From Candidatus Levyibacteriota bacterium (GTDB lineage Bacteria; Patescibacteriota; Microgenomatia; Levybacterales; UBA12049): 62,316 bases of DNA. The translations under genes were made by a program, and so were the position numbers. The number at the start of each line of letters is the position of its first letter. The first letter of the stretch is position 1. Below are positions 1 to 62,316 of this stretch, piece after piece. The notes under the pieces are model-generated. The model did no database searches and was not told where the DNA came from. It saw nothing but the letters and a program-made list of their open reading frames with translations. The DNA is taken from positions 1-62,316 of the forward strand of contig JAZDGF010000005.1 in NCBI GenBank assembly GCA_043807135.1. Direction: 5' to 3'.

Positions 1-1043
1 TCATAAACACTTACGAACAGTTTTCTTGTCTTATGCAGCGGATCTTGAGTAGAATCTGTTGCATCAGAATTAAGGTTATCTCCGACTGTTCCAATTCCGT
101 CAAGTCCTATATCAAGGGTAAGAATTGTGTTTCCAGCTGCAGGTGGAGCTGTGGAAGTAGTTGTTGCTATTGTAGTAGTGGTTGTTGCTCTTGTAGTGGT
201 TGTGGTTGCAGGTCTTGTGGTGGTGGTTGTAGAAGTCGTGATGGTGGTACCATCACAAGAGGGGCAATTAGCGCTTATGCACGCTGCGGCATTGCCGCTT
301 GCTTGTTCTGCAGCACAGTTAGTTGCAATACACAAAGAGCAACTCATTGGTCTTGTGGTGGTGGTTGTTGGTATACTTGCGACAAGACCACAACATACAT
401 TTCTTGATACGTTTCCGCCATCGGGTAATTCCGCATCTGGACAAGTACCTGCTATTAATTCATATATTTTATCTTTAGCAAGATTAACGCACGAAGCAGC
501 ACAAATACCATTGCAGCCAGGTGTGGTAGTGGTTGCTGCTCTTGTAGTGGTTGTTGTTACTGGTGTGCAAGGACTGCGAGAACAATCGCTTACCCCACAA
601 GAGTGAACAACATAGCATTGATTATTTGATTGGCATTCGTTATGAGGGTTTTTTGCGCTGGGATTATTTGAATCGCATCCCAAAGTCATTGTTGTAGTAG
701 TTCCTGGTTTTGTGGTTGTAGTAGTTTCACCGCAACAGTTATATAGCTTTGTTTCAACCCCAGTATTACGATTAACTGCTGTTTGAACATACACGCATGC
801 TCTATTTGCAAATTGTGCGCAAAGCGCATTACAGGTTGATAATGGAGCTCTATATTCAGCGCAAGTTGTTGCTGCCCTTTGCCTTATTTCCTGTTGTTTT
901 TGCGAAATAAAGACAGTTAGGGGGACTGCTGCAATTACTATTAAGAGGCCAATAATTCCGATAGTTCGGGAGTAAGTGGCAGAGGCAATATAGTTTCTTA
1001 ACCTTTTAAAGACGCTGGGCGTCTTAATAACAGGATTATCCAT
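1..1043 (-). CDS. Membrane-anchored Cys-rich / poly-Thr modular surface protein (N-terminal 347 codons; ORF runs off the left edge)
   Basis: Absent from the ORF track because no stop is reached. I checked every minus-frame codon from ATG (1043..1041) down to base 1 and found no stop. The product starts MDNPVIKTPSVFKRLRNY and has one hydrophobic helix (IGIIGLLIVIAAVPLTVFI). Four blocks of 6 Cys each follow, separated by Thr runs. The + ORFs 33..407 and 127..606 are its antisense shadows. Confidence 0.75.
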   Translation of the reverse strand, partial: MDNPVIKTPSVFKRLRNYIASATYSRTIGIIGLLIVIAAVPLTVFISQKQQEIRQRAATTCAEYRAPLSTCNALCAQFANRACVYVQTAVNRNTGVETKLYNCCGETTTTTKPGTTTTMTLGCDSNNPSAKNPHNECQSNNQCYVVHSCGVSDCSRSPCTPVTTTTTRAATTTTPGCNGICAASCVNLAKDKIYELIAGTCPDAELPDGGNVSRNVCCGLVASIPTTTTTRPMSCSLCIATNCAAEQASGNAAACISANCPSCDGTTITTSTTTTTRPATTTTTRATTTTTIATTTSTAPPAAGNTILTLDIGLDGIGTVGDNLNSDATDSTQDPLHKTRKLFVSVY

Positions 1044-1050
1044 TAGATTT

Positions 1051-1080
1051 AGCATAATAAAGCATAGATATCCTTGTCAA
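1051..1080 (-). promoter_or_regulatory. Sigma70-like promoter, leaderless geometry
   Basis: On the minus strand: TTGACA (1080..1075), 18 nt, TATGCT (1056..1051), 7 nt, then ATG at 1043. Confidence 0.5.
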
Positions 1081-1246
1081 GGGACAATCATGCTTACTAT
1101 TAGCTTAAATAATATTTAAAAAGGGAAAAAGAGCTTATTTCTTATTAATCTCCTTTTTGTGCAAGAATTTTACTACAAATAAACTGTAGTAGTACTGATT
1201 AACTGTTCTGTCGTCAAGATCAGAGTGAGTATTATTTGTTTGTTTT

Positions 1247-1369
1247 TTACTGTGATGCAATTATTACAATGCCTGCAGCAAGGGCAATTATAAAGACAAG
1301 AGCAATAGTAAAGTACTTAGAATGCTCAATAGAGGTTAGAAATTTTGCTTTTTGCAGAAAGCTTTTCAT
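1247..1369 (-). CDS. Possible 40-aa single-pass membrane peptide
   Basis: Minus-strand ATG..TAA gives MKSFLQKAKFLTSIEHSKYFTIALVFIIALAAGIVIIASQ. It is below the ORF-track size cutoff. It overlaps the less protein-like + ORF 1236..1442. No homology is recognised. Confidence 0.25.
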   Translation of the reverse strand: MKSFLQKAKFLTSIEHSKYFTIALVFIIALAAGIVIIASQ

Positions 1370-1488
1370 TTATATTATCGGTATTTTTAGCATATATAGT
1401 GCTATATTTAATGTCAAGTATTTCGTCTTTAAAAAATTATAACCTATAATAAACAGCAAAAAAAGCAAAAAATATAACCTATAGTGGC

Positions 1489-1517
1489 TTGATTTTCCAA
1501 TATTTTTATGCTATTCT
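1489..1517 (+). promoter_or_regulatory. Sigma70-like promoter, leaderless geometry
   Basis: TTGATT (1489..1494), 17 nt, TATTCT (1512..1517), 7 nt, then ATG at 1525. The TTG called as the ORF start at 1489 is the -35 box. Confidence 0.5.
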
Positions 1518-1524
1518 TCAAATA

Positions 1525-1953
1525 ATGAGAGAAATATATAAAAGAGGAGGAAGACTTAAAAAGTTTACACCTTATGAATTAAAAAAAAGAGAAGAAGCTT
1601 TCCAAAATAAATCTCTAAGGGAGTTAGCGGAGGCAAAAGTAGTTATTGGTGGAAGTGCTAGTCTTGGAAAAACAGTTTTGGAGTTAAATAGTGATAATGG
1701 CAAGAATTTGGAAACTTCTACTTTGACAAATGAAATCCTAGTGTATGAGAATCCTAATTCATACGGATTTAGAAAGCTAGTAACTGCTTTCCATAAAGCT
1801 CTACGAGACTGGCTATATGAGCTTAGTCCAGATTCATTTACAGCAACCGCGGAAGATACTGAGTTAAGAAAAAGAGAAGAACAGAAAAGAAAAAGAAATC
1901 CGGAAAAATATGAAACAGTTATTTTTTCTTCACCTAATCCCTCTACATCTTAG
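1525..1953 (+). CDS. Hypothetical protein (142 aa, charged, no TM)
   Basis: ORF 1489..1953 trimmed to ATG 1525 (MREIYKRGGRLKKF...) because of the promoter geometry. No family is recognised. Confidence 0.6.
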   Translation: MREIYKRGGRLKKFTPYELKKREEAFQNKSLRELAEAKVVIGGSASLGKTVLELNSDNGKNLETSTLTNEILVYENPNSYGFRKLVTAFHKALRDWLYELSPDSFTATAEDTELRKREEQKRKRNPEKYETVIFSSPNPSTS

Positions 1954-1996
1954 CACTAAACAGTATAATAAAGCCTTGTTTTTTTAAGCACGATTC

Positions 1997-2005
1997 TGGT
2001 ATAAT
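1997..2005 (+). promoter_or_regulatory. Extended -10 promoter upstream of rpsB
   Basis: TGGTATAAT at 1997..2005. It leaves a leader of about 90 nt before ATG 2103. Confidence 0.45.
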
Positions 2006-2102
2006 TACTAAATCACACACATCCAGAAGATGTTCTTGAGTATTCCTCAAATAAATTTTGGATGGAGGGTTTTTCTAAATACTAGAAAGACAAAAGAACA
2101 AT

Positions 2103-2936
2103 ATGAAAGAAATTACACTAGAAGAACTTCTTGAGGCCGGTTGTCATTTTGGACACCAGGTAATAAGATCTAATCCAAAAGCTCGTGATTTTGTTTTTGA
2201 GGCAAGGGATAATATTCAAATTATTGATCTTGCAAAAACAAAGGAAGGCTTAGAAGAAGCAGCAGAATACATAAAAGAGCTTGCTGAGAAAGGCTCAACG
2301 CTTCTTGTTGTCGGAACAAAAAGACAAGCACAACAAATTGTTGAAGAAGAAGTTAAAAAAATAGGGCACTCTGAGAATAATATTTTTTATGTTACCACAA
2401 GATGGGTTGGTGGAACCTTAACCAATATAGCTGAAATCTCAAAGAATATTAAAAAGCTTAATGACATTGAGAAACTTCTTCAAGATCCCAATGAAAAAGC
2501 AAGATATACAAAAAAAGAGTTAGGTCTTTTTGAAAAAGAAAAACAAAGACTTAACAATTTATATAGTGGGATTTCAGAAATGAAAGAAAAACCAAGTGCT
2601 CTTTTTATAATTGATTCTCATATGGAACATTTGGCAGTAAAAGAAGCAAAAAGAATGAACATTCCAGTAGTTGCAATTGTTGATACAAATGCAGACCCAC
2701 ATGTTATTGACTATCCAATTCCTGCAAACGATGATGCAACAGGATCAGTGCAATTAATAACTTCATATGTTCTTTCTGCTTGGGAAGAAGGAAGAAAAAG
2801 TTATAAAGCCAAACTTTCTGAGAAAGCAAAGACTGAAGCAAAAAAAGAAGAGAAGAAATCTGAAGTAAAAGAAAAACCAAAAGCAAAAGAAAACGTGGCA
2901 AAGCCTAGCAAAAAAGAAGAGAAAAAGAAAAAATAA
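2103..2936 (+). CDS. rpsB: 30S ribosomal protein S2 with Lys/Glu-rich C-terminal tail
   Basis: The N-terminus LLEAGCHFGHQ...RWVGGTLTN is typical of S2. It sits in the conserved rpsB-tsf order. About 45 aa of K/E-rich tail follows. Confidence 0.95.
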   Translation: MKEITLEELLEAGCHFGHQVIRSNPKARDFVFEARDNIQIIDLAKTKEGLEEAAEYIKELAEKGSTLLVVGTKRQAQQIVEEEVKKIGHSENNIFYVTTRWVGGTLTNIAEISKNIKKLNDIEKLLQDPNEKARYTKKELGLFEKEKQRLNNLYSGISEMKEKPSALFIIDSHMEHLAVKEAKRMNIPVVAIVDTNADPHVIDYPIPANDDATGSVQLITSYVLSAWEEGRKSYKAKLSEKAKTEAKKEEKKSEVKEKPKAKENVAKPSKKEEKKKK

Positions 2937-2938
2937 TT

Positions 2939-3388
2939 ATGACTTACATAAAACTACTTAAAAAATTAAGAGAAGAAACAAAAGCTGGAATTTCAGATTG
3001 CAAAAAAGCCCTAGAGGAATCAAAAGGAGATTACAAAAAATCTTTGGAATTTCTTAAAAAGCACGGGTTGGAAAAAGCAGATAAGAAAAAAGACAGGGAA
3101 ACCTCGCAGGGTTTAGTTGAGGCATATATTCATCAAAATGGAAAAGTCGGAGCAATAGTTGAGATACTTTGTGAGACAGATTTTGTGGCAAAAACAGATG
3201 AATTCAAGAGTCTTGCTCATGAAGTTGCTATGCAGGTTTGCGCCATGAATCCAAAAGATGTTGAAACTCTTTTAAAACAGGAGTATATTAGAGATAGTTC
3301 TCTAACAATTGAAAAGTTGGTAAAAAGTACAATTGGAAAATTAGGAGAGAATATTACTGTTAAGAATATTACTCGTTTTGAAATATAA
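2939..3388 (+). CDS. tsf: Elongation factor Ts, minimal 149-aa form
   Basis: It has a UBA-like N-terminus (LREETKAGISDCKKALEES) and the core motif VEILCETDFVAKTDEF. It lies directly after rpsB. Confidence 0.9.
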   Translation: MTYIKLLKKLREETKAGISDCKKALEESKGDYKKSLEFLKKHGLEKADKKKDRETSQGLVEAYIHQNGKVGAIVEILCETDFVAKTDEFKSLAHEVAMQVCAMNPKDVETLLKQEYIRDSSLTIEKLVKSTIGKLGENITVKNITRFEI

Positions 3389-3948
3389 TGGAAGAATTAG
3401 TTTCGTCTGCAAAGGTTAGAATGCAAAAAGTTCTTGAGGTTTTGAAAACTGATCTCTCAACTGTTAGAACAGGACGAGCAGCCCCCTCACTTGTAGAAAA
3501 CATTATAGTTAGTGTTTACGGAGGAACCCAAAAACTAAAAGTAGTTGAACTTGCTCATGTCAGCTCTTCTGACTTGCAAACTCTTCAGATTGCGCCATAT
3601 GACGCATCAATTATAGGTGAGCTAAATAAAGGGATAATGGAAGCAAATGTTGGCCTTACGCCAAATATAGACGGCCAAATGATTAGGATTTCAATTCCCT
3701 CTTTATCAGAAGAGAGAAGAGAAGAATTGGTTCATCTTGTTGGACAAAAACTGGAAGGTGCAAAAATTCAGATAAGACAAATTAGGCATGAAGCAATGAA
3801 TGATATTAAAAAACAAGAAACAAAAAAGTTAATTAACGAAGACGAGAAAGAAAGATTAGAGAAAGAAGTTCAAAAAGAAACAGATAAAGCAATAGATCAA
3901 GTAGAAGAGTTAGGGACAAAGAAAAAAGAAGAGCTTCTTCAAGTTTAA
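3388..3948 (+). CDS. frr: Ribosome recycling factor
   Basis: 186 aa. The motifs DLSTVRTGRAAPSLVENI and IRISIPSLSEERREEL are typical of RRF. A TAATG overlap couples it to tsf. Confidence 0.93.
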   Translation: MEELVSSAKVRMQKVLEVLKTDLSTVRTGRAAPSLVENIIVSVYGGTQKLKVVELAHVSSSDLQTLQIAPYDASIIGELNKGIMEANVGLTPNIDGQMIRISIPSLSEERREELVHLVGQKLEGAKIQIRQIRHEAMNDIKKQETKKLINEDEKERLEKEVQKETDKAIDQVEELGTKKKEELLQV

Positions 3949-4035
3949 TTAATTAATACTGCTTTTAAATATTCAACACGTAAATCTTTTGCATTATTTA
4001 ACTTAATATTATAGTATTGATTGGTTATCTAAATT

Positions 4036-5154
4036 ATGCTAGTAACAATTGTTGCCATAGTAGCCGTATTAAGTATTCTAGTCCTCGTTCACGAGCTCGG
4101 ACACTTCATAGTTGCAAAAATTTTAAAAATTAAGGTAGAGGAATTTGGCTTTGGGCTTCCTCCTAGGGCATTTGGAATTAAAAAAGGAGAAACAGTTTAT
4201 TCTGTAAACTATCTCCCTATTGGCGGATTTGTAAAACTTTACGGAGAAGATGAAGCAGGAAGTGGCCAGTTAAAAGTTAAAGGACAAAAGGAGAAAATAA
4301 AAGATGAGAATCGTGCTTTTTTTGCAAGACCTGCCTGGCAGAGATTATTAGTTGTTATTGCAGGTGTTGTAATGAATTTCTTACTAGCCGTTTTAATAAT
4401 TTCTTATCTTTTTTCAGTTGTTGGAGTTTCAATTCCGGGAGAAAAAGTTATTATAACAAGCCTTGTAGAAAATGCACCGGCTGTTAAAGCAGGACTTAAG
4501 ATTGGAGACATAATTGAAGAGGTAAACGGCGTAAAAATAACCAGCGCAAAACAAATACTTGATGTCACAAAAAAACATTTAGGTGAGGAAATTAAAATAA
4601 AAGCAAAAGGAGAAGATGCAAAAGTTAAAAACATTGAAATTACCCCTAGAAAAGACTATCCGAATGACGAAGGACCAATGGGTATTGCCATTTCTCAAAA
4701 TGCAGAAATTAAAAGATATCCCTGGTATGAAGCACCTTTTGTTGGAACGATGGAGGCATTAAAAATATCCTGGCTTATATTTTCAGGAATAGGCATGCTT
4801 TTGTATCAATTAGTTGTTTCTGGAAATGTTCCTAAAGACGTAGCAGGGCCAGTTGGAATTGCTCAGCTTACCGGAAGATTTGCTCAGTTGGGAATTTATC
4901 CTCTGATGTCTTTTATTTCTTTTTTCTCACTTAATCTTGCAATTTTAAATATCCTGCCAATTCCTGCTCTTGATGGAGGAAGACTTCTTTTCATATTAAT
5001 AGAAGTATCAACCGGTAAAAAAGTTAATAGAAAATTTGAAGGATATGCACATGCAGCAGGTATGGCACTTTTACTTGGTCTTATTTTACTTATAACAATC
5101 CATGATTTAGTACGTCTTTTTACAGGTCAACCTATTTTGCCAAAAATTCAGTAA
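4036..5154 (+). CDS. rseP: RseP-type site-2 zinc metalloprotease (M50) with PDZ domain
   Basis: It has a HELGH zinc motif in the first TM helix and a central PDZ-like segment (AGLKIGDIIEEVNG). The C-terminal LNILPIPALDGG motif is also present. Confidence 0.9.
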   Translation: MLVTIVAIVAVLSILVLVHELGHFIVAKILKIKVEEFGFGLPPRAFGIKKGETVYSVNYLPIGGFVKLYGEDEAGSGQLKVKGQKEKIKDENRAFFARPAWQRLLVVIAGVVMNFLLAVLIISYLFSVVGVSIPGEKVIITSLVENAPAVKAGLKIGDIIEEVNGVKITSAKQILDVTKKHLGEEIKIKAKGEDAKVKNIEITPRKDYPNDEGPMGIAISQNAEIKRYPWYEAPFVGTMEALKISWLIFSGIGMLLYQLVVSGNVPKDVAGPVGIAQLTGRFAQLGIYPLMSFISFFSLNLAILNILPIPALDGGRLLFILIEVSTGKKVNRKFEGYAHAAGMALLLGLILLITIHDLVRLFTGQPILPKIQ

Positions 5155-6093
5155 ATGAAAAAAAATGTAAAAATTTCTTTATTTGGAATTCCTCTTGATC
5201 TAGGAGCAGAAAATTTAGGAGTGGATACCGCCCCAAAAGCCTTAAGAGAAATAGGAATTATTAAAAAACTAGAAAAATCCGGTTTAGAAATTATTGATAA
5301 AGGTGATATTAAGGTTTTAGCAAGAAAAGGATTAAAGATAGGAAGCAGGAACTTAAAATATCTTGATGAGATAATCAGAGTTTCTGAAAAAACTGCAGAA
5401 AAAGTTGACAGTGCTATTTCTTTAGGAAATAAAGTTTTGGCAATTGGAGGAGATCATGTAATTTCTTTAGGAACAATTTCTGGAGCAGCAAACGTTCTAA
5501 AAGGAGATTTAGGAATTATATACATAGATACTCACGGAGATATTAATACTGACAAAACAACTCTTTCGGGAAACATTCATGGCATGCATATTGCGTCAGT
5601 TTTAGGTTTTGGAGAAAAAAGACTTGTTGATTTGTATAAAAAAGGAAGAAAGATAAAAAAAGAAAATATTATTCTTGTTGGCGGAAATGATCTTGATAAA
5701 GAAGAAATAAATTTAATTGAAAAAGAAAATATTAAGGCTTTTACAATTACAAATCTTCTTGCAAATGGTTTAAATCCTTTATTTGAAATGATTAATAACT
5801 TAAACAAAAAAGTTAAAAATGTTTGGGTAAGCTTAGATCTAGATGTAATTGATTATATTTATGCACCTGGTGTTGGGATTCAGAATACGGGAGGGTTAAC
5901 ATATAGAGAGATTTCAACTATTGCAAAATATATAGGTGAAAAATGTAATGTAGTAGGAATGGATTTGGCAGAGTATAATCCGTTAAAAGATATTGATAAT
6001 AAAACTGCAGAGCTTTCAATTGAGCTTTGTGCAAAAATATTTGGTTTTGATTATAGTCCATATACAAAATATATGGAGAAAAATAAATTATAA
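5155..6093 (+). CDS. Arginase/ureohydrolase family enzyme (arginase-like)
   Basis: The Mn-site motifs GGDH, DTHGDINT, SGNIHGM and SLDLDVID match the arginase/agmatinase fold. The SGNxHGM loop favours arginase. Confidence 0.8.
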   Translation: MKKNVKISLFGIPLDLGAENLGVDTAPKALREIGIIKKLEKSGLEIIDKGDIKVLARKGLKIGSRNLKYLDEIIRVSEKTAEKVDSAISLGNKVLAIGGDHVISLGTISGAANVLKGDLGIIYIDTHGDINTDKTTLSGNIHGMHIASVLGFGEKRLVDLYKKGRKIKKENIILVGGNDLDKEEINLIEKENIKAFTITNLLANGLNPLFEMINNLNKKVKNVWVSLDLDVIDYIYAPGVGIQNTGGLTYREISTIAKYIGEKCNVVGMDLAEYNPLKDIDNKTAELSIELCAKIFGFDYSPYTKYMEKNKL

Positions 6094-6156
6094 AACTTAA
6101 GATAAGCCGGTTTTGTTAGAACCGCCTGTAAATGTTCAAGAGAGGAGCTTAGCAGC

Positions 6157-6873
6157 TTAGCTAAGGTTAAAAAAAGGAGCTATATTTTCTAATTCTTCTA
6201 AAGATTTGACTAAGATATCCGGTTTTTCTAGCGCAAGTTGCTCATAACTAAATCTTCCTGTAGAAACAGCCAGCACTGGTATTTCGGCATCCCGCGCACA
6301 TTGAATATCCTTCGGTGTATCGCCAATGATGACAAAATTTCCTACAGGAAAATCTATTCCATACTTTGCATCAATTTTTTCTTTTGCTTCGTCAACTAGT
6401 TCTACTCTTTTGTCTGTTTTATCTCCAAAAGCCCCAAAATCAAATAAGTGTTTAACTCCTGCTATTTCCAGTTTTTTCCAGGCAATTTTTTCCGGATTTC
6501 CAGTTAAAATTCCATTTGGAACACCGTTTGCTCTAAAGTGCTCAGCTAACTTTCTTACACCAGGAAGGGCAGAATAATCTTTGGATTTTACTCTTTGCAT
6601 AAAATAATCATTCATTACTTTTAACATCTGGGGAAATTTTTCCATGACTTGAGGTTTTGTTAATCCATGCAGCTTTAATACTTCAATTATTAGTTGCATA
6701 TCTGTCATACCGTCGTTTACTATTTGGCTTTTTAGGGTCCCTACTTCGTAAACTTGTTTCAACGCTACATTGGTTGCTTCATCATGTAGTTTGTTTGCTG
6801 CAGAAAAAACTGTACCGTCTAAATCAAAAAGTGCAACTTTTGATTTAACGATTTTTTTAGGATTAAATTTCAT
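6157..6873 (-). CDS. HAD-superfamily hydrolase (phosphatase / beta-phosphoglucomutase-like)
   Basis: It carries FDLDGTV motif I and the later GD..D motif. The start is trimmed to ATG 6873 because a minus-strand TATAAT (6894..6889) lies inside the longer ORF. Confidence 0.8.
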   Translation of the reverse strand: MKFNPKKIVKSKVALFDLDGTVFSAANKLHDEATNVALKQVYEVGTLKSQIVNDGMTDMQLIIEVLKLHGLTKPQVMEKFPQMLKVMNDYFMQRVKSKDYSALPGVRKLAEHFRANGVPNGILTGNPEKIAWKKLEIAGVKHLFDFGAFGDKTDKRVELVDEAKEKIDAKYGIDFPVGNFVIIGDTPKDIQCARDAEIPVLAVSTGRFSYEQLALEKPDILVKSLEELENIAPFFNLS

Positions 6874-6926
6874 TCTTTTTGTCAATTTGATTATACAACA
6901 CACCTACTTTAAATACATTTCAAAAA

Positions 6927-6935
6927 TGATATACT
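6927..6935 (+). promoter_or_regulatory. Extended -10 promoter of proS, leaderless geometry
   Basis: TGATATACT at 6927..6935, then 6 nt, then GTG at 6942. Confidence 0.45.
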
Positions 6936-6941
6936 AATATT

Positions 6942-8162
6942 GTGAAATATTCACAACTTTTTGGAAAAACAATTAAAGCGTCACCAAAAGATGAGGTTTC
7001 TGTTAATGCAAAGCTTTTGTTAAAAGCAGGCTTTATCGATAAGCTTATGGCAGGATCTTATTCTCTTTTGCCATTAGGTTTTAGGGTTAAGGAAAAGATA
7101 GAACAAATAGTAAGAGAAGAAATGAATGCAACCGGAGCTTTAGAAATGCTGATGCCTCTTTTGCACCCTAAGAATATTTGGAATGAAACAGGGCGCTGGG
7201 ACAGCGCAAAAGAAGTAATGTATCAGTTTGGAAAAGATGATAAAGAATATGCCCTGTCTTTTACTCACGAAGAGATAGTTGTTGATTTAATAAGAAAGCA
7301 TATTTCAAGTTATAAAGATTTTCCTGTAAAAATTTACCATTTTTCAACCAAATTTAGAAGTGAGCTTAGGGCAAAATCAGGAATTTTAAGAGGAAAAGAA
7401 TTTCTTATGAAAGATCTTTACAGCCTGCATTCATCAGAAAAAGATTTGGATGATTATTATTGGAAAATATCCGATGCATATATAAAAGTATTTAGAAGAA
7501 TAGGTTTTGAGGTAAAAATTGCAGAAGCATCTGGCGGAGTTTTTACAGACAATAAAACACATGAATACCAAGTTTTATGCAAAACAGGTGAAGATGTAAT
7601 TCTTTACTGCAAAGACTGTGAGTTTGCACAGAATAAAGAAATTGCAGAGGTTAAGGAAAAAGACAAGTGCCCAAAATGTAAAGGAGAAATTAAGTTGGGA
7701 AAGGCAATTGAAGCAGGTAATATTTTCCGTTTCGGAACCTATTACAGTGAAAAAATGGGTGCTTCATATACGGACAAGGACGGAAAAAGAAAATATCCGT
7801 ATTTCGGCAGCTATGGCATTGGAATTACCAGACTTATTGGAATTGCAGTTGAATTATTTCATGATGAAAAGGGAATTATTTGGCCAAAAACAATTGCACC
7901 ATATCAAGTTCATTTAATAGGACTTAATAAGGAAGCGGAGGAGGTTTATAAAAAACTTGTAAAACATGGAATTGAGGTTCTTTTTGATGATAGGGAAAAT
8001 GTTTCTCCCGGTCAGAAATTTGCGGACTGTGATTTAATTGGTATTCCAATTCGTTTAGTTGTAAGTGATAAAACTAAAGATAGAATTGAAGTAAAAGAAA
8101 GAACATCAAAAGAAACAGAGATAATTAACCTTGAGGATGTTTATAAAAGACTAGGGGTTTAA
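6942..8162 (+). CDS. proS: Prolyl-tRNA synthetase, bacterial-type but lacking the INS editing domain
   Basis: It is collinear with bacterial ProRS through SQLFGKT..., FRSELRAKSGILRGKEFLMKD and GSYGIGITR. A roughly 35-aa CxxC...CxxC segment (CKDCEF...CPKCKGE) sits where the editing insertion normally is. The start is GTG. Confidence 0.9.
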   Translation: MKYSQLFGKTIKASPKDEVSVNAKLLLKAGFIDKLMAGSYSLLPLGFRVKEKIEQIVREEMNATGALEMLMPLLHPKNIWNETGRWDSAKEVMYQFGKDDKEYALSFTHEEIVVDLIRKHISSYKDFPVKIYHFSTKFRSELRAKSGILRGKEFLMKDLYSLHSSEKDLDDYYWKISDAYIKVFRRIGFEVKIAEASGGVFTDNKTHEYQVLCKTGEDVILYCKDCEFAQNKEIAEVKEKDKCPKCKGEIKLGKAIEAGNIFRFGTYYSEKMGASYTDKDGKRKYPYFGSYGIGITRLIGIAVELFHDEKGIIWPKTIAPYQVHLIGLNKEAEEVYKKLVKHGIEVLFDDRENVSPGQKFADCDLIGIPIRLVVSDKTKDRIEVKERTSKETEIINLEDVYKRLGV

Positions 8163-8441
8163 AAGCGGAACTTTTAAGTCAAACATTATTACCCACACTA
8201 TTCCATAGATTGCAAAAAATACAATTATAGCTAGAAAAATAAGCAAGGCCTTAGGCCTTGATTTTTTTGGAGCAATTGATTTTTGTAAAGAACTGGTAGG
8301 AGCAGATGCTTGAGGAGTAGGATTTGAAGGCTGTTGGGGTGCAGCCGCTTGATGCTGTTGAGCAGGATTTACAGTTGTTCCCATAACTCTGTCATATGCT
8401 GCTTTTAGCTTGGGATCAAGTTGTGGATTGTTTTTATCCAT
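8151..8441 (-). CDS. Small Pro/Gln-rich protein with C-terminal TM helix
   Basis: 96-aa ORF. Its low-complexity PQ-rich centre is followed by LLIFLAIIVFFAIYGIVWVIMF. It converges on proS with a 12-nt overlap. Confidence 0.5.
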   Translation of the reverse strand: MDKNNPQLDPKLKAAYDRVMGTTVNPAQQHQAAAPQQPSNPTPQASAPTSSLQKSIAPKKSRPKALLIFLAIIVFFAIYGIVWVIMFDLKVPLLNP

Positions 8442-8555
8442 AAGGCAGAATACAGTATATTTATATAGTTAACTATTCTTCAATATTTGTCAAGAGTACT
8501 TCCTTTTAGATATTAAAAATTGTATACTTAAAAAAATCTTAAAAATAAAAAGTTT

Positions 8556-9464
8556 ATGAAAATTATAGTAACTCATGTATCACCTGACTTAGATGGAATT
8601 GCCTCAATTTGGCTTGTTAAAAAATATTTGCCTGGTTGGAATGAGGCCGTATGTAAGTTTGTTTCAGCAGGAAAAAGATTAAAAGGGTTTGAAAACACAG
8701 AAAGAATTATTGAAACAAATGGAAAAGATGAAGTAATCCATGTTGATACAGGACTTGGTCCGCTTGATCATCACCAGATAGATTCTGTAGCAATAAGTGC
8801 AATAAGTCTTACCAAGGATTATGTCTTAAAAGAATATTCAAGGTCAAATCCGGAAATGGTAAAGCATGATAAATGGAAATACAAAAAAGAAGCAATTGCA
8901 AGAATGGCAAAAGTTATTATAGATATAGATCACTTTCAAGAAATTTTCTGGCAGGATCCTGCAAATGATCATCATGAGTTTGGCCTTTTAAATATTTTAG
9001 ACGGCTTAAAAATTGAAAAACCAAATCAGGATAAGCAATATGTAGAGTTTGGGTGTAAAGCTCTTGATGCGCTTTTGCATGAGTTTGAAAACAAGATATG
9101 GGCAGAAGATGAAATAAAAAATAAAGGTATTATTTTTGAAACAAGCTTTGGAAAGGGAATAGGATTGGAAACAATAAACGATGAAGTAGTAAAACTTGCT
9201 CAGAAAATGGGATTTTTAATCGTTGTAAGAAAAGATCCAAGAAAAGGATACGCTAGAATTAAAACAATGCCTGATTCTGAAAAGAAAAAGAATTCTATTG
9301 ATTTAACACCAGTTTATAATAAATTAAAATCCCTAGATCCTGATGCTCATTGGTTTTTACATATTTCAAAAAAAATGCTTTTAAACGGATCAAGTAAATC
9401 ACCGGATTTTAAACCAACAAAACTAAGCCTTGCTGATATCATAAAAGAACTTGAAAAGCTATAA
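8556..9464 (+). CDS. DHH-family phosphoesterase-like protein
   Basis: It has HVSPDLDGIAS (motif I), VDTG (motif II) and LDHHQ (the DHH motif). Confidence 0.6.
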   Translation: MKIIVTHVSPDLDGIASIWLVKKYLPGWNEAVCKFVSAGKRLKGFENTERIIETNGKDEVIHVDTGLGPLDHHQIDSVAISAISLTKDYVLKEYSRSNPEMVKHDKWKYKKEAIARMAKVIIDIDHFQEIFWQDPANDHHEFGLLNILDGLKIEKPNQDKQYVEFGCKALDALLHEFENKIWAEDEIKNKGIIFETSFGKGIGLETINDEVVKLAQKMGFLIVVRKDPRKGYARIKTMPDSEKKKNSIDLTPVYNKLKSLDPDAHWFLHISKKMLLNGSSKSPDFKPTKLSLADIIKELEKL

Positions 9465-9473
9465 AAATTTAAA

Positions 9474-9803
9474 ATGACTGATTGTATTTTTTGTAAAATT
9501 AGAGATAAAATAATTCCAAAAGATTTTATATATGAAGACGAGAACGTAATGGTTTTTCCTGATGTGAATCCAATTAAACAAGTGCATCTTTTGATTATTT
9601 CAAAAGAGCATATTACTGATTTTTCAAAATTAGAAGATAATGATTTAACAAATTCTCTAAGAGAAGTTATTCAAAAAATGATTAAACAGGAAAAATTGGA
9701 AGACAGAGGATATAGAGTTACCATTAACGGTGGTGGTGCGCAAATTATTAATCATTTACACATCCATCTGCTCGGACCATTGGGGAAAAATGTAAAGATG
9801 TAA
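9474..9803 (+). CDS. HIT-family (histidine triad) nucleotide hydrolase
   Basis: It starts CIFCKI and carries the C-terminal triad HLHIHLLG. Confidence 0.9.
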   Translation: MTDCIFCKIRDKIIPKDFIYEDENVMVFPDVNPIKQVHLLIISKEHITDFSKLEDNDLTNSLREVIQKMIKQEKLEDRGYRVTINGGGAQIINHLHIHLLGPLGKNVKM

Positions 9804-9811
9804 TTATTTTC

Positions 9812-9840
9812 TTTACACTTCTTAAAGATTAAGGTAAAAT
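9812..9840 (+). promoter_or_regulatory. Sigma70-like promoter of rpsU-ybeY
   Basis: TTTACA (9812..9817), 17 nt, TAAAAT (9835..9840). The leader is long and a GGGAGG Shine-Dalgarno sits at 9913..9918. Confidence 0.5.
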
Positions 9841-9930
9841 ATAAGCTAAATAAGACAAGCCCGTTTAATTTAGCGTGCAGTTTTTATTAAAAACGAAATT
9901 TAAATAGATAAAAGGGAGGTGTTTTATATT

Positions 9931-10128
9931 ATGGTAGTAGTAAAAAAGAGACCAGGAGACAGTGACGATGTTCTAATCAGAAAGTTTTCAAGGAAAGTTC
10001 TTTCTGAAGGAATTCTACAGGAAGCAAAAAGAAGAGAATTTCATCTTAAGCCATCTCTTGCAAAGAAATTAAAGCAAGAAGAATCCCGAAAAACCCGAAA
10101 ACTTTGGTCAACAGGAGTGATTAAATAA
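9931..10128 (+). CDS. rpsU: 30S ribosomal protein S21
   Basis: IRKFSRKV...REFHLKPS is S21-like. The ATG at 9931 lies 12 nt after GGGAGG. The longer GTG 9919 start would overlap the SD. Confidence 0.88.
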   Translation: MVVVKKRPGDSDDVLIRKFSRKVLSEGILQEAKRREFHLKPSLAKKLKQEESRKTRKLWSTGVIK

Positions 10129-10130
10129 TA

Positions 10131-10514
10131 ATGAACATTAAGGTTCCAATATTTGTTGAGAGTAGATATAGGGTTAATCGAAAAAGAATAAAATCTACTG
10201 TTATAAATCTTCTAAACAAACATTCAATAATGGGTTCTGTAGAAATTTCGGTTGCAATCATAGGTGATCGGAAAATGCGGGAGTTAAGTAAAAAATATAA
10301 GGGAGAAGATAAAACCAGAAATATTCTTTCTTTTCCTCAAACCGAGGGAGGGTTTGCAAAAAATTCTGTAAACAGTTTAAGACTTGGTGATATTCTTATC
10401 TCTTACCCCGAAGTTATAAGGGAAGCATCAAAAGAGGAAGTTTTAGTAGATGATAAAATCGATGAATTAGTAAATCATGGCCTTCTACATCTGTTAGGAA
10501 TTCATCATGGGTAA
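10131..10514 (+). CDS. ybeY: Endoribonuclease YbeY (rRNA maturation)
   Basis: It has the C-terminal zinc motif HGLLHLLGIHH and the size expected for the family. Confidence 0.85.
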   Translation: MNIKVPIFVESRYRVNRKRIKSTVINLLNKHSIMGSVEISVAIIGDRKMRELSKKYKGEDKTRNILSFPQTEGGFAKNSVNSLRLGDILISYPEVIREASKEEVLVDDKIDELVNHGLLHLLGIHHG

Positions 10515-10602
10515 GCTTTCTTATGATTTTGCTATTTATACAGGTTAATTATTTGATGGTATTTAGAGTTAAAAGCTGGTAATATTACTACACAGAAAAA
10601 TT

Positions 10603-12012
10603 ATGGTTTTTTATAGAAAATATAGGCCTCAAACAATAGAAGAGCTTGACAGTACGGATGTAAGAGATACTTTGTATTCTGTTTTTACAGCCAAGTCAGT
10701 ACCACACGCATTCCTCTTTACAGGACCAAAGGGTTTGGGTAAGACTTCAGCTGCAAGAATAATTGCAAAAATTATAAATTGTGAGAAGAACAAAAAGGAT
10801 GTAAAAGATAAAAAGTTAATAACAAATGAAAGCGTTGAGCCTTGCAATAAATGCATACAGTGTACGTCTGTTACCAGTGGAACAAATATAGATATTTTAG
10901 AAATTGATGGTGCATCGAACAGAGGAATTGATGAAATTAGAGATCTTCGTGACAAAATAAGACTATCTCCTGCATTAGCTTCAAAAAAAGTTTACATAAT
11001 CGATGAAGTTCATATGCTTACAACAGAAGCTTTTAACGCTCTCTTAAAAACACTTGAAGAACCTCCTAGTCATGCTATCTTTATTCTTTGCACAACAGAA
11101 CCGCATAAAGTCCCTGAAACAATTTCTTCCAGATGTTTTCAGATTTCTTTTATGAGAGCAACTAATGAAGAGCTTTTAAGATCTTTTCAAAGAATTGCAA
11201 AAAATGAAAAGATTGCAATTGATAAAGATGCACTTAGTTTAATCGCGAATATGTCAGATGGGAGTTTTAGAGATGGAGTAAAAATACTTGAGCAGATAAG
11301 GTCTTTGGTAAAGGATGAAAAAATTACAAAAGAACTGGTTGAAAAAAAATACAAGAGTTCAAATATTAATCAATATGTTTTACAAATGCTTGAAAATTTA
11401 GCAAATAAAGATCTTAAAAAAAGTCTTGTTTTAATCTCAGAAGTTACCAAGCAGGGGATTGATTTAAAATATCTAACAGAATCTCTTGCTGAAAAGATTC
11501 ACAAAATTCTTCTTGTAAAAGTAGGAGTTTTAGAAAAAGAGGAAAAATTACCAATAGACTTTTCTATGGAAGAAATTAAAAAGCTTGCAATGCTTTTAGA
11601 GAAAACAGCATATGATCTTAAGTACACAGTTTTACCCCAGCTACCGCTTGAGTTATTAATTATGGAGTGGTGTGAAGAGCCTAAGGAAAAAGTTACAAAA
11701 GATTTAAACATTCCAATTGAAAATAGTAAAGCAAAACCAATCTTGCTAACTAGCAAGCAGTCAATAAATACAAATACTGATAATGATATTTGGCAAAGAT
11801 TAATTGATAAAGTAAAAACACATAATCATTCTATTGCAGGAGTTTTAAGAGGGGGAAGTTTAAAAAGCTGGGAAGACGGAAAAGTAATAATTGAAACAAA
11901 CTTTAAGTTTCATAAAGAGAAATTAGATGAAGCAAAGGAAATTCTTGAAGAAGCATGTGAAGAGATTAGTGGAAAAAAGGCAAATGTTTCGATATTATTA
12001 AAAGATAAATAA
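10603..12012 (+). CDS. dnaX: DNA polymerase III subunit gamma/tau
   Basis: YRPQTIEEL, the Walker A motif GPKGLGKTS, IIDEVHMLT and the SRC motif (SSRCF) are present. It sits in the conserved dnaX-ybaB-recR neighbourhood. Confidence 0.93.
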   Translation: MVFYRKYRPQTIEELDSTDVRDTLYSVFTAKSVPHAFLFTGPKGLGKTSAARIIAKIINCEKNKKDVKDKKLITNESVEPCNKCIQCTSVTSGTNIDILEIDGASNRGIDEIRDLRDKIRLSPALASKKVYIIDEVHMLTTEAFNALLKTLEEPPSHAIFILCTTEPHKVPETISSRCFQISFMRATNEELLRSFQRIAKNEKIAIDKDALSLIANMSDGSFRDGVKILEQIRSLVKDEKITKELVEKKYKSSNINQYVLQMLENLANKDLKKSLVLISEVTKQGIDLKYLTESLAEKIHKILLVKVGVLEKEEKLPIDFSMEEIKKLAMLLEKTAYDLKYTVLPQLPLELLIMEWCEEPKEKVTKDLNIPIENSKAKPILLTSKQSINTNTDNDIWQRLIDKVKTHNHSIAGVLRGGSLKSWEDGKVIIETNFKFHKEKLDEAKEILEEACEEISGKKANVSILLKDK

Positions 12013-12033
12013 TATTTAAAAGGGGGTGATCTT

Positions 12034-12315
12034 ATGTTTAATCCATTAGGACAATTAGGAGAGTTAAAAAAAATGCGAGATGAAGCAACGAGAATTCAAA
12101 GACTTCTTCAAGCAGAAGAGGTAAGTGTTGAGAAAAACGGCATTGAGATTTTAATTACTGGAGATCAAAAAATAAAAGAAATTAAAACTAACGGAAGATC
12201 AGACAATGATATTAAAGAAGCAATTAATGAAGCCGTTAAAAAATCTCAAGAAGTAGCTGCAAAAAAACTAGCTCAATCCGGAGGCGGATTAAGTGGTCTT
12301 TTAGGTGGAAAATAA
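12034..12315 (+). CDS. ybaB: Nucleoid-associated protein YbaB/EbfC
   Basis: 93 aa with the position and composition typical after dnaX. The SD GGGGGTGA precedes the ATG. Confidence 0.85.
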   Translation: MFNPLGQLGELKKMRDEATRIQRLLQAEEVSVEKNGIEILITGDQKIKEIKTNGRSDNDIKEAINEAVKKSQEVAAKKLAQSGGGLSGLLGGK

Positions 12316-12341
12316 AAGATTTATCCTTGTCAAGACAATAT

Positions 12342-12370
12342 TTGCTTAAAACAAATTTCAATAGTAGAAT
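12342..12370 (+). promoter_or_regulatory. Sigma70-like promoter of prs, leaderless geometry
   Basis: TTGCTT (12342..12347), 17 nt, TAGAAT (12365..12370), 6 nt, then ATG at 12377. Confidence 0.5.
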
Positions 12371-12376
12371 AAATTA

Positions 12377-13273
12377 ATGAAGATTTTTAGCGGTTTTTCA
12401 AACAAATCTCTTTCCGAAAAGATTGCAAAAGAACTTGGTCAAAAACTCGCTAAGCTTGATATTTTTATTTTCCCCGATGATGAAAGAAGAATTAGAGTAA
12501 TGGAAAGGGTCTTAGACCTTGATACTGTTGTTGTTGAATCTACTAATAAACCTGCAGAAAAAAACTATATGGAGCTTTTCTTTATAGTAGATGCTTTAAA
12601 AAGAAGTGGGGCAAAAAAAGTAACTGCAGTTATACCGTATCTTGGTTATCAAAGACAAGACCATGTGTTTAGAAGTGGCGAAGCAGTTTCACTGGCAGTT
12701 ATTATTAGAACGCTTGAAGCAGTTGGAGTAGACAAGATGATTTCCTTTGACATGCATACACCAAGAGTTCCTGATCTTTTTAAAATTCCTGTTGCTCACT
12801 TAAGCGCACTTCCTCTTTTTGCAGAAAAAATAAAAAAAATAGATGGTAAAAACGGGATTTTAATATCTCCTGATATGGGTGGAATAAGAAGAATAAAAAT
12901 ATTATCAGAGTTATTAAATGGAATGCCTTTCGGAAGTATTGAAAAGAACAGAAATTTAGAAACAGGTTACGTAATGTCAGAAAAGATAATGGGAGATGTT
13001 AAAGGAAAAAATGTTTACATTGTTGACGATATGATTTCAACAGGTGGAACTATTTTAGCAGCTTGCAATTTACTTGAAAAAAAAGGTGCAAAAAGTATTT
13101 ATGTTTTTGCAACTCATGCTGTCTTTTCTAAAAAAGCAGTACAAATCTTGAAAAAAGCAAAAGCAGAAAAAGTATTTATTACTGACACAATTGGAATTCC
13201 TGAGAGAAATAAATTTGAGAACTTGGAAATACTCTCCGTAGCAGGTATAATTGCAAAAGAACTTAAATCTTAA
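12377..13273 (+). CDS. prs: Ribose-phosphate pyrophosphokinase
   Basis: YLGYQRQD and the PRPP-binding loop VDDMISTGGT are present. Confidence 0.9.
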   Translation: MKIFSGFSNKSLSEKIAKELGQKLAKLDIFIFPDDERRIRVMERVLDLDTVVVESTNKPAEKNYMELFFIVDALKRSGAKKVTAVIPYLGYQRQDHVFRSGEAVSLAVIIRTLEAVGVDKMISFDMHTPRVPDLFKIPVAHLSALPLFAEKIKKIDGKNGILISPDMGGIRRIKILSELLNGMPFGSIEKNRNLETGYVMSEKIMGDVKGKNVYIVDDMISTGGTILAACNLLEKKGAKSIYVFATHAVFSKKAVQILKKAKAEKVFITDTIGIPERNKFENLEILSVAGIIAKELKS

Positions 13274-13308
13274 AATTACATCTTAGGTTTAGACAATCTA
13301 ATAAACGT

Positions 13309-13932
13309 ATGAAAATTCCAAAGGCAATACAAAACTTAATTGATTCTTTTGAAAAATTACCGGGTATTGGTCCGAAAAGTGCACAAAGACTAACTTTTTA
13401 CTTATTACATGTTCCGCAAATAGAATTGGATAAGTTTGCAAATTCTTTAGAATCATTAAAAAAAGATACAGTGCTTTGTTCACTTTGCCAAATGATTGGA
13501 GAGAGTGATCCTTGCGGAATTTGTCAAGAAAGTGATAGAGATGGATCTATAATTTGTGTTGTTGAACAACCCTTAGATGTACTTGCACTTGAAAAAGGTA
13601 GAAGGTTTAAAGGAAAGTATCATGTATTGCATGGGAAAATAGATCCACTTAATAATATCGGTCCAGATGAAATCTTTATTGATAAATTATTTATAAGAAT
13701 TAAAGATAATAAAGATAAAATTAAAGAGATAGTTTTAGCAACTAATCCAACTATGGAAGGTGAAGCAACTGCAATGTATATTGCAAAAAATATTAAAAAT
13801 AATATTAATAATAGTAAGGGCAGTAAAATTAAAATAACTAGGATTGGCAGAGGTCTACCAATCGGAGCAGATTTGGAGTATGCTGATGAAACAACCTTGC
13901 AAAGAGCAATGGAAGGAAGAATGGAGTATTAA
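13309..13932 (+). CDS. recR: Recombination protein RecR
   Basis: It has an N-terminal HhH (LPGIGPKSAQRL), a Cys4 zinc finger (CSLC...CGIC) and a Toprim segment. Confidence 0.93.
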   Translation: MKIPKAIQNLIDSFEKLPGIGPKSAQRLTFYLLHVPQIELDKFANSLESLKKDTVLCSLCQMIGESDPCGICQESDRDGSIICVVEQPLDVLALEKGRRFKGKYHVLHGKIDPLNNIGPDEIFIDKLFIRIKDNKDKIKEIVLATNPTMEGEATAMYIAKNIKNNINNSKGSKIKITRIGRGLPIGADLEYADETTLQRAMEGRMEY

Positions 13933-13938
13933 ATAAAG

Positions 13939-14478
13939 ATGGATGATGGTAAAAAATTTTTAGGAAAACTTGGTAAAGGAATTGGAAAAACAGTTGGATC
14001 TGAGATAAAAAATATTGCTAATTCAACTATGGAGCAGATTGATGCTTTGCCGCCTAAAACAAAAGAAGGAGAAGAAAAGTCTAAAACAAATACAAAAAAA
14101 CCTGTTGACCAAAAAGAAAGAGAGCAATTAATAGAGGGTTTATATGGAAAAAGTGAAAATGATGATAAATCAAGTAAAACAGAACAAACTCAAGAAGATC
14201 CTGTCGCTCAAAAACAAGAAGCAGAAAAAAGTGACGCGCTAGCTCAGGAGGAAAAATTAAAAAAACAAAAATTGGAGCAGTTAAGATCACAACTTCATCA
14301 GGAAGCACAAAGATTGGGAGTGCCTGAAAAAAGAGAAGAAACTGTTCAAGATAGACTTGAAGAAGAAGATGCCAAAGATGATCAAAAGAAGCAAATGGAA
14401 GCAATTGAAGTACGTAAAAAAGCGCCAATTACACCTCCTAGAAAAGGACCAGAAAGGAAGTTGGGAATAGGAGGGTAA
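13939..14478 (+). CDS. Highly charged Lys/Glu/Gln-rich hypothetical protein
   Basis: 179-aa ORF packed tightly between recR and cysS. It is low-complexity and no family is recognised. Confidence 0.55.
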   Translation: MDDGKKFLGKLGKGIGKTVGSEIKNIANSTMEQIDALPPKTKEGEEKSKTNTKKPVDQKEREQLIEGLYGKSENDDKSSKTEQTQEDPVAQKQEAEKSDALAQEEKLKKQKLEQLRSQLHQEAQRLGVPEKREETVQDRLEEEDAKDDQKKQMEAIEVRKKAPITPPRKGPERKLGIGG

Positions 14479-14486
14479 AAAAATTA

Positions 14487-15878
14487 ATGAATATGTTAAG
14501 AATTTATAATACTCTAACAAGAAAAATAGAAGATTTTCAGCCGATAGATTCTCCAAATGTTGGGATGTATGCTTGCGGACCAACAGTTTATGACTATTTA
14601 CATATCGGTAATATGCGAAGGTATGTTGGTGATGATATTTTAGTAAGGATTTTAGAATATGATGGATATAAAGTAAAACACGTTATAAACATTACTGATG
14701 TTGGACATCTTGTCTCAGATCAAGATACGGGTGAGGATAAGATGGAAAAAGGAGCAAAGAAATACGATATGAGTGTTTCAGATATTTCCAAGAAATTTGA
14801 AACTGCGTTTTTTAAAGATTGGGAAGCACTTAATCTAAAAGATCCGGTAGAAATAATGCATGCAACAGATTATATAAAAGATCAGCTTGAATTAATTCAA
14901 GTATTGGAAGAAAAAGGTTATACATATAAGACAGATGATGGGATATATTTTGATACTTCAAAATTTGCAGATTATAATAAACTTTCAAAACAAATAATTG
15001 AAGAATTGAAGCCGGGATCAAGAATAAAAATGGTTAAAGGAAAAAAGAATTCAACTGACTTTGCTTTATGGAAGTTTTCTCCTAAAAATACTAAAAGACA
15101 AATGGAATGGAAAAGTCCTTGGGGAATAGGTTTCCCAGGTTGGCATTTGGAATGCAGTACAATGTCTATGAAAGCCTTGGGTATAAATTTTGATATTCAT
15201 ACAGGAGGAATAGATCATATTAGCGTTCATCACACAAATGAAATTGCTCAATCAGAAGCAGCAAGTAGCAAGCAATTCGTAAATTATTGGGTTCACCATG
15301 CATTCCTAGCTGTTGAAGATGAAAAAATGAGCAAAAGTTTAGATAACTTTTATAGAGTAAAAGATATTGTAAAAAAAGGTTATGATCCTCTTTCACTTCG
15401 TTATCTATTTCTGCAAGCTCATTACAGACAAGAAATGAATTTTACATTTGAGGCGCTTGGGGCATCGCATAAAGCATTAAATAGATTAAGAGATGAGCTT
15501 ATTGAATTAGGAGAACCTGCAGATAGAGGATGCGAGGAATATGATAATAAGTTTTTTGCAGCAATAAATGAGGATTTAAACATGCCAAAAGCACTTGCAG
15601 TTGTTTGGGGGTTGTTAAAGTCAAGTTGCAGTAATTCAAAAAAAGCAAAGAGTATTTTAAGTTACGATAAAATTTTAGGACTTAAACTTGACAGAGTAAA
15701 AGAAACTAGAGGAAAGAAATTGGAAATTCCTGAAGAAGTAATAAGAATGGTTAACGAGAGAGAAAAATTAAGAAAACAAAGAAGGTTTCACTTAGCAGAT
15801 CAATTAAGAAATAAAATTAAAAAAATGGGATATGAAGTTGAAGACGGCAAAAAAGGTATTAAAATAATTCCTGTTTAA
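14487..15878 (+). CDS. cysS: Cysteinyl-tRNA synthetase
   Basis: It carries the class I signatures HIGN and KMSKS, with GWHLECS between them. Confidence 0.93.
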   Translation: MNMLRIYNTLTRKIEDFQPIDSPNVGMYACGPTVYDYLHIGNMRRYVGDDILVRILEYDGYKVKHVINITDVGHLVSDQDTGEDKMEKGAKKYDMSVSDISKKFETAFFKDWEALNLKDPVEIMHATDYIKDQLELIQVLEEKGYTYKTDDGIYFDTSKFADYNKLSKQIIEELKPGSRIKMVKGKKNSTDFALWKFSPKNTKRQMEWKSPWGIGFPGWHLECSTMSMKALGINFDIHTGGIDHISVHHTNEIAQSEAASSKQFVNYWVHHAFLAVEDEKMSKSLDNFYRVKDIVKKGYDPLSLRYLFLQAHYRQEMNFTFEALGASHKALNRLRDELIELGEPADRGCEEYDNKFFAAINEDLNMPKALAVVWGLLKSSCSNSKKAKSILSYDKILGLKLDRVKETRGKKLEIPEEVIRMVNEREKLRKQRRFHLADQLRNKIKKMGYEVEDGKKGIKIIPV

Positions 15879-16861
15879 ACTCTTTTTAAAACTTTTTTAA
15901 CAGCAGTAACTATTTCATTTTTATCCATTTTGTATTTTTTCAAAAGATCTTTTGCATTTCCTGATTCTGCAAATGTATTTTTAAGTCCAATAAATTCAAC
16001 AGGAGCAGGGTAGTTCTGAACAAGTATCTCTGAAATAATACCTCCTAAACCACCCTCTACTTGATGATCTTCACAAGTTACTGCACTTTTAGTTTTTTTA
16101 ACATGTCTTACTATTTCTTCTTCATCAATTGGCTTTAGAGAAGAAACATTAGCAACTAATACATCAATATTTTGTTTTTCCAACTCTTTTGCTGCCAGGA
16201 GTGCTTGATAAAGCATATGTCCAGTTGCAAAAATAACAGTTTTAGGATTTTTACAAGTCCAAAAAACCTGTATTTTTTCTGAAAACGGGGTTTTTTCAGT
16301 TGTAATTATCGGAGTTTTTTCTCTTGAAAATCTTAAATAAACAGGACCATTTATACTAGCTGCTCTTAAGGTAATTTTTTCTGCTTCAATACTGTCGCAG
16401 GGAATTAAAATATTTATCCCCGGCCAAGCTCTTATAGAAGAAATATCTTCTGTTGCTTGATGAGTTACTCCATCTGCACCGGTAACAATTCCTGCATGGT
16501 GTCCTGCAATTTTTACATTAGCTCTGTTATAGATAATACTTGTTCTAATAGTTTCCCAGTTTTTTCCAGGAGAAAACATAGCAAATGAAGTTATAAAGGG
16601 AATTTTCCCGGAAACTGCAAGGCCTGCTGCAATAGCTGCCATGTTTTGTTCAGCAACTCCGCATTCGATAAAACGGTTGGGATATTTTTCTAAAAATGCA
16701 TCAACCTTACATGACTCGGCAAGATCTGCAGATAAAACAACAACATTTTTATTTTTTTCTCCCAAAAGCATTATTGCTTTTCCAAAGCCGTCTCTAGTTG
16801 CTTTTTTTTCTTCCTCTTTATTAAATAAATTTTTATTTAGCTTTAAATAAGGATTTAACAT
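15875..16861 (-). CDS. Transketolase, C-terminal (pyrimidine-binding) subunit
   Basis: FIECGVAEQNM is present and the size is typical of the split-transketolase B subunit. It sits adjacent to the N-terminal subunit. Confidence 0.88.
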   Translation of the reverse strand: MLNPYLKLNKNLFNKEEEKKATRDGFGKAIMLLGEKNKNVVVLSADLAESCKVDAFLEKYPNRFIECGVAEQNMAAIAAGLAVSGKIPFITSFAMFSPGKNWETIRTSIIYNRANVKIAGHHAGIVTGADGVTHQATEDISSIRAWPGINILIPCDSIEAEKITLRAASINGPVYLRFSREKTPIITTEKTPFSEKIQVFWTCKNPKTVIFATGHMLYQALLAAKELEKQNIDVLVANVSSLKPIDEEEIVRHVKKTKSAVTCEDHQVEGGLGGIISEILVQNYPAPVEFIGLKNTFAESGNAKDLLKKYKMDKNEIVTAVKKVLKRV

Positions 16862-16862
16862 A

Positions 16863-17720
16863 TTATTTTTTCTTGTGTATAATCATTTCTCTAAGTGCAA
16901 GAAGTTCATCTATCGCTCTTTTTGCCTCCTCTTTGTTTGGTGTTTTACCATGCCACTTATAATCATTTTCCATAAATGATACTCCCATTCCCGGAACAGT
17001 ATTGGCAATAATTACAGTTGGTTTATTTTTTTCAGCTTTTACTTTAGAGATAGTTTCAATAATCTCTTTAATATTATTTCCGTTTGTTTCCAAAACATTC
17101 CAATTAAATGCTAAATACTTTTCTTTTAATGGTTCAAGAGACATTACATCTTTTACATATCCACTTATTTGAATATTATTTCTGTCGATAATTTGAATTA
17201 AATTATTCAGTTTATTTTTACCGGCAAACATAGCAGCTTCCCAATGATTTCCTTCTTGGTGTTCTCCGTCTGAGGTTAAACAAAAGATTTGGTATTTTGC
17301 TTTATCCATTTTTGCAGCCAGTGCCATTCCTATTGCCTGTGATAAACCTTCTCCTAAAGGACCTGAAGTTGTTTCTATTCCTGGTAGAGAAGTGCGGTGC
17401 GGATGTCCTTGCAGACGAGACCCTATTTTTCTTAGTGTTTTTAATTCTTTTATGGGAAAATATCCTGACATTGCAAGGCAAACGTATTGAACAGGGCAAA
17501 TATGTCCATTGGAAAGAACTAATCTGTCACGATTTTTCCATAAGGGTTTTCTAGGATTATGTTTTAGAGCGTAAAAGTAAAGAGAAGTAAAAACATCCGC
17601 CATTCCTAAAGAACCTCCCGGATGTCCTGATCCCGCTTCAAGTAGAGACGTAATAATAAGGCGGCGGACTTTATTTGCAGTTAGTTCCAGTTGTTTAATC
17701 TTTTTAGTATTTGGAAGCAT
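16863..17720 (-). CDS. Transketolase, N-terminal (TPP-binding) subunit
   Basis: GSGHPGGSLG, LSNGH and the GDG...EG motif (SDGEHQEGNHWE) are present. Confidence 0.88.
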   Translation of the reverse strand: MLPNTKKIKQLELTANKVRRLIITSLLEAGSGHPGGSLGMADVFTSLYFYALKHNPRKPLWKNRDRLVLSNGHICPVQYVCLAMSGYFPIKELKTLRKIGSRLQGHPHRTSLPGIETTSGPLGEGLSQAIGMALAAKMDKAKYQIFCLTSDGEHQEGNHWEAAMFAGKNKLNNLIQIIDRNNIQISGYVKDVMSLEPLKEKYLAFNWNVLETNGNNIKEIIETISKVKAEKNKPTVIIANTVPGMGVSFMENDYKWHGKTPNKEEAKRAIDELLALREMIIHKKK

Positions 17721-17811
17721 TGTCTATCTATAATACCAATAACCCTATCTTTTATCAAAAGCAAAAATTGCCTCTTTACATGAATTAAAAATTTCTGTTA
17801 GAATAATCAGC

Positions 17812-18519
17812 ATGGCGCTAAAAAAGTCAATTAAGAAATCTTCCTCAGTAGTAGCTAAGAAAATAATTGCAAAGCCAGCAATTGCGCAAAATTTACCTTT
17901 AAAAAAAGCATCTCTTCCTTTTGTTTCAGCGATGGGTCTTTCTAGAAAAAAAGCAGGAATTGCCTTGATAATAATTGTTCTAATAGTTCTTTTAGTTGTT
18001 TTTAGAAATCAATTTGTTGTTGCAACCGTAAATGGACAACCGATATCAAGATTTGCTTTAATTGGTGAGCTTGAGAGGCAAGCAGGAAAAACTACTCTGG
18101 ATGTATTAATTACTAAAACTTTAATAAAACAAGAGGCAGAGAAAAGAAACATATCTGTAAGTGATAAAGAGCTTAATGATGAAGCAAAGAAAATAGAAGA
18201 TAGCCTTAAAGAACAAGGACAGGATCTAGATACTTTACTAGCTGGTCAGGGAATGAGCAGGTCAGAGTTTATGGGACAAATTAAAATTCAGGTATTAGTA
18301 AAAAAGATGCTTATTGATGAAACAAAAGTAACAGATAAGGAAATAGATGATTATTTGGAGAAAAATAAAGCTTCAATGCCTGAAGATATGGAAGAGGGAA
18401 AACTTAAGGGTGAGGTAAAAACTCAGCTTGAGCAGCAAAAATTAAGTGAAACATCAAATAAACTGGTAACTGAATTAAGAGAAAAAGCAAAAATAAACCG
18501 TTATTTAAACCTCGAATAA
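17812..18519 (+). CDS. Membrane-anchored SurA-N-like chaperone domain protein (no parvulin domain seen)
   Basis: An N-terminal TM helix is followed by a helical segment resembling the SurA/PrsA N-terminal domain. Confidence 0.5.
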   Translation: MALKKSIKKSSSVVAKKIIAKPAIAQNLPLKKASLPFVSAMGLSRKKAGIALIIIVLIVLLVVFRNQFVVATVNGQPISRFALIGELERQAGKTTLDVLITKTLIKQEAEKRNISVSDKELNDEAKKIEDSLKEQGQDLDTLLAGQGMSRSEFMGQIKIQVLVKKMLIDETKVTDKEIDDYLEKNKASMPEDMEEGKLKGEVKTQLEQQKLSETSNKLVTELREKAKINRYLNLE

Positions 18520-18622
18520 CCTCTAGTTAAATTGCTACGGTTTGCATATGTTTAATAACTTGACATAAGTATAAAAATCTGCCTATCCTAAAAGTAAGGA
18601 TTAACTAAGGGGGTGATGCTAC

Positions 18623-18811
18623 ATGAAATCTTTAAAAACACTCGCTTTTATCCTAGTTGTAATAGGTGGTTTAAACTGGGGGTTAGTTGGACTGTTTGAC
18701 TTCAACCTTGTTAACTCAATTTTTGGAGCAATGCAAACCGTTGAAACTTTAATATATATCTTGGTTGGTCTTTCAGCAGTTTACATGCTTGCTACATATA
18801 AGTGGAAATAG
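18623..18811 (+). CDS. DUF378-family small membrane protein
   Basis: 62 aa. The GGLNWGLVGLF motif is characteristic. It has a strong SD (GGGGGTGA). Confidence 0.75.
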   Translation: MKSLKTLAFILVVIGGLNWGLVGLFDFNLVNSIFGAMQTVETLIYILVGLSAVYMLATYKWK

Positions 18812-18869
18812 GATAAAATCAGAAATAAAAGAAGACTTAAATTTTCCCTTTAATATTACGTAGTGTTTG

Positions 18870-18877
18870 TGTATAAT
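18870..18877 (+). promoter_or_regulatory. Extended -10 promoter, leaderless geometry
   Basis: TGTATAAT at 18870..18877, then 6 nt, then an in-frame GTG at 18884. Confidence 0.4.
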
Positions 18878-18883
18878 AGCTGC

Positions 18884-19444
18884 GTGGATAAAAAGTTTAT
18901 CATTATAATGATTGTTGTTGCAGGTCTTTTGGCAACAGCGCTAATTCTTCAAGATAAAACAAATAAAGAAACTCCTTTAACTGTTTTGGATAAGCTAAAT
19001 GCTACTCCGAGTCCAGCTGTTGGGTCAAAAGCACAATTTACTACTCCGGCGCCTACTCTAACTCCAATTCCAACAAAGCCTTTAGAAGCATCTCCTTCTT
19101 CAATGGAAACATTAGATGGAGGTCTTATGATTGGTAGTATTAGAAAAGGAACTGGAAAAGAAGTAAAATCAGGTGATACAATTGTTGTAAACTATACTGG
19201 TGCACTTGAGAATGGTACAAAATTTGACAGCTCATATGATCGGGGTCAGGCTATAGAAGTCCAAATTGGCGCAGGTAAAGTGATAAAAGGTTGGGATTTA
19301 GGGGTAATTGGTATGAAAGAAGGAGGAATAAGAAGGCTTGTTATTCCGAGCGATTTAGGTTATGGTTCAGCTGGAGCAGGAAACGGATTAATTCCTCCGA
19401 ATGCAACTCTTATTTTTGATGTAGAAGTACTTGAAATAAAGTGA
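18884..19444 (+). CDS. Membrane-anchored FKBP-type peptidyl-prolyl isomerase
   Basis: The C-terminal FKBP domain shows VNYTGALENGTKFDSSYDRG...GWDLGVIGMKEGG...IPPNATLIFDVEVL. The start is trimmed from 18863 to GTG 18884 because the promoter lies inside the longer ORF. Confidence 0.85.
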   Translation: MDKKFIIIMIVVAGLLATALILQDKTNKETPLTVLDKLNATPSPAVGSKAQFTTPAPTLTPIPTKPLEASPSSMETLDGGLMIGSIRKGTGKEVKSGDTIVVNYTGALENGTKFDSSYDRGQAIEVQIGAGKVIKGWDLGVIGMKEGGIRRLVIPSDLGYGSAGAGNGLIPPNATLIFDVEVLEIK

Positions 19445-19659
19445 AAATTTTAGTTAATGTTAAAACAGGAGCAAAAAAAGCACAAGTAATAATTTTAGAC
19501 GCAAAACATTTTGCAGTTCATATTACCAAGGCTCCTGAAAAGGGAAAAGCAAATGATGCAGTTATTAAAGCGCTTTCAAGGAATTTAAAGATTAGTCCGT
19601 CAAGGATAATTCTTTTAAGAGGAGAGAGATCAAAAAGTAAGCTTTTTGAAATTACATAA
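19441..19659 (+). CDS. DUF167 (YggU-like) protein
   Basis: 72 aa. APEKGKANDAVIKALS...SKSK is typical of DUF167. A GTGA overlap couples it to the FKBP gene. Confidence 0.7.
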   Translation: MKILVNVKTGAKKAQVIILDAKHFAVHITKAPEKGKANDAVIKALSRNLKISPSRIILLRGERSKSKLFEIT

Positions 19660-19660
19660 T

Positions 19661-20173
19661 ATGACAAACGGAGAAATATTATACGGTAACAAATCAAGAA
19701 GAAATATAATTCTATTTATTATTAGCATTATTGTTCTTACGTTAATTGTCCTAGGTGTTGCGTTTTTCTATAAAGATTCATTTATTAAAAGCAGTGATGA
19801 CAGTAAGACAAAAAGTGAGAGTAAAACAGTTAGTCCAACTTCAACTAATTCTCCAACCCCAATTCCAACTAAAACAGAAATAGATAAATCAAAATATTCA
19901 ATAAAGATTTTAAATGGAAGTGGTATAGCTGGGGAAGCAGGAAGAGCAAGGAAATATCTTGAAGATGAAGGATATGAAGTTTCCTCGGTTGGAAATGCAG
20001 ATGAATTTGACCATAAAGAATCTATATTGGAAACAGAAGAAAATATTGATGAGGACTTCTTAAGTGAGCTAAAAACCTTTATAGCCAAAAAATATGCACT
20101 TGAAGATACAGTTGAAGCTTCAGCAGATACTAAGAATATAGTTTTAATTATTGGACAAACAAAAGCAGAATAG
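19661..20173 (+). CDS. Membrane-anchored LytR_C-domain protein
   Basis: A TM helix and a Ser/Thr/Pro linker precede IKILNGSGIAGEAGRARKYLEDEGYEV, which is LytR_C-like. The ATG at 19661 is preferred over the overlapping TTG at 19646. Confidence 0.7.
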   Translation: MTNGEILYGNKSRRNIILFIISIIVLTLIVLGVAFFYKDSFIKSSDDSKTKSESKTVSPTSTNSPTPIPTKTEIDKSKYSIKILNGSGIAGEAGRARKYLEDEGYEVSSVGNADEFDHKESILETEENIDEDFLSELKTFIAKKYALEDTVEASADTKNIVLIIGQTKAE

Positions 20174-20203
20174 TTTTAAATATTAGTAATTTATAATATA
20201 TGC

Positions 20204-20590
20204 TTATCCGTGGTGTTCTAAAGCTTCAGTAGCGTCTGCTTCCTCTTTAGTTTTATGAACAGTTCCTTCTGGATGATGAGCAGGAGAATAGGTTGTAATA
20301 ATCTTCATAGCATTATTTCCAACAGTTACAAAATTATGTTCAACTCCTGCATTAACTAAAACTAAATCTCCTTTTCTAAATGGTTTTTCTTCTCCGTTTA
20401 GAATAACTTTTCCTTCTCCGTCAACAAGGTATAGAATTTGGTCATTATCAGTGTGTATTTCCATGCCAATATCGGTATTTGGTGGAATACTCATAATAAC
20501 TACTTGAGTGTGTTGACCGGTTTCTAAAACTTGTCTGAAGTATGTATTGTCCTTTGCTTTTTGTTCAATATTATCTACTGTACCCTTCAT
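20204..20590 (-). CDS. Cupin-domain protein
   Basis: 128 aa with a cupin_2-like core (HTDNDQILYLVDGEG...GDLVLVNAGVEHN). Confidence 0.75.
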   Translation of the reverse strand: MKGTVDNIEQKAKDNTYFRQVLETGQHTQVVIMSIPPNTDIGMEIHTDNDQILYLVDGEGKVILNGEEKPFRKGDLVLVNAGVEHNFVTVGNNAMKIITTYSPAHHPEGTVHKTKEEADATEALEHHG

Positions 20591-20784
20591 AATTTATACC
20601 TTAAATTTACTCTTTTTAGTAAAAAATGTCAAGATAAATTAACTTAGGATAGTCACACTTAATAGTTTTGGAAATTATCATCTAGAATTAGCTAAATCAT
20701 AACCTTGTAGTATCACACATAGCCTCAGGACAATTTTAGAATAGGAAATTTAGCCTCAAATTATTTCGTAATATAAACATTTGT

Positions 20785-21081
20785 GTGCCATTTCCATTAT
20801 TCTCTAAGTATCTTCTAATAAACAATTTCTGCTTTAAAGTCATTAATCATCCATATCATTTAGGAGATCTTCCAAATATTATTGTAGACAAAGAGAGGAA
20901 TGGATATCTTGAAGCAATTTCTACAAGATTTACTCTTTCAGATGGTCCGTTATGTATCTTTAATGATGGTGGTTCATCAATTATGATTCATGCACACAAA
21001 GATCCTTACCACGCAGGAGATCATGGTTCCGGAGTCTCCGGAGGGCCCAGAATGGGCTGCGGAGTAATTAAAAAGATCTAG
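20785..21081 (+). pseudogene. Cu/Zn superoxide dismutase-like C-terminal fragment (truncated or degenerate)
   Basis: HLGDLPNIIV...IMIHAHKD...GGPRMGCGVI matches the C-terminal half of SodC. That half includes the H.GDLP segment, the vvHa copper ligand and the terminal CGVI disulfide Cys. The N-terminal half with the HxH copper ligands is missing. A short HFHY remnant lies in another frame at 20789..20800. Confidence 0.5.
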
Positions 21082-21093
21082 TTCTTCCAGGGC

Positions 21094-21122
21094 TTGAGAT
21101 TAGCTTAGTATTTTTGTATAAT
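21094..21122 (+). promoter_or_regulatory. Sigma70-like promoter, leaderless geometry
   Basis: TTGAGA (21094..21099), 17 nt, TGTATAAT ending at 21122, 6 nt, then ATG at 21129. Confidence 0.55.
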
Positions 21123-21128
21123 CGTTGA

Positions 21129-21830
21129 ATGTCAAATTGCGAAAGAGCAGGTATTCCAAGACCTTTACTGGCCATTGATACAAATGGAAGAAACATAGGA
21201 AGACGTGTGCATCCAATGTTGGAAATTGTTGATAGAAGAATGGACCGTAGCAATAGAGAAATAGATGATACAAATCTTGATGAACTTCGTGAACCTTCTC
21301 TCGTAAACTTTAGTGATGAAATATTTGATACACTTTTTGTAAGAGGAAGTAATCTACTTTTCAAAAATAGGGATAAATTTAAAGGATTGTCTTCTAAGAC
21401 TAGATTTGAGTTAATGGAAAATTATGTTCGTGGTCTTTGTTTGGGTATGGGGATAATAAATACTCTTGCCCTTGAGTATTCAGTAAGATTTTCAGTGTTA
21501 CGAGAAGCAGTAGGATACAATGCTATTGCTGGTTATATGTCAGAATATACAGCTGAACCTTTGGAAAAAAAACAATCAAATTCTGATTTTAAAAGAAGAA
21601 AAAAAGATATTTTACCAGAAAAATTAATAGAAGCTTTTTTTAAGAAAACCTCCGATTATATTTCCGGATCTAATGATTTCTGGGTAGATACAATACTTAA
21701 GTACGATTTACCTGATTTGACAGAGTGCTTTGATCAAGCATCAGCTAGTGGCAGAGCAGCCTTAAAAGGTGTAATTGATATCTACTCAATTATTAAAAAG
21801 CAGCAAGAGATAGACGAAATAAAAAATTAG
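21129..21830 (+). CDS. Orphan hypothetical protein (233 aa, soluble)
   Basis: It is the long ORF directly behind a near-consensus promoter. No family is recognised. The opposing ORF 21068..21364 is Ser/Leu-rich and shadow-like. Confidence 0.6.
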   Translation: MSNCERAGIPRPLLAIDTNGRNIGRRVHPMLEIVDRRMDRSNREIDDTNLDELREPSLVNFSDEIFDTLFVRGSNLLFKNRDKFKGLSSKTRFELMENYVRGLCLGMGIINTLALEYSVRFSVLREAVGYNAIAGYMSEYTAEPLEKKQSNSDFKRRKKDILPEKLIEAFFKKTSDYISGSNDFWVDTILKYDLPDLTECFDQASASGRAALKGVIDIYSIIKKQQEIDEIKN

Positions 21831-21935
21831 AAGAATAGCTATAAATTGTTTGAAACTAAAGATTGTAAGGTATTTTACTAATCTGATATAATTAGACAGT
21901 AAGTCTTTTGAACCCCTCATAAGATTAATTTCAAA

Positions 21936-23123
21936 ATGAACAGGATTAGAAATAATAAAAAATTATTTATTGTTGCGCTTATTGCGGTTGTTAATGCATT
22001 GGGATACGGAATTATTATTCCTATTTTATATTCTTATTCCCAACGTTTTGGATTAACTGATTTTCAAAATGGAATGTTATTTTCCGTTTTTTCCATCTGT
22101 CAATTTATTGCAGCCCCTTTTATAGGAAGATTTTCTGATAAATACGGAAGAAGACCGCTTTTACTTATTTCTATTTTTGGAACAGCAGTATCCTTTTTTA
22201 TAATGGGCTTTGCACAAAATGTTTTTATGCTGTTTTTTGCAAGAGCTTTAGATGGAATAACAGCAGGGAATATTACGGTAGTTTCTGCCATCATTTCTGA
22301 TACTACATCTGAAAAAAACAGGGCGAAAGGCTTTGGAATAATTGGTGCATCTTTTGGTTTTGGTTTTGTTTTCGGACCGGCAATTTCTGCTTTAACAATC
22401 GGAATTTCTGATGCTCTTCCTTTTATGATTGCAGGAATAGTTTCTCTAGTTGCTTTTTTTATGACGTATATAATTTTACCTGAAACAAATAAGCATTTGG
22501 GAGAAATTAAAAAAAGTAAGATTTTTGATTTTACAAAGATGTTTAGAGCGCTGGGAGATAAAAATATCGGACCAACTCTTTTAATTTCATTTTTCTACTT
22601 TTTGTCCTTTTCAATGTATATTTATACCTTTCAGCCTTTTGCATTGAAATCTTTAAAAATGACCGTTAGCCAAATTTCAATTTTATTTACTGTGTTTGGA
22701 GCTATTGGCATTTTTGCCCAAGGGTTTTTTATTCCTGCTGTAACTAAATATTTAGGACTAAAAAAGACTTATTCTACAGCAATATTTTTGGTTTCTTTAG
22801 CATTTGTTGTTATGTATTTTGTAACAAGCATGGTACAATTTTTTATTATTTCAATAATCTTTAGTCTTTCTCACTCATTTGTTAGTCCTTTAACACAAAC
22901 AGTTTTATCAAAAGAAACAGATTCAAAATCACAAGGATCAATTTTTGGACTTAACTCTTCGTATATGAGTATGGGGCAGATGATTGGTCCTATCCTAGGA
23001 GGATCCCTTGCAACATTTGCTGTTCATTATCCGTTTTTAGCAGGTAGTTTTTTTGTAGCAATTAGTTTTATACTTTCCTTAAAAGTATTAAAACCGGGAG
23101 TTAGAAAAGAATCAGCGTTTTAG
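21936..23123 (+). CDS. MFS transporter
   Basis: It has about 12 predicted TM segments and the MFS loop motif GRFSDKYGRRP. Confidence 0.88.
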   Translation: MNRIRNNKKLFIVALIAVVNALGYGIIIPILYSYSQRFGLTDFQNGMLFSVFSICQFIAAPFIGRFSDKYGRRPLLLISIFGTAVSFFIMGFAQNVFMLFFARALDGITAGNITVVSAIISDTTSEKNRAKGFGIIGASFGFGFVFGPAISALTIGISDALPFMIAGIVSLVAFFMTYIILPETNKHLGEIKKSKIFDFTKMFRALGDKNIGPTLLISFFYFLSFSMYIYTFQPFALKSLKMTVSQISILFTVFGAIGIFAQGFFIPAVTKYLGLKKTYSTAIFLVSLAFVVMYFVTSMVQFFIISIIFSLSHSFVSPLTQTVLSKETDSKSQGSIFGLNSSYMSMGQMIGPILGGSLATFAVHYPFLAGSFFVAISFILSLKVLKPGVRKESAF

Positions 23124-23127
23124 TTTA

Positions 23128-24213
23128 ATGAATATTAGTAGCTTAAAAAGTCAATCAAGTAGAAAAATAATTATAATCTTTCTTTTCATAATAATTATTT
23201 GTCTAATAATACTGGGTTTCCTTTTATTAGGAAAAAAGAGTAATTCAGTTTTTGAAAAAATGATTTCTATGAATATCTTTAGCCAGGAAAATGAGCTATC
23301 TTCTGCCTCATTTCCATTTAAAGAATTAACAATTCCCTATTTAAGAAGCAAAACATATAGCAGCAAACTTAACAATCTTTCTTTTGTTTCTGATAATTCT
23401 TTGTACACAGAATACACTACCAGTTATTCTTCGGATGGATTAAAAATAAACGGATTGTTAACTATTCCAAAAGAAGACAAGCCTAAGAATGGTTTTCCTG
23501 CGATTGTATTCGTGCATGGATATATTTCGCCTATTCAGTATGAAACCCTTAAAAATTATGAATCCTATGTAGATTATTTTGCTCAAAAAGGTTACGTTGT
23601 TTTTAAGATTGATTTTAGAGGTCATGCTAATTCTGAGGGAGAGGCAAGTGGAGCATATTATTCCTCAGATTACATAATTGATATTTTAAATGCTTATTCT
23701 GCTTTGCAAAATTCAGATTTTGTAAATAAAGATAAGATTGGACTTTGGGGGCATAGTATGGCAGGGAATCTAGTTATGAGAAGCCTTGCAGCTAGCCCTA
23801 ATATTTCTGCAATAGTTATTTGGGCAGGAGCAGTATATACATACGAAGATTTTTCAGAATTTGGAATTCAGGATAATAGTTATCGTGCTCCGGGAACTTC
23901 AACTCAAAGACAGAAAAGAAGACAAGAACTTTTTGATACTTATGGACGGTTTAGTAAAGATAGTGAGTTTTGGAAACAAGTTGCTGCTACAAATTATTTA
24001 GGGGATATAAAAGGTGCGATACAAATTAATCATGCTACTGATGATGAGGTTGTAAAAATAGAGTATAGTAGAAACTTAAATAAAATACTAAATGAAACTA
24101 AAATTCCGCATGAGCTAAATGAATATCCAAGCGGAGGACATAATATCTCAGATGAAAGTTTTGATACTGCTATGCAAAACAGTGTTAATTTTTTTGATAA
24201 ATACTTAAAGTGA
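23128..24213 (+). CDS. Membrane-anchored alpha/beta hydrolase (S9 / dienelactone-hydrolase-like)
   Basis: An N-terminal TM helix is present. The nucleophile elbow is GHSMAG, and later Asp (TDDEVV) and His (GGHNI) residues complete the triad. Confidence 0.75.
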   Translation: MNISSLKSQSSRKIIIIFLFIIIICLIILGFLLLGKKSNSVFEKMISMNIFSQENELSSASFPFKELTIPYLRSKTYSSKLNNLSFVSDNSLYTEYTTSYSSDGLKINGLLTIPKEDKPKNGFPAIVFVHGYISPIQYETLKNYESYVDYFAQKGYVVFKIDFRGHANSEGEASGAYYSSDYIIDILNAYSALQNSDFVNKDKIGLWGHSMAGNLVMRSLAASPNISAIVIWAGAVYTYEDFSEFGIQDNSYRAPGTSTQRQKRRQELFDTYGRFSKDSEFWKQVAATNYLGDIKGAIQINHATDDEVVKIEYSRNLNKILNETKIPHELNEYPSGGHNISDESFDTAMQNSVNFFDKYLK

Positions 24214-24226
24214 TTAATTGATCAAG

Positions 24227-25174
24227 TTAGAAAAGGTCTTTTTTTAATTCTTCAAGGGAAAATTCTACTTCAAAGGTTTCGCGGTCTCCAACATTTACAT
24301 ATAGAGATAATGTGTCTTGCTTGTTTCTTTTGATGATTCCTCCGCATGAATAAATAACACGTTTTGATTCTGGATGTAATTCTTTGACTAATGGTATGCC
24401 TTCTTTATTGAGAAAATCATCTGGAGTAAGAATAGGTTCTGGCGCAACAATAACTTGAAATGTTTGATCTTTTCGTATTAACTTTGCTCGTCCAATACTG
24501 TAAATATATTTATCTTTCCCGTCAATTTTTTGTACGGAGATACCATGAATGATAAATAGGGCTTCATTTGGAGTTATCCATAAAGGTGACATTGTAGTTC
24601 CTATTTTCCAGTTAGCCCATGCAAGATCCTTAGGAAAGCTTATGTTTCCTAATTTTCTTGGAACTTGCGAATGAAGAGAAAAAACTAAAAGATCATGATA
24701 ATAGTCTTTTGTATTAGGGCGAAAAAGATAAGTCGTATTATTTAGAGCTGTGAGATTTTTTCCTGGACCAAAGCTTTCAATAATAAGAAAAGGTGGTAAT
24801 TCATCGACCCAGGATATCTGAGAATCAATTTTAACAATTGCCGGAAAGGGAATAGCATTGCCGTTTTTTTCTCGCAGCACTGCAGTAAGTCCAATGATTA
24901 AGTTTCCGTTGGGTAATTTTAAAACTCTGGGGTCTTCTAGATTAATGCCATCATAAACTGGTTTCCAAATTACCCTTTCATTTACAACAGCTCCATCCTT
25001 GTTTACTTCAAGAAGTTTTAATATGCTATTATCAGGTTGACCAATTTCTCCTGGAGTTGTAACCTCTCTGTCTATAAAACATAGAGAATCGGTTTCGGTT
25101 TTTTGCCATACTGCTACATTATAGTGGGCAACTTGATCATCTGGGAAAATATTTTTTATTTGATGAAATTTCAT
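24227..25174 (-). CDS. DUF377 / GH130-like beta-propeller glycosidase or phosphorylase
   Basis: 315 aa, beta-rich. The motif around LEDPRV resembles the PH1107-related glycosidase family. It overlaps the upstream GT gene by 1 nt. Confidence 0.5.
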   Translation of the reverse strand: MKFHQIKNIFPDDQVAHYNVAVWQKTETDSLCFIDREVTTPGEIGQPDNSILKLLEVNKDGAVVNERVIWKPVYDGINLEDPRVLKLPNGNLIIGLTAVLREKNGNAIPFPAIVKIDSQISWVDELPPFLIIESFGPGKNLTALNNTTYLFRPNTKDYYHDLLVFSLHSQVPRKLGNISFPKDLAWANWKIGTTMSPLWITPNEALFIIHGISVQKIDGKDKYIYSIGRAKLIRKDQTFQVIVAPEPILTPDDFLNKEGIPLVKELHPESKRVIYSCGGIIKRNKQDTLSLYVNVGDRETFEVEFSLEELKKDLF

Positions 25175-27366
25175 TAATGTAATTGAGATACGGTAAAGCT
25201 AGATATAAGATACGAAACAAGAGATTCCGCTCCTTGATTTAAATTAACACGATCGGGATGTAAACCGTCATAGCAACCACCGTTCTTATAATCATAAAGC
25301 GATTTATTAAGGCTATTATCTCCTAAAAACCAGTTAAAACATTTTTTTGTTAATTCTTTATATCGCTTTTTATTAGTATAGCGATATGCACAAGCAAGAG
25401 CAAGAATCATTGATGCCGGATCTTCTGGCTGTTGGTCATGACTGCTTCTTTTTTGCTTATTTTTATACCAATTTGAATGACCAATTGGCATATATGTTTT
25501 AGAAAAAGTTTTGCTAATTAAAAATTCAAGAGAAAGAAATCCTTGAGTTTTATATTTATCATTTTTCAAAGCATCACCTGCTATTATTAAGCTTTCTGAC
25601 AGTAAAGCGTTATTGTAATTTAGATCGCTTTCAAACCATCTCCATGATTTTACAGAATTATTAGATAACGCAGCAAGTAAAGAATCAGCATGATTTTTAA
25701 TATGTGATAATAGTTCACTTTCTTTTTCTGGGAGAATTGGTAAAGCAAGAGCAAAGGATTTAATTGCAAAAGCCATGGCACGTAAATGAGTTAATTTTGT
25801 TCCCCTTTTTAGTTTTAAAAGAAACATTCTTTTTGCTTGGTTTCTAATATTGTTAGATAGCTTTTGATTAGCCATAACTTCACTTAATGCCCATAATGCT
25901 CGTGTTTGTGAATCCTGTATATCTTCCTCATTATTTTGTGAGGTAGGAAGTTTATCCTTAAATCCAATATAATTTACAAAAGAACCATTTGTTAATTGAC
26001 ATTTTTTGATAAAAGAAAGATAAAGTTTTATTAACGTCTCTAATTCCTTCGTATACGTTTTCCTTATTAACCAGTTGCAGACAATAAGTGCCCTTGCATT
26101 GTCATCAAGAGTGTATCCGGAATTTTTATTAGGAACAGAAAGAGAAGCAAATTGGAATAGTCCAAAATCATCAGTCATCTTATGGAGATAATCCAGTCTT
26201 AGCTGAGGAACGACAAGCCTTGTAAGAAGTTTTGTGTATTCTTTAGCGACATTACTCCATAGCATGGGGCGAGTCATTTTATAGGCATTTAAATGCATTT
26301 GTTTTAGCCTTTTTTTATTACCAAGTAAGTCTAAGAGGGCTTTAGTAAAAGCAGCTGAATCTTTTATAGGAACGAGTCTTCCGATTTCAGGTGTAATAAT
26401 TTCTTTTGCCTGAGCAAATTCAGTACTGATAGCAGCAATTCCCGTACCCAAAGCATATGAAAGAGTGCCGCTAACAGTTTGATTTGGGTTAATAGATGTT
26501 GCCATATAGATATCAGTTGCTTTTAAAAATTCTAATAGCTCAGGAAGACTAAAGTACTGATCATAAAATTTTACATGCTTTTCTAAGCCTAATTTTTTGA
26601 TCAATCTTCCTAATTTGAGACGGTATTTCTCTCCTTCTTTTCTTCGAATAACTGGATGCGTTTCACCTAGGATAAGATATAATATTGTAGGATATTTCTT
26701 AATAACTTCAGGAAGAGCTCGCAGGACATATTCTATTCCCTTACCTCGATTTAGTAATCCAAAAGTATTTAACACAATACGATTTTCAAGTTCTAGCTTA
26801 GCTTTGTATTTTTTTGGATCAGAGAGGCTGCTTATTGGATGAATTCCATGAGGAATAATAAATACTTTTCCAATAGATTCTGGATAAAGAGTTTTGATAA
26901 TATCTTTTGATCTTTGTGTCAAAACAACAATAGTATTTGCTAGCATTATGATTTTTGCTGTCACAGATTTCATCTTAGGTTTAGGTTTAGGTAGTGTAGT
27001 ATGCAATGCGACAAGCATCGGTTTGTTGCATTTTTGCATAAAAGTTAAAAGCATTTCTCCTTCCAGGCCTCCAAAGATACCATATTCATGCTGAATTATG
27101 ACTCCTGAAATATGTTTGTCATCATTAATTGTTTTTGCAAGATTTAGATAATCAAGCTTGTTGTTTTGATCAATTTCCCATTTAACTTTTTGAGGGTATT
27201 TATATGTATCTAGAGGTGATAAATTTAACGCTGCAGCTTTACAATCCACAAAGGATCCTAAGGACTTTTGACTATATTTAAGTAAGTCTTGAGTAAATGT
27301 TGCTATACCACATTCACGTGGAGGATATGTGCCAAGAAAGACAATGGTTGGTTTAGCTTCAATCAT
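25174..27366 (-). CDS. GT4-family glycosyltransferase fused to a ~340-aa C-terminal helical domain
   Basis: The N-terminal ~390 aa have GT-B/GT4 features (IVFLGTYPPRECGIATF... and the E-x7-E region around GTGIAAISTEFAQAKE). The C-terminal half is alpha-helical and rich in W/Y/N, and I cannot assign it a family. Confidence 0.75.
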   Translation of the reverse strand: MIEAKPTIVFLGTYPPRECGIATFTQDLLKYSQKSLGSFVDCKAAALNLSPLDTYKYPQKVKWEIDQNNKLDYLNLAKTINDDKHISGVIIQHEYGIFGGLEGEMLLTFMQKCNKPMLVALHTTLPKPKPKMKSVTAKIIMLANTIVVLTQRSKDIIKTLYPESIGKVFIIPHGIHPISSLSDPKKYKAKLELENRIVLNTFGLLNRGKGIEYVLRALPEVIKKYPTILYLILGETHPVIRRKEGEKYRLKLGRLIKKLGLEKHVKFYDQYFSLPELLEFLKATDIYMATSINPNQTVSGTLSYALGTGIAAISTEFAQAKEIITPEIGRLVPIKDSAAFTKALLDLLGNKKRLKQMHLNAYKMTRPMLWSNVAKEYTKLLTRLVVPQLRLDYLHKMTDDFGLFQFASLSVPNKNSGYTLDDNARALIVCNWLIRKTYTKELETLIKLYLSFIKKCQLTNGSFVNYIGFKDKLPTSQNNEEDIQDSQTRALWALSEVMANQKLSNNIRNQAKRMFLLKLKRGTKLTHLRAMAFAIKSFALALPILPEKESELLSHIKNHADSLLAALSNNSVKSWRWFESDLNYNNALLSESLIIAGDALKNDKYKTQGFLSLEFLISKTFSKTYMPIGHSNWYKNKQKRSSHDQQPEDPASMILALACAYRYTNKKRYKELTKKCFNWFLGDNSLNKSLYDYKNGGCYDGLHPDRVNLNQGAESLVSYLISSFTVSQLH

Positions 27367-27456
27367 AAGTATATATTATACACTTTTTTATTGCTTTTAG
27401 CTTCGGTAGTATATTTATCTTAAAGCCCTTGCGGTATTTAATAAAATTATTAACAA

Positions 27457-27465
27457 TGATATAAT
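27457..27465 (+). promoter_or_regulatory. Extended -10 promoter of ychF, leaderless geometry
   Basis: TGATATAAT at 27457..27465, then 6 nt, then ATG at 27472. Confidence 0.5.
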
Positions 27466-27471
27466 CAACCG

Positions 27472-28530
27472 ATGTTAAATATCGGAATTATCGGTCTGCC
27501 AAACGTTGGAAAATCAACGTTATTTAATGCTTTGCTTAAAAAGCAATCTGCTTTTGTTGCCAATTATCCGTTTGCAACAATTGAGCCAAATATCGGAATA
27601 GTACCGGTTCCGGATAATAGATTAAATATACTACAAGAGGTAATTAATAAATCAACAGGAGTAAATCCTCCGATATTTCCTGCAATTGTTAAGTTTGTAG
27701 ATATTGCAGGACTTGTAAAAGGAGCTGCTAAAGGAGAAGGTCTTGGAAATAAGTTTTTATCTCATATAAGAGAAGTAGATGTTATTTTTCAGGTAGTTAG
27801 ACATTTTAAAACTTCAAATGTACATCACATTACTGGTGCCCCAAATCCTGAGAATGATCTTCAGATTATAAATATGGAACTTATCTTTGCAGATCTTCAG
27901 ACTTTGGAAAAACAAATTGGGCCAAAAAAAATTGCCACGAAAGAAGAGTTGATCAGGTGGGAAGGAATAAAAAAACTTAAAGATGGATTAAATAAAGAAA
28001 TACTTGTAAAAGATATTGAGTTGACAAAGGAAGAGAGAAAACAGACAAAAGAACTGCAGCTTTTAACTGCAAAGCCAATGATGATTGTTGCAAATGTAGA
28101 TGAGGAGGATCTAAAAAAATATTTTGATAAGGATGTGATAGCAATTTCTGCAAAAACCGAATCTGAACTTGCTCAGCTTTCAGAGGAAGAACAAAAAGAT
28201 TATCTATCAGAACTTGGCTTAGATGAACCTGGTCTTGAGAGGATTATTAAAAAAGGTTACGCACTTTTAAATCTTATTTCATTTCTTACTGCAAGAGAAA
28301 AAGAAGTAAGAGCATGGACAATTGAAAAAGGAATAACAGCAGTTGATGCAGCAGGAACAATACATACGGATTTTTCAAAGAAGTTTATAAAAGCAGAAGT
28401 AGTCTCATTTAGAGATTTTGTAGAAAACAATGGTTGGAAAAAATCAAGAGATGCAGGAAAAAGTCGCTTTGAAGGGAAAACATATATTGTAAAAGATGGG
28501 GATGTAATAGAATTTAAAATTGGTACATAA
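27472..28530 (+). CDS. ychF: Ribosome-binding ATPase YchF
   Basis: It has GLPNVGKSTLFNAL, FATIEPN, DIAGLVKGA and a C-terminal TGS-like segment. Confidence 0.93.
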   Translation: MLNIGIIGLPNVGKSTLFNALLKKQSAFVANYPFATIEPNIGIVPVPDNRLNILQEVINKSTGVNPPIFPAIVKFVDIAGLVKGAAKGEGLGNKFLSHIREVDVIFQVVRHFKTSNVHHITGAPNPENDLQIINMELIFADLQTLEKQIGPKKIATKEELIRWEGIKKLKDGLNKEILVKDIELTKEERKQTKELQLLTAKPMMIVANVDEEDLKKYFDKDVIAISAKTESELAQLSEEEQKDYLSELGLDEPGLERIIKKGYALLNLISFLTAREKEVRAWTIEKGITAVDAAGTIHTDFSKKFIKAEVVSFRDFVENNGWKKSRDAGKSRFEGKTYIVKDGDVIEFKIGT

Positions 28531-28537
28531 TTCCTTC

Positions 28538-28566
28538 TTGACAATAATAACCTTTATTGTTATTAT
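28538..28566 (+). promoter_or_regulatory. Sigma70-like promoter
   Basis: TTGACA (28538..28543), 17 nt, TATTAT (28561..28566). The TTG ORF start at 28557 falls inside this promoter. Confidence 0.5.
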
Positions 28567-28592
28567 TCACAGCGTCAGAATTTATTTTTATT

Positions 28593-28937
28593 ATGAATGG
28601 TAACGAAAGAGAGAGATCATGTAGATATGCTGTGCCGAACGGGTTAAATGGCGAGTTTACAGTTCCTCTTATTAGATTAAAAAAAGATCGTCAGCTTGAT
28701 GCACCCTGCGAACAAATTTTTGGTCATGCTATGCCAGAAAGAATAGCAAAGGTAACTAAGGTAACTATAGGAGACGATTGCTATAGAGAAGTTGAGTACT
28801 TAATTAATCCGATTTGCGAGATAGGATGTACCAATCAGGGAAAAAAAGAAAAAGACATGGGATGCCCGTTAATGGAAGATGGAAAATTACCACAAGGGGC
28901 AGTTCTGCTTGAACCAAAGTTAAAGGGTCTCCTCTAA
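28593..28937 (+). CDS. Orphan 114-aa protein with 6 Cys, no signal peptide
   Basis: ORF trimmed to ATG 28593 (MNGNERERSCRY...). No family is recognised. Confidence 0.5.
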   Translation: MNGNERERSCRYAVPNGLNGEFTVPLIRLKKDRQLDAPCEQIFGHAMPERIAKVTKVTIGDDCYREVEYLINPICEIGCTNQGKKEKDMGCPLMEDGKLPQGAVLLEPKLKGLL

Positions 28938-28986
28938 GCTAGGTATTTGTTTGTAGTAATATTTAGAATTAACAACAAAACAACTA

Positions 28987-29015
28987 TTGCATTTCTAGGT
29001 TTTTAAAGGTAAAAT
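28987..29015 (+). promoter_or_regulatory. Sigma70-like promoter of rpsF operon, leaderless geometry
   Basis: TTGCAT (28987..28992), 17 nt, TAAAAT (29010..29015), 7 nt, then ATG at 29023. Confidence 0.55.
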
Positions 29016-29022
29016 TAGACAC

Positions 29023-29358
29023 ATGCGAAATTATCAGTTAGTATTGGTTTTAAGATCATCTTTATCAGAATCTCAAAGAAAAAAAACAGTTGAAACAATT
29101 AAAAATTGGTTGAAAGATGTTAAAATATCAAAGGAAGAAGAGATGGGACAAAAACCGCTTGCATATACAATAGGTAAAGAAAATGCAGGCTTTTATTTAA
29201 ACTATCATTTTGAAACAGAAGTTATTCCTTCAGATTTAGAAAAGAAACTTTTAAATCAGGATGAAGTTTTAAGACATCTTTTGATAAGAACAAAAGCAAG
29301 ACCAGTTGTCAAGAAAACAGAAGATAAGAAAAAACCAAAAGCTAAAAAGAAGGATTAA
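29023..29358 (+). CDS. rpsF: 30S ribosomal protein S6 with Lys-rich tail
   Basis: MRNYQLVLVL... is S6-like. It sits in the conserved rpsF-ssb-rpsR order. Confidence 0.9.
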   Translation: MRNYQLVLVLRSSLSESQRKKTVETIKNWLKDVKISKEEEMGQKPLAYTIGKENAGFYLNYHFETEVIPSDLEKKLLNQDEVLRHLLIRTKARPVVKKTEDKKKPKAKKKD

Positions 29359-29361
29359 TAT

Positions 29362-29844
29362 ATGGCACGCAGTTTAAATAGAGTTCAATTAATAGGAAAT
29401 TTAACCAGAGATCCAGAATTAAGGTATACGCCAAGTGGAACAGCAGTTTGTTCTTTTAGCATTGCAACTAACAGAGCTTGGACAACCGATGCAGGAGAAA
29501 AACACGAAGAAGCAGATTTTCACAGAATTGTTGCCTGGAATAAATTAGCAGAACTTTGTAGCCAATTTTTAACCAAGGGAAGAAAGACTTATGTGGAAGG
29601 AAGACTTTCAACCAGAAGTTATAATGCTCAGGATGGTACGGCAAAATCAATTACTGAAATTGTAATTTCAGATATGATTTTACTTGATTCAAGAAGGCCA
29701 GAACAGAGTCAGGATCAAGAATCAGAGCAGGAAGAAAAAACAGTTGAGAAGAAAAAGCCTGTTGTTAAGAAAACAGAAAAGAATGAAAAAGAAGAAGAAT
29801 CTCCTGAGGAAGAGCAAATCGCTCCAGACGACATACCTTTTTAA
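29362..29844 (+). CDS. ssb: Single-stranded DNA-binding protein
   Basis: It has the OB-fold N-terminus LNRVQLIGNLTRDPELRYTPSG and the canonical acidic tip DDIPF. Confidence 0.95.
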   Translation: MARSLNRVQLIGNLTRDPELRYTPSGTAVCSFSIATNRAWTTDAGEKHEEADFHRIVAWNKLAELCSQFLTKGRKTYVEGRLSTRSYNAQDGTAKSITEIVISDMILLDSRRPEQSQDQESEQEEKTVEKKKPVVKKTEKNEKEEESPEEEQIAPDDIPF

Positions 29845-29854
29845 ATTTTAAATT

Positions 29855-30109
29855 ATGGCAAAAGCAAAACAAGTAAAATCAAAGAGAAGAATGCAAAAAA
29901 ATGTAGCTCCAAAAGCATGCTTTTTCTGCTTAGAAAAAAGGGTAGTTGATTTCATTGATACGATTATTCTTAAAAGATTTATTACAGAAAGAGGAAAGAT
30001 TGTTCCAAGGTCAAGAAACGGACTTTGTGCAAAGCATCAGCGAAATTTAGCATCCTCTGTAAAGCACGCAAGACATTTGGCACTTTTGTCATTTGTCGAA
30101 AAGAATTAA
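29855..30109 (+). CDS. rpsR: 30S ribosomal protein S18
   Basis: CFFC...FITERGKIVPRSRNGLCAKHQR is S18-like. Confidence 0.92.
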   Translation: MAKAKQVKSKRRMQKNVAPKACFFCLEKRVVDFIDTIILKRFITERGKIVPRSRNGLCAKHQRNLASSVKHARHLALLSFVEKN

Positions 30110-30111
30110 TA

Positions 30112-30867
30112 ATGTTTTCTCTGCCGATTTCTCTTCCAGACGGATTTAGTATAAAAACTTCTGTTGGCAGTGATGTAAAAACAGGAGATATTCTCGCCGA
30201 AAAAAAGAGCTCTAAAGATGTTATTGTTCCTCTTGCAGAAAAGTTTGAAATTTCACCCAAAAAAGTGTTTGACGTCTTGAAAAAAGGATTAGGTGATAAA
30301 ATTTCTAAAGGCGAATTACTTGCAGAAAAAAAAGGAATCTTTGGCAAAAAAACTGCAGTTAGCCAATTTGAAGGAACAATCTTAAGACTGGAGGAGAAGA
30401 CTGGAAGATTGCACATTTCTTCATCTGAAAAAGGAGAAACAGAAGTTTTAAAATCTCCTATTGATGGAAAAATAACTTTTTGCGATAATACAAAGGTTGT
30501 TATTGAAACGGAAAAAGAAGCAGTTTTTGCAGTAAAAAGTTTTGGCAAGGAAACAAAAGGAGAACTTATTTATCTTAATAATGAAAATAATGAAAAGATA
30601 AAGTTTGAAGATATAGACAAAAAGGTTTGTAAGAAAATTATTCTTGCAAAATCGTTTGAAAGAGCCGCTTTTTCAAAAGTCTTTGGACTTGGTGCTCTTG
30701 CTGCAATAGGGCTTGAAGTTTTAGATGAAGATATTGATCATTTTAGGCAAATAGAATTAGATGCATTAATTCTTCAAGTAAATGAGAATTCATTTAAGGA
30801 GCTTAAAAATGCAGTCGGAAAACAAGTTTATTTAAATGGAAAAAATAAAATAATTGTTGTTTTATGA
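30112..30867 (+). CDS. Hypothetical protein with two lipoyl/barrel-sandwich-hybrid-like motifs
   Basis: ORF 30025.. trimmed to ATG 30112, just after the rpsR stop. It contains the repeated motifs VKTGDILAEKK and ISKGELLAEKKG, plus SPIDGKI. It occupies the slot where rplI usually lies and is ATGA-coupled to ctpA. Confidence 0.6.
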   Translation: MFSLPISLPDGFSIKTSVGSDVKTGDILAEKKSSKDVIVPLAEKFEISPKKVFDVLKKGLGDKISKGELLAEKKGIFGKKTAVSQFEGTILRLEEKTGRLHISSSEKGETEVLKSPIDGKITFCDNTKVVIETEKEAVFAVKSFGKETKGELIYLNNENNEKIKFEDIDKKVCKKIILAKSFERAAFSKVFGLGALAAIGLEVLDEDIDHFRQIELDALILQVNENSFKELKNAVGKQVYLNGKNKIIVVL

Positions 30868-32129
30868 AAAATAGAGTAAAAATCATACAAATTCTTGTTT
30901 TAATATTAATTTCTTTTTTTATTGGTTATTATTTTGGAATAAATAAAATCCAATATGATTGGAAGAATTATAAACCTCAGATTAATGTAACAAGTAAAGA
31001 ACCCCCTCCAGGTGTTACAAATATTGACTTTTCTCCTTTTTGGACAGTTTGGCAAAAAATCGAAACAGATTATTACGATAAAACAAAAATTGATCCTCAG
31101 AAAATGCTTAACGGAGCAATTGCAGGTGCTTTGCAAAGCTTGGATGATCCGTTTACAGTTTATCTTCCTCCTGTTCAGAATAGTGACTTTAAACAAGGAC
31201 TTGCCGGGCAATTTTCAGGAATTGGTGCAGAGCTTCAAGCCATAGGAAAAGATATAATTGTCGTTGCTCCTTTAAGCGAAACTCCTGCGGAAAGAGCAGG
31301 TATTTTGGCAGGGGACATTATTGTAAAAATAGACGGTAATTCAATTGCGGGCTGGAGCATTACCCAAGCGGTTCAAAAAATAAGGGGGGAAAAGGGGACT
31401 GAAGTAATTCTTACTGTTGTTCATAAGGATACAAATAGTAAGCAAGATGATATTAAGATAAAAAGAGATACTATAACCGTAAAAAGTGTAGAAGGATATG
31501 TAAAAAAAGTTGGAGATATTGAAAGAATTAATATTGGAAAAGATAAAAAAGATTTAAAAGTAGCTTACTTAAAACTTTCACAGTTTGGAGATAATACAAA
31601 TAAAGATTGGACAGATTTAGTTATTAGACTTGCTGGACAAATAAAAACAGATAAGGACGTAAAGGGAGTAATTTTAGATTTAAGAAATAATCCAGGTGGA
31701 TATCTTACAGATGCAGTTTTTATTGCATCTGAGTTTTTAAATCAAGGAGCACCAGTTGTTTTAGAAGATGATGTAGTTAATAAAAGAACTCTCTATGCAA
31801 ACAGAAATGGACAGTTAATCAGTGTTCCATTAGTAGTTTTAATTAACAAAGGGAGTGCATCGGCAAGTGAGATTGTTGCAGGAGCATTAAGAGATAATAA
31901 AAATACAAAACTTATAGGAGAGACCTCATTTGGAAAAGGAACAATCCAGCAAGCTGAAGATTTGGGACAGGGAGCAGGGCTTCATGTAACAATTGCAAAA
32001 TGGCTTACTCCTAAAGGAATTTGGGTAAACGGTAACGGACTGGCACCAGACATAGAGGTAAAGTTTGATCCAAATAATCCAACCCACGATATTCAGTTTG
32101 AAAAAGCAGTTGAAGAGTTACTAAAATAA
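30864..32129 (+). CDS. ctpA: Carboxy-terminal processing protease (S41) with PDZ domain
   Basis: It has a TM anchor, a PDZ segment (AGILAGDIIVKIDG), DLRNNPGG and the catalytic region NKGSASASEI. Confidence 0.9.
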   Translation: MKNRVKIIQILVLILISFFIGYYFGINKIQYDWKNYKPQINVTSKEPPPGVTNIDFSPFWTVWQKIETDYYDKTKIDPQKMLNGAIAGALQSLDDPFTVYLPPVQNSDFKQGLAGQFSGIGAELQAIGKDIIVVAPLSETPAERAGILAGDIIVKIDGNSIAGWSITQAVQKIRGEKGTEVILTVVHKDTNSKQDDIKIKRDTITVKSVEGYVKKVGDIERINIGKDKKDLKVAYLKLSQFGDNTNKDWTDLVIRLAGQIKTDKDVKGVILDLRNNPGGYLTDAVFIASEFLNQGAPVVLEDDVVNKRTLYANRNGQLISVPLVVLINKGSASASEIVAGALRDNKNTKLIGETSFGKGTIQQAEDLGQGAGLHVTIAKWLTPKGIWVNGNGLAPDIEVKFDPNNPTHDIQFEKAVEELLK

Positions 32130-32151
32130 CTTACTAATTTAGATCGCAATT

Positions 32152-33090
32152 ATGATAATTCAAAAAAACGTTCCTCTTAAAGATTACAGCAATTATAAAA
32201 TTGGTGGACCTGCTAGGTATTTTTTAAAGGTTTCAGATGTTAAACAATTAAAAGAAGGACTTTTAGAATGGAGAAAAATAAATAAAGATAACAAACCTGC
32301 TTTTGTTTTGGGTAGTGGAACGAAGATTTTAATAAACGATGATGGTTATGACGGTTTAGTAATTTACAACAGTATTTCAGGAATTGAAAAAAATGGTGAA
32401 TTGTTAAGAGTTGGTGCAGGAGTATTAGCTTCTGATTTATTAAAGTATTGCCTAGATAATTCATTGATTGGCTTTGAATGGGCAGGAGGATTACCGGGTA
32501 CTATTGGGGGAGCAGTAAGAGGTAATGCAGGAGCGTTTGGCGGAGAGACAAAAGATAACTTAATAAAAGTAAAAAGCATAAATATTAATTCGTTAGAAGA
32601 AAAAACAAGAGAAAATATTGATTGTATTTTTGGTTACAGAGATAGTATTTTTAAAAGCGGTGAGGCAAAAAATGAAATTATTACAGATGCAACATTCCTT
32701 TTTAAAAAGGGAGATAAAAATGAAATAGCAAGAATAATTGAAGAAAAAATAAATCACAGGAAGAAAGGGCACCCATTAGAATATCCAAGTATCGGGAGTA
32801 CTTTTAAAAATGTTCCGATTGAAAAAATACCAGGTAAATTAAGGAAAGAGTTTGGTGGAAAAATTAAATATAATCCTATTCCTGTTCTTTCTGCAGCGCG
32901 GTTTATTAATTTAGCTGGATTAAAAGGTGAAAGAATTGGAAATGCACAATTCTCAGAAAAAAATCCAAACTTTATTGTAAATTTAGGCAATGCTAAAGAA
33001 AAAGACGTAAAAGCATTAATTAATTTGGCAAAAGCAAAAGTAAAAGAAAACTTTAATGTAGATTTGGAAGAAGAGATAATATATCTTTAA
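32152..33090 (+). CDS. murB: UDP-N-acetylenolpyruvoylglucosamine reductase
   Basis: It has an FAD-binding N-terminus (YKIGGPARYF...LGSGTKIL), GLPGTIGGAVRGNAGAFG and the GSTFKN motif. Confidence 0.9.
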   Translation: MIIQKNVPLKDYSNYKIGGPARYFLKVSDVKQLKEGLLEWRKINKDNKPAFVLGSGTKILINDDGYDGLVIYNSISGIEKNGELLRVGAGVLASDLLKYCLDNSLIGFEWAGGLPGTIGGAVRGNAGAFGGETKDNLIKVKSININSLEEKTRENIDCIFGYRDSIFKSGEAKNEIITDATFLFKKGDKNEIARIIEEKINHRKKGHPLEYPSIGSTFKNVPIEKIPGKLRKEFGGKIKYNPIPVLSAARFINLAGLKGERIGNAQFSEKNPNFIVNLGNAKEKDVKALINLAKAKVKENFNVDLEEEIIYL

Positions 33091-33129
33091 TAATTATTTT
33101 TTAAAAAATACTTAAAGGTGGTGATAAAA

Positions 33130-33393
33130 ATGGCAGATAAAAATAATAATAAGGAAATGGCAGTAAATATTAATTTAGATAATACTCCAATCTATTACAC
33201 GGATAGTGTTTATATAACTGCAAATCCGGACGGTGTGGTTTTTGATGTTTTACAGAAGTTGGGAAATACTAATCAGGCAAGAATTGTAGCAAGAGTAGGT
33301 ATGAGTAGGGAGCATGCTAAGAAATTTGCAGCAGAACTTTCTAAACTTTTAGCAATTACAGAGGGTCATGCTAAAACAAATAAAAAGAACTAG
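33130..33393 (+). CDS. Small hypothetical protein (DUF3467-like)
   Basis: ATG at 33130 behind the SD AAGGTGGTGA. The family call rests on a weak resemblance only. Confidence 0.5.
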   Translation: MADKNNNKEMAVNINLDNTPIYYTDSVYITANPDGVVFDVLQKLGNTNQARIVARVGMSREHAKKFAAELSKLLAITEGHAKTNKKN

Positions 33394-33432
33394 TCGTTGA
33401 CTGGGAGTAGAGCTAAATAGTATAAATAATTA

Positions 33433-35124
33433 ATGGGTAGCGTTTTCCTCGAATTTACAGTAATCATTTGTTTGGCTGCATTAGTCTCACTTGTCTTTAG
33501 GTTTTTTAAACAACCAGAAATTCTTGCTTACATTCTAACAGGCATAATAGTTGGTCCTCTGGGATATTTCCATTTAGTAAATGTTGATTTTTTTACAGCT
33601 CTTGCAGAAGTTGGAATAACTTTTCTTCTTTTTATGATCGGCCTTGAAATTAAAATTACCGATCTTTCCTCTGTTGGGAAAATGACTTTAATAATTGGGC
33701 CTGCTCAAATTATTTTTTCATTCATTATTGCCTATATTATTTCTCTTTTATTTGGTTTTCCCTTTTTAAGTGCTTTATATATTGCTCTTGCAATTACATT
33801 TTCAAGCACGATTATTGTCGTAAAGCTATTTTCTGATAAACGTGAAATGCATGCACTCTATGCAAAGATGTCTTTAGGTATTCTTCTAATCCAGGATTTT
33901 TTGGCAATAATGTTTTTAATATTTCTGTCAGGATTTTCATTAAAAACAGGAAGCTTTGCTCCTCTTAATCAGTTCGGATTAATTCTTCTTAAGGCAGGAA
34001 TTCTATTTGGTTTAATAATTATCTTAAGTCAAAAAGTTTTTCCAAAAATAACGGAATTTTTGTCAAAATCACAAGAAACATTATTTTTAGGAAGTATTGC
34101 TTGGGTATTTGGACTTGCTGCCTTAGTTTCCTCTCCATATATTGGATTTTCTATAGAAATAGGAGGTTTTTTAGCGGGTCTAGCTCTAGCTAATTCTGTT
34201 GCTAATTATCAAATAATTGCAAGAGTTAAAATTTTGCGAGATTTTTTTATAGTTATATTTTTTGTTCTTCTTGGAGTGCAAATGAAATTTACAAGTATAG
34301 AAATGATTTTAATTCCTGCAGTTGTTTTATCGTTTTTTGCCTTAGTGATTAAGCCTTTTATAATAATGCTTGTGATGGGGGACTTAGGGTATCGCAAACG
34401 CACTTCTTTTTTAACAGGACTTTCGCTTGGACAAATTTCTGAGTTTTCGTTAATTATGATCTTTTTGGGATATAAATTAGGTCATGTTTCAGAAGAGGTA
34501 GTTGTGCTAGTTACTCTTGTTGGAATTATTACCTTTGTAATATCTACTTATGGAATTACTTATAGCAAAATACTTTATTCAAAAACTAGCGGGTTTTTGA
34601 ATTTTTTGGAGAATAAAAAAGATAAAAGAATTGAAGAAATTTCTTCTGTTGATAGCTTAGAGCATTTAAAGAACCATGTGGTAGTTATCGGTGGGGATCA
34701 AATGGGCCAAAGTATCTTAGAAGTTTTAGAAGAAATGGAGATAGATGTAGTTGTTATTGACTTTGATCCTGGAATTTATAAAAAACTTGAGAAGAAAAAT
34801 ATCTACAGGCTTTTTGGTGATATTGCTGATTTGGATATTCAAGAGCGTGCAAGAATTGATATGGCAAAATTGGTTATTTCAACCATTCCGGATTTAGAAG
34901 ATAATCTTCTTTTACTTCGTGAACTCCATCATGAAAACAGAAAAGCTAAAATTGTAGCAATGGCAATGGAGGCGTATGAAGCAAAAGCGTTGTATAAAGC
35001 AGGAGCAGATTATGTAGTGCTTCCATATTTGGCAGGAGGACGACAAGTGTCAGAAATTTTAGATGAAAATAATTTAAATAAAATTAAAACTTTAAAAGAA
35101 AAGGATAAGGCTTATTTAAAGTAA
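33433..35124 (+). CDS. CPA2 (Kef-type) cation:proton antiporter with C-terminal RCK/TrkA-N domain
   Basis: About 12 TM helices are followed by a Rossmann-like VVVIGGDQMGQSI...DVVVID segment. Confidence 0.85.
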   Translation: MGSVFLEFTVIICLAALVSLVFRFFKQPEILAYILTGIIVGPLGYFHLVNVDFFTALAEVGITFLLFMIGLEIKITDLSSVGKMTLIIGPAQIIFSFIIAYIISLLFGFPFLSALYIALAITFSSTIIVVKLFSDKREMHALYAKMSLGILLIQDFLAIMFLIFLSGFSLKTGSFAPLNQFGLILLKAGILFGLIIILSQKVFPKITEFLSKSQETLFLGSIAWVFGLAALVSSPYIGFSIEIGGFLAGLALANSVANYQIIARVKILRDFFIVIFFVLLGVQMKFTSIEMILIPAVVLSFFALVIKPFIIMLVMGDLGYRKRTSFLTGLSLGQISEFSLIMIFLGYKLGHVSEEVVVLVTLVGIITFVISTYGITYSKILYSKTSGFLNFLENKKDKRIEEISSVDSLEHLKNHVVVIGGDQMGQSILEVLEEMEIDVVVIDFDPGIYKKLEKKNIYRLFGDIADLDIQERARIDMAKLVISTIPDLEDNLLLLRELHHENRKAKIVAMAMEAYEAKALYKAGADYVVLPYLAGGRQVSEILDENNLNKIKTLKEKDKAYLK

Positions 35125-35126
35125 GC

Positions 35127-36035
35127 TTATTTATCAGCTGATTCTTCTTGCTTAGCAAGCGTTTGAATTTCTTTTTCTACATCATCTAAATTTCCATCAA
35201 ATAGAGAAGGTAGATTATGCCAGGACTTATTAATCCTGTGATCTGTCATTCTGTCTTGCGGAAAATTATACGTTCTAATTTTTTCCGCTCTCATTCCTCT
35301 TCCAACTTGAGTTGATTTAAGTGAAGAAACTTCACCATGTCTTTTTTCAATCTCTATTTCCCAAAGTTTTGCTCTAAGCAGCTTCTCAGCATTTTCACGA
35401 TTTTGAATTTGCTGTCTTTCAGTTTGGCAAGTAACAACGATTCCGCTTGGTTTATGCGTTAACCTTACTGCAGTAGATACCTTATTTACATTTTGTCCTC
35501 CATGACCTCCAGATCTAAAAGCTTCAAATTCAATATCCTCAGGATTTATATGAAGATCAATATCTTCAAGCTCGGGCAAAATAGAAACAGTAGCTGTTGA
35601 TGTGTGAATCCTACCGCGCTTCTCTGTTTCAGGAGTTCTTTGTACTCTGTGAACACCTGCTTCATATTTTAAGAGTCCAAATGCACTTTTTCCGCTAATT
35701 TTTATTACTCCTTCGTCTAAGCTTTCTGTCTTACATCCTTTAAGCTGAGCAAAACGAGTGTACATTCTTAAAAGTTCTTCTGCCCAAATTTTTGCTTCAT
35801 CTCCTCCTGCCGCTCCTTTTACTTCAAGAATTGCATTCTTATTATCCAAAGAATCATCGTTATTTTCAGAATTTTTTCCTCCATTAAGTGATTCTTCAAA
35901 TGCTAATTTTTGCTCCTCAAGACTTGCAATTTCCTGTTTGGCTAACTCAGCCATTTCAGGATCATTTAGTAAAATATTAGCTTCTTTTATTTTTTGCTCA
36001 ATTTCTTTGAGTTGAATTAATCTGTAGTCTTGCAT
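35127..36035 (-). CDS. prfA: Peptide chain release factor 1 (short, 302 aa)
   Basis: It has the GGQ motif ([12 protein letters not shown]) and a PxT-type recognition loop ([14 protein letters not shown]) rather than the SPF of RF2. Confidence 0.88.
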
Positions 36036-36044
36036 GAGGGTTAG

Positions 36045-36344
36045 CTATTTAACATTTAATAGCATTTCACGAAGTGTCTTTGGGCCACTATCTCTTTTCT
36101 TTTGTTTCTCAATTTTTTCAACTACCTTTGCTTTATATGTTTCAGCAACTTTTTTCTTTTTCTCAAATTTATCAATTCTTGATGCACTATCAACAAAACG
36201 TTGCTCGCCTGTATAAAAAGGGTGACATTTATTACAAAGCTCCACGTGAATTACTTCCTGCGTTGATCCAACATTAAAACGATTTCCGCAAACGCAGATT
36301 ACTTGTGCATTTTCAAAATATTGTGGATGGATTGCTTGCTTCAT
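36045..36344 (-). CDS. rpmE: 50S ribosomal protein L31 (Zn-type) with Lys-rich extension
   Basis: MKQAIHPQY...CVCG...CNKCHPFYTG. The start is trimmed to ATG 36344, which lies 9 nt after a minus-strand TGTATAAT. Confidence 0.9.
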   Translation of the reverse strand: MKQAIHPQYFENAQVICVCGNRFNVGSTQEVIHVELCNKCHPFYTGEQRFVDSASRIDKFEKKKKVAETYKAKVVEKIEKQKKRDSGPKTLREMLLNVK

Positions 36345-36435
36345 TACTCTTAAATTATACACTAAAGTAGGTGTTTTTACAAGAATAGCAGACGCTTTTT
36401 AAAAGGATAATAGTGTAAAAAAATGTATGAAGAAT

Positions 36436-37596
36436 TTATTTTAGTTTTTTAATAATTGCCTCAAGTGATAAAGATTGCTGGGTGCGGTTTTTCATATCTT
36501 TTAATATTAACTTTTCTTGATCAAAAATTATTACAAAAGAAATATTTTTCTTATCAGCATATTTAAGTTGCTTTTCTAAATCTTTTTGCTCAAGATAGAT
36601 TTCAGTATTAATTTTTTCTTTTCTTAATCTTTCTGCGATTTCTAGTGCTTTTTCCGAATAGACAATAAGAACTTTAGTGACTTTAAGATTACTTGGAAAA
36701 AGATCTAAATTGTCCATTGCATCAATCGTTCTATCAAATCCAAAAGAAAACCCTGATGCTGTGAATGATTTTTTTATAAACAGAGAAATAAGTTTATTAT
36801 ATCTTCCGCCTGCGCCTAGTGATCCTGATTTATAGCCTGGATCTTCTGCTTCCATGATTATTCCGGTGTAGTAATCAAGTCCTCGGGCAAGTGTTGGGTT
36901 AAATTCAATTTTTTCATAAAGACCAGTCTTTTTGGCAAATTTTAAAATTTCAATTACTCTTTTAGTGGGTTTGTTATTAATTAGTTTTTCTAAGATTTTT
37001 TCATCAAATCCTTTTTGCTTTAATTCTTTTTTTACTTTTTCTTCTCCAATCTTATTAAGTTTATCAATGATTGCGATTGCTTTTTCAGGAATATCTTTTA
37101 ATAATTCTCGATCATTAATATAAATTTTAATATTTTTAAAACCTAATCTTTCATAACCTTTTATGGAAATTTCTAGTAGTTCATAGTCTGAAAGGGAAGA
37201 GTCTGTTCCAACAATATCAATATCACATTGAATAAATTCTCGATACCTTCCTTTTTGCGGATTATCTGCTCTGAAAACAGGTTGAATTTGATAACGTTTA
37301 AAGGGGAAAATTATCTCGTTTTGATTTTGAGCAATAACCCTTGCAAGGGGAACAGTTAAGTCATATTTTAACGCTACTTTTCTTTTACCGTTGTCAGTAA
37401 ACTTATACATTAATTTATCGCCTTCATCTCCATATTTTCCGGTCAAGATTTCTTCGTATTCAAGGGTGGGTGTTTCCAGAGGTTCAAAGCCATATAACTT
37501 AAACACCTCTTTTAAGGTGTTTATGACATATTCTCTTTTTTTGGCTTCTTTGGGTAGAAAATCTCGAAAGCCTTTAAGCGTTTGTGCTTTAATCAT
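36436..37596 (-). CDS. hisS: Histidyl-tRNA synthetase
   Basis: It has GFRDFLP, class II motifs, GGRYNKL and a C-terminal anticodon-binding-like segment. Confidence 0.85.
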   Translation of the reverse strand: MIKAQTLKGFRDFLPKEAKKREYVINTLKEVFKLYGFEPLETPTLEYEEILTGKYGDEGDKLMYKFTDNGKRKVALKYDLTVPLARVIAQNQNEIIFPFKRYQIQPVFRADNPQKGRYREFIQCDIDIVGTDSSLSDYELLEISIKGYERLGFKNIKIYINDRELLKDIPEKAIAIIDKLNKIGEEKVKKELKQKGFDEKILEKLINNKPTKRVIEILKFAKKTGLYEKIEFNPTLARGLDYYTGIIMEAEDPGYKSGSLGAGGRYNKLISLFIKKSFTASGFSFGFDRTIDAMDNLDLFPSNLKVTKVLIVYSEKALEIAERLRKEKINTEIYLEQKDLEKQLKYADKKNISFVIIFDQEKLILKDMKNRTQQSLSLEAIIKKLK

Positions 37597-37615
37597 ATCC
37601 TATATTATATCATTT

Positions 37616-38620
37616 TTAAGCATCTTTAGGGGATATAAAGTAGCGTCCTAGATTACGAATTACCAAAATAATAATGCTTATAAATGGAATAGCAAATATT
37701 GCACCCATTGTTCCTGCTATTTTTACACCAACAAAGAAAGAGAGTAAGACAATAATTGGATGAATCTTAAATGCTTTACCGATAAATTTTGGACCCCAAA
37801 TATTAAACACAAATTGCTGAAAAATAAGAAGAATAATAAATACAATTAATGCCATGGCAGGATCTAGAATAAATGCAAGAAAAACAGGAGGAATAATTGC
37901 CAAAATTGGTCCAATCAATGGGATTATGGTTAGAATTCCAGAGATAACTCCAGTTGATGCTGCAAAATCAATTCCTAAAAGTCTTAATACTGCCCAAGTT
38001 GCAACTCCGTTAATTAGCGCAAAGGTAAGCTGCACTCTAATAAAGGAAGCAAAAGTTGTATTAATAATATTTTGAATCATTCTAAAATTCTTATGCCATT
38101 TTTTAGGCATAAATTCATAACCCTCAGCATCAATTCTTTTTTTATCAACGATAAGGTAAAAAGAGATAATGAAAATAATAAGTGAAGAAAATAAAAAGTT
38201 AGCAACAGAAGGAATAAAAGATGTGTAATTACCTAAAGATGAAACAAGGTTTTCACTCCATTTTTGAACAAAGATTGGAGCGGTTTTAAGATAGTTGGGA
38301 AGTACTTTAGATAGAATATCAAGCTGATAAATTACTACAGGAATAAAAAGTAAAACTATTGCTAATAAAATAATCGCTAGAAGTATGTAAGCTAAAATTG
38401 CTGATATAGTTTTTGAAGTTTTAAAAAAATTTGAAAATAAATCTACAACCGGTTCAAGTATAAAGCTTAAAAGCCAAGAGAGAATTATTATTGCAAAAAC
38501 ATCGGAAAAATTACCTAAAAACTGCCAAGCAAATTGTAAAAGATAAACAGCTACTGCAATGGTAAGCAAGATAGATAAAAGCTTTAATGATGTTAGCTCC
38601 TTTTTAACTTCATCCAGCAT
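37616..38620 (-). CDS. AI-2E (PerM/UPF0118) family transporter
   Basis: It is polytopic, with the size and C-terminal conserved region (IIPLIGPILAIIPP) typical of the family. Confidence 0.8.
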   Translation of the reverse strand: MLDEVKKELTSLKLLSILLTIAVAVYLLQFAWQFLGNFSDVFAIIILSWLLSFILEPVVDLFSNFFKTSKTISAILAYILLAIILLAIVLLFIPVVIYQLDILSKVLPNYLKTAPIFVQKWSENLVSSLGNYTSFIPSVANFLFSSLIIFIISFYLIVDKKRIDAEGYEFMPKKWHKNFRMIQNIINTTFASFIRVQLTFALINGVATWAVLRLLGIDFAASTGVISGILTIIPLIGPILAIIPPVFLAFILDPAMALIVFIILLIFQQFVFNIWGPKFIGKAFKIHPIIVLLSFFVGVKIAGTMGAIFAIPFISIIILVIRNLGRYFISPKDA

Positions 38621-38673
38621 AATTCTATCGTAGCGGTATTTTAAAAATAATTCAATAGGGGATTAATTTTGTA

Positions 38674-39378
38674 TTATATTTTAATTATTTCTCTTGAAGA
38701 GTTAGTTAACATCTTAACACCATTTTTAGTTAACAATACTAAGTCTTCTATTCTAACTCCGCCAAAGTTTTTAATATAAATACCCGGTTCTATAGAAAAA
38801 ATCATTCCAGGTTTTAGAATTGTTTTTGATTTTGGAGAAATTTTTGGACTCATTTGAACTTTTTTACCAATTCCATGACCAAGGGAATGGGGAAAATTAG
38901 GATATTTCTGAGAAATGTAATTTCTGGCAATTTTATCTAAATCACAACCAGAGATTAATTTCTTTCGTTTAAGAGAAGAGTTTAGATAAATTATTGCTTT
39001 TTCTTGTGCTTTTAAAACTGTATCATAAATATGTTTTTTTCTTAAAGTTATTTTTTTAAAAAAAACGGTTCTTGATATGTCCGAGCAATATCCGTTTATT
39101 TTTGCACCAAAATCAAACATAATAATGTCTCCCTTTTTAAGCTCTCGATTATTTGGCCTGTGATGAATTTCAGAAGAATTTTCTCCGAAAGCAACAATCG
39201 TTTTAAAAGCAATACCTTCTGATTTATTTCTAATAAATTTATTAATTTTAAATGCAGTTTCTTTTTCCGAAACCCCAGTTTTTAAATGGGGAAGAATGTA
39301 TTTAAAAGCAGCATCGCAAACCTTACAAGCCTTCATAATAGAAGATATTTCTTTTTTTTCTTTTATCAAAGACTTCAT
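38674..39378 (-). CDS. M24-family metallopeptidase (Xaa-Pro aminopeptidase-like catalytic domain only)
   Basis: Pita-bread metal ligands are present: FDFGA..GYCSDISRT, HSLGHGIG, EPG and RIED. Confidence 0.8.
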   Translation of the reverse strand: MKSLIKEKKEISSIMKACKVCDAAFKYILPHLKTGVSEKETAFKINKFIRNKSEGIAFKTIVAFGENSSEIHHRPNNRELKKGDIIMFDFGAKINGYCSDISRTVFFKKITLRKKHIYDTVLKAQEKAIIYLNSSLKRKKLISGCDLDKIARNYISQKYPNFPHSLGHGIGKKVQMSPKISPKSKTILKPGMIFSIEPGIYIKNFGGVRIEDLVLLTKNGVKMLTNSSREIIKI

Positions 39379-40151
39379 TAATCAGTTATTGGAGTTAGTT
39401 TTTTTCCACTTCCTGTTGAGGGAACAACAGTTGCTTTTGCATCTAGTGCATCAGGAGCAATAATTATTTTAGGATTTTTGGGAATCTCTGAAAAAATTAT
39501 TATTTTTGATGCAAGCAAAAGCTTTTTATCATCTTTATCCATGTATCCAAAAGCAAGCACGTTTTGATTTTCAGAAAGTTTAGAAAAACCCGAAGCAACA
39601 ATTCCATCTTCTAGTGTATATTCAAAAGTCTTAGTAATCTTTGCTACGTCAATAGTTAATTTCCCTTTTTCATCAATAAGTTCAAAAGTATTTTCTTTAC
39701 TATCAATTGATAAGATAACACCATGAATTATTTTTGGAAGAGTGATAACATCTACCTCTCTTGCCATAATTCTTTTTGATTGTTTGTTATAAAGTCCAAT
39801 TACACCAAGTACATTCCCTTTTGTAATATCTGAAATTCCAAAAGATTCAGAATCAGGAGAAGAAAATTTTGTCAATTCATCTACATCGACATATCTTTTA
39901 TCTCCTTTAATATCATTTAAGACAATTTGTGTTCCAGAGGTTTCTTCAACAGTTCCTGCAATACCCCTTTTTTCTACAAGATTAAGTTCTGCAACTCTTG
40001 ATGCAATCTTACTCTTTAAATCATCTAGCTGAGCACTTTCTGCATCTTTATCAGCAGTTGTGGTAGGAATTGCAGTAGGTGTTGCAGCAAATGCTTCTCT
40101 TGCAGTAAAAATTGTAATTATTAAAGCAATGATTAATATTAATTTTTTCAT
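39378..40151 (-). CDS. Secreted hypothetical protein
   Basis: It has a signal peptide (MKKLILIIALIITIFTAREAFA). No family is recognised. It lies in an operon with its neighbours. Confidence 0.6.
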   Translation of the reverse strand: MKKLILIIALIITIFTAREAFAATPTAIPTTTADKDAESAQLDDLKSKIASRVAELNLVEKRGIAGTVEETSGTQIVLNDIKGDKRYVDVDELTKFSSPDSESFGISDITKGNVLGVIGLYNKQSKRIMAREVDVITLPKIIHGVILSIDSKENTFELIDEKGKLTIDVAKITKTFEYTLEDGIVASGFSKLSENQNVLAFGYMDKDDKKLLLASKIIIFSEIPKNPKIIIAPDALDAKATVVPSTGSGKKLTPITD

Positions 40152-40152
40152 C

Positions 40153-40578
40153 TTAAAATTCTTCTGTTGTAAAAGAGATTGTTCTTTTTACTGTTTGCTC
40201 TTCACCGTTTGGTGCAATAGCAGTAATTCTTATTGTATTTACTCCACTTGAAATATTAACTGTTGTTGAAAAATCTCCTGTAGAGCTTGGTCTTATAATA
40301 TCGAAATCTGATTTAGTTAGAATAATAATAGTTGCATTTTTCTCTGTTTTTCCTGAAATCTTTACTACTTTTTTATCTGTAATTTTTTCGTCTGAAGGTT
40401 CATTTATGGAGAGAAAAATAGTTGGCTTGGGAGTAGGGGAAACTGCTTTAACTAAAATTGGATTTGATTCTGATTCTGGCAAAATTTTTGCATGTTGAGA
40501 AAAATAAAATGCAACTCCTGCAAAAATCAATCCGATTATAATTGCCAAAAGCGCTAAAACTGTTCTTTCTTTTTTCAT
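40153..40578 (-). CDS. Membrane-anchored hypothetical protein (Ig-like beta-rich ectodomain?)
   Basis: Trimmed to ATG 40578 (MKKERTVLALLAIIIG...). The TTG at 40623 called by the track is the -35 box of this gene's own promoter. Confidence 0.6.
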   Translation of the reverse strand: MKKERTVLALLAIIIGLIFAGVAFYFSQHAKILPESESNPILVKAVSPTPKPTIFLSINEPSDEKITDKKVVKISGKTEKNATIIILTKSDFDIIRPSSTGDFSTTVNISSGVNTIRITAIAPNGEEQTVKRTISFTTEEF

Positions 40579-40594
40579 ATCTTTAAAGCAACTT

Positions 40595-40645
40595 ATATTA
40601 CGAAAAAAAGATTGCCTTGTCAAGGAAATTTAGATATGTTAGGAT
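40595..40645. promoter_or_regulatory. Divergent promoter pair sharing one palindromic -35 (CCTTGTCAAGG)
   Basis: Minus strand: TTGACA (40623..40618), 17 nt, TAATAT (40600..40595). Plus strand: TTGTCA (40617..40622), 17 nt, TAGGAT (40640..40645), 6 nt, then ATG at 40652. Confidence 0.5.
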
Positions 40646-40651
40646 TAGAAA

Positions 40652-41179
40652 ATGGAAATTACCTATTTAGAAAACAAGAGTTTAAGAATCCGCAGTAAAA
40701 AAACCTCATTCATTATCGATCCTAATGGGGACATTTCAAAGACTCCTGCAGATTTTATTCTTTTATTAAAAAACAAAACTTATGACTTAAAAAAAGTTAC
40801 TGATTATAGATTAATAATTGCAGGGTCTGGAGAATATGAGATAGGCGGCATAAAAATTTCCGGAAAAAAAGCAGGAGATGATTTTGTTTATAGCATGGTT
40901 ATTGAAAAAACAGAACTTATTATAGGAAGAGCAGATGCTATTTCCAAAATGCCTGATAAAGCAAAAGAGCATGAAGTGGCAATATTGAATACTGATACAG
41001 TTCTTTCCGAATCAATAATAACTATAATTGAACCAAGAATAGCAATTCTTTATGGAGAAAACATTGAGGAATCAATAAAGGCGCTCGGAAAAGATTCTTC
41101 TTCTGTTCAGAAGACAAAAAAACTATCCATAAAAGAAGGTAATCTTCCTGAAGAAATGGAAGTAGTTGTATTACAGTAA
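40652..41179 (+). CDS. Hypothetical protein (weakly MBL-fold-like, metal motif not evident)
   Basis: 175-aa ORF. The resemblance to UlaG/MBL-fold proteins is weak and lacks HxHxDH. Confidence 0.45.
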   Translation: MEITYLENKSLRIRSKKTSFIIDPNGDISKTPADFILLLKNKTYDLKKVTDYRLIIAGSGEYEIGGIKISGKKAGDDFVYSMVIEKTELIIGRADAISKMPDKAKEHEVAILNTDTVLSESIITIIEPRIAILYGENIEESIKALGKDSSSVQKTKKLSIKEGNLPEEMEVVVLQ

Positions 41180-41203
41180 CTTAAGGTTTAAAATATATGT
41201 CCT

Positions 41204-42538
41204 ATGGCAGCGATAAAAACTCTCCCGCACAATGAAGACGCAGAAGCAAGTGTATTAGGTGCCATCCTCATAGATAAAGACGCAATAGGAACAGTTTCTG
41301 AATTAATTTACTCAAGAGATTTCTATAACGATATTAACAGCATAATTTACGATGCAATGATTTCTTTATATGAACAGAGTAAGCCAATAGATATTGTTAC
41401 TCTTACTGCACAACTTAAGAAAAACAAAACACACGATAAATTAGATGCCACATACCTTGCAGAATTAGTTGAATCTGTTCCTACTGCTGCAAATATTGAG
41501 CATTACGCAAATCTTATTAAAGAAGCTTCAGTTAAGAGATCATTAATTAAAATTGGAGGACAAATAGCTGAATTAGGATTTTCCGAAGACACAGAAGCAA
41601 GTGAAATAATAGATAAAGCAGAATCTACTGTTTTTTCTATTTCTCAAGGACATTCTTTAAAAAGTTTTATTCCTGTTAAAGAAGCACTTGCAGGAAGTTT
41701 TGACAGAATTGATGAGCTTCATAAAAAAGGTCAGGGTTTAAGAGGAGTGAAAAGTGGATTTACAGATTTGGATAATCTTTTATCAGGTTTTCAGGCTTCA
41801 AATTTGATAATTCTTGCAGCAAGACCCGGTCAGGGAAAAACGGCAATGGTTGTTAATATTGCACAAAACATTGCAGTTTCTGAAAAAAAGCCAGTTGGGA
41901 TTTTTTCTTTGGAAATGAGCCAAGAAGAATTAGTTGATAGATTTTTAGTAGGACAATCTGATGTTGACGCATGGAGGCTTAAAACAGGAAAACTTTCAGA
42001 AACAGATTTTACAAAACTTTCTCAGGCAATGGGAGAACTTGCAGATGCACCTATTTTCATTGATGATACTCCAGGAATATCTATGTCAGAAATGAGAACT
42101 AAGGCAAGAAGACTTCATCTTGAACATAATGTCTCACTTTTAATTGTCGACTATCTTCAGCTTGCAGATCCCGGGAGACATTATGATAATCGTGTGCAAG
42201 AAGTGTCAATAATATCGCAGTCTCTTAAAAAGCTTGCCAGGGAATTAAAAGTACCTGTTTTAGCTGTTTCTCAGCTGTCTCGTGCAGTTGAGCATAGAGG
42301 TGAGAAAAAGCCACAGCTCGCAGATTTAAGAGAGTCAGGCGCTATTGAGCAGGATGCAGACGTTGTTATGTTTTTGTATAGACCGGATACAGAATCATTT
42401 TCTAATGTTATGCAGACAAAGCTGCTTGTTGCAAAACATAGAAATGGTCCAGTTGGGGAAATTGATTTACTTTTCCGCGGAGATAGGATAAAATTTTATA
42501 ATGTGGAAGCGAAAAGAGAAGGAGGTGATAATACTTAA
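41204..42538 (+). CDS. dnaB: Replicative DNA helicase DnaB
   Basis: It has LPHNEDAEASVLGAIL, the Walker A motif ARPGQGKT, IVDYLQL, SQLSRAVE and RESGAIEQDAD. Confidence 0.95.
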   Translation: MAAIKTLPHNEDAEASVLGAILIDKDAIGTVSELIYSRDFYNDINSIIYDAMISLYEQSKPIDIVTLTAQLKKNKTHDKLDATYLAELVESVPTAANIEHYANLIKEASVKRSLIKIGGQIAELGFSEDTEASEIIDKAESTVFSISQGHSLKSFIPVKEALAGSFDRIDELHKKGQGLRGVKSGFTDLDNLLSGFQASNLIILAARPGQGKTAMVVNIAQNIAVSEKKPVGIFSLEMSQEELVDRFLVGQSDVDAWRLKTGKLSETDFTKLSQAMGELADAPIFIDDTPGISMSEMRTKARRLHLEHNVSLLIVDYLQLADPGRHYDNRVQEVSIISQSLKKLARELKVPVLAVSQLSRAVEHRGEKKPQLADLRESGAIEQDADVVMFLYRPDTESFSNVMQTKLLVAKHRNGPVGEIDLLFRGDRIKFYNVEAKREGGDNT

Positions 42539-42876
42539 TGGATGATAAATTAAATCAAGGTGGAATAAATCCTAACCCTAATCCCGTTTCTCAGCCAGTA
42601 GATCCAGCAGCACCATCTGCTACTCCTGAGCCAACACCAGCAGTGCCTGGAATGCCAACGGATCCAGTAGTCCCTGGAGGGCCAGTAGATCCAGCAGCAC
42701 CATCTGGTACTCCTGAGCCAACACCAGCAGTGCCTGGAATGCCAACGGATCCAGTAGTCCCTGGAGGGCCAGTAGATCCAGCAGCACCATCTGCTATTCC
42801 TGAGCCAACACCAGCAGTGCCTGGAATGGCTTCTGAGGAAGTAAAAACAGATGATCCGGCTAACGGAATCGTTTAA
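42538..42876 (+). CDS. Pro-rich repeat protein (112 aa) translationally coupled to dnaB
   Basis: Its ATG overlaps the dnaB stop (TAATG). The 29-aa unit VDPAAPSxTPEPTPAVPGMPTDPVVPGGP is present in about 2.7 copies. Confidence 0.55.
   Translation: MDDKLNQGGINPNPNPVSQPVDPAAPSATPEPTPAVPGMPTDPVVPGGPVDPAAPSGTPEPTPAVPGMPTDPVVPGGPVDPAAPSAIPEPTPAVPGMASEEVKTDDPANGIV
42595..42828 (+). repeat. Tandem direct repeat, 87-bp unit, about 2.7 copies
   Basis: Units start at 42595, 42682 and 42769. They are near-identical and differ only at the GCTACT / GGTACT / GCTATT positions. Confidence 0.9.
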
Positions 42877-42890
42877 AGAGAATTTGAGGA

Positions 42891-42923
42891 TTAGACTCCT
42901 ACTCAAATGAAGTAGGAGTCTAA
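42891..42923 (+). terminator. Perfect 13-bp stem hairpin after the dnaB operon (no clear U-tract)
   Basis: TTAGACTCCTACT caaatga AGTAGGAGTCTAA. Confidence 0.5.
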
Positions 42924-42987
42924 TAAAAGAGAATAAATATAAGATAGTTTAATTTAAGTAATTTAATTAGCTATTTATATTTTTAAA

Positions 42988-43617
42988 ATGATATTTTCCT
43001 TAGATCAAGTTATTCAATGGTTATCGGTATATAAATACATTATTTTATTTCCGGTGATGGTTATAGAAGGTCCGATTGTAACTATTATTGCCGGATTTCT
43101 GTCATCGTTAAAACTTCTAAATCCAATCCTTGTTTACTTAGTTGTTGTTGCAGCAGATGTAATTGGAGATTTTATTTATTATGCAATTGGAAGGTGGGGA
43201 AGAGAAAGATTTATTGATAGATGGGGAAAATACATAGGTTTAAGTACAAGTAAAATTGAAAAACTTGAAGGACATTTTGAAAGACATACCAAAAAAACAT
43301 TAATTTTTGGAAAAATTTCTCATGCATTTGGGGCGCCAATTTTAGTAGCAGCAGGAATAGTTAAGATGCCTCTCTGGGGGTTTCTTTGGTTTAATTTTTG
43401 GGTAACTTTACCTAAGTCATTTATATTCTTAATGATTGGGTTTTATTTTGGCCAGGCATATGTTGGGTTAAGTAAATACTTGGATTATTTTTCAATCGGC
43501 CTTTTAGTTGCTGCAGTAATTATAATCTTCTCTTATTATGCATATAATAGGCTAAAAATAAAATTTTATAAATTTATTACAAAACTTAAAGAAATAAATA
43601 TTTTTAAGGTTAAATGA
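42988..43617 (+). CDS. DedA-family membrane protein
   Basis: The topology and motifs around GPIVTIIAGFL and FGKISHAFG resemble the DedA/SNARE-associated family. Confidence 0.75.
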   Translation: MIFSLDQVIQWLSVYKYIILFPVMVIEGPIVTIIAGFLSSLKLLNPILVYLVVVAADVIGDFIYYAIGRWGRERFIDRWGKYIGLSTSKIEKLEGHFERHTKKTLIFGKISHAFGAPILVAAGIVKMPLWGFLWFNFWVTLPKSFIFLMIGFYFGQAYVGLSKYLDYFSIGLLVAAVIIIFSYYAYNRLKIKFYKFITKLKEINIFKVK

Positions 43618-44828
43618 AAATTGCAATTTTTTCTGATAATTTTTATCCTGAGCTAAGCGGAATTACGGATACAATACTTACTACAGCAAAAGAGCTTGCT
43701 AAAATGGGGCATTTTATTAACTTTTTTGTACCGCATTACAGTAGTAAGGATTATAAACAAGTAAATCTTTCTAATGAAAAAGAAGTTTTCTTACACGAAA
43801 GAATTGAAATAAGTCGTATGTTTTCTTTTTCTTATCCAACAGGTACAAGGCAGGGAAGACTTGTTGTGCCAACAGGACTGCGTTTTCTAAAAGTTAAAAA
43901 GTTTAATCCCGACGTAATTCATACAAATCACATTGCCGGAGCAGGAGTGGAGGGGCTAATAAGTGCAAAACTTCTTAAAAAACCTTTGATTGGTACAAAT
44001 CATACTCCAATAATTGAATTTATTAAATATAGCCCTATTAAATCAAATTGGTTTAAAAACTCAATGTCAAAATATGATGCTTGGTATTTTAATAAATGTG
44101 ATTTTGTCTCTTCTCCTTCTTGGGCAGTTCTACATGAGATGCAAAAATATGGTTTTAATAGGCAATGCAAACCGGTATCAAATCCTGTTGATATAGAAGC
44201 TTTTAAACCTTTAGCAATAAAAGAAAGAGAGGAATTGAAAAAGAAGTATGGTTTTTCAGATTTTACTCTTTATTACTGTGGAAGACTTGCTGTAGAAAAA
44301 CATATAGATTTAATGATAAAAGCAGTTGTAAATCTTAAAGAAAAAATTCCAAACATAAATCTGGTAATTGCTGGAAAAGGATCTGAGGAAGAAAACTTAA
44401 AAGCAATGGTTAAGAAATTAGGAGTAGGGGATAGAGTAAAATTTTATGGATTTTTAAAAGAGTTAAAGAATTTTGTAAAGCTTTATAATGCAACAGATTT
44501 ATTCTTAATGCTCGGGACAGCAGAAACACAAAGTATTGTCATGATGCAGGCAATGGCTTGCGGAAATCCTGTTATTGGAGTAAATTCCTGGGGACTTGTT
44601 GATTACATTAATGAAAAAAATGGATTTTTAATTAAGCCAAATGATCAAGAGGCACTTGAGGAAAAAATTCTTTATTTATACAAAAACAAAGATAAAAAAG
44701 AAGCGCTTGGGGAAGGCGGTAGGAAGTTTACTGAACAATTTTCCAAAAGAAACGTTGCTAAGACTTGGGAAAAGATTTACGAAGAAACTATAAGAAAGCA
44801 TGCAAACAAAAAGAAAAACGCGCTATAA
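43614..44828 (+). CDS. GT4-family glycosyltransferase
   Basis: It starts MKIAIFSDNFYPELSGI. The C-terminal GT1 domain carries an E-x7-E-like region (GTAETQSIVMMQAMACGNPVIG). Confidence 0.85.
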   Translation: MKIAIFSDNFYPELSGITDTILTTAKELAKMGHFINFFVPHYSSKDYKQVNLSNEKEVFLHERIEISRMFSFSYPTGTRQGRLVVPTGLRFLKVKKFNPDVIHTNHIAGAGVEGLISAKLLKKPLIGTNHTPIIEFIKYSPIKSNWFKNSMSKYDAWYFNKCDFVSSPSWAVLHEMQKYGFNRQCKPVSNPVDIEAFKPLAIKEREELKKKYGFSDFTLYYCGRLAVEKHIDLMIKAVVNLKEKIPNINLVIAGKGSEEENLKAMVKKLGVGDRVKFYGFLKELKNFVKLYNATDLFLMLGTAETQSIVMMQAMACGNPVIGVNSWGLVDYINEKNGFLIKPNDQEALEEKILYLYKNKDKKEALGEGGRKFTEQFSKRNVAKTWEKIYEETIRKHANKKKNAL

Positions 44829-44837
44829 TAGAGTTTA

Positions 44838-45740
44838 ATGAAAATAAGCTTTGTTATACCAGCTTATAACGAAGAGAATTACCTTGGGGATTGTATTGAC
44901 TCCGTTTTAGAAGAAGCTAGGGGTAAAAATTACGACTTTGAAATTATAGTTGTAAATAATGCTTCAACTGATAAAACAAAGCAAGTTGCTAAATCTTTTA
45001 AAAATGTAAAAGTTGTTGATGAGCTAGAGAAAGACTTAGTTTGTGCAAGAAAAGCAGGATACCTTGCTTCCACGGGTGATCTTATTGCAAACATAGATGC
45101 TGATACAAGACTTACTTCCAAGTGGATAGAAAAGGTTTTAAGTGAATTTTCTAACCCAGAAGTTGTTGCCTTAAGTGGACCGTTTATCTACTACGATCTT
45201 TCAAGAAGAATGAAGCTTATGGTAAAACTCTTTTACTATTATGCATTTTCCCTTTATTTATTAAATATCCACATTTTTAAAAAAGGATCAATGCTTCAGG
45301 GGGGAAATTTTGTTTTAAGAAGAACTGCATTTGAAAAGACAGAGGGCTATGATACAAAGCATTACAGTTTTTATGGAGAAGATACTAATGTTGCAATGCG
45401 TATGTTTAAGCATGGAGTAGTTAAATGGACTTTTAGATTTCCGATTTATTCATCAGGCAGAAGGATTGCAGCAGAAGGTCCGTTTACTATGATGGTTCGC
45501 TACACTATGAATTATTTTTGGGTGATTTTATTTAGTAAGCCCTTTACAAAGGGGGTTGTTGACTTTAGATTTAAACGTAAAAAAATCCTATCTATTCGTC
45601 CTAAGGATTTAATTCATGAATGGATAAGCGGTGCGTTTACGATTGGTACTTTAATTCTTTTACCAATAGTTGCTGTAGTTTTATTAATTTATTTTCTTTA
45701 CATACTCCAAGTATATTTACGTGTTTACGCTTCAAAATAA
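44838..45740 (+). CDS. GT2-family glycosyltransferase with C-terminal TM segments
   Basis: FVIPAYNEE, NNASTD and DADT motifs are present. Confidence 0.85.
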   Translation: MKISFVIPAYNEENYLGDCIDSVLEEARGKNYDFEIIVVNNASTDKTKQVAKSFKNVKVVDELEKDLVCARKAGYLASTGDLIANIDADTRLTSKWIEKVLSEFSNPEVVALSGPFIYYDLSRRMKLMVKLFYYYAFSLYLLNIHIFKKGSMLQGGNFVLRRTAFEKTEGYDTKHYSFYGEDTNVAMRMFKHGVVKWTFRFPIYSSGRRIAAEGPFTMMVRYTMNYFWVILFSKPFTKGVVDFRFKRKKILSIRPKDLIHEWISGAFTIGTLILLPIVAVVLLIYFLYILQVYLRVYASK

Positions 45741-45745
45741 ATTGT

Positions 45746-45774
45746 TTGACATTAGAAGCTTGTAGTAGTAAAAT
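45746..45774 (+). promoter_or_regulatory. Consensus sigma70-like promoter, near-leaderless
   Basis: TTGACA (45746..45751), 17 nt, TAAAAT (45769..45774), 9 nt, then ATG at 45784. Confidence 0.55.
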
Positions 45775-45783
45775 CCTCTAGTT

Positions 45784-46578
45784 ATGAGCGTTGAGAGAAA
45801 GCATTCAGCAAGTGAAAAACTGGGGGTTGCAGACTTGCTTTTAAATAATCCTTTTATTTCAGAAGCTGAAATTAAGCAAGTAAAAGGGGTTTTGGGAATT
45901 TTTCTTGATCCCAACAACAGGTTTTATCATGCTACAAATCCTGCATATATTTCAAGCGTTCCTCATATAAAAAAAGTAATAGAACGTGTGTGGGAATTTA
46001 CAAACGCATTAAAAGGTTTTCGATTACGAGATGATGCTAGTTTTCATGAAGCATATAAAACTCTAGAGTTCAATAGCGAAAAAGTACTTAGTCCTAATGA
46101 AGATACAAGTGCAAAATCTTTCTTAGCTTATATTAGTAATATGGCAAGAATTTATTTAAAGAGCGCTGCGATAAAAGGTGCTGAGAAATCTTTTCACTCT
46201 ATTGGAAATGGAAAAGGCAACTATTCTGAATTTGATTTACTTATGGAGTCAATTGAGGCAAATCAAGAAATTGTAAAACTTGCTATTGGCGGTTCAATTA
46301 TAGACCCTAATTATGAAAATCCATATGAACCCATTTTAGCTTTAATGGCAGATGGAGCAATAGGATTCCATTTTAGAGAGCGTATTTTAGGAGACGAAGG
46401 GCGTAGAGTGGATTTTCCAGAAGAGCTTATAGTGGATTTTCCAGTAGTTACAAAAGAAGGTAGAAACTTAATAAAGTCAGTTATCGTACCCCTTGAAAAT
46501 TTTGGGCCTGGAGTAAGAGTTACAACTCGAGAGTGGGGGGAGTGGTTAAAAAGAGCTAGGCCTCTTGTTGCAGTATAG
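45784..46578 (+). CDS. Orphan hypothetical protein (264 aa, soluble)
   Basis: A clean ORF behind a consensus promoter. No family is recognised. It ends 3 nt from the tRNA-Leu gene. Confidence 0.6.
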   Translation: MSVERKHSASEKLGVADLLLNNPFISEAEIKQVKGVLGIFLDPNNRFYHATNPAYISSVPHIKKVIERVWEFTNALKGFRLRDDASFHEAYKTLEFNSEKVLSPNEDTSAKSFLAYISNMARIYLKSAAIKGAEKSFHSIGNGKGNYSEFDLLMESIEANQEIVKLAIGGSIIDPNYENPYEPILALMADGAIGFHFRERILGDEGRRVDFPEELIVDFPVVTKEGRNLIKSVIVPLENFGPGVRVTTREWGEWLKRARPLVAV

Positions 46579-46581
46579 CTG

Positions 46582-46665
46582 TGCCGAGGGAGGGAGTCGA
46601 ACCCTCATGAGTTTAAAGCTCATGGGTTTTTGAGACCCACGTGTCTACCGTTCCACCACCTCGGC
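46582..46665 (-). tRNA. tRNA-Leu (anticodon CAA)
   Basis: The minus-strand sequence is GCCGAGGTGGTGGAACGGTAGACACGTGGGTCTCAAAAACCCATGAGCTTTAAACTCATGAGGGTTCGACTCCCTCCCTCGGCA. It folds as a cloverleaf with a 7-bp acceptor stem. The anticodon stem TGGGT/ACCCA encloses the loop CTCAAAA. It has a long variable arm and a T-arm GAGGG-TTCGACT-CCCTC. CCA is not encoded. Confidence 0.92.
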
Positions 46666-46712
46666 TTATAGGTTATTATAGCAGAAACAGGCTTTATTTT
46701 TTACTCTTTAGG

Positions 46713-46721
46713 TGTTAAAAT
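46713..46721 (+). promoter_or_regulatory. Extended -10 promoter, leaderless geometry
   Basis: TGTTAAAAT at 46713..46721, then 7 nt, then ATG at 46729. Confidence 0.45.
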
Positions 46722-46728
46722 ACATCCT

Positions 46729-47685
46729 ATGACACTTCAGGAAATATACGAATTGGCAATTGAAATGGGATCAAAAGCAGATCCTAGGGGAGTTATCGGT
46801 GCAAAAGCTGCACTTGTCAAGGCTAAAAGAGACTATCAGGAATTACCTGATAAAAAAAAGAAATTTTTTGATAAAGAAACTTTTAAAAATCCATACGCTG
46901 ATTCAAGAATTCTTCTTGGTGATCCAAAGAAAAAAATATCTAAAATAATTACTGGGATTGATATTACAACAGGAGAAGTTGTTCTGACAGACAGATTAAA
47001 CCAAAAAGGAGAAAAGATTGATCTAATAATTGGACATCATCCTGAAGGAAAAGCTCTAGCTGCACTTGATGAGGTAATGGATATACAAATAGATGTAATG
47101 TCTCAGTTGGGAGTTCCGGTAAACATTGCAGAATCTTTGCTTAGCGAGCGTATTAGTCAGGTAAAAAGAGGACTTGGTCCTGCTAATCATTTTCAAAGCG
47201 TTGATGCAGCAAGACTTTTAAATATTCCTTTTATGGTAATTCATACGATTTGGGATAATCTTGGATACAATTATCTTTCAAACCATTTAGCAAAGAAAAA
47301 ACTTGAAACAGTAGGGGATGTAATTGATGCAATTGAAGAAGTTCCCGAATTCTTAGAAGCAAAAAAATATAAAACTGGTCCAAAATTAACTTCAGGATCT
47401 AGGAGAAACAGAGCAGGAAAGGTAGCTGTAACCGGTTTTACTGGTGGAACTTCAGGCTCTAAATTAATTTATGAAAGAATGGCACATGCTGGCATTGGAA
47501 CAATTGTTGAAATGCATATGAACGAATCTCATTATGAAGAAGCAAAAAAGCATCATATAAACACAATTATCTCAGGTCATATGGCATCTGATTCATTGGG
47601 TGCTAATTTATTTCTTGATCAACTCGAGAAAAGAGGAATAAAAGTTATTCCTTTCTCCGGATTAATAAGAATTAAAAGAAAATAA
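46729..47685 (+). CDS. NIF3 (DUF34/YbgI)-like metal-binding protein
   Basis: IIGHHPEG and IISGHMASD resemble the paired His motifs of NIF3. The assignment is tentative. Confidence 0.45.
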   Translation: MTLQEIYELAIEMGSKADPRGVIGAKAALVKAKRDYQELPDKKKKFFDKETFKNPYADSRILLGDPKKKISKIITGIDITTGEVVLTDRLNQKGEKIDLIIGHHPEGKALAALDEVMDIQIDVMSQLGVPVNIAESLLSERISQVKRGLGPANHFQSVDAARLLNIPFMVIHTIWDNLGYNYLSNHLAKKKLETVGDVIDAIEEVPEFLEAKKYKTGPKLTSGSRRNRAGKVAVTGFTGGTSGSKLIYERMAHAGIGTIVEMHMNESHYEEAKKHHINTIISGHMASDSLGANLFLDQLEKRGIKVIPFSGLIRIKRK

Positions 47686-47691
47686 TCAAAT

Positions 47692-48246
47692 ATGATTTCA
47701 GTTACAGATCTTCGTGCAGGGACCGTTTTTGAAGACAAAGGAAGTATCTTCCAGGTGCTTTCTTATGAGCACGTTAAAATGGGAAGAGGAAGTGCTAACA
47801 TCAAGCTTAAAGTAAAAAACGTTAGAACTGGTGCTACAACAGAAAAAAACTTCATTAGCGGTGCAAGAGTGAAGCCTGTTTATGTTCTCAAAAGAGACGC
47901 CCAGTATTTGTACAAGGATAATGACTTTGTTTATTTTATGAATCCTAAAACTTTTGAGCAGATTAACATGCGACTTGATCTTGCCGAAGGCTATATCTTT
48001 CTTAAAGAGGGAGAAAATTTCTCCATTTCTTTTCTTGAAGATGAACCTCTTTCTCTAAATCTTCCATCAAAAATGGAATTTATAATTTCTGAAACAGGAC
48101 CTTCATTTAAAGGTAATTCTGCGACTAATGTTTTTAAGGATGCTATTTTGGAAAATGGTTTAAAAACAAAAGTGCCTCCCTTTATTAAAATAGGAGATAG
48201 AGTTAGAATAGATACCAGGACAGGTGAATACACGGAAAAGGCTTAA
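47692..48246 (+). CDS. efp: Elongation factor P
   Basis: 184 aa. DLRAGTVFEDKGSIFQVLSYEHVKMGRGSA is typical of EF-P. Confidence 0.93.
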   Translation: MISVTDLRAGTVFEDKGSIFQVLSYEHVKMGRGSANIKLKVKNVRTGATTEKNFISGARVKPVYVLKRDAQYLYKDNDFVYFMNPKTFEQINMRLDLAEGYIFLKEGENFSISFLEDEPLSLNLPSKMEFIISETGPSFKGNSATNVFKDAILENGLKTKVPPFIKIGDRVRIDTRTGEYTEKA

Positions 48247-48252
48247 AATCTT

Positions 48253-48930
48253 ATGCAATTTTTTATATTAATACTCCTAGTTTGTCTTTTGGTTTTTTTA
48301 TATATTATTTACTTTTTATCAAAAGACGATCTTATTATAATACGAAAAAACGTTGCAATGGAATTTTTATTTAACACTGTTTTTTTAACTGCATTTTCTT
48401 CACTTTTTTTTAGTAGATTGCTTTATGTTCTAATTCATCCAAGACCTGTTTTTCATACAATGCTTGGATTTTTGCTTTTTCCTTATTTTCCAGGGCTTTC
48501 ACTGGCAGGAGCAATTATCGGAGGATTACTATTTCTGTACCCTTATTTGAAAAATAAGGAAATGCCATATGGTAGGATTATGGACTTTTTTTCCCTAGGA
48601 ATGCTTGCAGCGTTATCAGTAGGGTATTTAGGAGTGATTATCTTGTCAGAAGTTTCAGCAAGACTTTTAGCATTATTTACATTGTATTTAATTGGATCTA
48701 TTTCAATGCTTAAGTTTTTATTCCCTTTGTTTTTAAGAGGAAGAATAAGAGATGGCTCCCTTGCCTTAATTTTAATAGCATTGGTCTCTTTTTTTTCCAT
48801 GGTAAGTTGGTTTTTGGACAATAATTATATGAAGTTTTTTGAAACAGAAAACACAATGTTGTTTATTCTATTTTGCTTTTCGCTTAGTTTATTTATATTC
48901 AGAGAATTTATCAATACATCTAAAAAATGA
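48253..48930 (+). CDS. Polytopic membrane protein (possibly Lgt-like)
   Basis: It has about 6 TM helices. The resemblance to prolipoprotein diacylglyceryl transferase is loose, so the function is uncertain. Confidence 0.55.
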   Translation: MQFFILILLVCLLVFLYIIYFLSKDDLIIIRKNVAMEFLFNTVFLTAFSSLFFSRLLYVLIHPRPVFHTMLGFLLFPYFPGLSLAGAIIGGLLFLYPYLKNKEMPYGRIMDFFSLGMLAALSVGYLGVIILSEVSARLLALFTLYLIGSISMLKFLFPLFLRGRIRDGSLALILIALVSFFSMVSWFLDNNYMKFFETENTMLFILFCFSLSLFIFREFINTSKK

Positions 48931-49661
48931 ATATTAAAATAATTTTCGAAGATGATGACATTTTAATCTTAGATAAACCTGCAGGAATAACCGTAAATAA
49001 ATCTCAAACCACAAAAAAAGAAAAAACAATACAGGACTTTTTAGAAGAAAAGCTAGATATTGATTCTGAAAAATATTTAGATAAAGAGACTTCAGATTTT
49101 TATAAAAGAGCAGGAATTGTCCATAGGCTTGATAAAGAGACATCAGGCGTTTTAATTGTTGCTAAAAATAAAGAAGCTTTTGAAAATCTTCAAAATCAGT
49201 TTAAACAAAGAACTGTTAAAAAAACCTATCTTGCATTGGCACATGGTAAAATTTATCCGAAAGAAGGGGAGATTAAAGCTTCTGTTGGAAGACTTCCATG
49301 GAATAGAAAACGATTTGGGATTCTTGCTGGCGGAAGAGAATCTCTAACCAAATATAAAGTAATTTCAATACATAAGTCAAAATTAAATAGCAAAGAGGAC
49401 TTAACGCTAGTTGAGCTATATCCTGAGACAGGAAGAACGCATCAGATAAGAGTACATTTGAAATACATAAACAGGCCTATTTTTTCTGATTTTTTGTATG
49501 CTGGGAGAAAAATATCAAAAGAAGATAGGAAATACTTACCTAGGGTATTTTTGCACGCAGCAAAGATTTCATTTTTTCATCCAAAAGATAAAAAAAAGCT
49601 TTTTTTTGAAAGCCCATTGCCTGAAGAACTAGGTAGAGCGTTAAATACGCTTTGTGAATAA
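48927..49661 (+). CDS. RluA-family pseudouridine synthase
   Basis: It has the catalytic motif HRLDKETSGVLIVAKN and, later, GRTHQIRVH. Confidence 0.9.
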   Translation: MNIKIIFEDDDILILDKPAGITVNKSQTTKKEKTIQDFLEEKLDIDSEKYLDKETSDFYKRAGIVHRLDKETSGVLIVAKNKEAFENLQNQFKQRTVKKTYLALAHGKIYPKEGEIKASVGRLPWNRKRFGILAGGRESLTKYKVISIHKSKLNSKEDLTLVELYPETGRTHQIRVHLKYINRPIFSDFLYAGRKISKEDRKYLPRVFLHAAKISFFHPKDKKKLFFESPLPEELGRALNTLCE

Positions 49662-49706
49662 TTGTAAATCTTCTTTTTTTCCTCTAATATTAAATAAGAG
49701 TACCTT

Positions 49707-50507
49707 ATGAAAAGGAAATCAAAAACAGTAGAAACTAATTTTAAAATTGCAACTATTTTTATAGTAGTTATTCTGTTTTTTATTTTTATCTCCTTTCTCT
49801 TGAAATTAATTCTTTTGTTTCAAAATAGTAAGTTTGATGGAGAGCACCGTTTTACAGTTTCAGTAATTAAAGAAAATGATACTAAGGTTCTTTCATTTTC
49901 GCCTCAAAACAAAACAATATCGCTTCTCTCCATAAAAGGGGAAGTTGAAAACATTGATAGCTTTTTAAAAATTCCAATAGATGCATCTATTGAATCAAAA
50001 AAGCTAAGCTTTTCTAGTAACAATATTGCCATAGGTTTTTTAAAAACAATGCTAGGTTTAAATGGAAGATATTCAGGTATTACTTCAATTGATCTCTTAA
50101 GGCTTTCATATTTTGCTCGGTCACTTCCTTTGACTTCTGTTTACGAAAAAAAAGTTTCCAATACAGATGATGAGCTTAAAAGAAGCTCAGTTCTTTATTC
50201 TTTTTTTACAGATCAAGAGATTCTCAATGAGAAGAAAAGAGTTCAAGTAATAAATGGTACTGATGTCTCTGGGGTAGGGGGCAAACTTGCTAGTGTTGTA
50301 AATAATATGGGGGGAGATGTAGTACTTGTTTTATCAGCAGATAAAGAAGAGGAAAACTCAAAAATTATATATTTTGGTGAAAAAAGCTACACAGTTAAAA
50401 GACTTTCATCAGTTTTAAATTATCCGGTTGAAAAAGCAAGAGAGAAGTCCATCGCAGATGTTATAATTGTAATCGGAAAAGATAAGATTGCTGAATTTAA
50501 ATATTAA
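49707..50507 (+). CDS. Membrane-anchored LytR_C-domain protein
   Basis: An N-terminal TM helix is present. The C-terminal VQVINGTDVSGVGGKLASVVNNMGGDVV is LytR_C-like. Confidence 0.65.
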   Translation: MKRKSKTVETNFKIATIFIVVILFFIFISFLLKLILLFQNSKFDGEHRFTVSVIKENDTKVLSFSPQNKTISLLSIKGEVENIDSFLKIPIDASIESKKLSFSSNNIAIGFLKTMLGLNGRYSGITSIDLLRLSYFARSLPLTSVYEKKVSNTDDELKRSSVLYSFFTDQEILNEKKRVQVINGTDVSGVGGKLASVVNNMGGDVVLVLSADKEEENSKIIYFGEKSYTVKRLSSVLNYPVEKAREKSIADVIIVIGKDKIAEFKY

Positions 50508-50509
50508 GT

Positions 50510-50656
50510 ATGTTTTTAAAACTGGTTGTTGTTATTTTCATAGTTTCTTTTTTAATGTCTTTAAATTCGCTAAGAAAGGAGAGTTCAAAGAAAGAGCTTA
50601 AAAAAGCTAAGCACAAATTGTCTAAGGGGAGAGTCGTGTTTCAAAGAAAAGATTAA
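50510..50656 (+). CDS. Possible 48-aa membrane peptide
   Basis: ATG lies 3 nt after the preceding stop. The product is MFLKLVVVIFIVSFLMSLNSLRKESSKKELKKAKHKLSKGRVVFQRKD. It is below the ORF-track cutoff. Confidence 0.35.
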   Translation: MFLKLVVVIFIVSFLMSLNSLRKESSKKELKKAKHKLSKGRVVFQRKD

Positions 50657-50677
50657 TTTTTTACTTTTTGTCCTATT

Positions 50678-51346
50678 TTACTTACTGCTTCTTAACTTAA
50701 TCTTATTAAAAGTCAGTCCATGGTCTTCAGTTGTAACAAAGGATGGAAGATTTCTATACTTAGTTGCTCTTTTTATCTCCTTAATAAATATAAATACTTT
50801 GCTGTTTATAGTTGATTTTATAAATGCTTCATATTTATTGCCATTTTTAATAAATTTAATCAAGCGATTGCCAATATCGTCTGGAAGTACTCCAATGTAC
50901 TGTTTTTCTCCTTCTTGAACAAAGATTTTCGATCTTTTTATTGATAAGTTTACACATTGACCGATTCTTAGTGTTTGAATTATGTTTGATTGAGCAACAT
51001 TTACAAGCTCAACGATTTTTGTTTTGCCAGTTTCTTCCAGGAAATTACAATTTATTTGTCCTCCATTTGTAGTTTGTAAATCTTCAGTTTTTTCGCTTAG
51101 TTTTTTAATGTTTCTTTGAGCAATGGGGTTAAGAGGATCTAGGTTAAAAACCTTTTGATAAGTATTTTTTGCATCTTTTATTTTTCCTGTTACTGTATAG
51201 GCAAGTGCGAGACGGTTTAGAGTATCAATATCATCAGGGGTTTGAGTAAGGATAGTTTTATTTAGCTCAATTGCCGCTTGCCAATCTCCCGTAAGAGCAG
51301 TTTTTATTGCTTGATCTTTTAAATTTATAGCTTGGAGATCAATCAT
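50678..51346 (-). CDS. TPR-repeat protein
   Basis: TPR-like helices are present (AIELNKTILTQTPDDIDTLNRLALAYTVTGKIKDAKNTYQKVFNLDP). The start is trimmed to ATG 51346 because the TTG at 51400 is the -35 box of this gene's promoter. Confidence 0.7.
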   Translation of the reverse strand: MIDLQAINLKDQAIKTALTGDWQAAIELNKTILTQTPDDIDTLNRLALAYTVTGKIKDAKNTYQKVFNLDPLNPIAQRNIKKLSEKTEDLQTTNGGQINCNFLEETGKTKIVELVNVAQSNIIQTLRIGQCVNLSIKRSKIFVQEGEKQYIGVLPDDIGNRLIKFIKNGNKYEAFIKSTINSKVFIFIKEIKRATKYRNLPSFVTTEDHGLTFNKIKLRSSK

Positions 51347-51371
51347 CTTTTTTGGAGTGAAATATTGAAAA

Positions 51372-51400
51372 ATTCTACTATGATTCATTGCAAAAGTCAA
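51372..51400 (-). promoter_or_regulatory. Sigma70-like promoter
   Basis: On the minus strand: TTGACT (51400..51395), 17 nt, TAGAAT (51377..51372), then a 25-nt leader to ATG 51346. Confidence 0.5.
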
Positions 51401-51444
51401 TACTGAAAGAGTATAATAACAAAGAAATTCCCGTTTTTTTTAAT

Positions 51445-52167
51445 ATGAGTGGACATTCAAAATGGTCTCAGATTAAGAGACAAAAAGGTGTAACAGACGT
51501 AAAAAGAGGATTAACATTTACTAAACTTTCTAATGCTATCACAATTGCTGTTAAGCAGGGTGGGGGAATAGATGATCCTGAGCAAAATTTTAAATTAAGA
51601 CTTGCTATAGATACTGCTAAAACAGCAAATATGCCAAAGGAAAATATAGAAAGAGCAATAAAAAGAGCTCTTGGTAAAGATGCAGGGCTACTGCAGGAAG
51701 TTGTTTACGAGGGTTTTGCTCCTGGAGGCGTATCTTTAATAATTGAAGCGGCAACTGATAATTCGCAAAGAACGACATCCTTTATAAAAAGTCTTTTTAA
51801 TAAATCAAACGCAAGTTTTGGACAACCGGGATCTGTCTCATATCAGTTTAAACACAGTGGGCAAATTGTTGTAAAGAAAAAAAATAAAAATATTGATAGT
51901 GTTTTTGCAATTGCTGTTGAAAATGGAGCAGAGAATGTTGAAGAACTAGACAATGAAGTTTTGGTATTTACTTTAGTTCAAGATCTTGCGAAAATTAAAG
52001 AAAAGCTAGTTAAAAAGGGAGAAGAGGTACTTAGCGCAGAGATTATAAGAATGCCTATTGTTTCAGTTGAAATTAAAGATGATACTATGCTTGGTAAGAT
52101 AGAAAAGTTTATATCAGCGCTTGAAGAGTTGGAAGACGTACAAAAAGTGTACTCAAATATAGCGTAA
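51445..52167 (+). CDS. yebC: YebC/PmpR-family transcriptional regulator
   Basis: MSGHSKWSQIKRQKG is the family N-terminus. The start is trimmed from 51388. Confidence 0.92.
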   Translation: MSGHSKWSQIKRQKGVTDVKRGLTFTKLSNAITIAVKQGGGIDDPEQNFKLRLAIDTAKTANMPKENIERAIKRALGKDAGLLQEVVYEGFAPGGVSLIIEAATDNSQRTTSFIKSLFNKSNASFGQPGSVSYQFKHSGQIVVKKKNKNIDSVFAIAVENGAENVEELDNEVLVFTLVQDLAKIKEKLVKKGEEVLSAEIIRMPIVSVEIKDDTMLGKIEKFISALEELEDVQKVYSNIA

Positions 52168-52179
52168 CACACTACAGAC

Positions 52180-53013
52180 ATGAGAAATAGAAGAATACCA
52201 TTACTAGGATCATTTTTTTCAGGTTTTTTATCTTTTGAGAAATTTTTATTAAGCAAAAGACAAAAGCTAGTATTATCAGTAATATTTCTTTCAATAGGGT
52301 TATTTGTTTCGGAATATTTTTTGGGTAAATCTGGAATATATATTATTTTCGTTTTATCGATACTTACCAATGTTTTTCTATATCTAGTTCTTAGAAGTGA
52401 TTTGAAAAATAATTTTTTACCTCAGATTTTTATTCTTCCGTTTTTTTATAGTCTTGCTTTTGGAATGTTTTATTTCTTAGTACCTACAAGAATGCTTGCA
52501 AGAATTATTATGACGAGTCTTTATACAATTGGTTTGTATTCACTATTTTTAAGTGAAAACATCTTTACTGTTTCTTCAATGAGAACAATTGCTCTTTTGT
52601 CCGGGGCTAGAACAGTTGCTTTTACGATAACACTTGTTTCTTTTTTCTTTTTATCTAATGTTGTTTTTACACTTCACCTAAACGTTTTCATAACCCTTGC
52701 TCTTATTTTTATCTACACATTTTCTCTTGTCCTGCATTCCTTGTGGAGTTATAGCCTTGAGAAAAGTTTACGATCAGAAATGATCTGGGTATTTTTTCTT
52801 ACAGTTTGTCTTTTCGAACTTTCTATTGTTCTTTGGTTTTGGCCAAGTACACCAACCTTAATTGCACTATTCTTAACAGGTGTTTTTTATTCGTTGATTG
52901 GCTTGACTCAAGCTTGGTTTGATAAAAAACTATTTAAAGCAGTAATTTGGGAATATGTATCAGTTTCCATTATTGTATTTGCTGCATTAGTTATTTATAC
53001 TTCTTGGGTTTAA
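52180..53013 (+). CDS. Polytopic membrane protein, unknown function
   Basis: 277 aa with about 8 hydrophobic helices. No family is recognised. Confidence 0.6.
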   Translation: MRNRRIPLLGSFFSGFLSFEKFLLSKRQKLVLSVIFLSIGLFVSEYFLGKSGIYIIFVLSILTNVFLYLVLRSDLKNNFLPQIFILPFFYSLAFGMFYFLVPTRMLARIIMTSLYTIGLYSLFLSENIFTVSSMRTIALLSGARTVAFTITLVSFFFLSNVVFTLHLNVFITLALIFIYTFSLVLHSLWSYSLEKSLRSEMIWVFFLTVCLFELSIVLWFWPSTPTLIALFLTGVFYSLIGLTQAWFDKKLFKAVIWEYVSVSIIVFAALVIYTSWV

Positions 53014-53086
53014 AAATAGGGAAGTGCAGATTAGAAAAAAGCCTCTTTTTAGTAAGATAAGATAAGCAATAAATTCTGCAATTAAA

Positions 53087-53108
53087 AATAGCTTCAAAAT
53101 AGCTTCAA
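53087..53108 (+). repeat. Tandem 11-bp direct repeat AATAGCTTCAA x2
   Basis: Read directly at 53087..53097 and 53098..53108. Confidence 0.85.
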
Positions 53109-53208
53109 TTCTACACAAAAAAAACAGCATATGGATATAAATAGGGAAGAGAGTAAAGGGGAGCACAAGAGATAAAGAAGTGCGAAATATGTGATATAGT
53201 TTGATATA

Positions 53209-53230
53209 TCCTATAATAATTATTATAGGA
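53209..53230. repeat. Perfect 22-bp palindrome TCCTATAATAATTATTATAGGA (core of a dif-like 28-mer, 53206..53233)
   Basis: Read directly. As a 28-mer it reads ATATCCTATAA-TAATTA-TTATAGGACTT. Confidence 0.85.
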
Positions 53231-53879
53231 CTTTTTTAGATATAAAAAACCTATGTGGATAAGTGTTTTCACGTTTATTTAAAGGGAGTTTTCACAGGGT
53301 TGATTACTGTAGTTCTACCTATCGGGAATAGAAGATAGATACGAAGTAAGTTAATCGAAAAAAATACGAATGCTCCTTTCCAAAGATAGCAGAGACAAAA
53401 CGTTTTATTTTTAAAGCTAAAATAAAGAGTTTAGATTGATTTAATAGGCTAAACCAGAGTTGATCCAGAGATGACAAGAAAAGAAGGTGCTATCGTAGCT
53501 TGCACATAATAAAAATTGATTGTAGGTCAATAGAAGAGGACATGGTTCTTTTATTTAAGTATCCAGTTCTCTTGTGATATCATCCTCCGTTCTCATAGAA
53601 GAAAAAATCCAGATTTCTAGCAATAGGAGGTCTTGAGTGGTCATGTCGCACAATAATACTTTTACGACGCCACTCAGGCTCGGTACTGGGAGAAGTGCTT
53701 ATTTAAGTAAGGTTTAAAAATAAAATTTTAAATCTTTTCTTATATACGTATTCCTCTGTCTTTTATTTCCTGTTGTTTTATCCTCCTAGATTTTTTTACC
53801 ACCTCCCCTACTATAGGTTTTCTAGTTTTTATTATTTTTGAGGCTATTCAAGGCTAAATTTTACACAATTATTGGTCTT

Positions 53880-53908
53880 CTCCGAGGCTGAAGCGGAGGT
53901 TTTTCTTT
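53880..53908 (+). terminator. Hairpin plus T-run oriented for a + strand transcript
   Basis: CTCCG aggctgaag CGGAG followed by GTTTTTCTTT. The T-run exists only on the + strand, so it does not serve the convergent pilin-like gene. Confidence 0.4.
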
Positions 53909-53918
53909 CTATTCTATG

Positions 53919-54599
53919 TTATTGTTTTAGTTTTTTTTTACCTGCTTCATTTTTACAGTTATTTTCTTTAAAGCTACATTTGTTTTGACAAGTTGGATCA
54001 TCTCTAAATATCATTGGGCATTCACTTCTTTCGGGATTTGCATATTCAATGCATTTTCTACTTGGTGTACATGCATAAAGACTGTATTGTGGGCATCCAT
54101 CATTAATTGGCATATTTGTACTAGATATTCCAAAATTATAATTACAATTCATGCCACAGCCCTTCCTACATCCAATAAAATCGATGCTCTTGTCGTTTGT
54201 GTTTTGAATGTCAACTAAAACCTTGTACCAATTAGGACATTCGATTCCTTTTTTCTTACCGTCTTGGTTACCATGAGGTTCTTTGCTTATCAACTCGTAT
54301 CTATACGGTATATTATCTTCAAGACAAGGAAACTTCTTTATATAGATAACATTTCCGATCTTAAGCTCTTTTCCACATTCAGGAAGAGCCTGAGGATAAC
54401 AGCTGGCATCGTCGTAGTATTGATCAAATGAGTTTCGTATTTCAATCAAATCACTTTTAATTTTTACATCTTTTGCCTTTTCTATCTGCGAACTTATTCC
54501 TATAAAACTTGCTGCACTAAGAATTGCAAGAATTGATATAGCGAAAAGCATCTCGATTAAAAGAGAACCTTTGTGGCTACTTGTTATTTTTTTTAGCAT
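53919..54599 (-). CDS. Type IV pilin / pseudopilin-like protein with 14-Cys globular domain
   Basis: A prepilin-type N-terminus is present: MLKKITSSHKG / SLLIEMLFAISILAILSAA, with Glu at +5. The C-terminal ~170 aa contain 14 Cys. Confidence 0.8.
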   Translation of the reverse strand: MLKKITSSHKGSLLIEMLFAISILAILSAASFIGISSQIEKAKDVKIKSDLIEIRNSFDQYYDDASCYPQALPECGKELKIGNVIYIKKFPCLEDNIPYRYELISKEPHGNQDGKKKGIECPNWYKVLVDIQNTNDKSIDFIGCRKGCGMNCNYNFGISSTNMPINDGCPQYSLYACTPSRKCIEYANPERSECPMIFRDDPTCQNKCSFKENNCKNEAGKKKLKQ

Positions 54600-54642
54600 T
54601 ACGATTATATTCTCACAGATTTAAGAGTATGGTCAAGTTTGT

Positions 54643-54671
54643 TTGACATTGTTTCAACTTTAGTTTAAATT
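54643..54671 (+). promoter_or_regulatory. Sigma70-like promoter, leaderless geometry
   Basis: TTGACA (54643..54648), 17 nt, TAAATT (54666..54671), 6 nt, then GTG at 54678. A minus-strand TTGACC (54636..54631) lies back-to-back with it. Confidence 0.5.
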
Positions 54672-54677
54672 TGTCTT

Positions 54678-55331
54678 GTGAAAAGCATAATTGTTTTAAT
54701 TCTATTTCTGATCTATCCAAGCTTAGGATTACAGGTAAATCAGCTTTTTGATAATGCTAAGACACCTGAAAGAAAGATCCTAGCTTATATCCCTAGTCCA
54801 ACTCCGTTACCAACTCCTATAAAGCCTACAATAATAATCAAGAAAAGCTTGGAAAACGCAAAAATTATTGCTCAAAAAGATGAATCAGAGCCTTGGGGCG
54901 TTTCTAAACAGATTTCAGAACACACATGGACTATGAAGGTTGGAGAAGATCAAGAAATGGCAATCCCTCAAGATATATTAGAAGCGTTAAATAGCTATAG
55001 AAGTATACATGGCAAAGGCATTCTTAGTTGGAATAATAGTCTTGCAAGCTTTGCTCAAAGCAGAGCTGAATTTTTTAATAAGGAAGGAAAATTAGATGAA
55101 CATGCAGGTTTTAACAGCTATTTTGGAGACCCTGAAAATATAAAAAAAACAGGATTTCTTAAGGTTGGAGAAAACTCTTCTGTTGGATATAAGATGGACG
55201 GAGTGCATTTAATTGAATGGGTATTTGCAGGAGATGCTCCTCATAATAATAATCAACTTGATTCTTCTTGGACAGCTGTTGGAATTGGTGTAAGTGGAGC
55301 ATCAGTAGATATTGTTTTTGGAGGAAGATAA
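54678..55331 (+). CDS. Secreted CAP/SCP (YkwD-like) domain protein
   Basis: It has a signal peptide, a Pro-rich linker, and then LNSYRSIHGKGILSWNNSLASFAQSRAE...HAGF...GENSS, which is typical of the CAP domain. Confidence 0.75.
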   Translation: MKSIIVLILFLIYPSLGLQVNQLFDNAKTPERKILAYIPSPTPLPTPIKPTIIIKKSLENAKIIAQKDESEPWGVSKQISEHTWTMKVGEDQEMAIPQDILEALNSYRSIHGKGILSWNNSLASFAQSRAEFFNKEGKLDEHAGFNSYFGDPENIKKTGFLKVGENSSVGYKMDGVHLIEWVFAGDAPHNNNQLDSSWTAVGIGVSGASVDIVFGGR

Positions 55332-55365
55332 TATAGGATAGAAATTTATTTTGTGAAAATATTTA

Positions 55366-56061
55366 CTATGGGTTTATTGCTAATGGAGTTACTTTTCCCA
55401 TTTGCTCTTGCATAATTATCTTATTATCTCCAACTTGAGTAATACGCTTTCCATTGGGTGAATTTTCTATTCTTGAAAATACACCATCTTTTTCTTGTCT
55501 AACAATTCCATTTTTTCTTGTTGATTCTGAATACGCAACAAAGCCTGTTTCTACCTCTTTTTCTCCTTCATATTTTATTGCCATGGCAATCCAATCCTGA
55601 TCAGGCCTTCCTCTTGTGTCCCTTTTTAATATTGGCCATGTAATTTCAATAAATTTTGTTCCTTCTGGGATTTCTACTCCGTTTATCTGTTCTGCTTTGG
55701 TTAGTTTATCCATACTATTTGAATAATCTTGTTCCTCGATTACTCCAGCAGTGTTTCGAACTCTGGCTTTTTCAAGATTTATTACTAAAGAACCCGTAAA
55801 CATTCTTTCAGCTGGTGTTTCAGAGAAAATTTGTATTGCTTCGGTTCTTGTTTGAGCAAGAATTGACGGGTCTGCTGCTATTCGACTGCTGTCTTCATTA
55901 GAGCTTCCATGAGCAGCAGCTACTCCTAATGCAGCAGCGACTGCTCCTACTGCTACTACTTGTCTTAATTTATAATTTGGCTTACGACGACCCACTTGTC
56001 TTCTCTCATCATATCCAATTTTAGACACGGATGCTTCAGATGGAGTAATTGGTTCAGACAT
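55366..56061 (-). CDS. Membrane-anchored hypothetical protein
   Basis: 231 aa. It has a basic N-terminus, one Ala/Val-rich TM helix (VVAVGAVAAALGVAAA) and a beta-rich ectodomain. No family is recognised. Confidence 0.6.
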   Translation of the reverse strand: MSEPITPSEASVSKIGYDERRQVGRRKPNYKLRQVVAVGAVAAALGVAAAHGSSNEDSSRIAADPSILAQTRTEAIQIFSETPAERMFTGSLVINLEKARVRNTAGVIEEQDYSNSMDKLTKAEQINGVEIPEGTKFIEITWPILKRDTRGRPDQDWIAMAIKYEGEKEVETGFVAYSESTRKNGIVRQEKDGVFSRIENSPNGKRITQVGDNKIIMQEQMGKVTPLAINP

Positions 56062-56101
56062 ATTTATAGTATGTATTCTTTAGCTTTGTTCTGTCAAGTG
56101 T

Positions 56102-56130
56102 TTGACAATTCTTTCTAATCTCTCTACTAT
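56102..56130 (+). promoter_or_regulatory. Sigma70-like promoter of the recombinase gene
   Basis: TTGACA (56102..56107), 17 nt, TACTAT (56125..56130). The TTG ORF start at 56102 is the -35 box. A minus-strand TTGACA (56097..56092) lies back-to-back with it. Confidence 0.5.
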
Positions 56131-56152
56131 AACTCTAGCGTCGCAAAATATT

Positions 56153-57094
56153 ATGAAAGGAAGCTTGCCTGAACTAATTGATCAATTTTTAGAATATCTT
56201 GAAATTGAAAAAAACTGTTCCAAATTAACAATCCGTGATTACAGACACTATCTTGAAGTGTTTGAAAAATGGTTTACCACTACCCTACCAGATAAGAAAA
56301 TAGAGGATTTAAACTTACAAATTATTAGAAAATACCGCGTATTTCTTGCAAACAGAGAAAATGCTAAAGGAATGACTTTAAAAAGAGTTACTCAAAATTA
56401 TTATGTTATTGCTTTAAGGTCTTTTTTAAGGTTTCTAATTAAAAACGATCATAATACTTTGGAGCCATCAAAAATTGATTTGCCTAAAACAGAAAGCAGA
56501 TCTTTAAAGTTTTTAGAAAAAGATCAAGTTGATCGTTTGGTTACAGCAACAGATACTTCAAAAGAAAAAGGACTAAGAGATCGGGCAATGTTAGAACTGC
56601 TCTTCTCTACCGGTCTTCGTGTCTCAGAACTGGTTAGCCTAAATAAGGATAGGATAAATTTAGAAAGAAAAGAATTTGGAATTATCGGAAAAGGTGGAAA
56701 ATCAAGAATAGTTTTTGTTTCAAAGCGTGCTGCGGAATGGATAAAAAGATATTTAAATAAAAGAGAAGATAGTTTTAAACCTTTATTTATTAGATACTCA
56801 GGAAAGATTATTGAAGATAATGGTGGTGAGAAAATGAGACTTACCGCACGAAGTGTTGAACGGATGGTAAAAAAATATGTAAGAGCGGCAAGAATTCCTG
56901 TAGATGCGACAGTTCATACCTTAAGACACTCTTTTGCAACAGACCTTCTTACTAATGGCGCAGATATTCGATCGGTTCAAGAAATGCTCGGACATAAAAA
57001 TATTGCTACGACTCAAATTTATACTCATATTACAAATAAACAGTTAAGAGAAGTTCATGACAGTTTTCATAGTGGAAATAAAGGCAACCGTTAA
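56153..57094 (+). CDS. XerC/XerD-family tyrosine recombinase
   Basis: It has an N-terminal SAM-like core-binding domain (IDQFLEYLEIEKNCSKLTIRDYRHYL) and the catalytic residues in RDRAMLELLFSTGLRVSEL, HTLRHSFATDLL, LGH and IYTH. Confidence 0.9.
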   Translation: MKGSLPELIDQFLEYLEIEKNCSKLTIRDYRHYLEVFEKWFTTTLPDKKIEDLNLQIIRKYRVFLANRENAKGMTLKRVTQNYYVIALRSFLRFLIKNDHNTLEPSKIDLPKTESRSLKFLEKDQVDRLVTATDTSKEKGLRDRAMLELLFSTGLRVSELVSLNKDRINLERKEFGIIGKGGKSRIVFVSKRAAEWIKRYLNKREDSFKPLFIRYSGKIIEDNGGEKMRLTARSVERMVKKYVRAARIPVDATVHTLRHSFATDLLTNGADIRSVQEMLGHKNIATTQIYTHITNKQLREVHDSFHSGNKGNR

Positions 57095-57837
57095 TAAATT
57101 TCGTAAGAAAGTGAAACAGTTACGGAAACCGTATTCTCTCCAGGAGTAATATTTGTAGGTTCTTTTCTATCTGTTTCTTCAATTGCCCCTCCTCTTCCAA
57201 CAAGTGGTATAGGGTATTGGGATAAACCTTGTTCTGAGATATCAACAATTTTTCCAAGTCTTATTCCTGCTGCTTTGGCAAGACCTTCTGCTTTTTGTTT
57301 GGCTTTTTTAACTGCTTCTTCTCTGGCCTCTTTTTCAAGTTTTTCTTTTAATTCATCACTAAACGAAAATTGTGCTCCTCCGGAAATATTTGCTCCATTT
57401 GCAGTTGCAGTGTCAATAACTTTATTTATTTTTTCAATTGGCTTTACTTTAACTTCAAGATTTTGTGTTACATTGTATCCGGTTATTCTTTGATTTCCGT
57501 TAAAGTCGTAATTTGGGTAAACGGAATAATTAGTTGTTTTAATATCTTTTTCCTTCATTCCTAATTTTTTAAGTTCGTTAATAATTGAAGAGACTTTTTT
57601 ATTTACTTTATCTTGAGTATCTACTACAGAAGATGAGGTTTGCGTAACTCCAATATTTACAACAGCAATATCAGGTGCAGCAGTTGCTTTTCCTGTTCCT
57701 TCCGTGGCAAAAAAACTGTTTTTTGTTGTTTGGATGCTATTTACGGAAAACGGGATTGGTCCAACGATTCTTGTGTAGAGAATAAGACCCAGGAAGATAA
57801 AAATAATGGTAAAGAGCGGAATTTTTAAGTCCTTCAT
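57091..57837 (-). CDS. SIMPL/DUF541 (BP26/Omp28-like) periplasmic protein
   Basis: A signal/anchor precedes a central helical segment (KEKLEKEAREEAVKKAKQKAEGLAKAAG) flanked by beta regions, as in SIMPL. Confidence 0.7.
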   Translation of the reverse strand: MKDLKIPLFTIIFIFLGLILYTRIVGPIPFSVNSIQTTKNSFFATEGTGKATAAPDIAVVNIGVTQTSSSVVDTQDKVNKKVSSIINELKKLGMKEKDIKTTNYSVYPNYDFNGNQRITGYNVTQNLEVKVKPIEKINKVIDTATANGANISGGAQFSFSDELKEKLEKEAREEAVKKAKQKAEGLAKAAGIRLGKIVDISEQGLSQYPIPLVGRGGAIEETDRKEPTNITPGENTVSVTVSLSYEIY

Positions 57838-57862
57838 CTATTAAATCTTAATTTATTTATGC

Positions 57863-58756
57863 TTAACTGTCAATCCGTGCAGAATTAATTAAATTTCTTA
57901 AAAGCATTACAACATTTACTGGTCCTACTCCGCCAGGAACAGGAGTATAATAGCTTGCAATTTTTGCAACTTCTTCTTGATTATAATCTGGGGTAAGTTT
58001 TCCGTTCTTTTCTTTTCGCATGCCGATTCCAATAATAATTGCTCCTTTTTTTACTTCATTTGATTTTATAACCGGTTTTCCAACAGTGGAAATCAAAATG
58101 TCAGCAGATTTAATAATTTCAGAAGGAGCTTTAGTTTTACTGTCAACAATGGTTATTGCAATTTTCATTTTCTTAAAAAGATTTATGACAGGTCTTCCTC
58201 CGGTATCTCCTTTCCCGACAACCACAATTTTTTTAAGTTTTAACCATGCATTAATAGTTTTGCAAGTAAGTCCTTCTTCTTGGTTCTTAACTGCTTGTAT
58301 GTCTGCAAATATTATATTTAGAATTTCCAAAACTGCTTTTGCAATTGGTTCGTTGAATTTTGAGTTTGGTAAAAAACCGTCAACATCTTTTTTGATGCTA
58401 ACCATTTTTCTTGTTTCCATTTCATCTATTTGAAGAGGAAGCGGTCTTTGAATAATAATTCCGTGAATATTGGAATCATTATTTAATTTTTCAACAAATG
58501 ATTTTAACTTGCTTAAGGAGATATCATTATTGAAATCGTGAATTGAAATTTTTATTCCAATTAATTCTCCTTTTAATTTCTTTTGATTAACATAAGCTTT
58601 AGATGGATGATTTTCTCCAATTAGAATAATTGCAAGATGAGGTAGAATATTTTTCTTTTTTAAGCAATCTACTTTTTTTTTAAGTTCCTGAAGGATTTTA
58701 TTTGCAATTATGTTTCCGTCAATCTTCATTTTCGATGCAAGTTGCAGATGCGACAT
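57863..58756 (-). CDS. folD: Bifunctional methylene-THF dehydrogenase / methenyl-THF cyclohydrolase
   Basis: [10 protein letters not shown] and [16 protein letters not shown] are present. The start may instead be the internal ATG at 58729. Either start overlaps the gyrA 3' end. Confidence 0.88.
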
Positions 58757-61223
58757 TATCGTTTTCTTTTGAAAAGCGCATTAAGATTACTCCTTGGGTA
58801 TCTCTTGAAAGTTTAGGAATAGAATTTGCATTAAGTTTTACGATTTGTCCCTTTTCCGATGTTATTATTACCTCCGTGCAGTTTATAGGAATTACTTGCG
58901 CAAAGGAAACTTTTCCTGTTTTTTTGGTTACCTTTGCAACTTTTACTCCTTGTCCTCCTCTTCCCTGTCCGCGAAAAAGTTTGGATGAAGTTTTCTTACC
59001 AAGTCCATTTTTCATTATTGTTAAAAGATTAATATCTTCTTTTGCTCCAATTACATCCATTCCAATTACAATATCATCTTCGTTTAATTTTATTCCTCTA
59101 ACTCCCATAGTTGCTCTTCCCATTGATCTTACTGTGCTTCCTGAAAATCTAATCGCTTTCCCGTTTTTTGTTGCAAGAATTATATCGTCGTCTCCATCTG
59201 TTAGTTTGCTCCAGGCAAGCTCATCACCCTTATTTAATTTTATTGCTAAAATTCCGGTTTTTCTAATATTTGTAAATTCAGAAAGCTTGCTTTTTTTAAC
59301 AGTTCCTTTTCTAGTTGTTAAAAATACATAAATTCCTTTTTCATCTTTTCTGTATGTGATAAAGGATTCAACTTTTTCATCAGAATCAATATTTAAGAGA
59401 TTTACAATAGCGGTGCCCTTGCTTGTTCTTGCTGATTCGCTTATCTCAAATGCTCTTAGTTGATAAACCTTCCCTTTATTTGTAAAGAACAATAAATTAT
59501 CATGGGTTTGGGCATAACGGATATGGAAAATACTATCCTCGTCTTTTGTCGTCATTCCTTTAATGCCTTTTCCGCCTCTATGTTGGGTTTTAAAACTTGC
59601 TATGCTTTGTCTTTTAACATAGCCTGTGGTGGTAAGAGTTATGACTGTTGATTCATTTGGAATAAGATCTTCTTCTGAGAATTCTCCAACTTTGCTTTTA
59701 TAAACTTTAGTTCTTCTTGCATCTCCATATTTTTTCTTCAAGGAAACAAGTTCATTTTTAATAATAACTAGAATTTTTGCAGGGTGTGCTAGAAGATCTT
59801 CAAGATACACAATTGTTTCTTTGACCATTTGATATTCATCTTCAATCTTTTGTCTCTCTAAAGCAGCCAGTCTTCTTAATTGCATATCAAGAATTGCAGT
59901 TGCTTGGATTTCTGATAACTTAAATTTGGCAACTAAGTTTTCCTTAGCATCATCCTGAGTTTTTGAGGCTCTGATAGTTTTAATTACTGCATCAATGTTA
60001 TCAACAGCTATTTTTAGTCCTTCTAAGATATGAAGCCTTGCTTTTGCCTGCTTTAATTCAAATTCAGATCTTCTTTTTACAACTAAATAACGATGTTTTA
60101 AAAACTCTTCTAAAATTGTTTTAAGATTTAATGTTCTTGGTGTTCCGTCAACAAGAGCTACAATATTTGCAGAGAAAGTTGTTTGAAGAGCGGTATATTT
60201 AAATAAATTATTTAAAATTTTTTTTGGCGAACTATCTCTTTTAAGTTCAACTACAATTCTTGTTCCTTGACGATCTGATTCGTCACGAAGATCTGAAATT
60301 CCTTCAATTTTTTTTTCCTTAGCAAGGCCTGCAATTCTTGCAACTAAAAGCGCTTTATTTACCTGATATGGAAGTTCTGTGATAATAATTGCTGATTTAC
60401 CTTGTCCTATTTCTTCAATGCTGGCTTTTCCGCGAATCAAGATTCTGCCCCTACCTGTCATGTAAACATTTTTTATTTCTTCAAAATCATAAATTGCTCC
60501 AGCTGTTGGGAAATCCGGGCCTTTAATAAACTGAAGAAGTTCGTCAATTCCTACTTCTGAATTTATTTCTGGAACATTTGATTCTGTAGTTTGATTAAAT
60601 TTGGTTTTGTCAATCATGAAAACAATTGCATCAATAATTTCGGATAAATTATGTGGAGGTATTTTTGTTGCCATTCCAACAGCAATTCCTTCAGATCCCA
60701 TTAAAAGAAGATTTGGCAAAAGACTTGGTAAAAAAACCGGTTCTTTTAGAGTCGCGTCAAAATTATCTAAATAATCAACAGTTTCCTTATCAAGATCTAA
60801 GAGCATTTCATTTGAAATTGCTGCCATTCTTGCTTCCGTATAGCGCATATGCGCAGGAGGATCTCCGTCCATTGATCCAAAGTTTCCTTGTCCTTCTATT
60901 AAGGGATAGCGCATGGAGAAATCCTGAGCCATTCTTACCAGGGAATCATAAATTGGGATATCACCGTGAGGATGGTATTTTCCCATAACTTCTCCGACGA
61001 TTTTTGCAGACTTTGAAAACTTTGCCGAGTGAGTAAGATTTATTTCATGCATTGCAAAGAGAATTCTTCTGTGAACCGGTTTTAATCCGTCTCTTACATC
61101 TGGAAGTGCACGGGAAACTATAACAGACATTGCGTAATCAAGATACGCTTTTTTCATCTCCGTTGTTATTTCAGTCTGTTCAAGTTTTCCTATTTTATTT
61201 TTTTCTTGTTTTTCTTCGCTCAT
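58719..61223 (-). CDS. gyrA: DNA gyrase subunit A
   Basis: [25 protein letters not shown] is present, the active-site Tyr sits in HMRYTEARM, and the C-terminal beta-pinwheel repeats follow. Confidence 0.96.
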
Positions 61224-61302
61224 AATAAAATAAAGTTAATTTAGTAAAAAAACAAAAAACATAACCTACCTATATTACCTAAAGAATAAGTAATTAAAGG
61301 TA

Positions 61303-61815
61303 TTACTTAATTGCTTTTCTTACTGCTTCTAGTGCTTCTTTTTTTCCTTTCCAGTTTTTAATTTTAACCCATTTTCCGGGTTCAAGAGTTTTATAATTTT
61401 CAAAAAAATGCTTGATTTTGTTTTTTACAGCTTCTGGAACATCTGAAATATCATTGTAATCTCCAAAAAGCGGATCAACCTTAGTGCTTGGCACTGCAAC
61501 TACTTTAGCGTCATTTCCTGCTTCATCTTCCATTTCCAAGAAACCAATTATTTTAGATGGAATTACTGTTCCAGGGGCAACGCCTTGATCTCCTAAAACA
61601 ATTACATCAAGCGGATCTCCGTCATCTGCAAGTGTGTTTGCTACAAAACCGTAGTTAAAAGGAAAGTTCATTGCAGTATGTAAGAATCTATCAACAAAAA
61701 CTAGACCGCTGTTTTTATCAAGTTCGTATTTAATATTGCTATTTTTTGGAATTTCAATAAAAACATTTACTTCTTCAGGTGGATTTTTACCAACTGAGAG
61801 TTTTTTTATATCCAT
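61303..61815 (-). CDS. ppa: Inorganic pyrophosphatase (family I)
   Basis: 170 aa with YELDK, NYGFV and DGDPLDV motifs. Confidence 0.92.
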   Translation of the reverse strand: MDIKKLSVGKNPPEEVNVFIEIPKNSNIKYELDKNSGLVFVDRFLHTAMNFPFNYGFVANTLADDGDPLDVIVLGDQGVAPGTVIPSKIIGFLEMEDEAGNDAKVVAVPSTKVDPLFGDYNDISDVPEAVKNKIKHFFENYKTLEPGKWVKIKNWKGKKEALEAVRKAIK

Positions 61816-61887
61816 TATTTTTTCACCTCCATTTTTTTATAGTCGCCTTTTTTATTAGGTAAGGCATTTATTTTTTCCATAATAATA

Positions 61888-62316
61888 TTAGAAATCCAAA
61901 GTTGCAGTTTTAGCATTGCTTTGAATAAAGTGTTTTCTTGGTGGAACTTCTTCTCCCATAAGCATTGTAAATACCGCATCCGCTTCTTCTGCGTCAGCAA
62001 TATTTACTTGTTTTAAAATTCTATTCTGCGGATTCATAGTTGTTTCCCAGAGCTGATCAGGATTCATTTCTCCAAGACCTTTATATCTTTGAATGCCAAT
62101 TCTTGCAGAATTTCCAAAAGCCTTAATTACTTCATCTTTTTCAATGTCTGAGTATGCATACTTTGCATTTTTACCTGATGTTAGCTTATATAACGGAGGT
62201 TGAGCGATATATAAATATCCTTGTTTTATAATCTCTGGTAAGTGTCTATAAAAAAAAGTAAGAATTAAAGTTTCAATATGTTGCCCGTCAACATCAGCAT
62301 CAGTCATAATAATAAT
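61888..62316 (-). CDS. gyrB: DNA gyrase subunit B, C-terminal part (continues beyond the right edge)
   Basis: IIIMTDADVDGQHI (Toprim) is followed by QPPLYK and RYKGLGEM. The frame is open to base 62316, so the M at 62307 is internal. Confidence 0.93.
   Translation of the reverse strand: MIIMTDADVDGQHIETLILTFFYRHLPEIIKQGYLYIAQPPLYKLTSGKNAKYAYSDIEKDEVIKAFGNSARIGIQRYKGLGEMNPDQLWETTMNPQNRILKQVNIADAEEADAVFTMLMGEEVPPRKHFIQSNAKTATLDF

Follow-up and report, generated by a model that had tools for sequence, protein, structure and literature searches.

The DNA analysed here, referred to as the window, is a stretch of 62,316 nucleotides in which an island (53014-53918) lies between two convergent genes, one for a DUF5656 membrane protein (52180-53013, plus strand) and one for a pilin-like protein (53919-54599, minus strand). 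An earlier note, made from the letters of the window, had called this island free of open reading frames. Indeed, none of the ORFs with 60 aa or more is contained entirely in 53014-53918, and the longest one that overlaps it encodes 59 aa (minus strand, 52987-53166). At 0.316, the GC content of the island is the same as the genome average. All motifs which that note had listed were found again at their positions. Short repeats of this kind do not exceed chance in the window alone. Promoter-like matches number 5 there, with 5.8 expected. The significance of the motifs derives from their conservation in relatives. The features of the locus are the following:

52180-53013, plus strand: gene for a polytopic membrane protein with DUF5656 (PF18900), always directly upstream of the island
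53014-53918, no strand: conserved non-coding island with nhmmer homologues, no consistent ORF and collinear blocks
53014 and 53139: two copies of the repeat AAATAGGGAAG
within the island: three copies of GAAGTGC
53087-53108, minus strand: tandem 11-mer, identical with two reverse copies of the G motif (TTGARGCTA)
53141-53153, plus strand: block A, purine-rich TAGGGAAGAGAG, kept in 91% of 142 distinct sequences
53192-53209, plus strand: block B, two TGATATAG units 10 bp apart with a TTGATA -35-like hexamer inside
53209-53230, no strand: perfect 22-bp palindrome, an inverted pair of block C (ATTATAGGA)
53254-53262, minus strand: block D, perfect DnaA box, reading TGTGGATAA on the plus and TTATCCACA on the minus strand
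53265-53296, plus strand: blocks E1 and E2, GTTTTCACG and GTTTTCACA, DnaA-box-like 9-mers
53266 and 53289: two TTTTCAC repeats
53356-53373, plus strand: block F, CGAAAAAAATACGAATGC, near-invariant in an alignment of 57 sequences
53411-53454, no strand: central copy of the G motif, then block H, an inverted repeat (consensus TTTAGATTG N6 CAATCTAAA)
53625, with 53584 and 53782: AGGAGG and the CCTCC elements; 53733-53815: pyrimidine tract
53632-53678: interrupted hairpin
53643-53670, no strand: core site ATGTCGCACAA TAATAC TTTTACGACGC, an 11-6-11 imperfect dyad and candidate recombinase target
53688-53697, plus strand: block J, GGGAGAAGTG, in relatives often followed by a T-run
53802-53817, plus strand: block K, CCTCCCCTACTATAGG, at a fixed distance from the core
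53838-53858, plus strand: two forward copies of the G motif (TTGAGGCTA, CAAGGCTAAA)
53870-53908, plus strand: decayed promoter position, in the window with a hairpin (CTCCG..CGGAG) and a T-run
56102-57094, plus strand: gene for a Xer-family tyrosine recombinase (Pfam, NCBIfam), presumed partner of the core

In about 75 of 85 loci, corresponding to about 75 species-level Levybacteria genomes, nhmmer with the island as query yields a match of identical position and strand, so that the homologous spacer whose collection the earlier note had suggested could be recovered; the non-matching loci are either truncated by the end of a contig or have retained the motifs B, F and I. The homologous ORF-poor stretch mostly measures 0.7-1.3 kb and lies 3' of the DUF5656 gene, which directly precedes it in 72/72 contigs that extend far enough upstream. 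To the right of the island, relatives differ in the gene present and in its strand. Orientation and block order are constant in all homologous islands, and the blocks are collinear. At least 120 metagenome contigs carry the exact core. A collection of viral contigs searched with the core gave no match, and an origin from a phage or plasmid was rejected on this ground. The island is a non-coding DNA module found at the same site in every Candidatus Levybacteria relative examined. Levybacteria form a large uncultured share of bacterial diversity and have small genomes with very little non-coding DNA; the presence of a 0.8-kb non-coding module in every genome examined thus makes an essential role likely. 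No such locus is described in the literature searched on Levybacteria non-coding RNA, on DUF5656 and on Xer/dif in Patescibacteria. Most likely, the island holds protein-binding sites, among them three DnaA boxes and a 28-base target of the Xer recombinase encoded nearby.

The blocks differ in how they are kept. Some relatives have 3-4 TGATATAG units in block B, while of block C most retain the right-hand copy only and some the inverted copy only. The inverted repeat of block H is partly degenerate in the window. Both the G motif and the C motif are found in either orientation. Spacer lengths step by about 10.5 bp: from C to E1 they amount to 20, 33, 43, 54 or 65 bp, from C to D to 16, 26, 36 or 47 bp, and E1 and E2 are 22-23 or 32 bp apart. 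On the other side of the island, block K starts 161-165 bp from the start of the core motif (GTCG, 53645) in 56/64 loci, and the sequence between them is unconserved despite this fixed spacing. At the position of 53870-53908, relatives carry TTGACA-N16-18-TATAAT reading rightwards, and in the lineage of the window, where the next gene is convergent, this rightward promoter position is decayed. The hairpin and T-run that the earlier note had seen here (53880-53908, plus strand) are present; as a terminator they fare less well, as the loop has 9 nt, the terminator scan called 0 terminators in the window, this one included, and the structure lacks conservation already in the closest relative.

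Within the island, the core stands out as a non-coding and near-invariant site. It is unique in the 62-kb window (0 copies expected) and present in one copy per fetched contig. As in dif-type sites, a centre of 6-8 bp, here of 6 bp, is flanked by two inverted, imperfectly matching arms, each about 11 bp long. Across 173 distinct sequences, both arms share the consensus AYGTCGYA(C/A)AA, with positions 3-6, 8, 10 and 11 invariant and the same two positions, 2 and 7 (both Y), degenerate; the centre reads TAATAC in 167 of the 173. Core positions 7 and 22 combine independently, giving 60 C-A mismatches, and the inner core is therefore not an RNA stem. The outermost arm pair (2 and 27) avoids C-A (4 observed, about 13 expected), which would also be expected of a short RNA or cruciform stem. 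The dyad could alternatively be bound by a dimeric transcription factor. A search of the window for a second core-like site with up to 3 mismatches found none, which speaks against both inversion and the capture of cassettes in this genome; with a single orientation in all loci, an integron-like cassette model and an inversion switch were rejected. Compared with the sequence that we take to be E. coli dif, the core is identical at 12/28 positions. Complementarity of the core and of block K to what is presumably the 16S rRNA 3' end amounts to an 8-mer match, which is at chance level.

The presumed partner of the core is a protein of 330 aa with the Pfam domains Phage_integrase and SAM_1. It scores 221.9 with the NCBIfam model XerA_Arch (cut-off 220) and stays below the cut-offs of XerC and XerD; within the window, tblastn finds a single Xer. 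Among relatives this protein is 67-93% identical, compared to 50-76% for the neighbouring YebC. In relatives, the xer gene likewise has a downstream position on the same strand, and in 28/32 contigs it is found 3' of the island. The distance from core to xer ranges from 169 to 5426 nt (median 1.4 kb), variable genes often sit between the two, and in 12/95 distinct loci, the most divergent ones included, xer is the next gene. A site adjoining its recombinase gene is a hallmark of single-recombinase Xer systems (PMC5357621), and the linkage of core and xer corresponds to it. We infer that the core is the target of the recombinase encoded downstream.

Among known systems, XerS/difSL of streptococci and lactococci and XerH/difH of Helicobacter and Campylobacter likewise combine one linked recombinase with imperfect arms and a conserved centre, and their sites are, like the core, strongly conserved throughout the clade. 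In both cases the arms are A-rich and T-rich at their inner ends (...CACAA / TTTTA... here, ...GAAAA / TTTTC... in XerS/XerH-type sites; PMC5357621). XerS/XerH-type sites lie at the terminus and depend on FtsK, whereas no strand-bias switch is present here. Moreover, the central region of difSL has 11 bp instead of 6 bp, and XerS and XerH comprise 350-360 aa, while the protein here is of XerC/D/A-like length. A further difference lies in the variable genes that often separate site and gene here, and the conserved flanks of about 750 bp are without a counterpart in those modules.

The archaeal XerA/dif system shares with the core the 11-6-11 layout, nearly symmetrical arms and conserved flanks. 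Archaeal dif was found as a non-coding 11-6-11 site that is conserved among relatives, has conserved flanks and occurs once per chromosome (PMC2958812). The core shares the layout, the non-coding position, the conservation and the conserved flanks, and it is seen once within the window and once in each fetched contig. XerA does not need FtsK, and its site does not lie 180 degrees from the origin (PMC2958812, PMC5357621). It is the XerA cut-off alone that the window recombinase passes, but archaeal dif maps to termination regions and usually does not adjoin xerA, and the organism here is bacterial. A third parallel is offered by cer/psi, multimer-resolution sites in which a XerCD core has conserved flanks; those of the island, with their helical-phase spacing, would likewise bind architectural proteins. 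The action of cer/psi is independent of terminus and FtsK. These sites reside on plasmids, however, and their accessory DNA of about 180 bp is far shorter than the flanks of the island, which lie on both sides of a chromosomal site and are about 4 times longer. The accessory proteins ArgR, PepA and ArcA and their boxes were not identified at the island.

Block D is the sole perfect DnaA box in the 62 kb. Such a box is present in 43/57 elements, always on the same strand, and missing in 14/57; in one subclade it is displaced by about 270 bp. Its density is 0.85 per kb inside the elements and 0.007 per kb outside, an enrichment of about 120-fold. E1 and E2 correspond to TTWTNCACA with one or two mismatches, lie 23 bp apart and are oriented opposite to D, and the spacing from D to E1 has its mode at 17 bp. 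In the core of E. coli DARS, boxes II and III have the reverse orientation of box I (PMC5742627). The trio of the island, with one box opposite to two others at a fixed spacing, resembles this arrangement at the level of sequence.

Taken together, we favour, with a probability of about one half, a Xer site that is served by a single recombinase and surrounded by extended accessory and regulatory DNA. According to this proposal, the island would act across Candidatus Levybacteria as a DNA-level module for the binding of several proteins, centred on the 28-bp site at 53643-53670, whose inverted 11-bp arms and invariant 6-bp centre suggest a dif/Xer architecture. The core and the downstream Xer would constitute one site-plus-recombinase module, as do XerS/difSL and XerH/difH, and the conserved blocks on either side of the core would serve as accessory and regulatory DNA. 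The left flank would comprise the DnaA-box trio, preceded by the phased TGATATAG repeats and the promoter-like TTGATA/TATTAT pair, and the right flank the spacer of fixed length, block K and the G motifs. The strong outward promoter present in the right flank of many species may have been the original driver of xer. DnaA would bind at the predicted boxes, and Xer would bind and cut the core. The recombination could have the purpose of an FtsK-independent dimer resolution in the style of cer/psi or archaeal XerA, or the core could be an attachment site for the variable genes between core and xer. Among the observations that count against a Xer site are the lack of a terminus position, the limited match to E. 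coli dif and the presence of about 750 bp of conserved flanks. If the dyad is a Xer target, it represents a testable candidate for a chromosome-dimer-resolution or integration site of the phylum, and the range of Xer systems would be widened by an off-terminus site with unusually long accessory DNA that includes DnaA boxes. In that case, a recombination hotspot for surface-protein diversity would be indicated by the variable genes for pilin-like and secreted proteins that are inserted between core and recombinase.

Alternatively, the island might be a hub of transcriptional control, i.e. an extended promoter/operator region without recombination, a reading to which we give a real but clearly minor chance. 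Dimeric transcription factors would then have their operators in the 28-bp dyad and the H palindrome, the G motifs would act as upstream activator or UP-like elements, and the DnaA boxes would render the B/C promoter responsive to DnaA, which is a known transcription factor. This is consistent with near-consensus promoters at the 3' end in 10 loci, with TTGATA-N16-TATTAT at B/C (10/12 score) in about 12/57 loci, and with the helical phasing of the sites, a feature just as typical of promoters. The G motif also has copies at 20720 and 20750, upstream of the unrelated promoter of a cupin gene. However, the island always lies 3' of DUF5656, while the right-hand gene is variable in identity and strand, and with the convergent neighbours in the window no flanking gene needs a promoter in the island. 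The invariant asymmetric 6-bp centre fits a crossover region and not an operator spacer, and the tight linkage to xer is left unexplained unless the island is the xer promoter region.

The headline of the earlier note, a large structured non-coding RNA, is not borne out: there is no Rfam match, compensatory pairs are absent, and folding is weak and symmetric between the strands. Run with Rfam 15, the search proposed in that note gave no family for the island, whether with gathering thresholds or with E<=10, and none for 13 related loci with gathering thresholds; for the window Rfam at gathering thresholds reports tRNA-Leu only, while ARAGORN finds no tmRNA. The island is thus probably not a large structured RNA. 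A plus-strand RNA of about 0.7 kb, maybe a 3' extension of the DUF5656 transcript or a product of the B/C promoter, is unlikely as well; it would act through conserved single-stranded motifs instead of extensive helices and, by analogy, might work with the DUF5656 membrane protein as OLE RNA does with OapA. Such an RNA would agree with the orientation relative to DUF5656, which is fixed in every locus, with long invariant runs (e.g. the 16-nt CACAATAATACTTTTA closed by GTCG/CGAC) and with the promoter-like pair at B/C. Moreover, the window element is 29 kcal/mol more stable on the plus strand, the plus strand forms the better duplex in 43/57 end-to-end tests, and weak complementarity to the own locus is seen near the 3' end (S15-S16, p=0.001). 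OLE, GOLLD, ROOL and HEARO are of similar size and likewise conserved at the level of lineages, and OLE also adjoins a membrane-protein gene.

In contrast to these RNAs, the island lacks covariation and strand-specific folding, besides an Rfam match in the window or the 13 relatives. RNAalifold on 39 and on 173 sequences yields two short stems only, with 0 compensatory pairs, in alignments that are not structure-aware, so that weak local hairpins could have escaped. The stem pairs of block H are never changed on both sides. When complementarity to the own locus was compared with that to other loci, 0/120 segment pairs passed Bonferroni correction. The variable segments have z-scores of -0.6, -0.4 and 0.0, equal on both strands, and the whole window element reaches -2.01 on the plus and -2.00 on the minus strand. 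Flips of motifs and spacer changes by helical turns, furthermore, carry no meaning in an RNA. The following leads towards a pairing were rejected. A helix between blocks A and K seemed compensatory in a handful of loci but failed the comparison of own and other loci (-16.4 with the own partner, -16.1 with other loci), and this pairing is therefore compositional and not covarying. A long-range closing helix of the 5' reverse and 3' forward G motifs reaches 13-25 bp in a few loci (L009, L011, L013, L067 and L081) and is not general, because most loci have a single 5' arm or none. A crude all-against-all scan of column pairs for helices was dominated by noise from purine and pyrimidine tracts. 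Conserved ORF-free islands that bear hairpins need tests of covariation and strand before they are labelled as RNA.

It appears quite improbable that the DnaA-box trio itself is the functional centre, i.e. that the island is a locus for the control of the DnaA cycle like E. coli DARS or datA, in which the remaining blocks would be sites of architectural proteins and the link to Xer would be incidental. DARS1, DARS2 and datA are likewise non-coding mid-replichore chromosomal loci with a DnaA-box cluster, and the island shares with this group the strong enrichment of the box, the phased spacing and the position. A perfect box opposite to two weaker ones is found as in the DARS core, and long regulatory flanks with spacing constraints are known from DARS (e.g. 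the 455-bp DARS2; PMC5742627). Against this, the most conserved part of the island is not the boxes but the 28-bp dyad 380 bp away, which is no DnaA element. The perfect box is lost or moved in the elements described above, and E1 and E2 fit the box consensus only in relaxed form. Unlike DARS and datA, the island has a single perfect box and no recognised IHF or Fis sites, and it shows no sequence homology to them.

The earlier note had further considered a replication or segregation locus. The evidence favours a chromosome-maintenance locus, although neither an origin nor a terminus. The cumulative GC skew, which that note had proposed to compute, does peak near the island in its raw form (at about 53-57 kb), and gene orientation switches just after xer, with 84% of the genes on the plus strand upstream and 77% on the minus strand beyond. 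The third-codon GC skew of the plus strand, however, does not change sign: its values are +0.14 and +0.12 at a large distance upstream, and past xer they are +0.155 and +0.149. Since it is thus equal on both sides, the raw peak reflects gene orientation only. If the core is a dimer-resolution site, a third-codon skew of the same sign implies that it works away from the terminus. It is very unlikely that origin and terminus coincide here, with the DnaA-box region (53190-53300) as an origin that fires in one direction and the core, 380 bp off, at the point of fork return. Such an arrangement would explain why one island holds DnaA boxes together with a Xer site that adjoins xer, the same sign of the third-codon skew on both sides, and the lineage-wide presence in one copy per contig examined. 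In a milder version, Levybacteria would resolve chromosome dimers independently of FtsK at a mid-replichore site, with the help of accessory DNA and possibly with DnaA as architectural factor.

An ordinary chromosomal origin, or the terminus (classical dif) of a bidirectionally replicating chromosome, is extremely unlikely, in spite of the DnaA box, the repeats and the dif-like dyad, all of which are present, and of the raw skew and gene orientation. The third-codon skew lies between +0.12 and +0.155 on both sides and in both gene orientations, with 169 genes beyond xer. A search of related loci, 1.6 Mb in all, revealed no motif of dnaA, dnaB or ftsK, and with a GC content at the genome average the island has no AT-rich unwinding element. 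Thus, one perfect and two relaxed boxes, without a skew change and without a dnaA motif in the related loci, do not amount to an oriC. Classical dif sites are located at the GC-skew switch, and no such switch marks the core; the terminus at which raw skew and convergent genes hinted was ruled out by the third-codon skew.

A decayed gene or pseudogene, the last option of the earlier note, has practically no chance, for in spite of a gene-like length and an AGGAGG upstream of an ORF of 24-26 codons (53637-53717), the period-3 power of column entropy is 0.5, compared to 465 in the DUF5656 coding sequence, and more than 140 distinct sequences contain no consistently placed ORF. The small ORF behind the AGGAGG (MVMSHNNTFTT...) was rejected since it is not conserved as an ORF: its start is ACG in many relatives and one clade has an in-frame TAG, both within the most conserved block, and the substitutions between the window and the related locus L001 fall mostly at codon positions 1 and 2.

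The island at 53014–53918 lies between convergent genes:
52180–53013, plus strand, gene for a DUF5656 (PF18900) polytopic membrane protein, left neighbour
53919–54599, minus strand, gene for a pilin-like protein, right neighbour
An ORF scan confirmed that nothing within it reaches 60 aa as an ORF, and all motifs listed in the earlier note were recovered at their given coordinates. Judged from the window alone, the short repeats do not stand out; promoter-like sites number 5 compared to 5.8 expected, and the scan called 0 terminators. The flanking protein assigns the window to Candidatus Levybacteria (Patescibacteria/CPR). In the nearest relatives, in which DUF5656 is 85% identical, the neighbours are unchanged and flank a gene-free gap of 873 bp, while the nucleotide alignment of the island is patchy. 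We collected 80 species-representative loci via DUF5656 alignment. Using the 905-base island as query, nhmmer matched about 75 of 85 loci, each time directly 3' of DUF5656 and with the strand conserved; the others are truncated at a contig end or retain the diagnostic motifs. The gaps 3' of DUF5656 mostly span 0.7–1.3 kb and show no consistent ORF, and the gene to the right differs in identity and strand between loci. DUF5656 is found directly 5' of the island in 72/72 contigs with enough sequence. This adjacency is not absolute, since in four species (loci L017, L018, L032 and L037) DUF5656 and the island are separated by an additional ORF of roughly 200 aa (about 5820–6440). Many public records carrying the Levybacteria locus (L009, L011, L015 and others) are titled 'uncultured Gammaproteobacteria bacterium', a label that is evidently wrong.

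At the centre of our interpretation is a 28-bp dyad of 11-6-11 architecture at 53643–53670, termed the core. An exact-pattern scan retrieved it from at least 120 metagenome contigs and from no viral contigs. Across 173 distinct sequences, both arms (the right one reverse-complemented) conform to one consensus, A-Y-G-T-C-G-Y-A-(C/A)-A-A, with identical degenerate positions 2 and 7, and the asymmetric centre reads TAATAC in 167. Such symmetrical degeneracy is as expected from two copies of one protein reading both arms, and the invariant centre is as a crossover region requires. Core positions 7 and 22 vary independently in the same set, with 60 C-A combinations, and thus are not part of an RNA stem. 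Archaeal dif sites were searched for as 11-6-11 sequences that are unique in the genome, non-coding and highly conserved, with conserved flanks (PMC2958812); the core is an 11-6-11 sequence, non-coding, highly conserved and flanked by conserved blocks, and is single within the window and the fetched contigs.

Of 32 contigs whose flank exceeds 5 kb, 28 carry, downstream and in the same orientation, a gene for a Xer-family tyrosine recombinase (xer; 56102–57094, plus strand, in the window). It is 169–5426 nt away from the core. The window protein passes the NCBIfam cut-off for XerA only. A site adjoining the recombinase gene is described as a hallmark of Xer systems with a single recombinase (PMC5357621). 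In 12 of 95 distinct loci, the most divergent lineages among them, xer immediately follows the island. With a probability of roughly 0.5, we consider the island to be an Xer-type recombination module, i.e. a candidate site with long accessory or regulatory DNA, paired with the downstream recombinase. Island and recombinase would hereby form one module, in whose presumed ancestral arrangement the 3' promoter of the island drives xer. In many species, including that of the window, one to several variable genes would have been inserted between promoter and xer (in the window the pilin-like, CAP-domain and unknown genes). In the window the position of that promoter would have decayed to the hairpin that had previously been read as a terminator. 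Since the site lies away from the terminus, it is unlikely to work as a classical dif guided by FtsK. Candidate purposes are a terminus-independent resolution, by analogy with cer/psi or archaeal XerA, or an attachment site for incoming DNA.

The genes between island and xer vary by species (window 53919–56061; L001, a related locus, 7711–10811). In the window they comprise the pilin-like gene, whose product has a GspG-type N-terminus, a gene for a secreted protein with a CAP/SCP domain and one for an unknown protein of 231 aa, which makes 53919–56061 a variable island of surface or secreted proteins beside a candidate recombination site.

An alignment of 57 sequences together with a motif map, all alignments being sequence-based, revealed blocks that are collinear across relatives.

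Conserved blocks of the island, from left to right
reverse G motifs (TTGARGCTA), leftmost in the series
block A, GGGAAGAGGAG
block B, TGATATAG, repeats spaced 10 bp
block C, ATTATAGGA
block D, TGTGGATAA, a DnaA box
blocks E1 and E2, TTTTCAC
block F, CGAAAAAAATACGAA
block G, TTGAGGCTAAA
block H, TTTAGATTG N6 CAATCTAAA
block I, the core
block J, GGGAGAAGTG
block K, CTCCCCTACTATAGG
forward G motifs, two copies right of K
near-consensus promoter, right end of the series in many species

Motifs G and C occur in both orientations at equivalent places; the 22-bp palindrome of the earlier note is two inverted copies of block C, and its tandem 11-mer two reverse G motifs. Spacers vary in steps of about one helical turn (C to E1: 20, 33, 43, 54 or 65 bp; C to D: 16, 26, 36 or 47 bp; E1 to E2: 22–23 or 32 bp), whereby the statistics take related loci as independent. 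The distance from I to K is fixed at 161–165 bp, and the pyrimidine-rich sequence between them is unconserved and unfolded. A purely transcriptional control hub appears rather unlikely to us.

G motifs are also found 5' of an unrelated promoter. A second long spacer (20591–21128, 538 bp) between divergent genes contains the reverse copies ATAGCCTCAGG at about 20720 and TTTAGCCTCAAA at 20750, roughly 90–130 bp 5' of the TTGACA-N17-TAAATT promoter of a minus-strand cupin gene. Because these two copies precede that promoter, the G motif seems to be a general promoter-upstream element of this genome. When 53870–53908 is compared to the same position in L017 and L024, a promoter-spacer segment of about 14 bp, CCCCGAGGCTGGA, appears in other lineages as its exact reverse complement, as if a short stretch at a quasi-palindrome had been inverted.

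The large structured RNA proposed earlier was not borne out. Rfam searches gave no hit for the island at E≤10, nor at gathering score on the window and 13 related loci. RNAalifold, run on 39 sequences from H to J and on 173 around the core, gave no stems other than H and GTCG/CGAC, with 0 compensatory pairs in either set. As MAFFT may misalign variable helices, we added an alignment-free duplex test, in which pair energies of 16 anchored segments from 45 diverse loci were compared between own-locus partners and partners from other loci. Hereby, 0/120 segment pairs pass Bonferroni correction; the best pair is local, at the 3' end (p = 0.001). An A-K helix that appeared compensatory by eye gains nothing from its own partner (−16.4 versus −16.1 kcal/mol with other loci). 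Variable segments show no folding excess over shuffles (z = −0.6, −0.4 and 0.0; both strands equal). The whole window element reaches z = −2.0 on plus and minus strands alike, the pattern expected of palindromic DNA. The island is thus no recognisable or demonstrably structured RNA, and even a weakly structured one is clearly unlikely.

Block D matches the DnaA box perfectly in 43 of 57 elements, on a constant strand and with about 120-fold enrichment, and TGTGGATAA is the sole perfect box within the 62 kb. E1 and E2 fit a relaxed DnaA box in the orientation opposite to D, reproducing the arrangement of the E. coli DARS core, in which boxes II and III run counter to box I (PMC5742627). The trio and the phased repeats may represent a DnaA-controlled promoter, a DARS/datA-like element or accessory architecture; a role of the island as a DnaA-cycle locus as such is improbable. 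In one subclade (L048, L056, L067, L073, L074, L077, L078) the perfect box is shifted about 270 bp to the right, just past block H, a reverse G motif standing where the box usually lies (element positions about 185 and 445–490).

The raw cumulative GC skew peaks near 53–57 kb, where genes converge, pointing at first to a terminus that carries dif. Third-codon (GC3) skew, which separates replication bias from coding bias, refutes this: expressed for the plus strand, it amounts to +0.14 (plus-strand genes) and +0.12 (minus-strand genes) far upstream, and to +0.155 and +0.149 beyond xer (169 genes, 98 loci), with the same pattern in the window alone. The replication-associated strand bias is therefore unchanged at the locus, and the raw peak is a product of gene orientation. 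In 1.6 Mb of related loci, no signature of DnaA, DnaB or FtsK turned up. Hence, of the replication or segregation locus put forward earlier, the origin or terminus part falls, while dyad and xer linkage argue for an Xer-type site. A unidirectional origin with the fork coming back to the same locus is highly improbable; if true, it would bring under one explanation the presence of DnaA boxes, the dif-like site and a strand bias that does not change. For a classical bidirectional origin or terminus we see only a very remote chance. A decayed gene, also considered previously, is practically dismissed by column entropy lacking three-base periodicity (period-3 power 0.5x the median, versus 465x for the DUF5656 coding sequence) and by an unconserved start codon and frame, the apparent ATG of the most conserved block being ACG in many relatives and the block containing an in-frame TAG in one clade.

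The window encodes dnaX (10603–12012), dnaB (41204–42538) and gyrA (58719–61223); dnaA and dnaN are absent from it. Gene orientation reverses just past xer, SIMPL, folD, gyrA, ppa and the next ORF all lying on the minus strand (window 56102–62316), as do 77% of 169 genes beyond xer in relatives. According to GC3 skew this conserved block is on the lagging strand and therefore, gyrA included, is transcribed head-on to replication. At the window start, ORFs 33–407 and 127–606 overlap, the latter without a Pfam match; 607–1235 is devoid of ORFs of 50 aa or more, and Rfam at E≤1 gave nothing for this region. The first kilobase (region 1–1500) has a GC content of 43%, compared to about 32% elsewhere.
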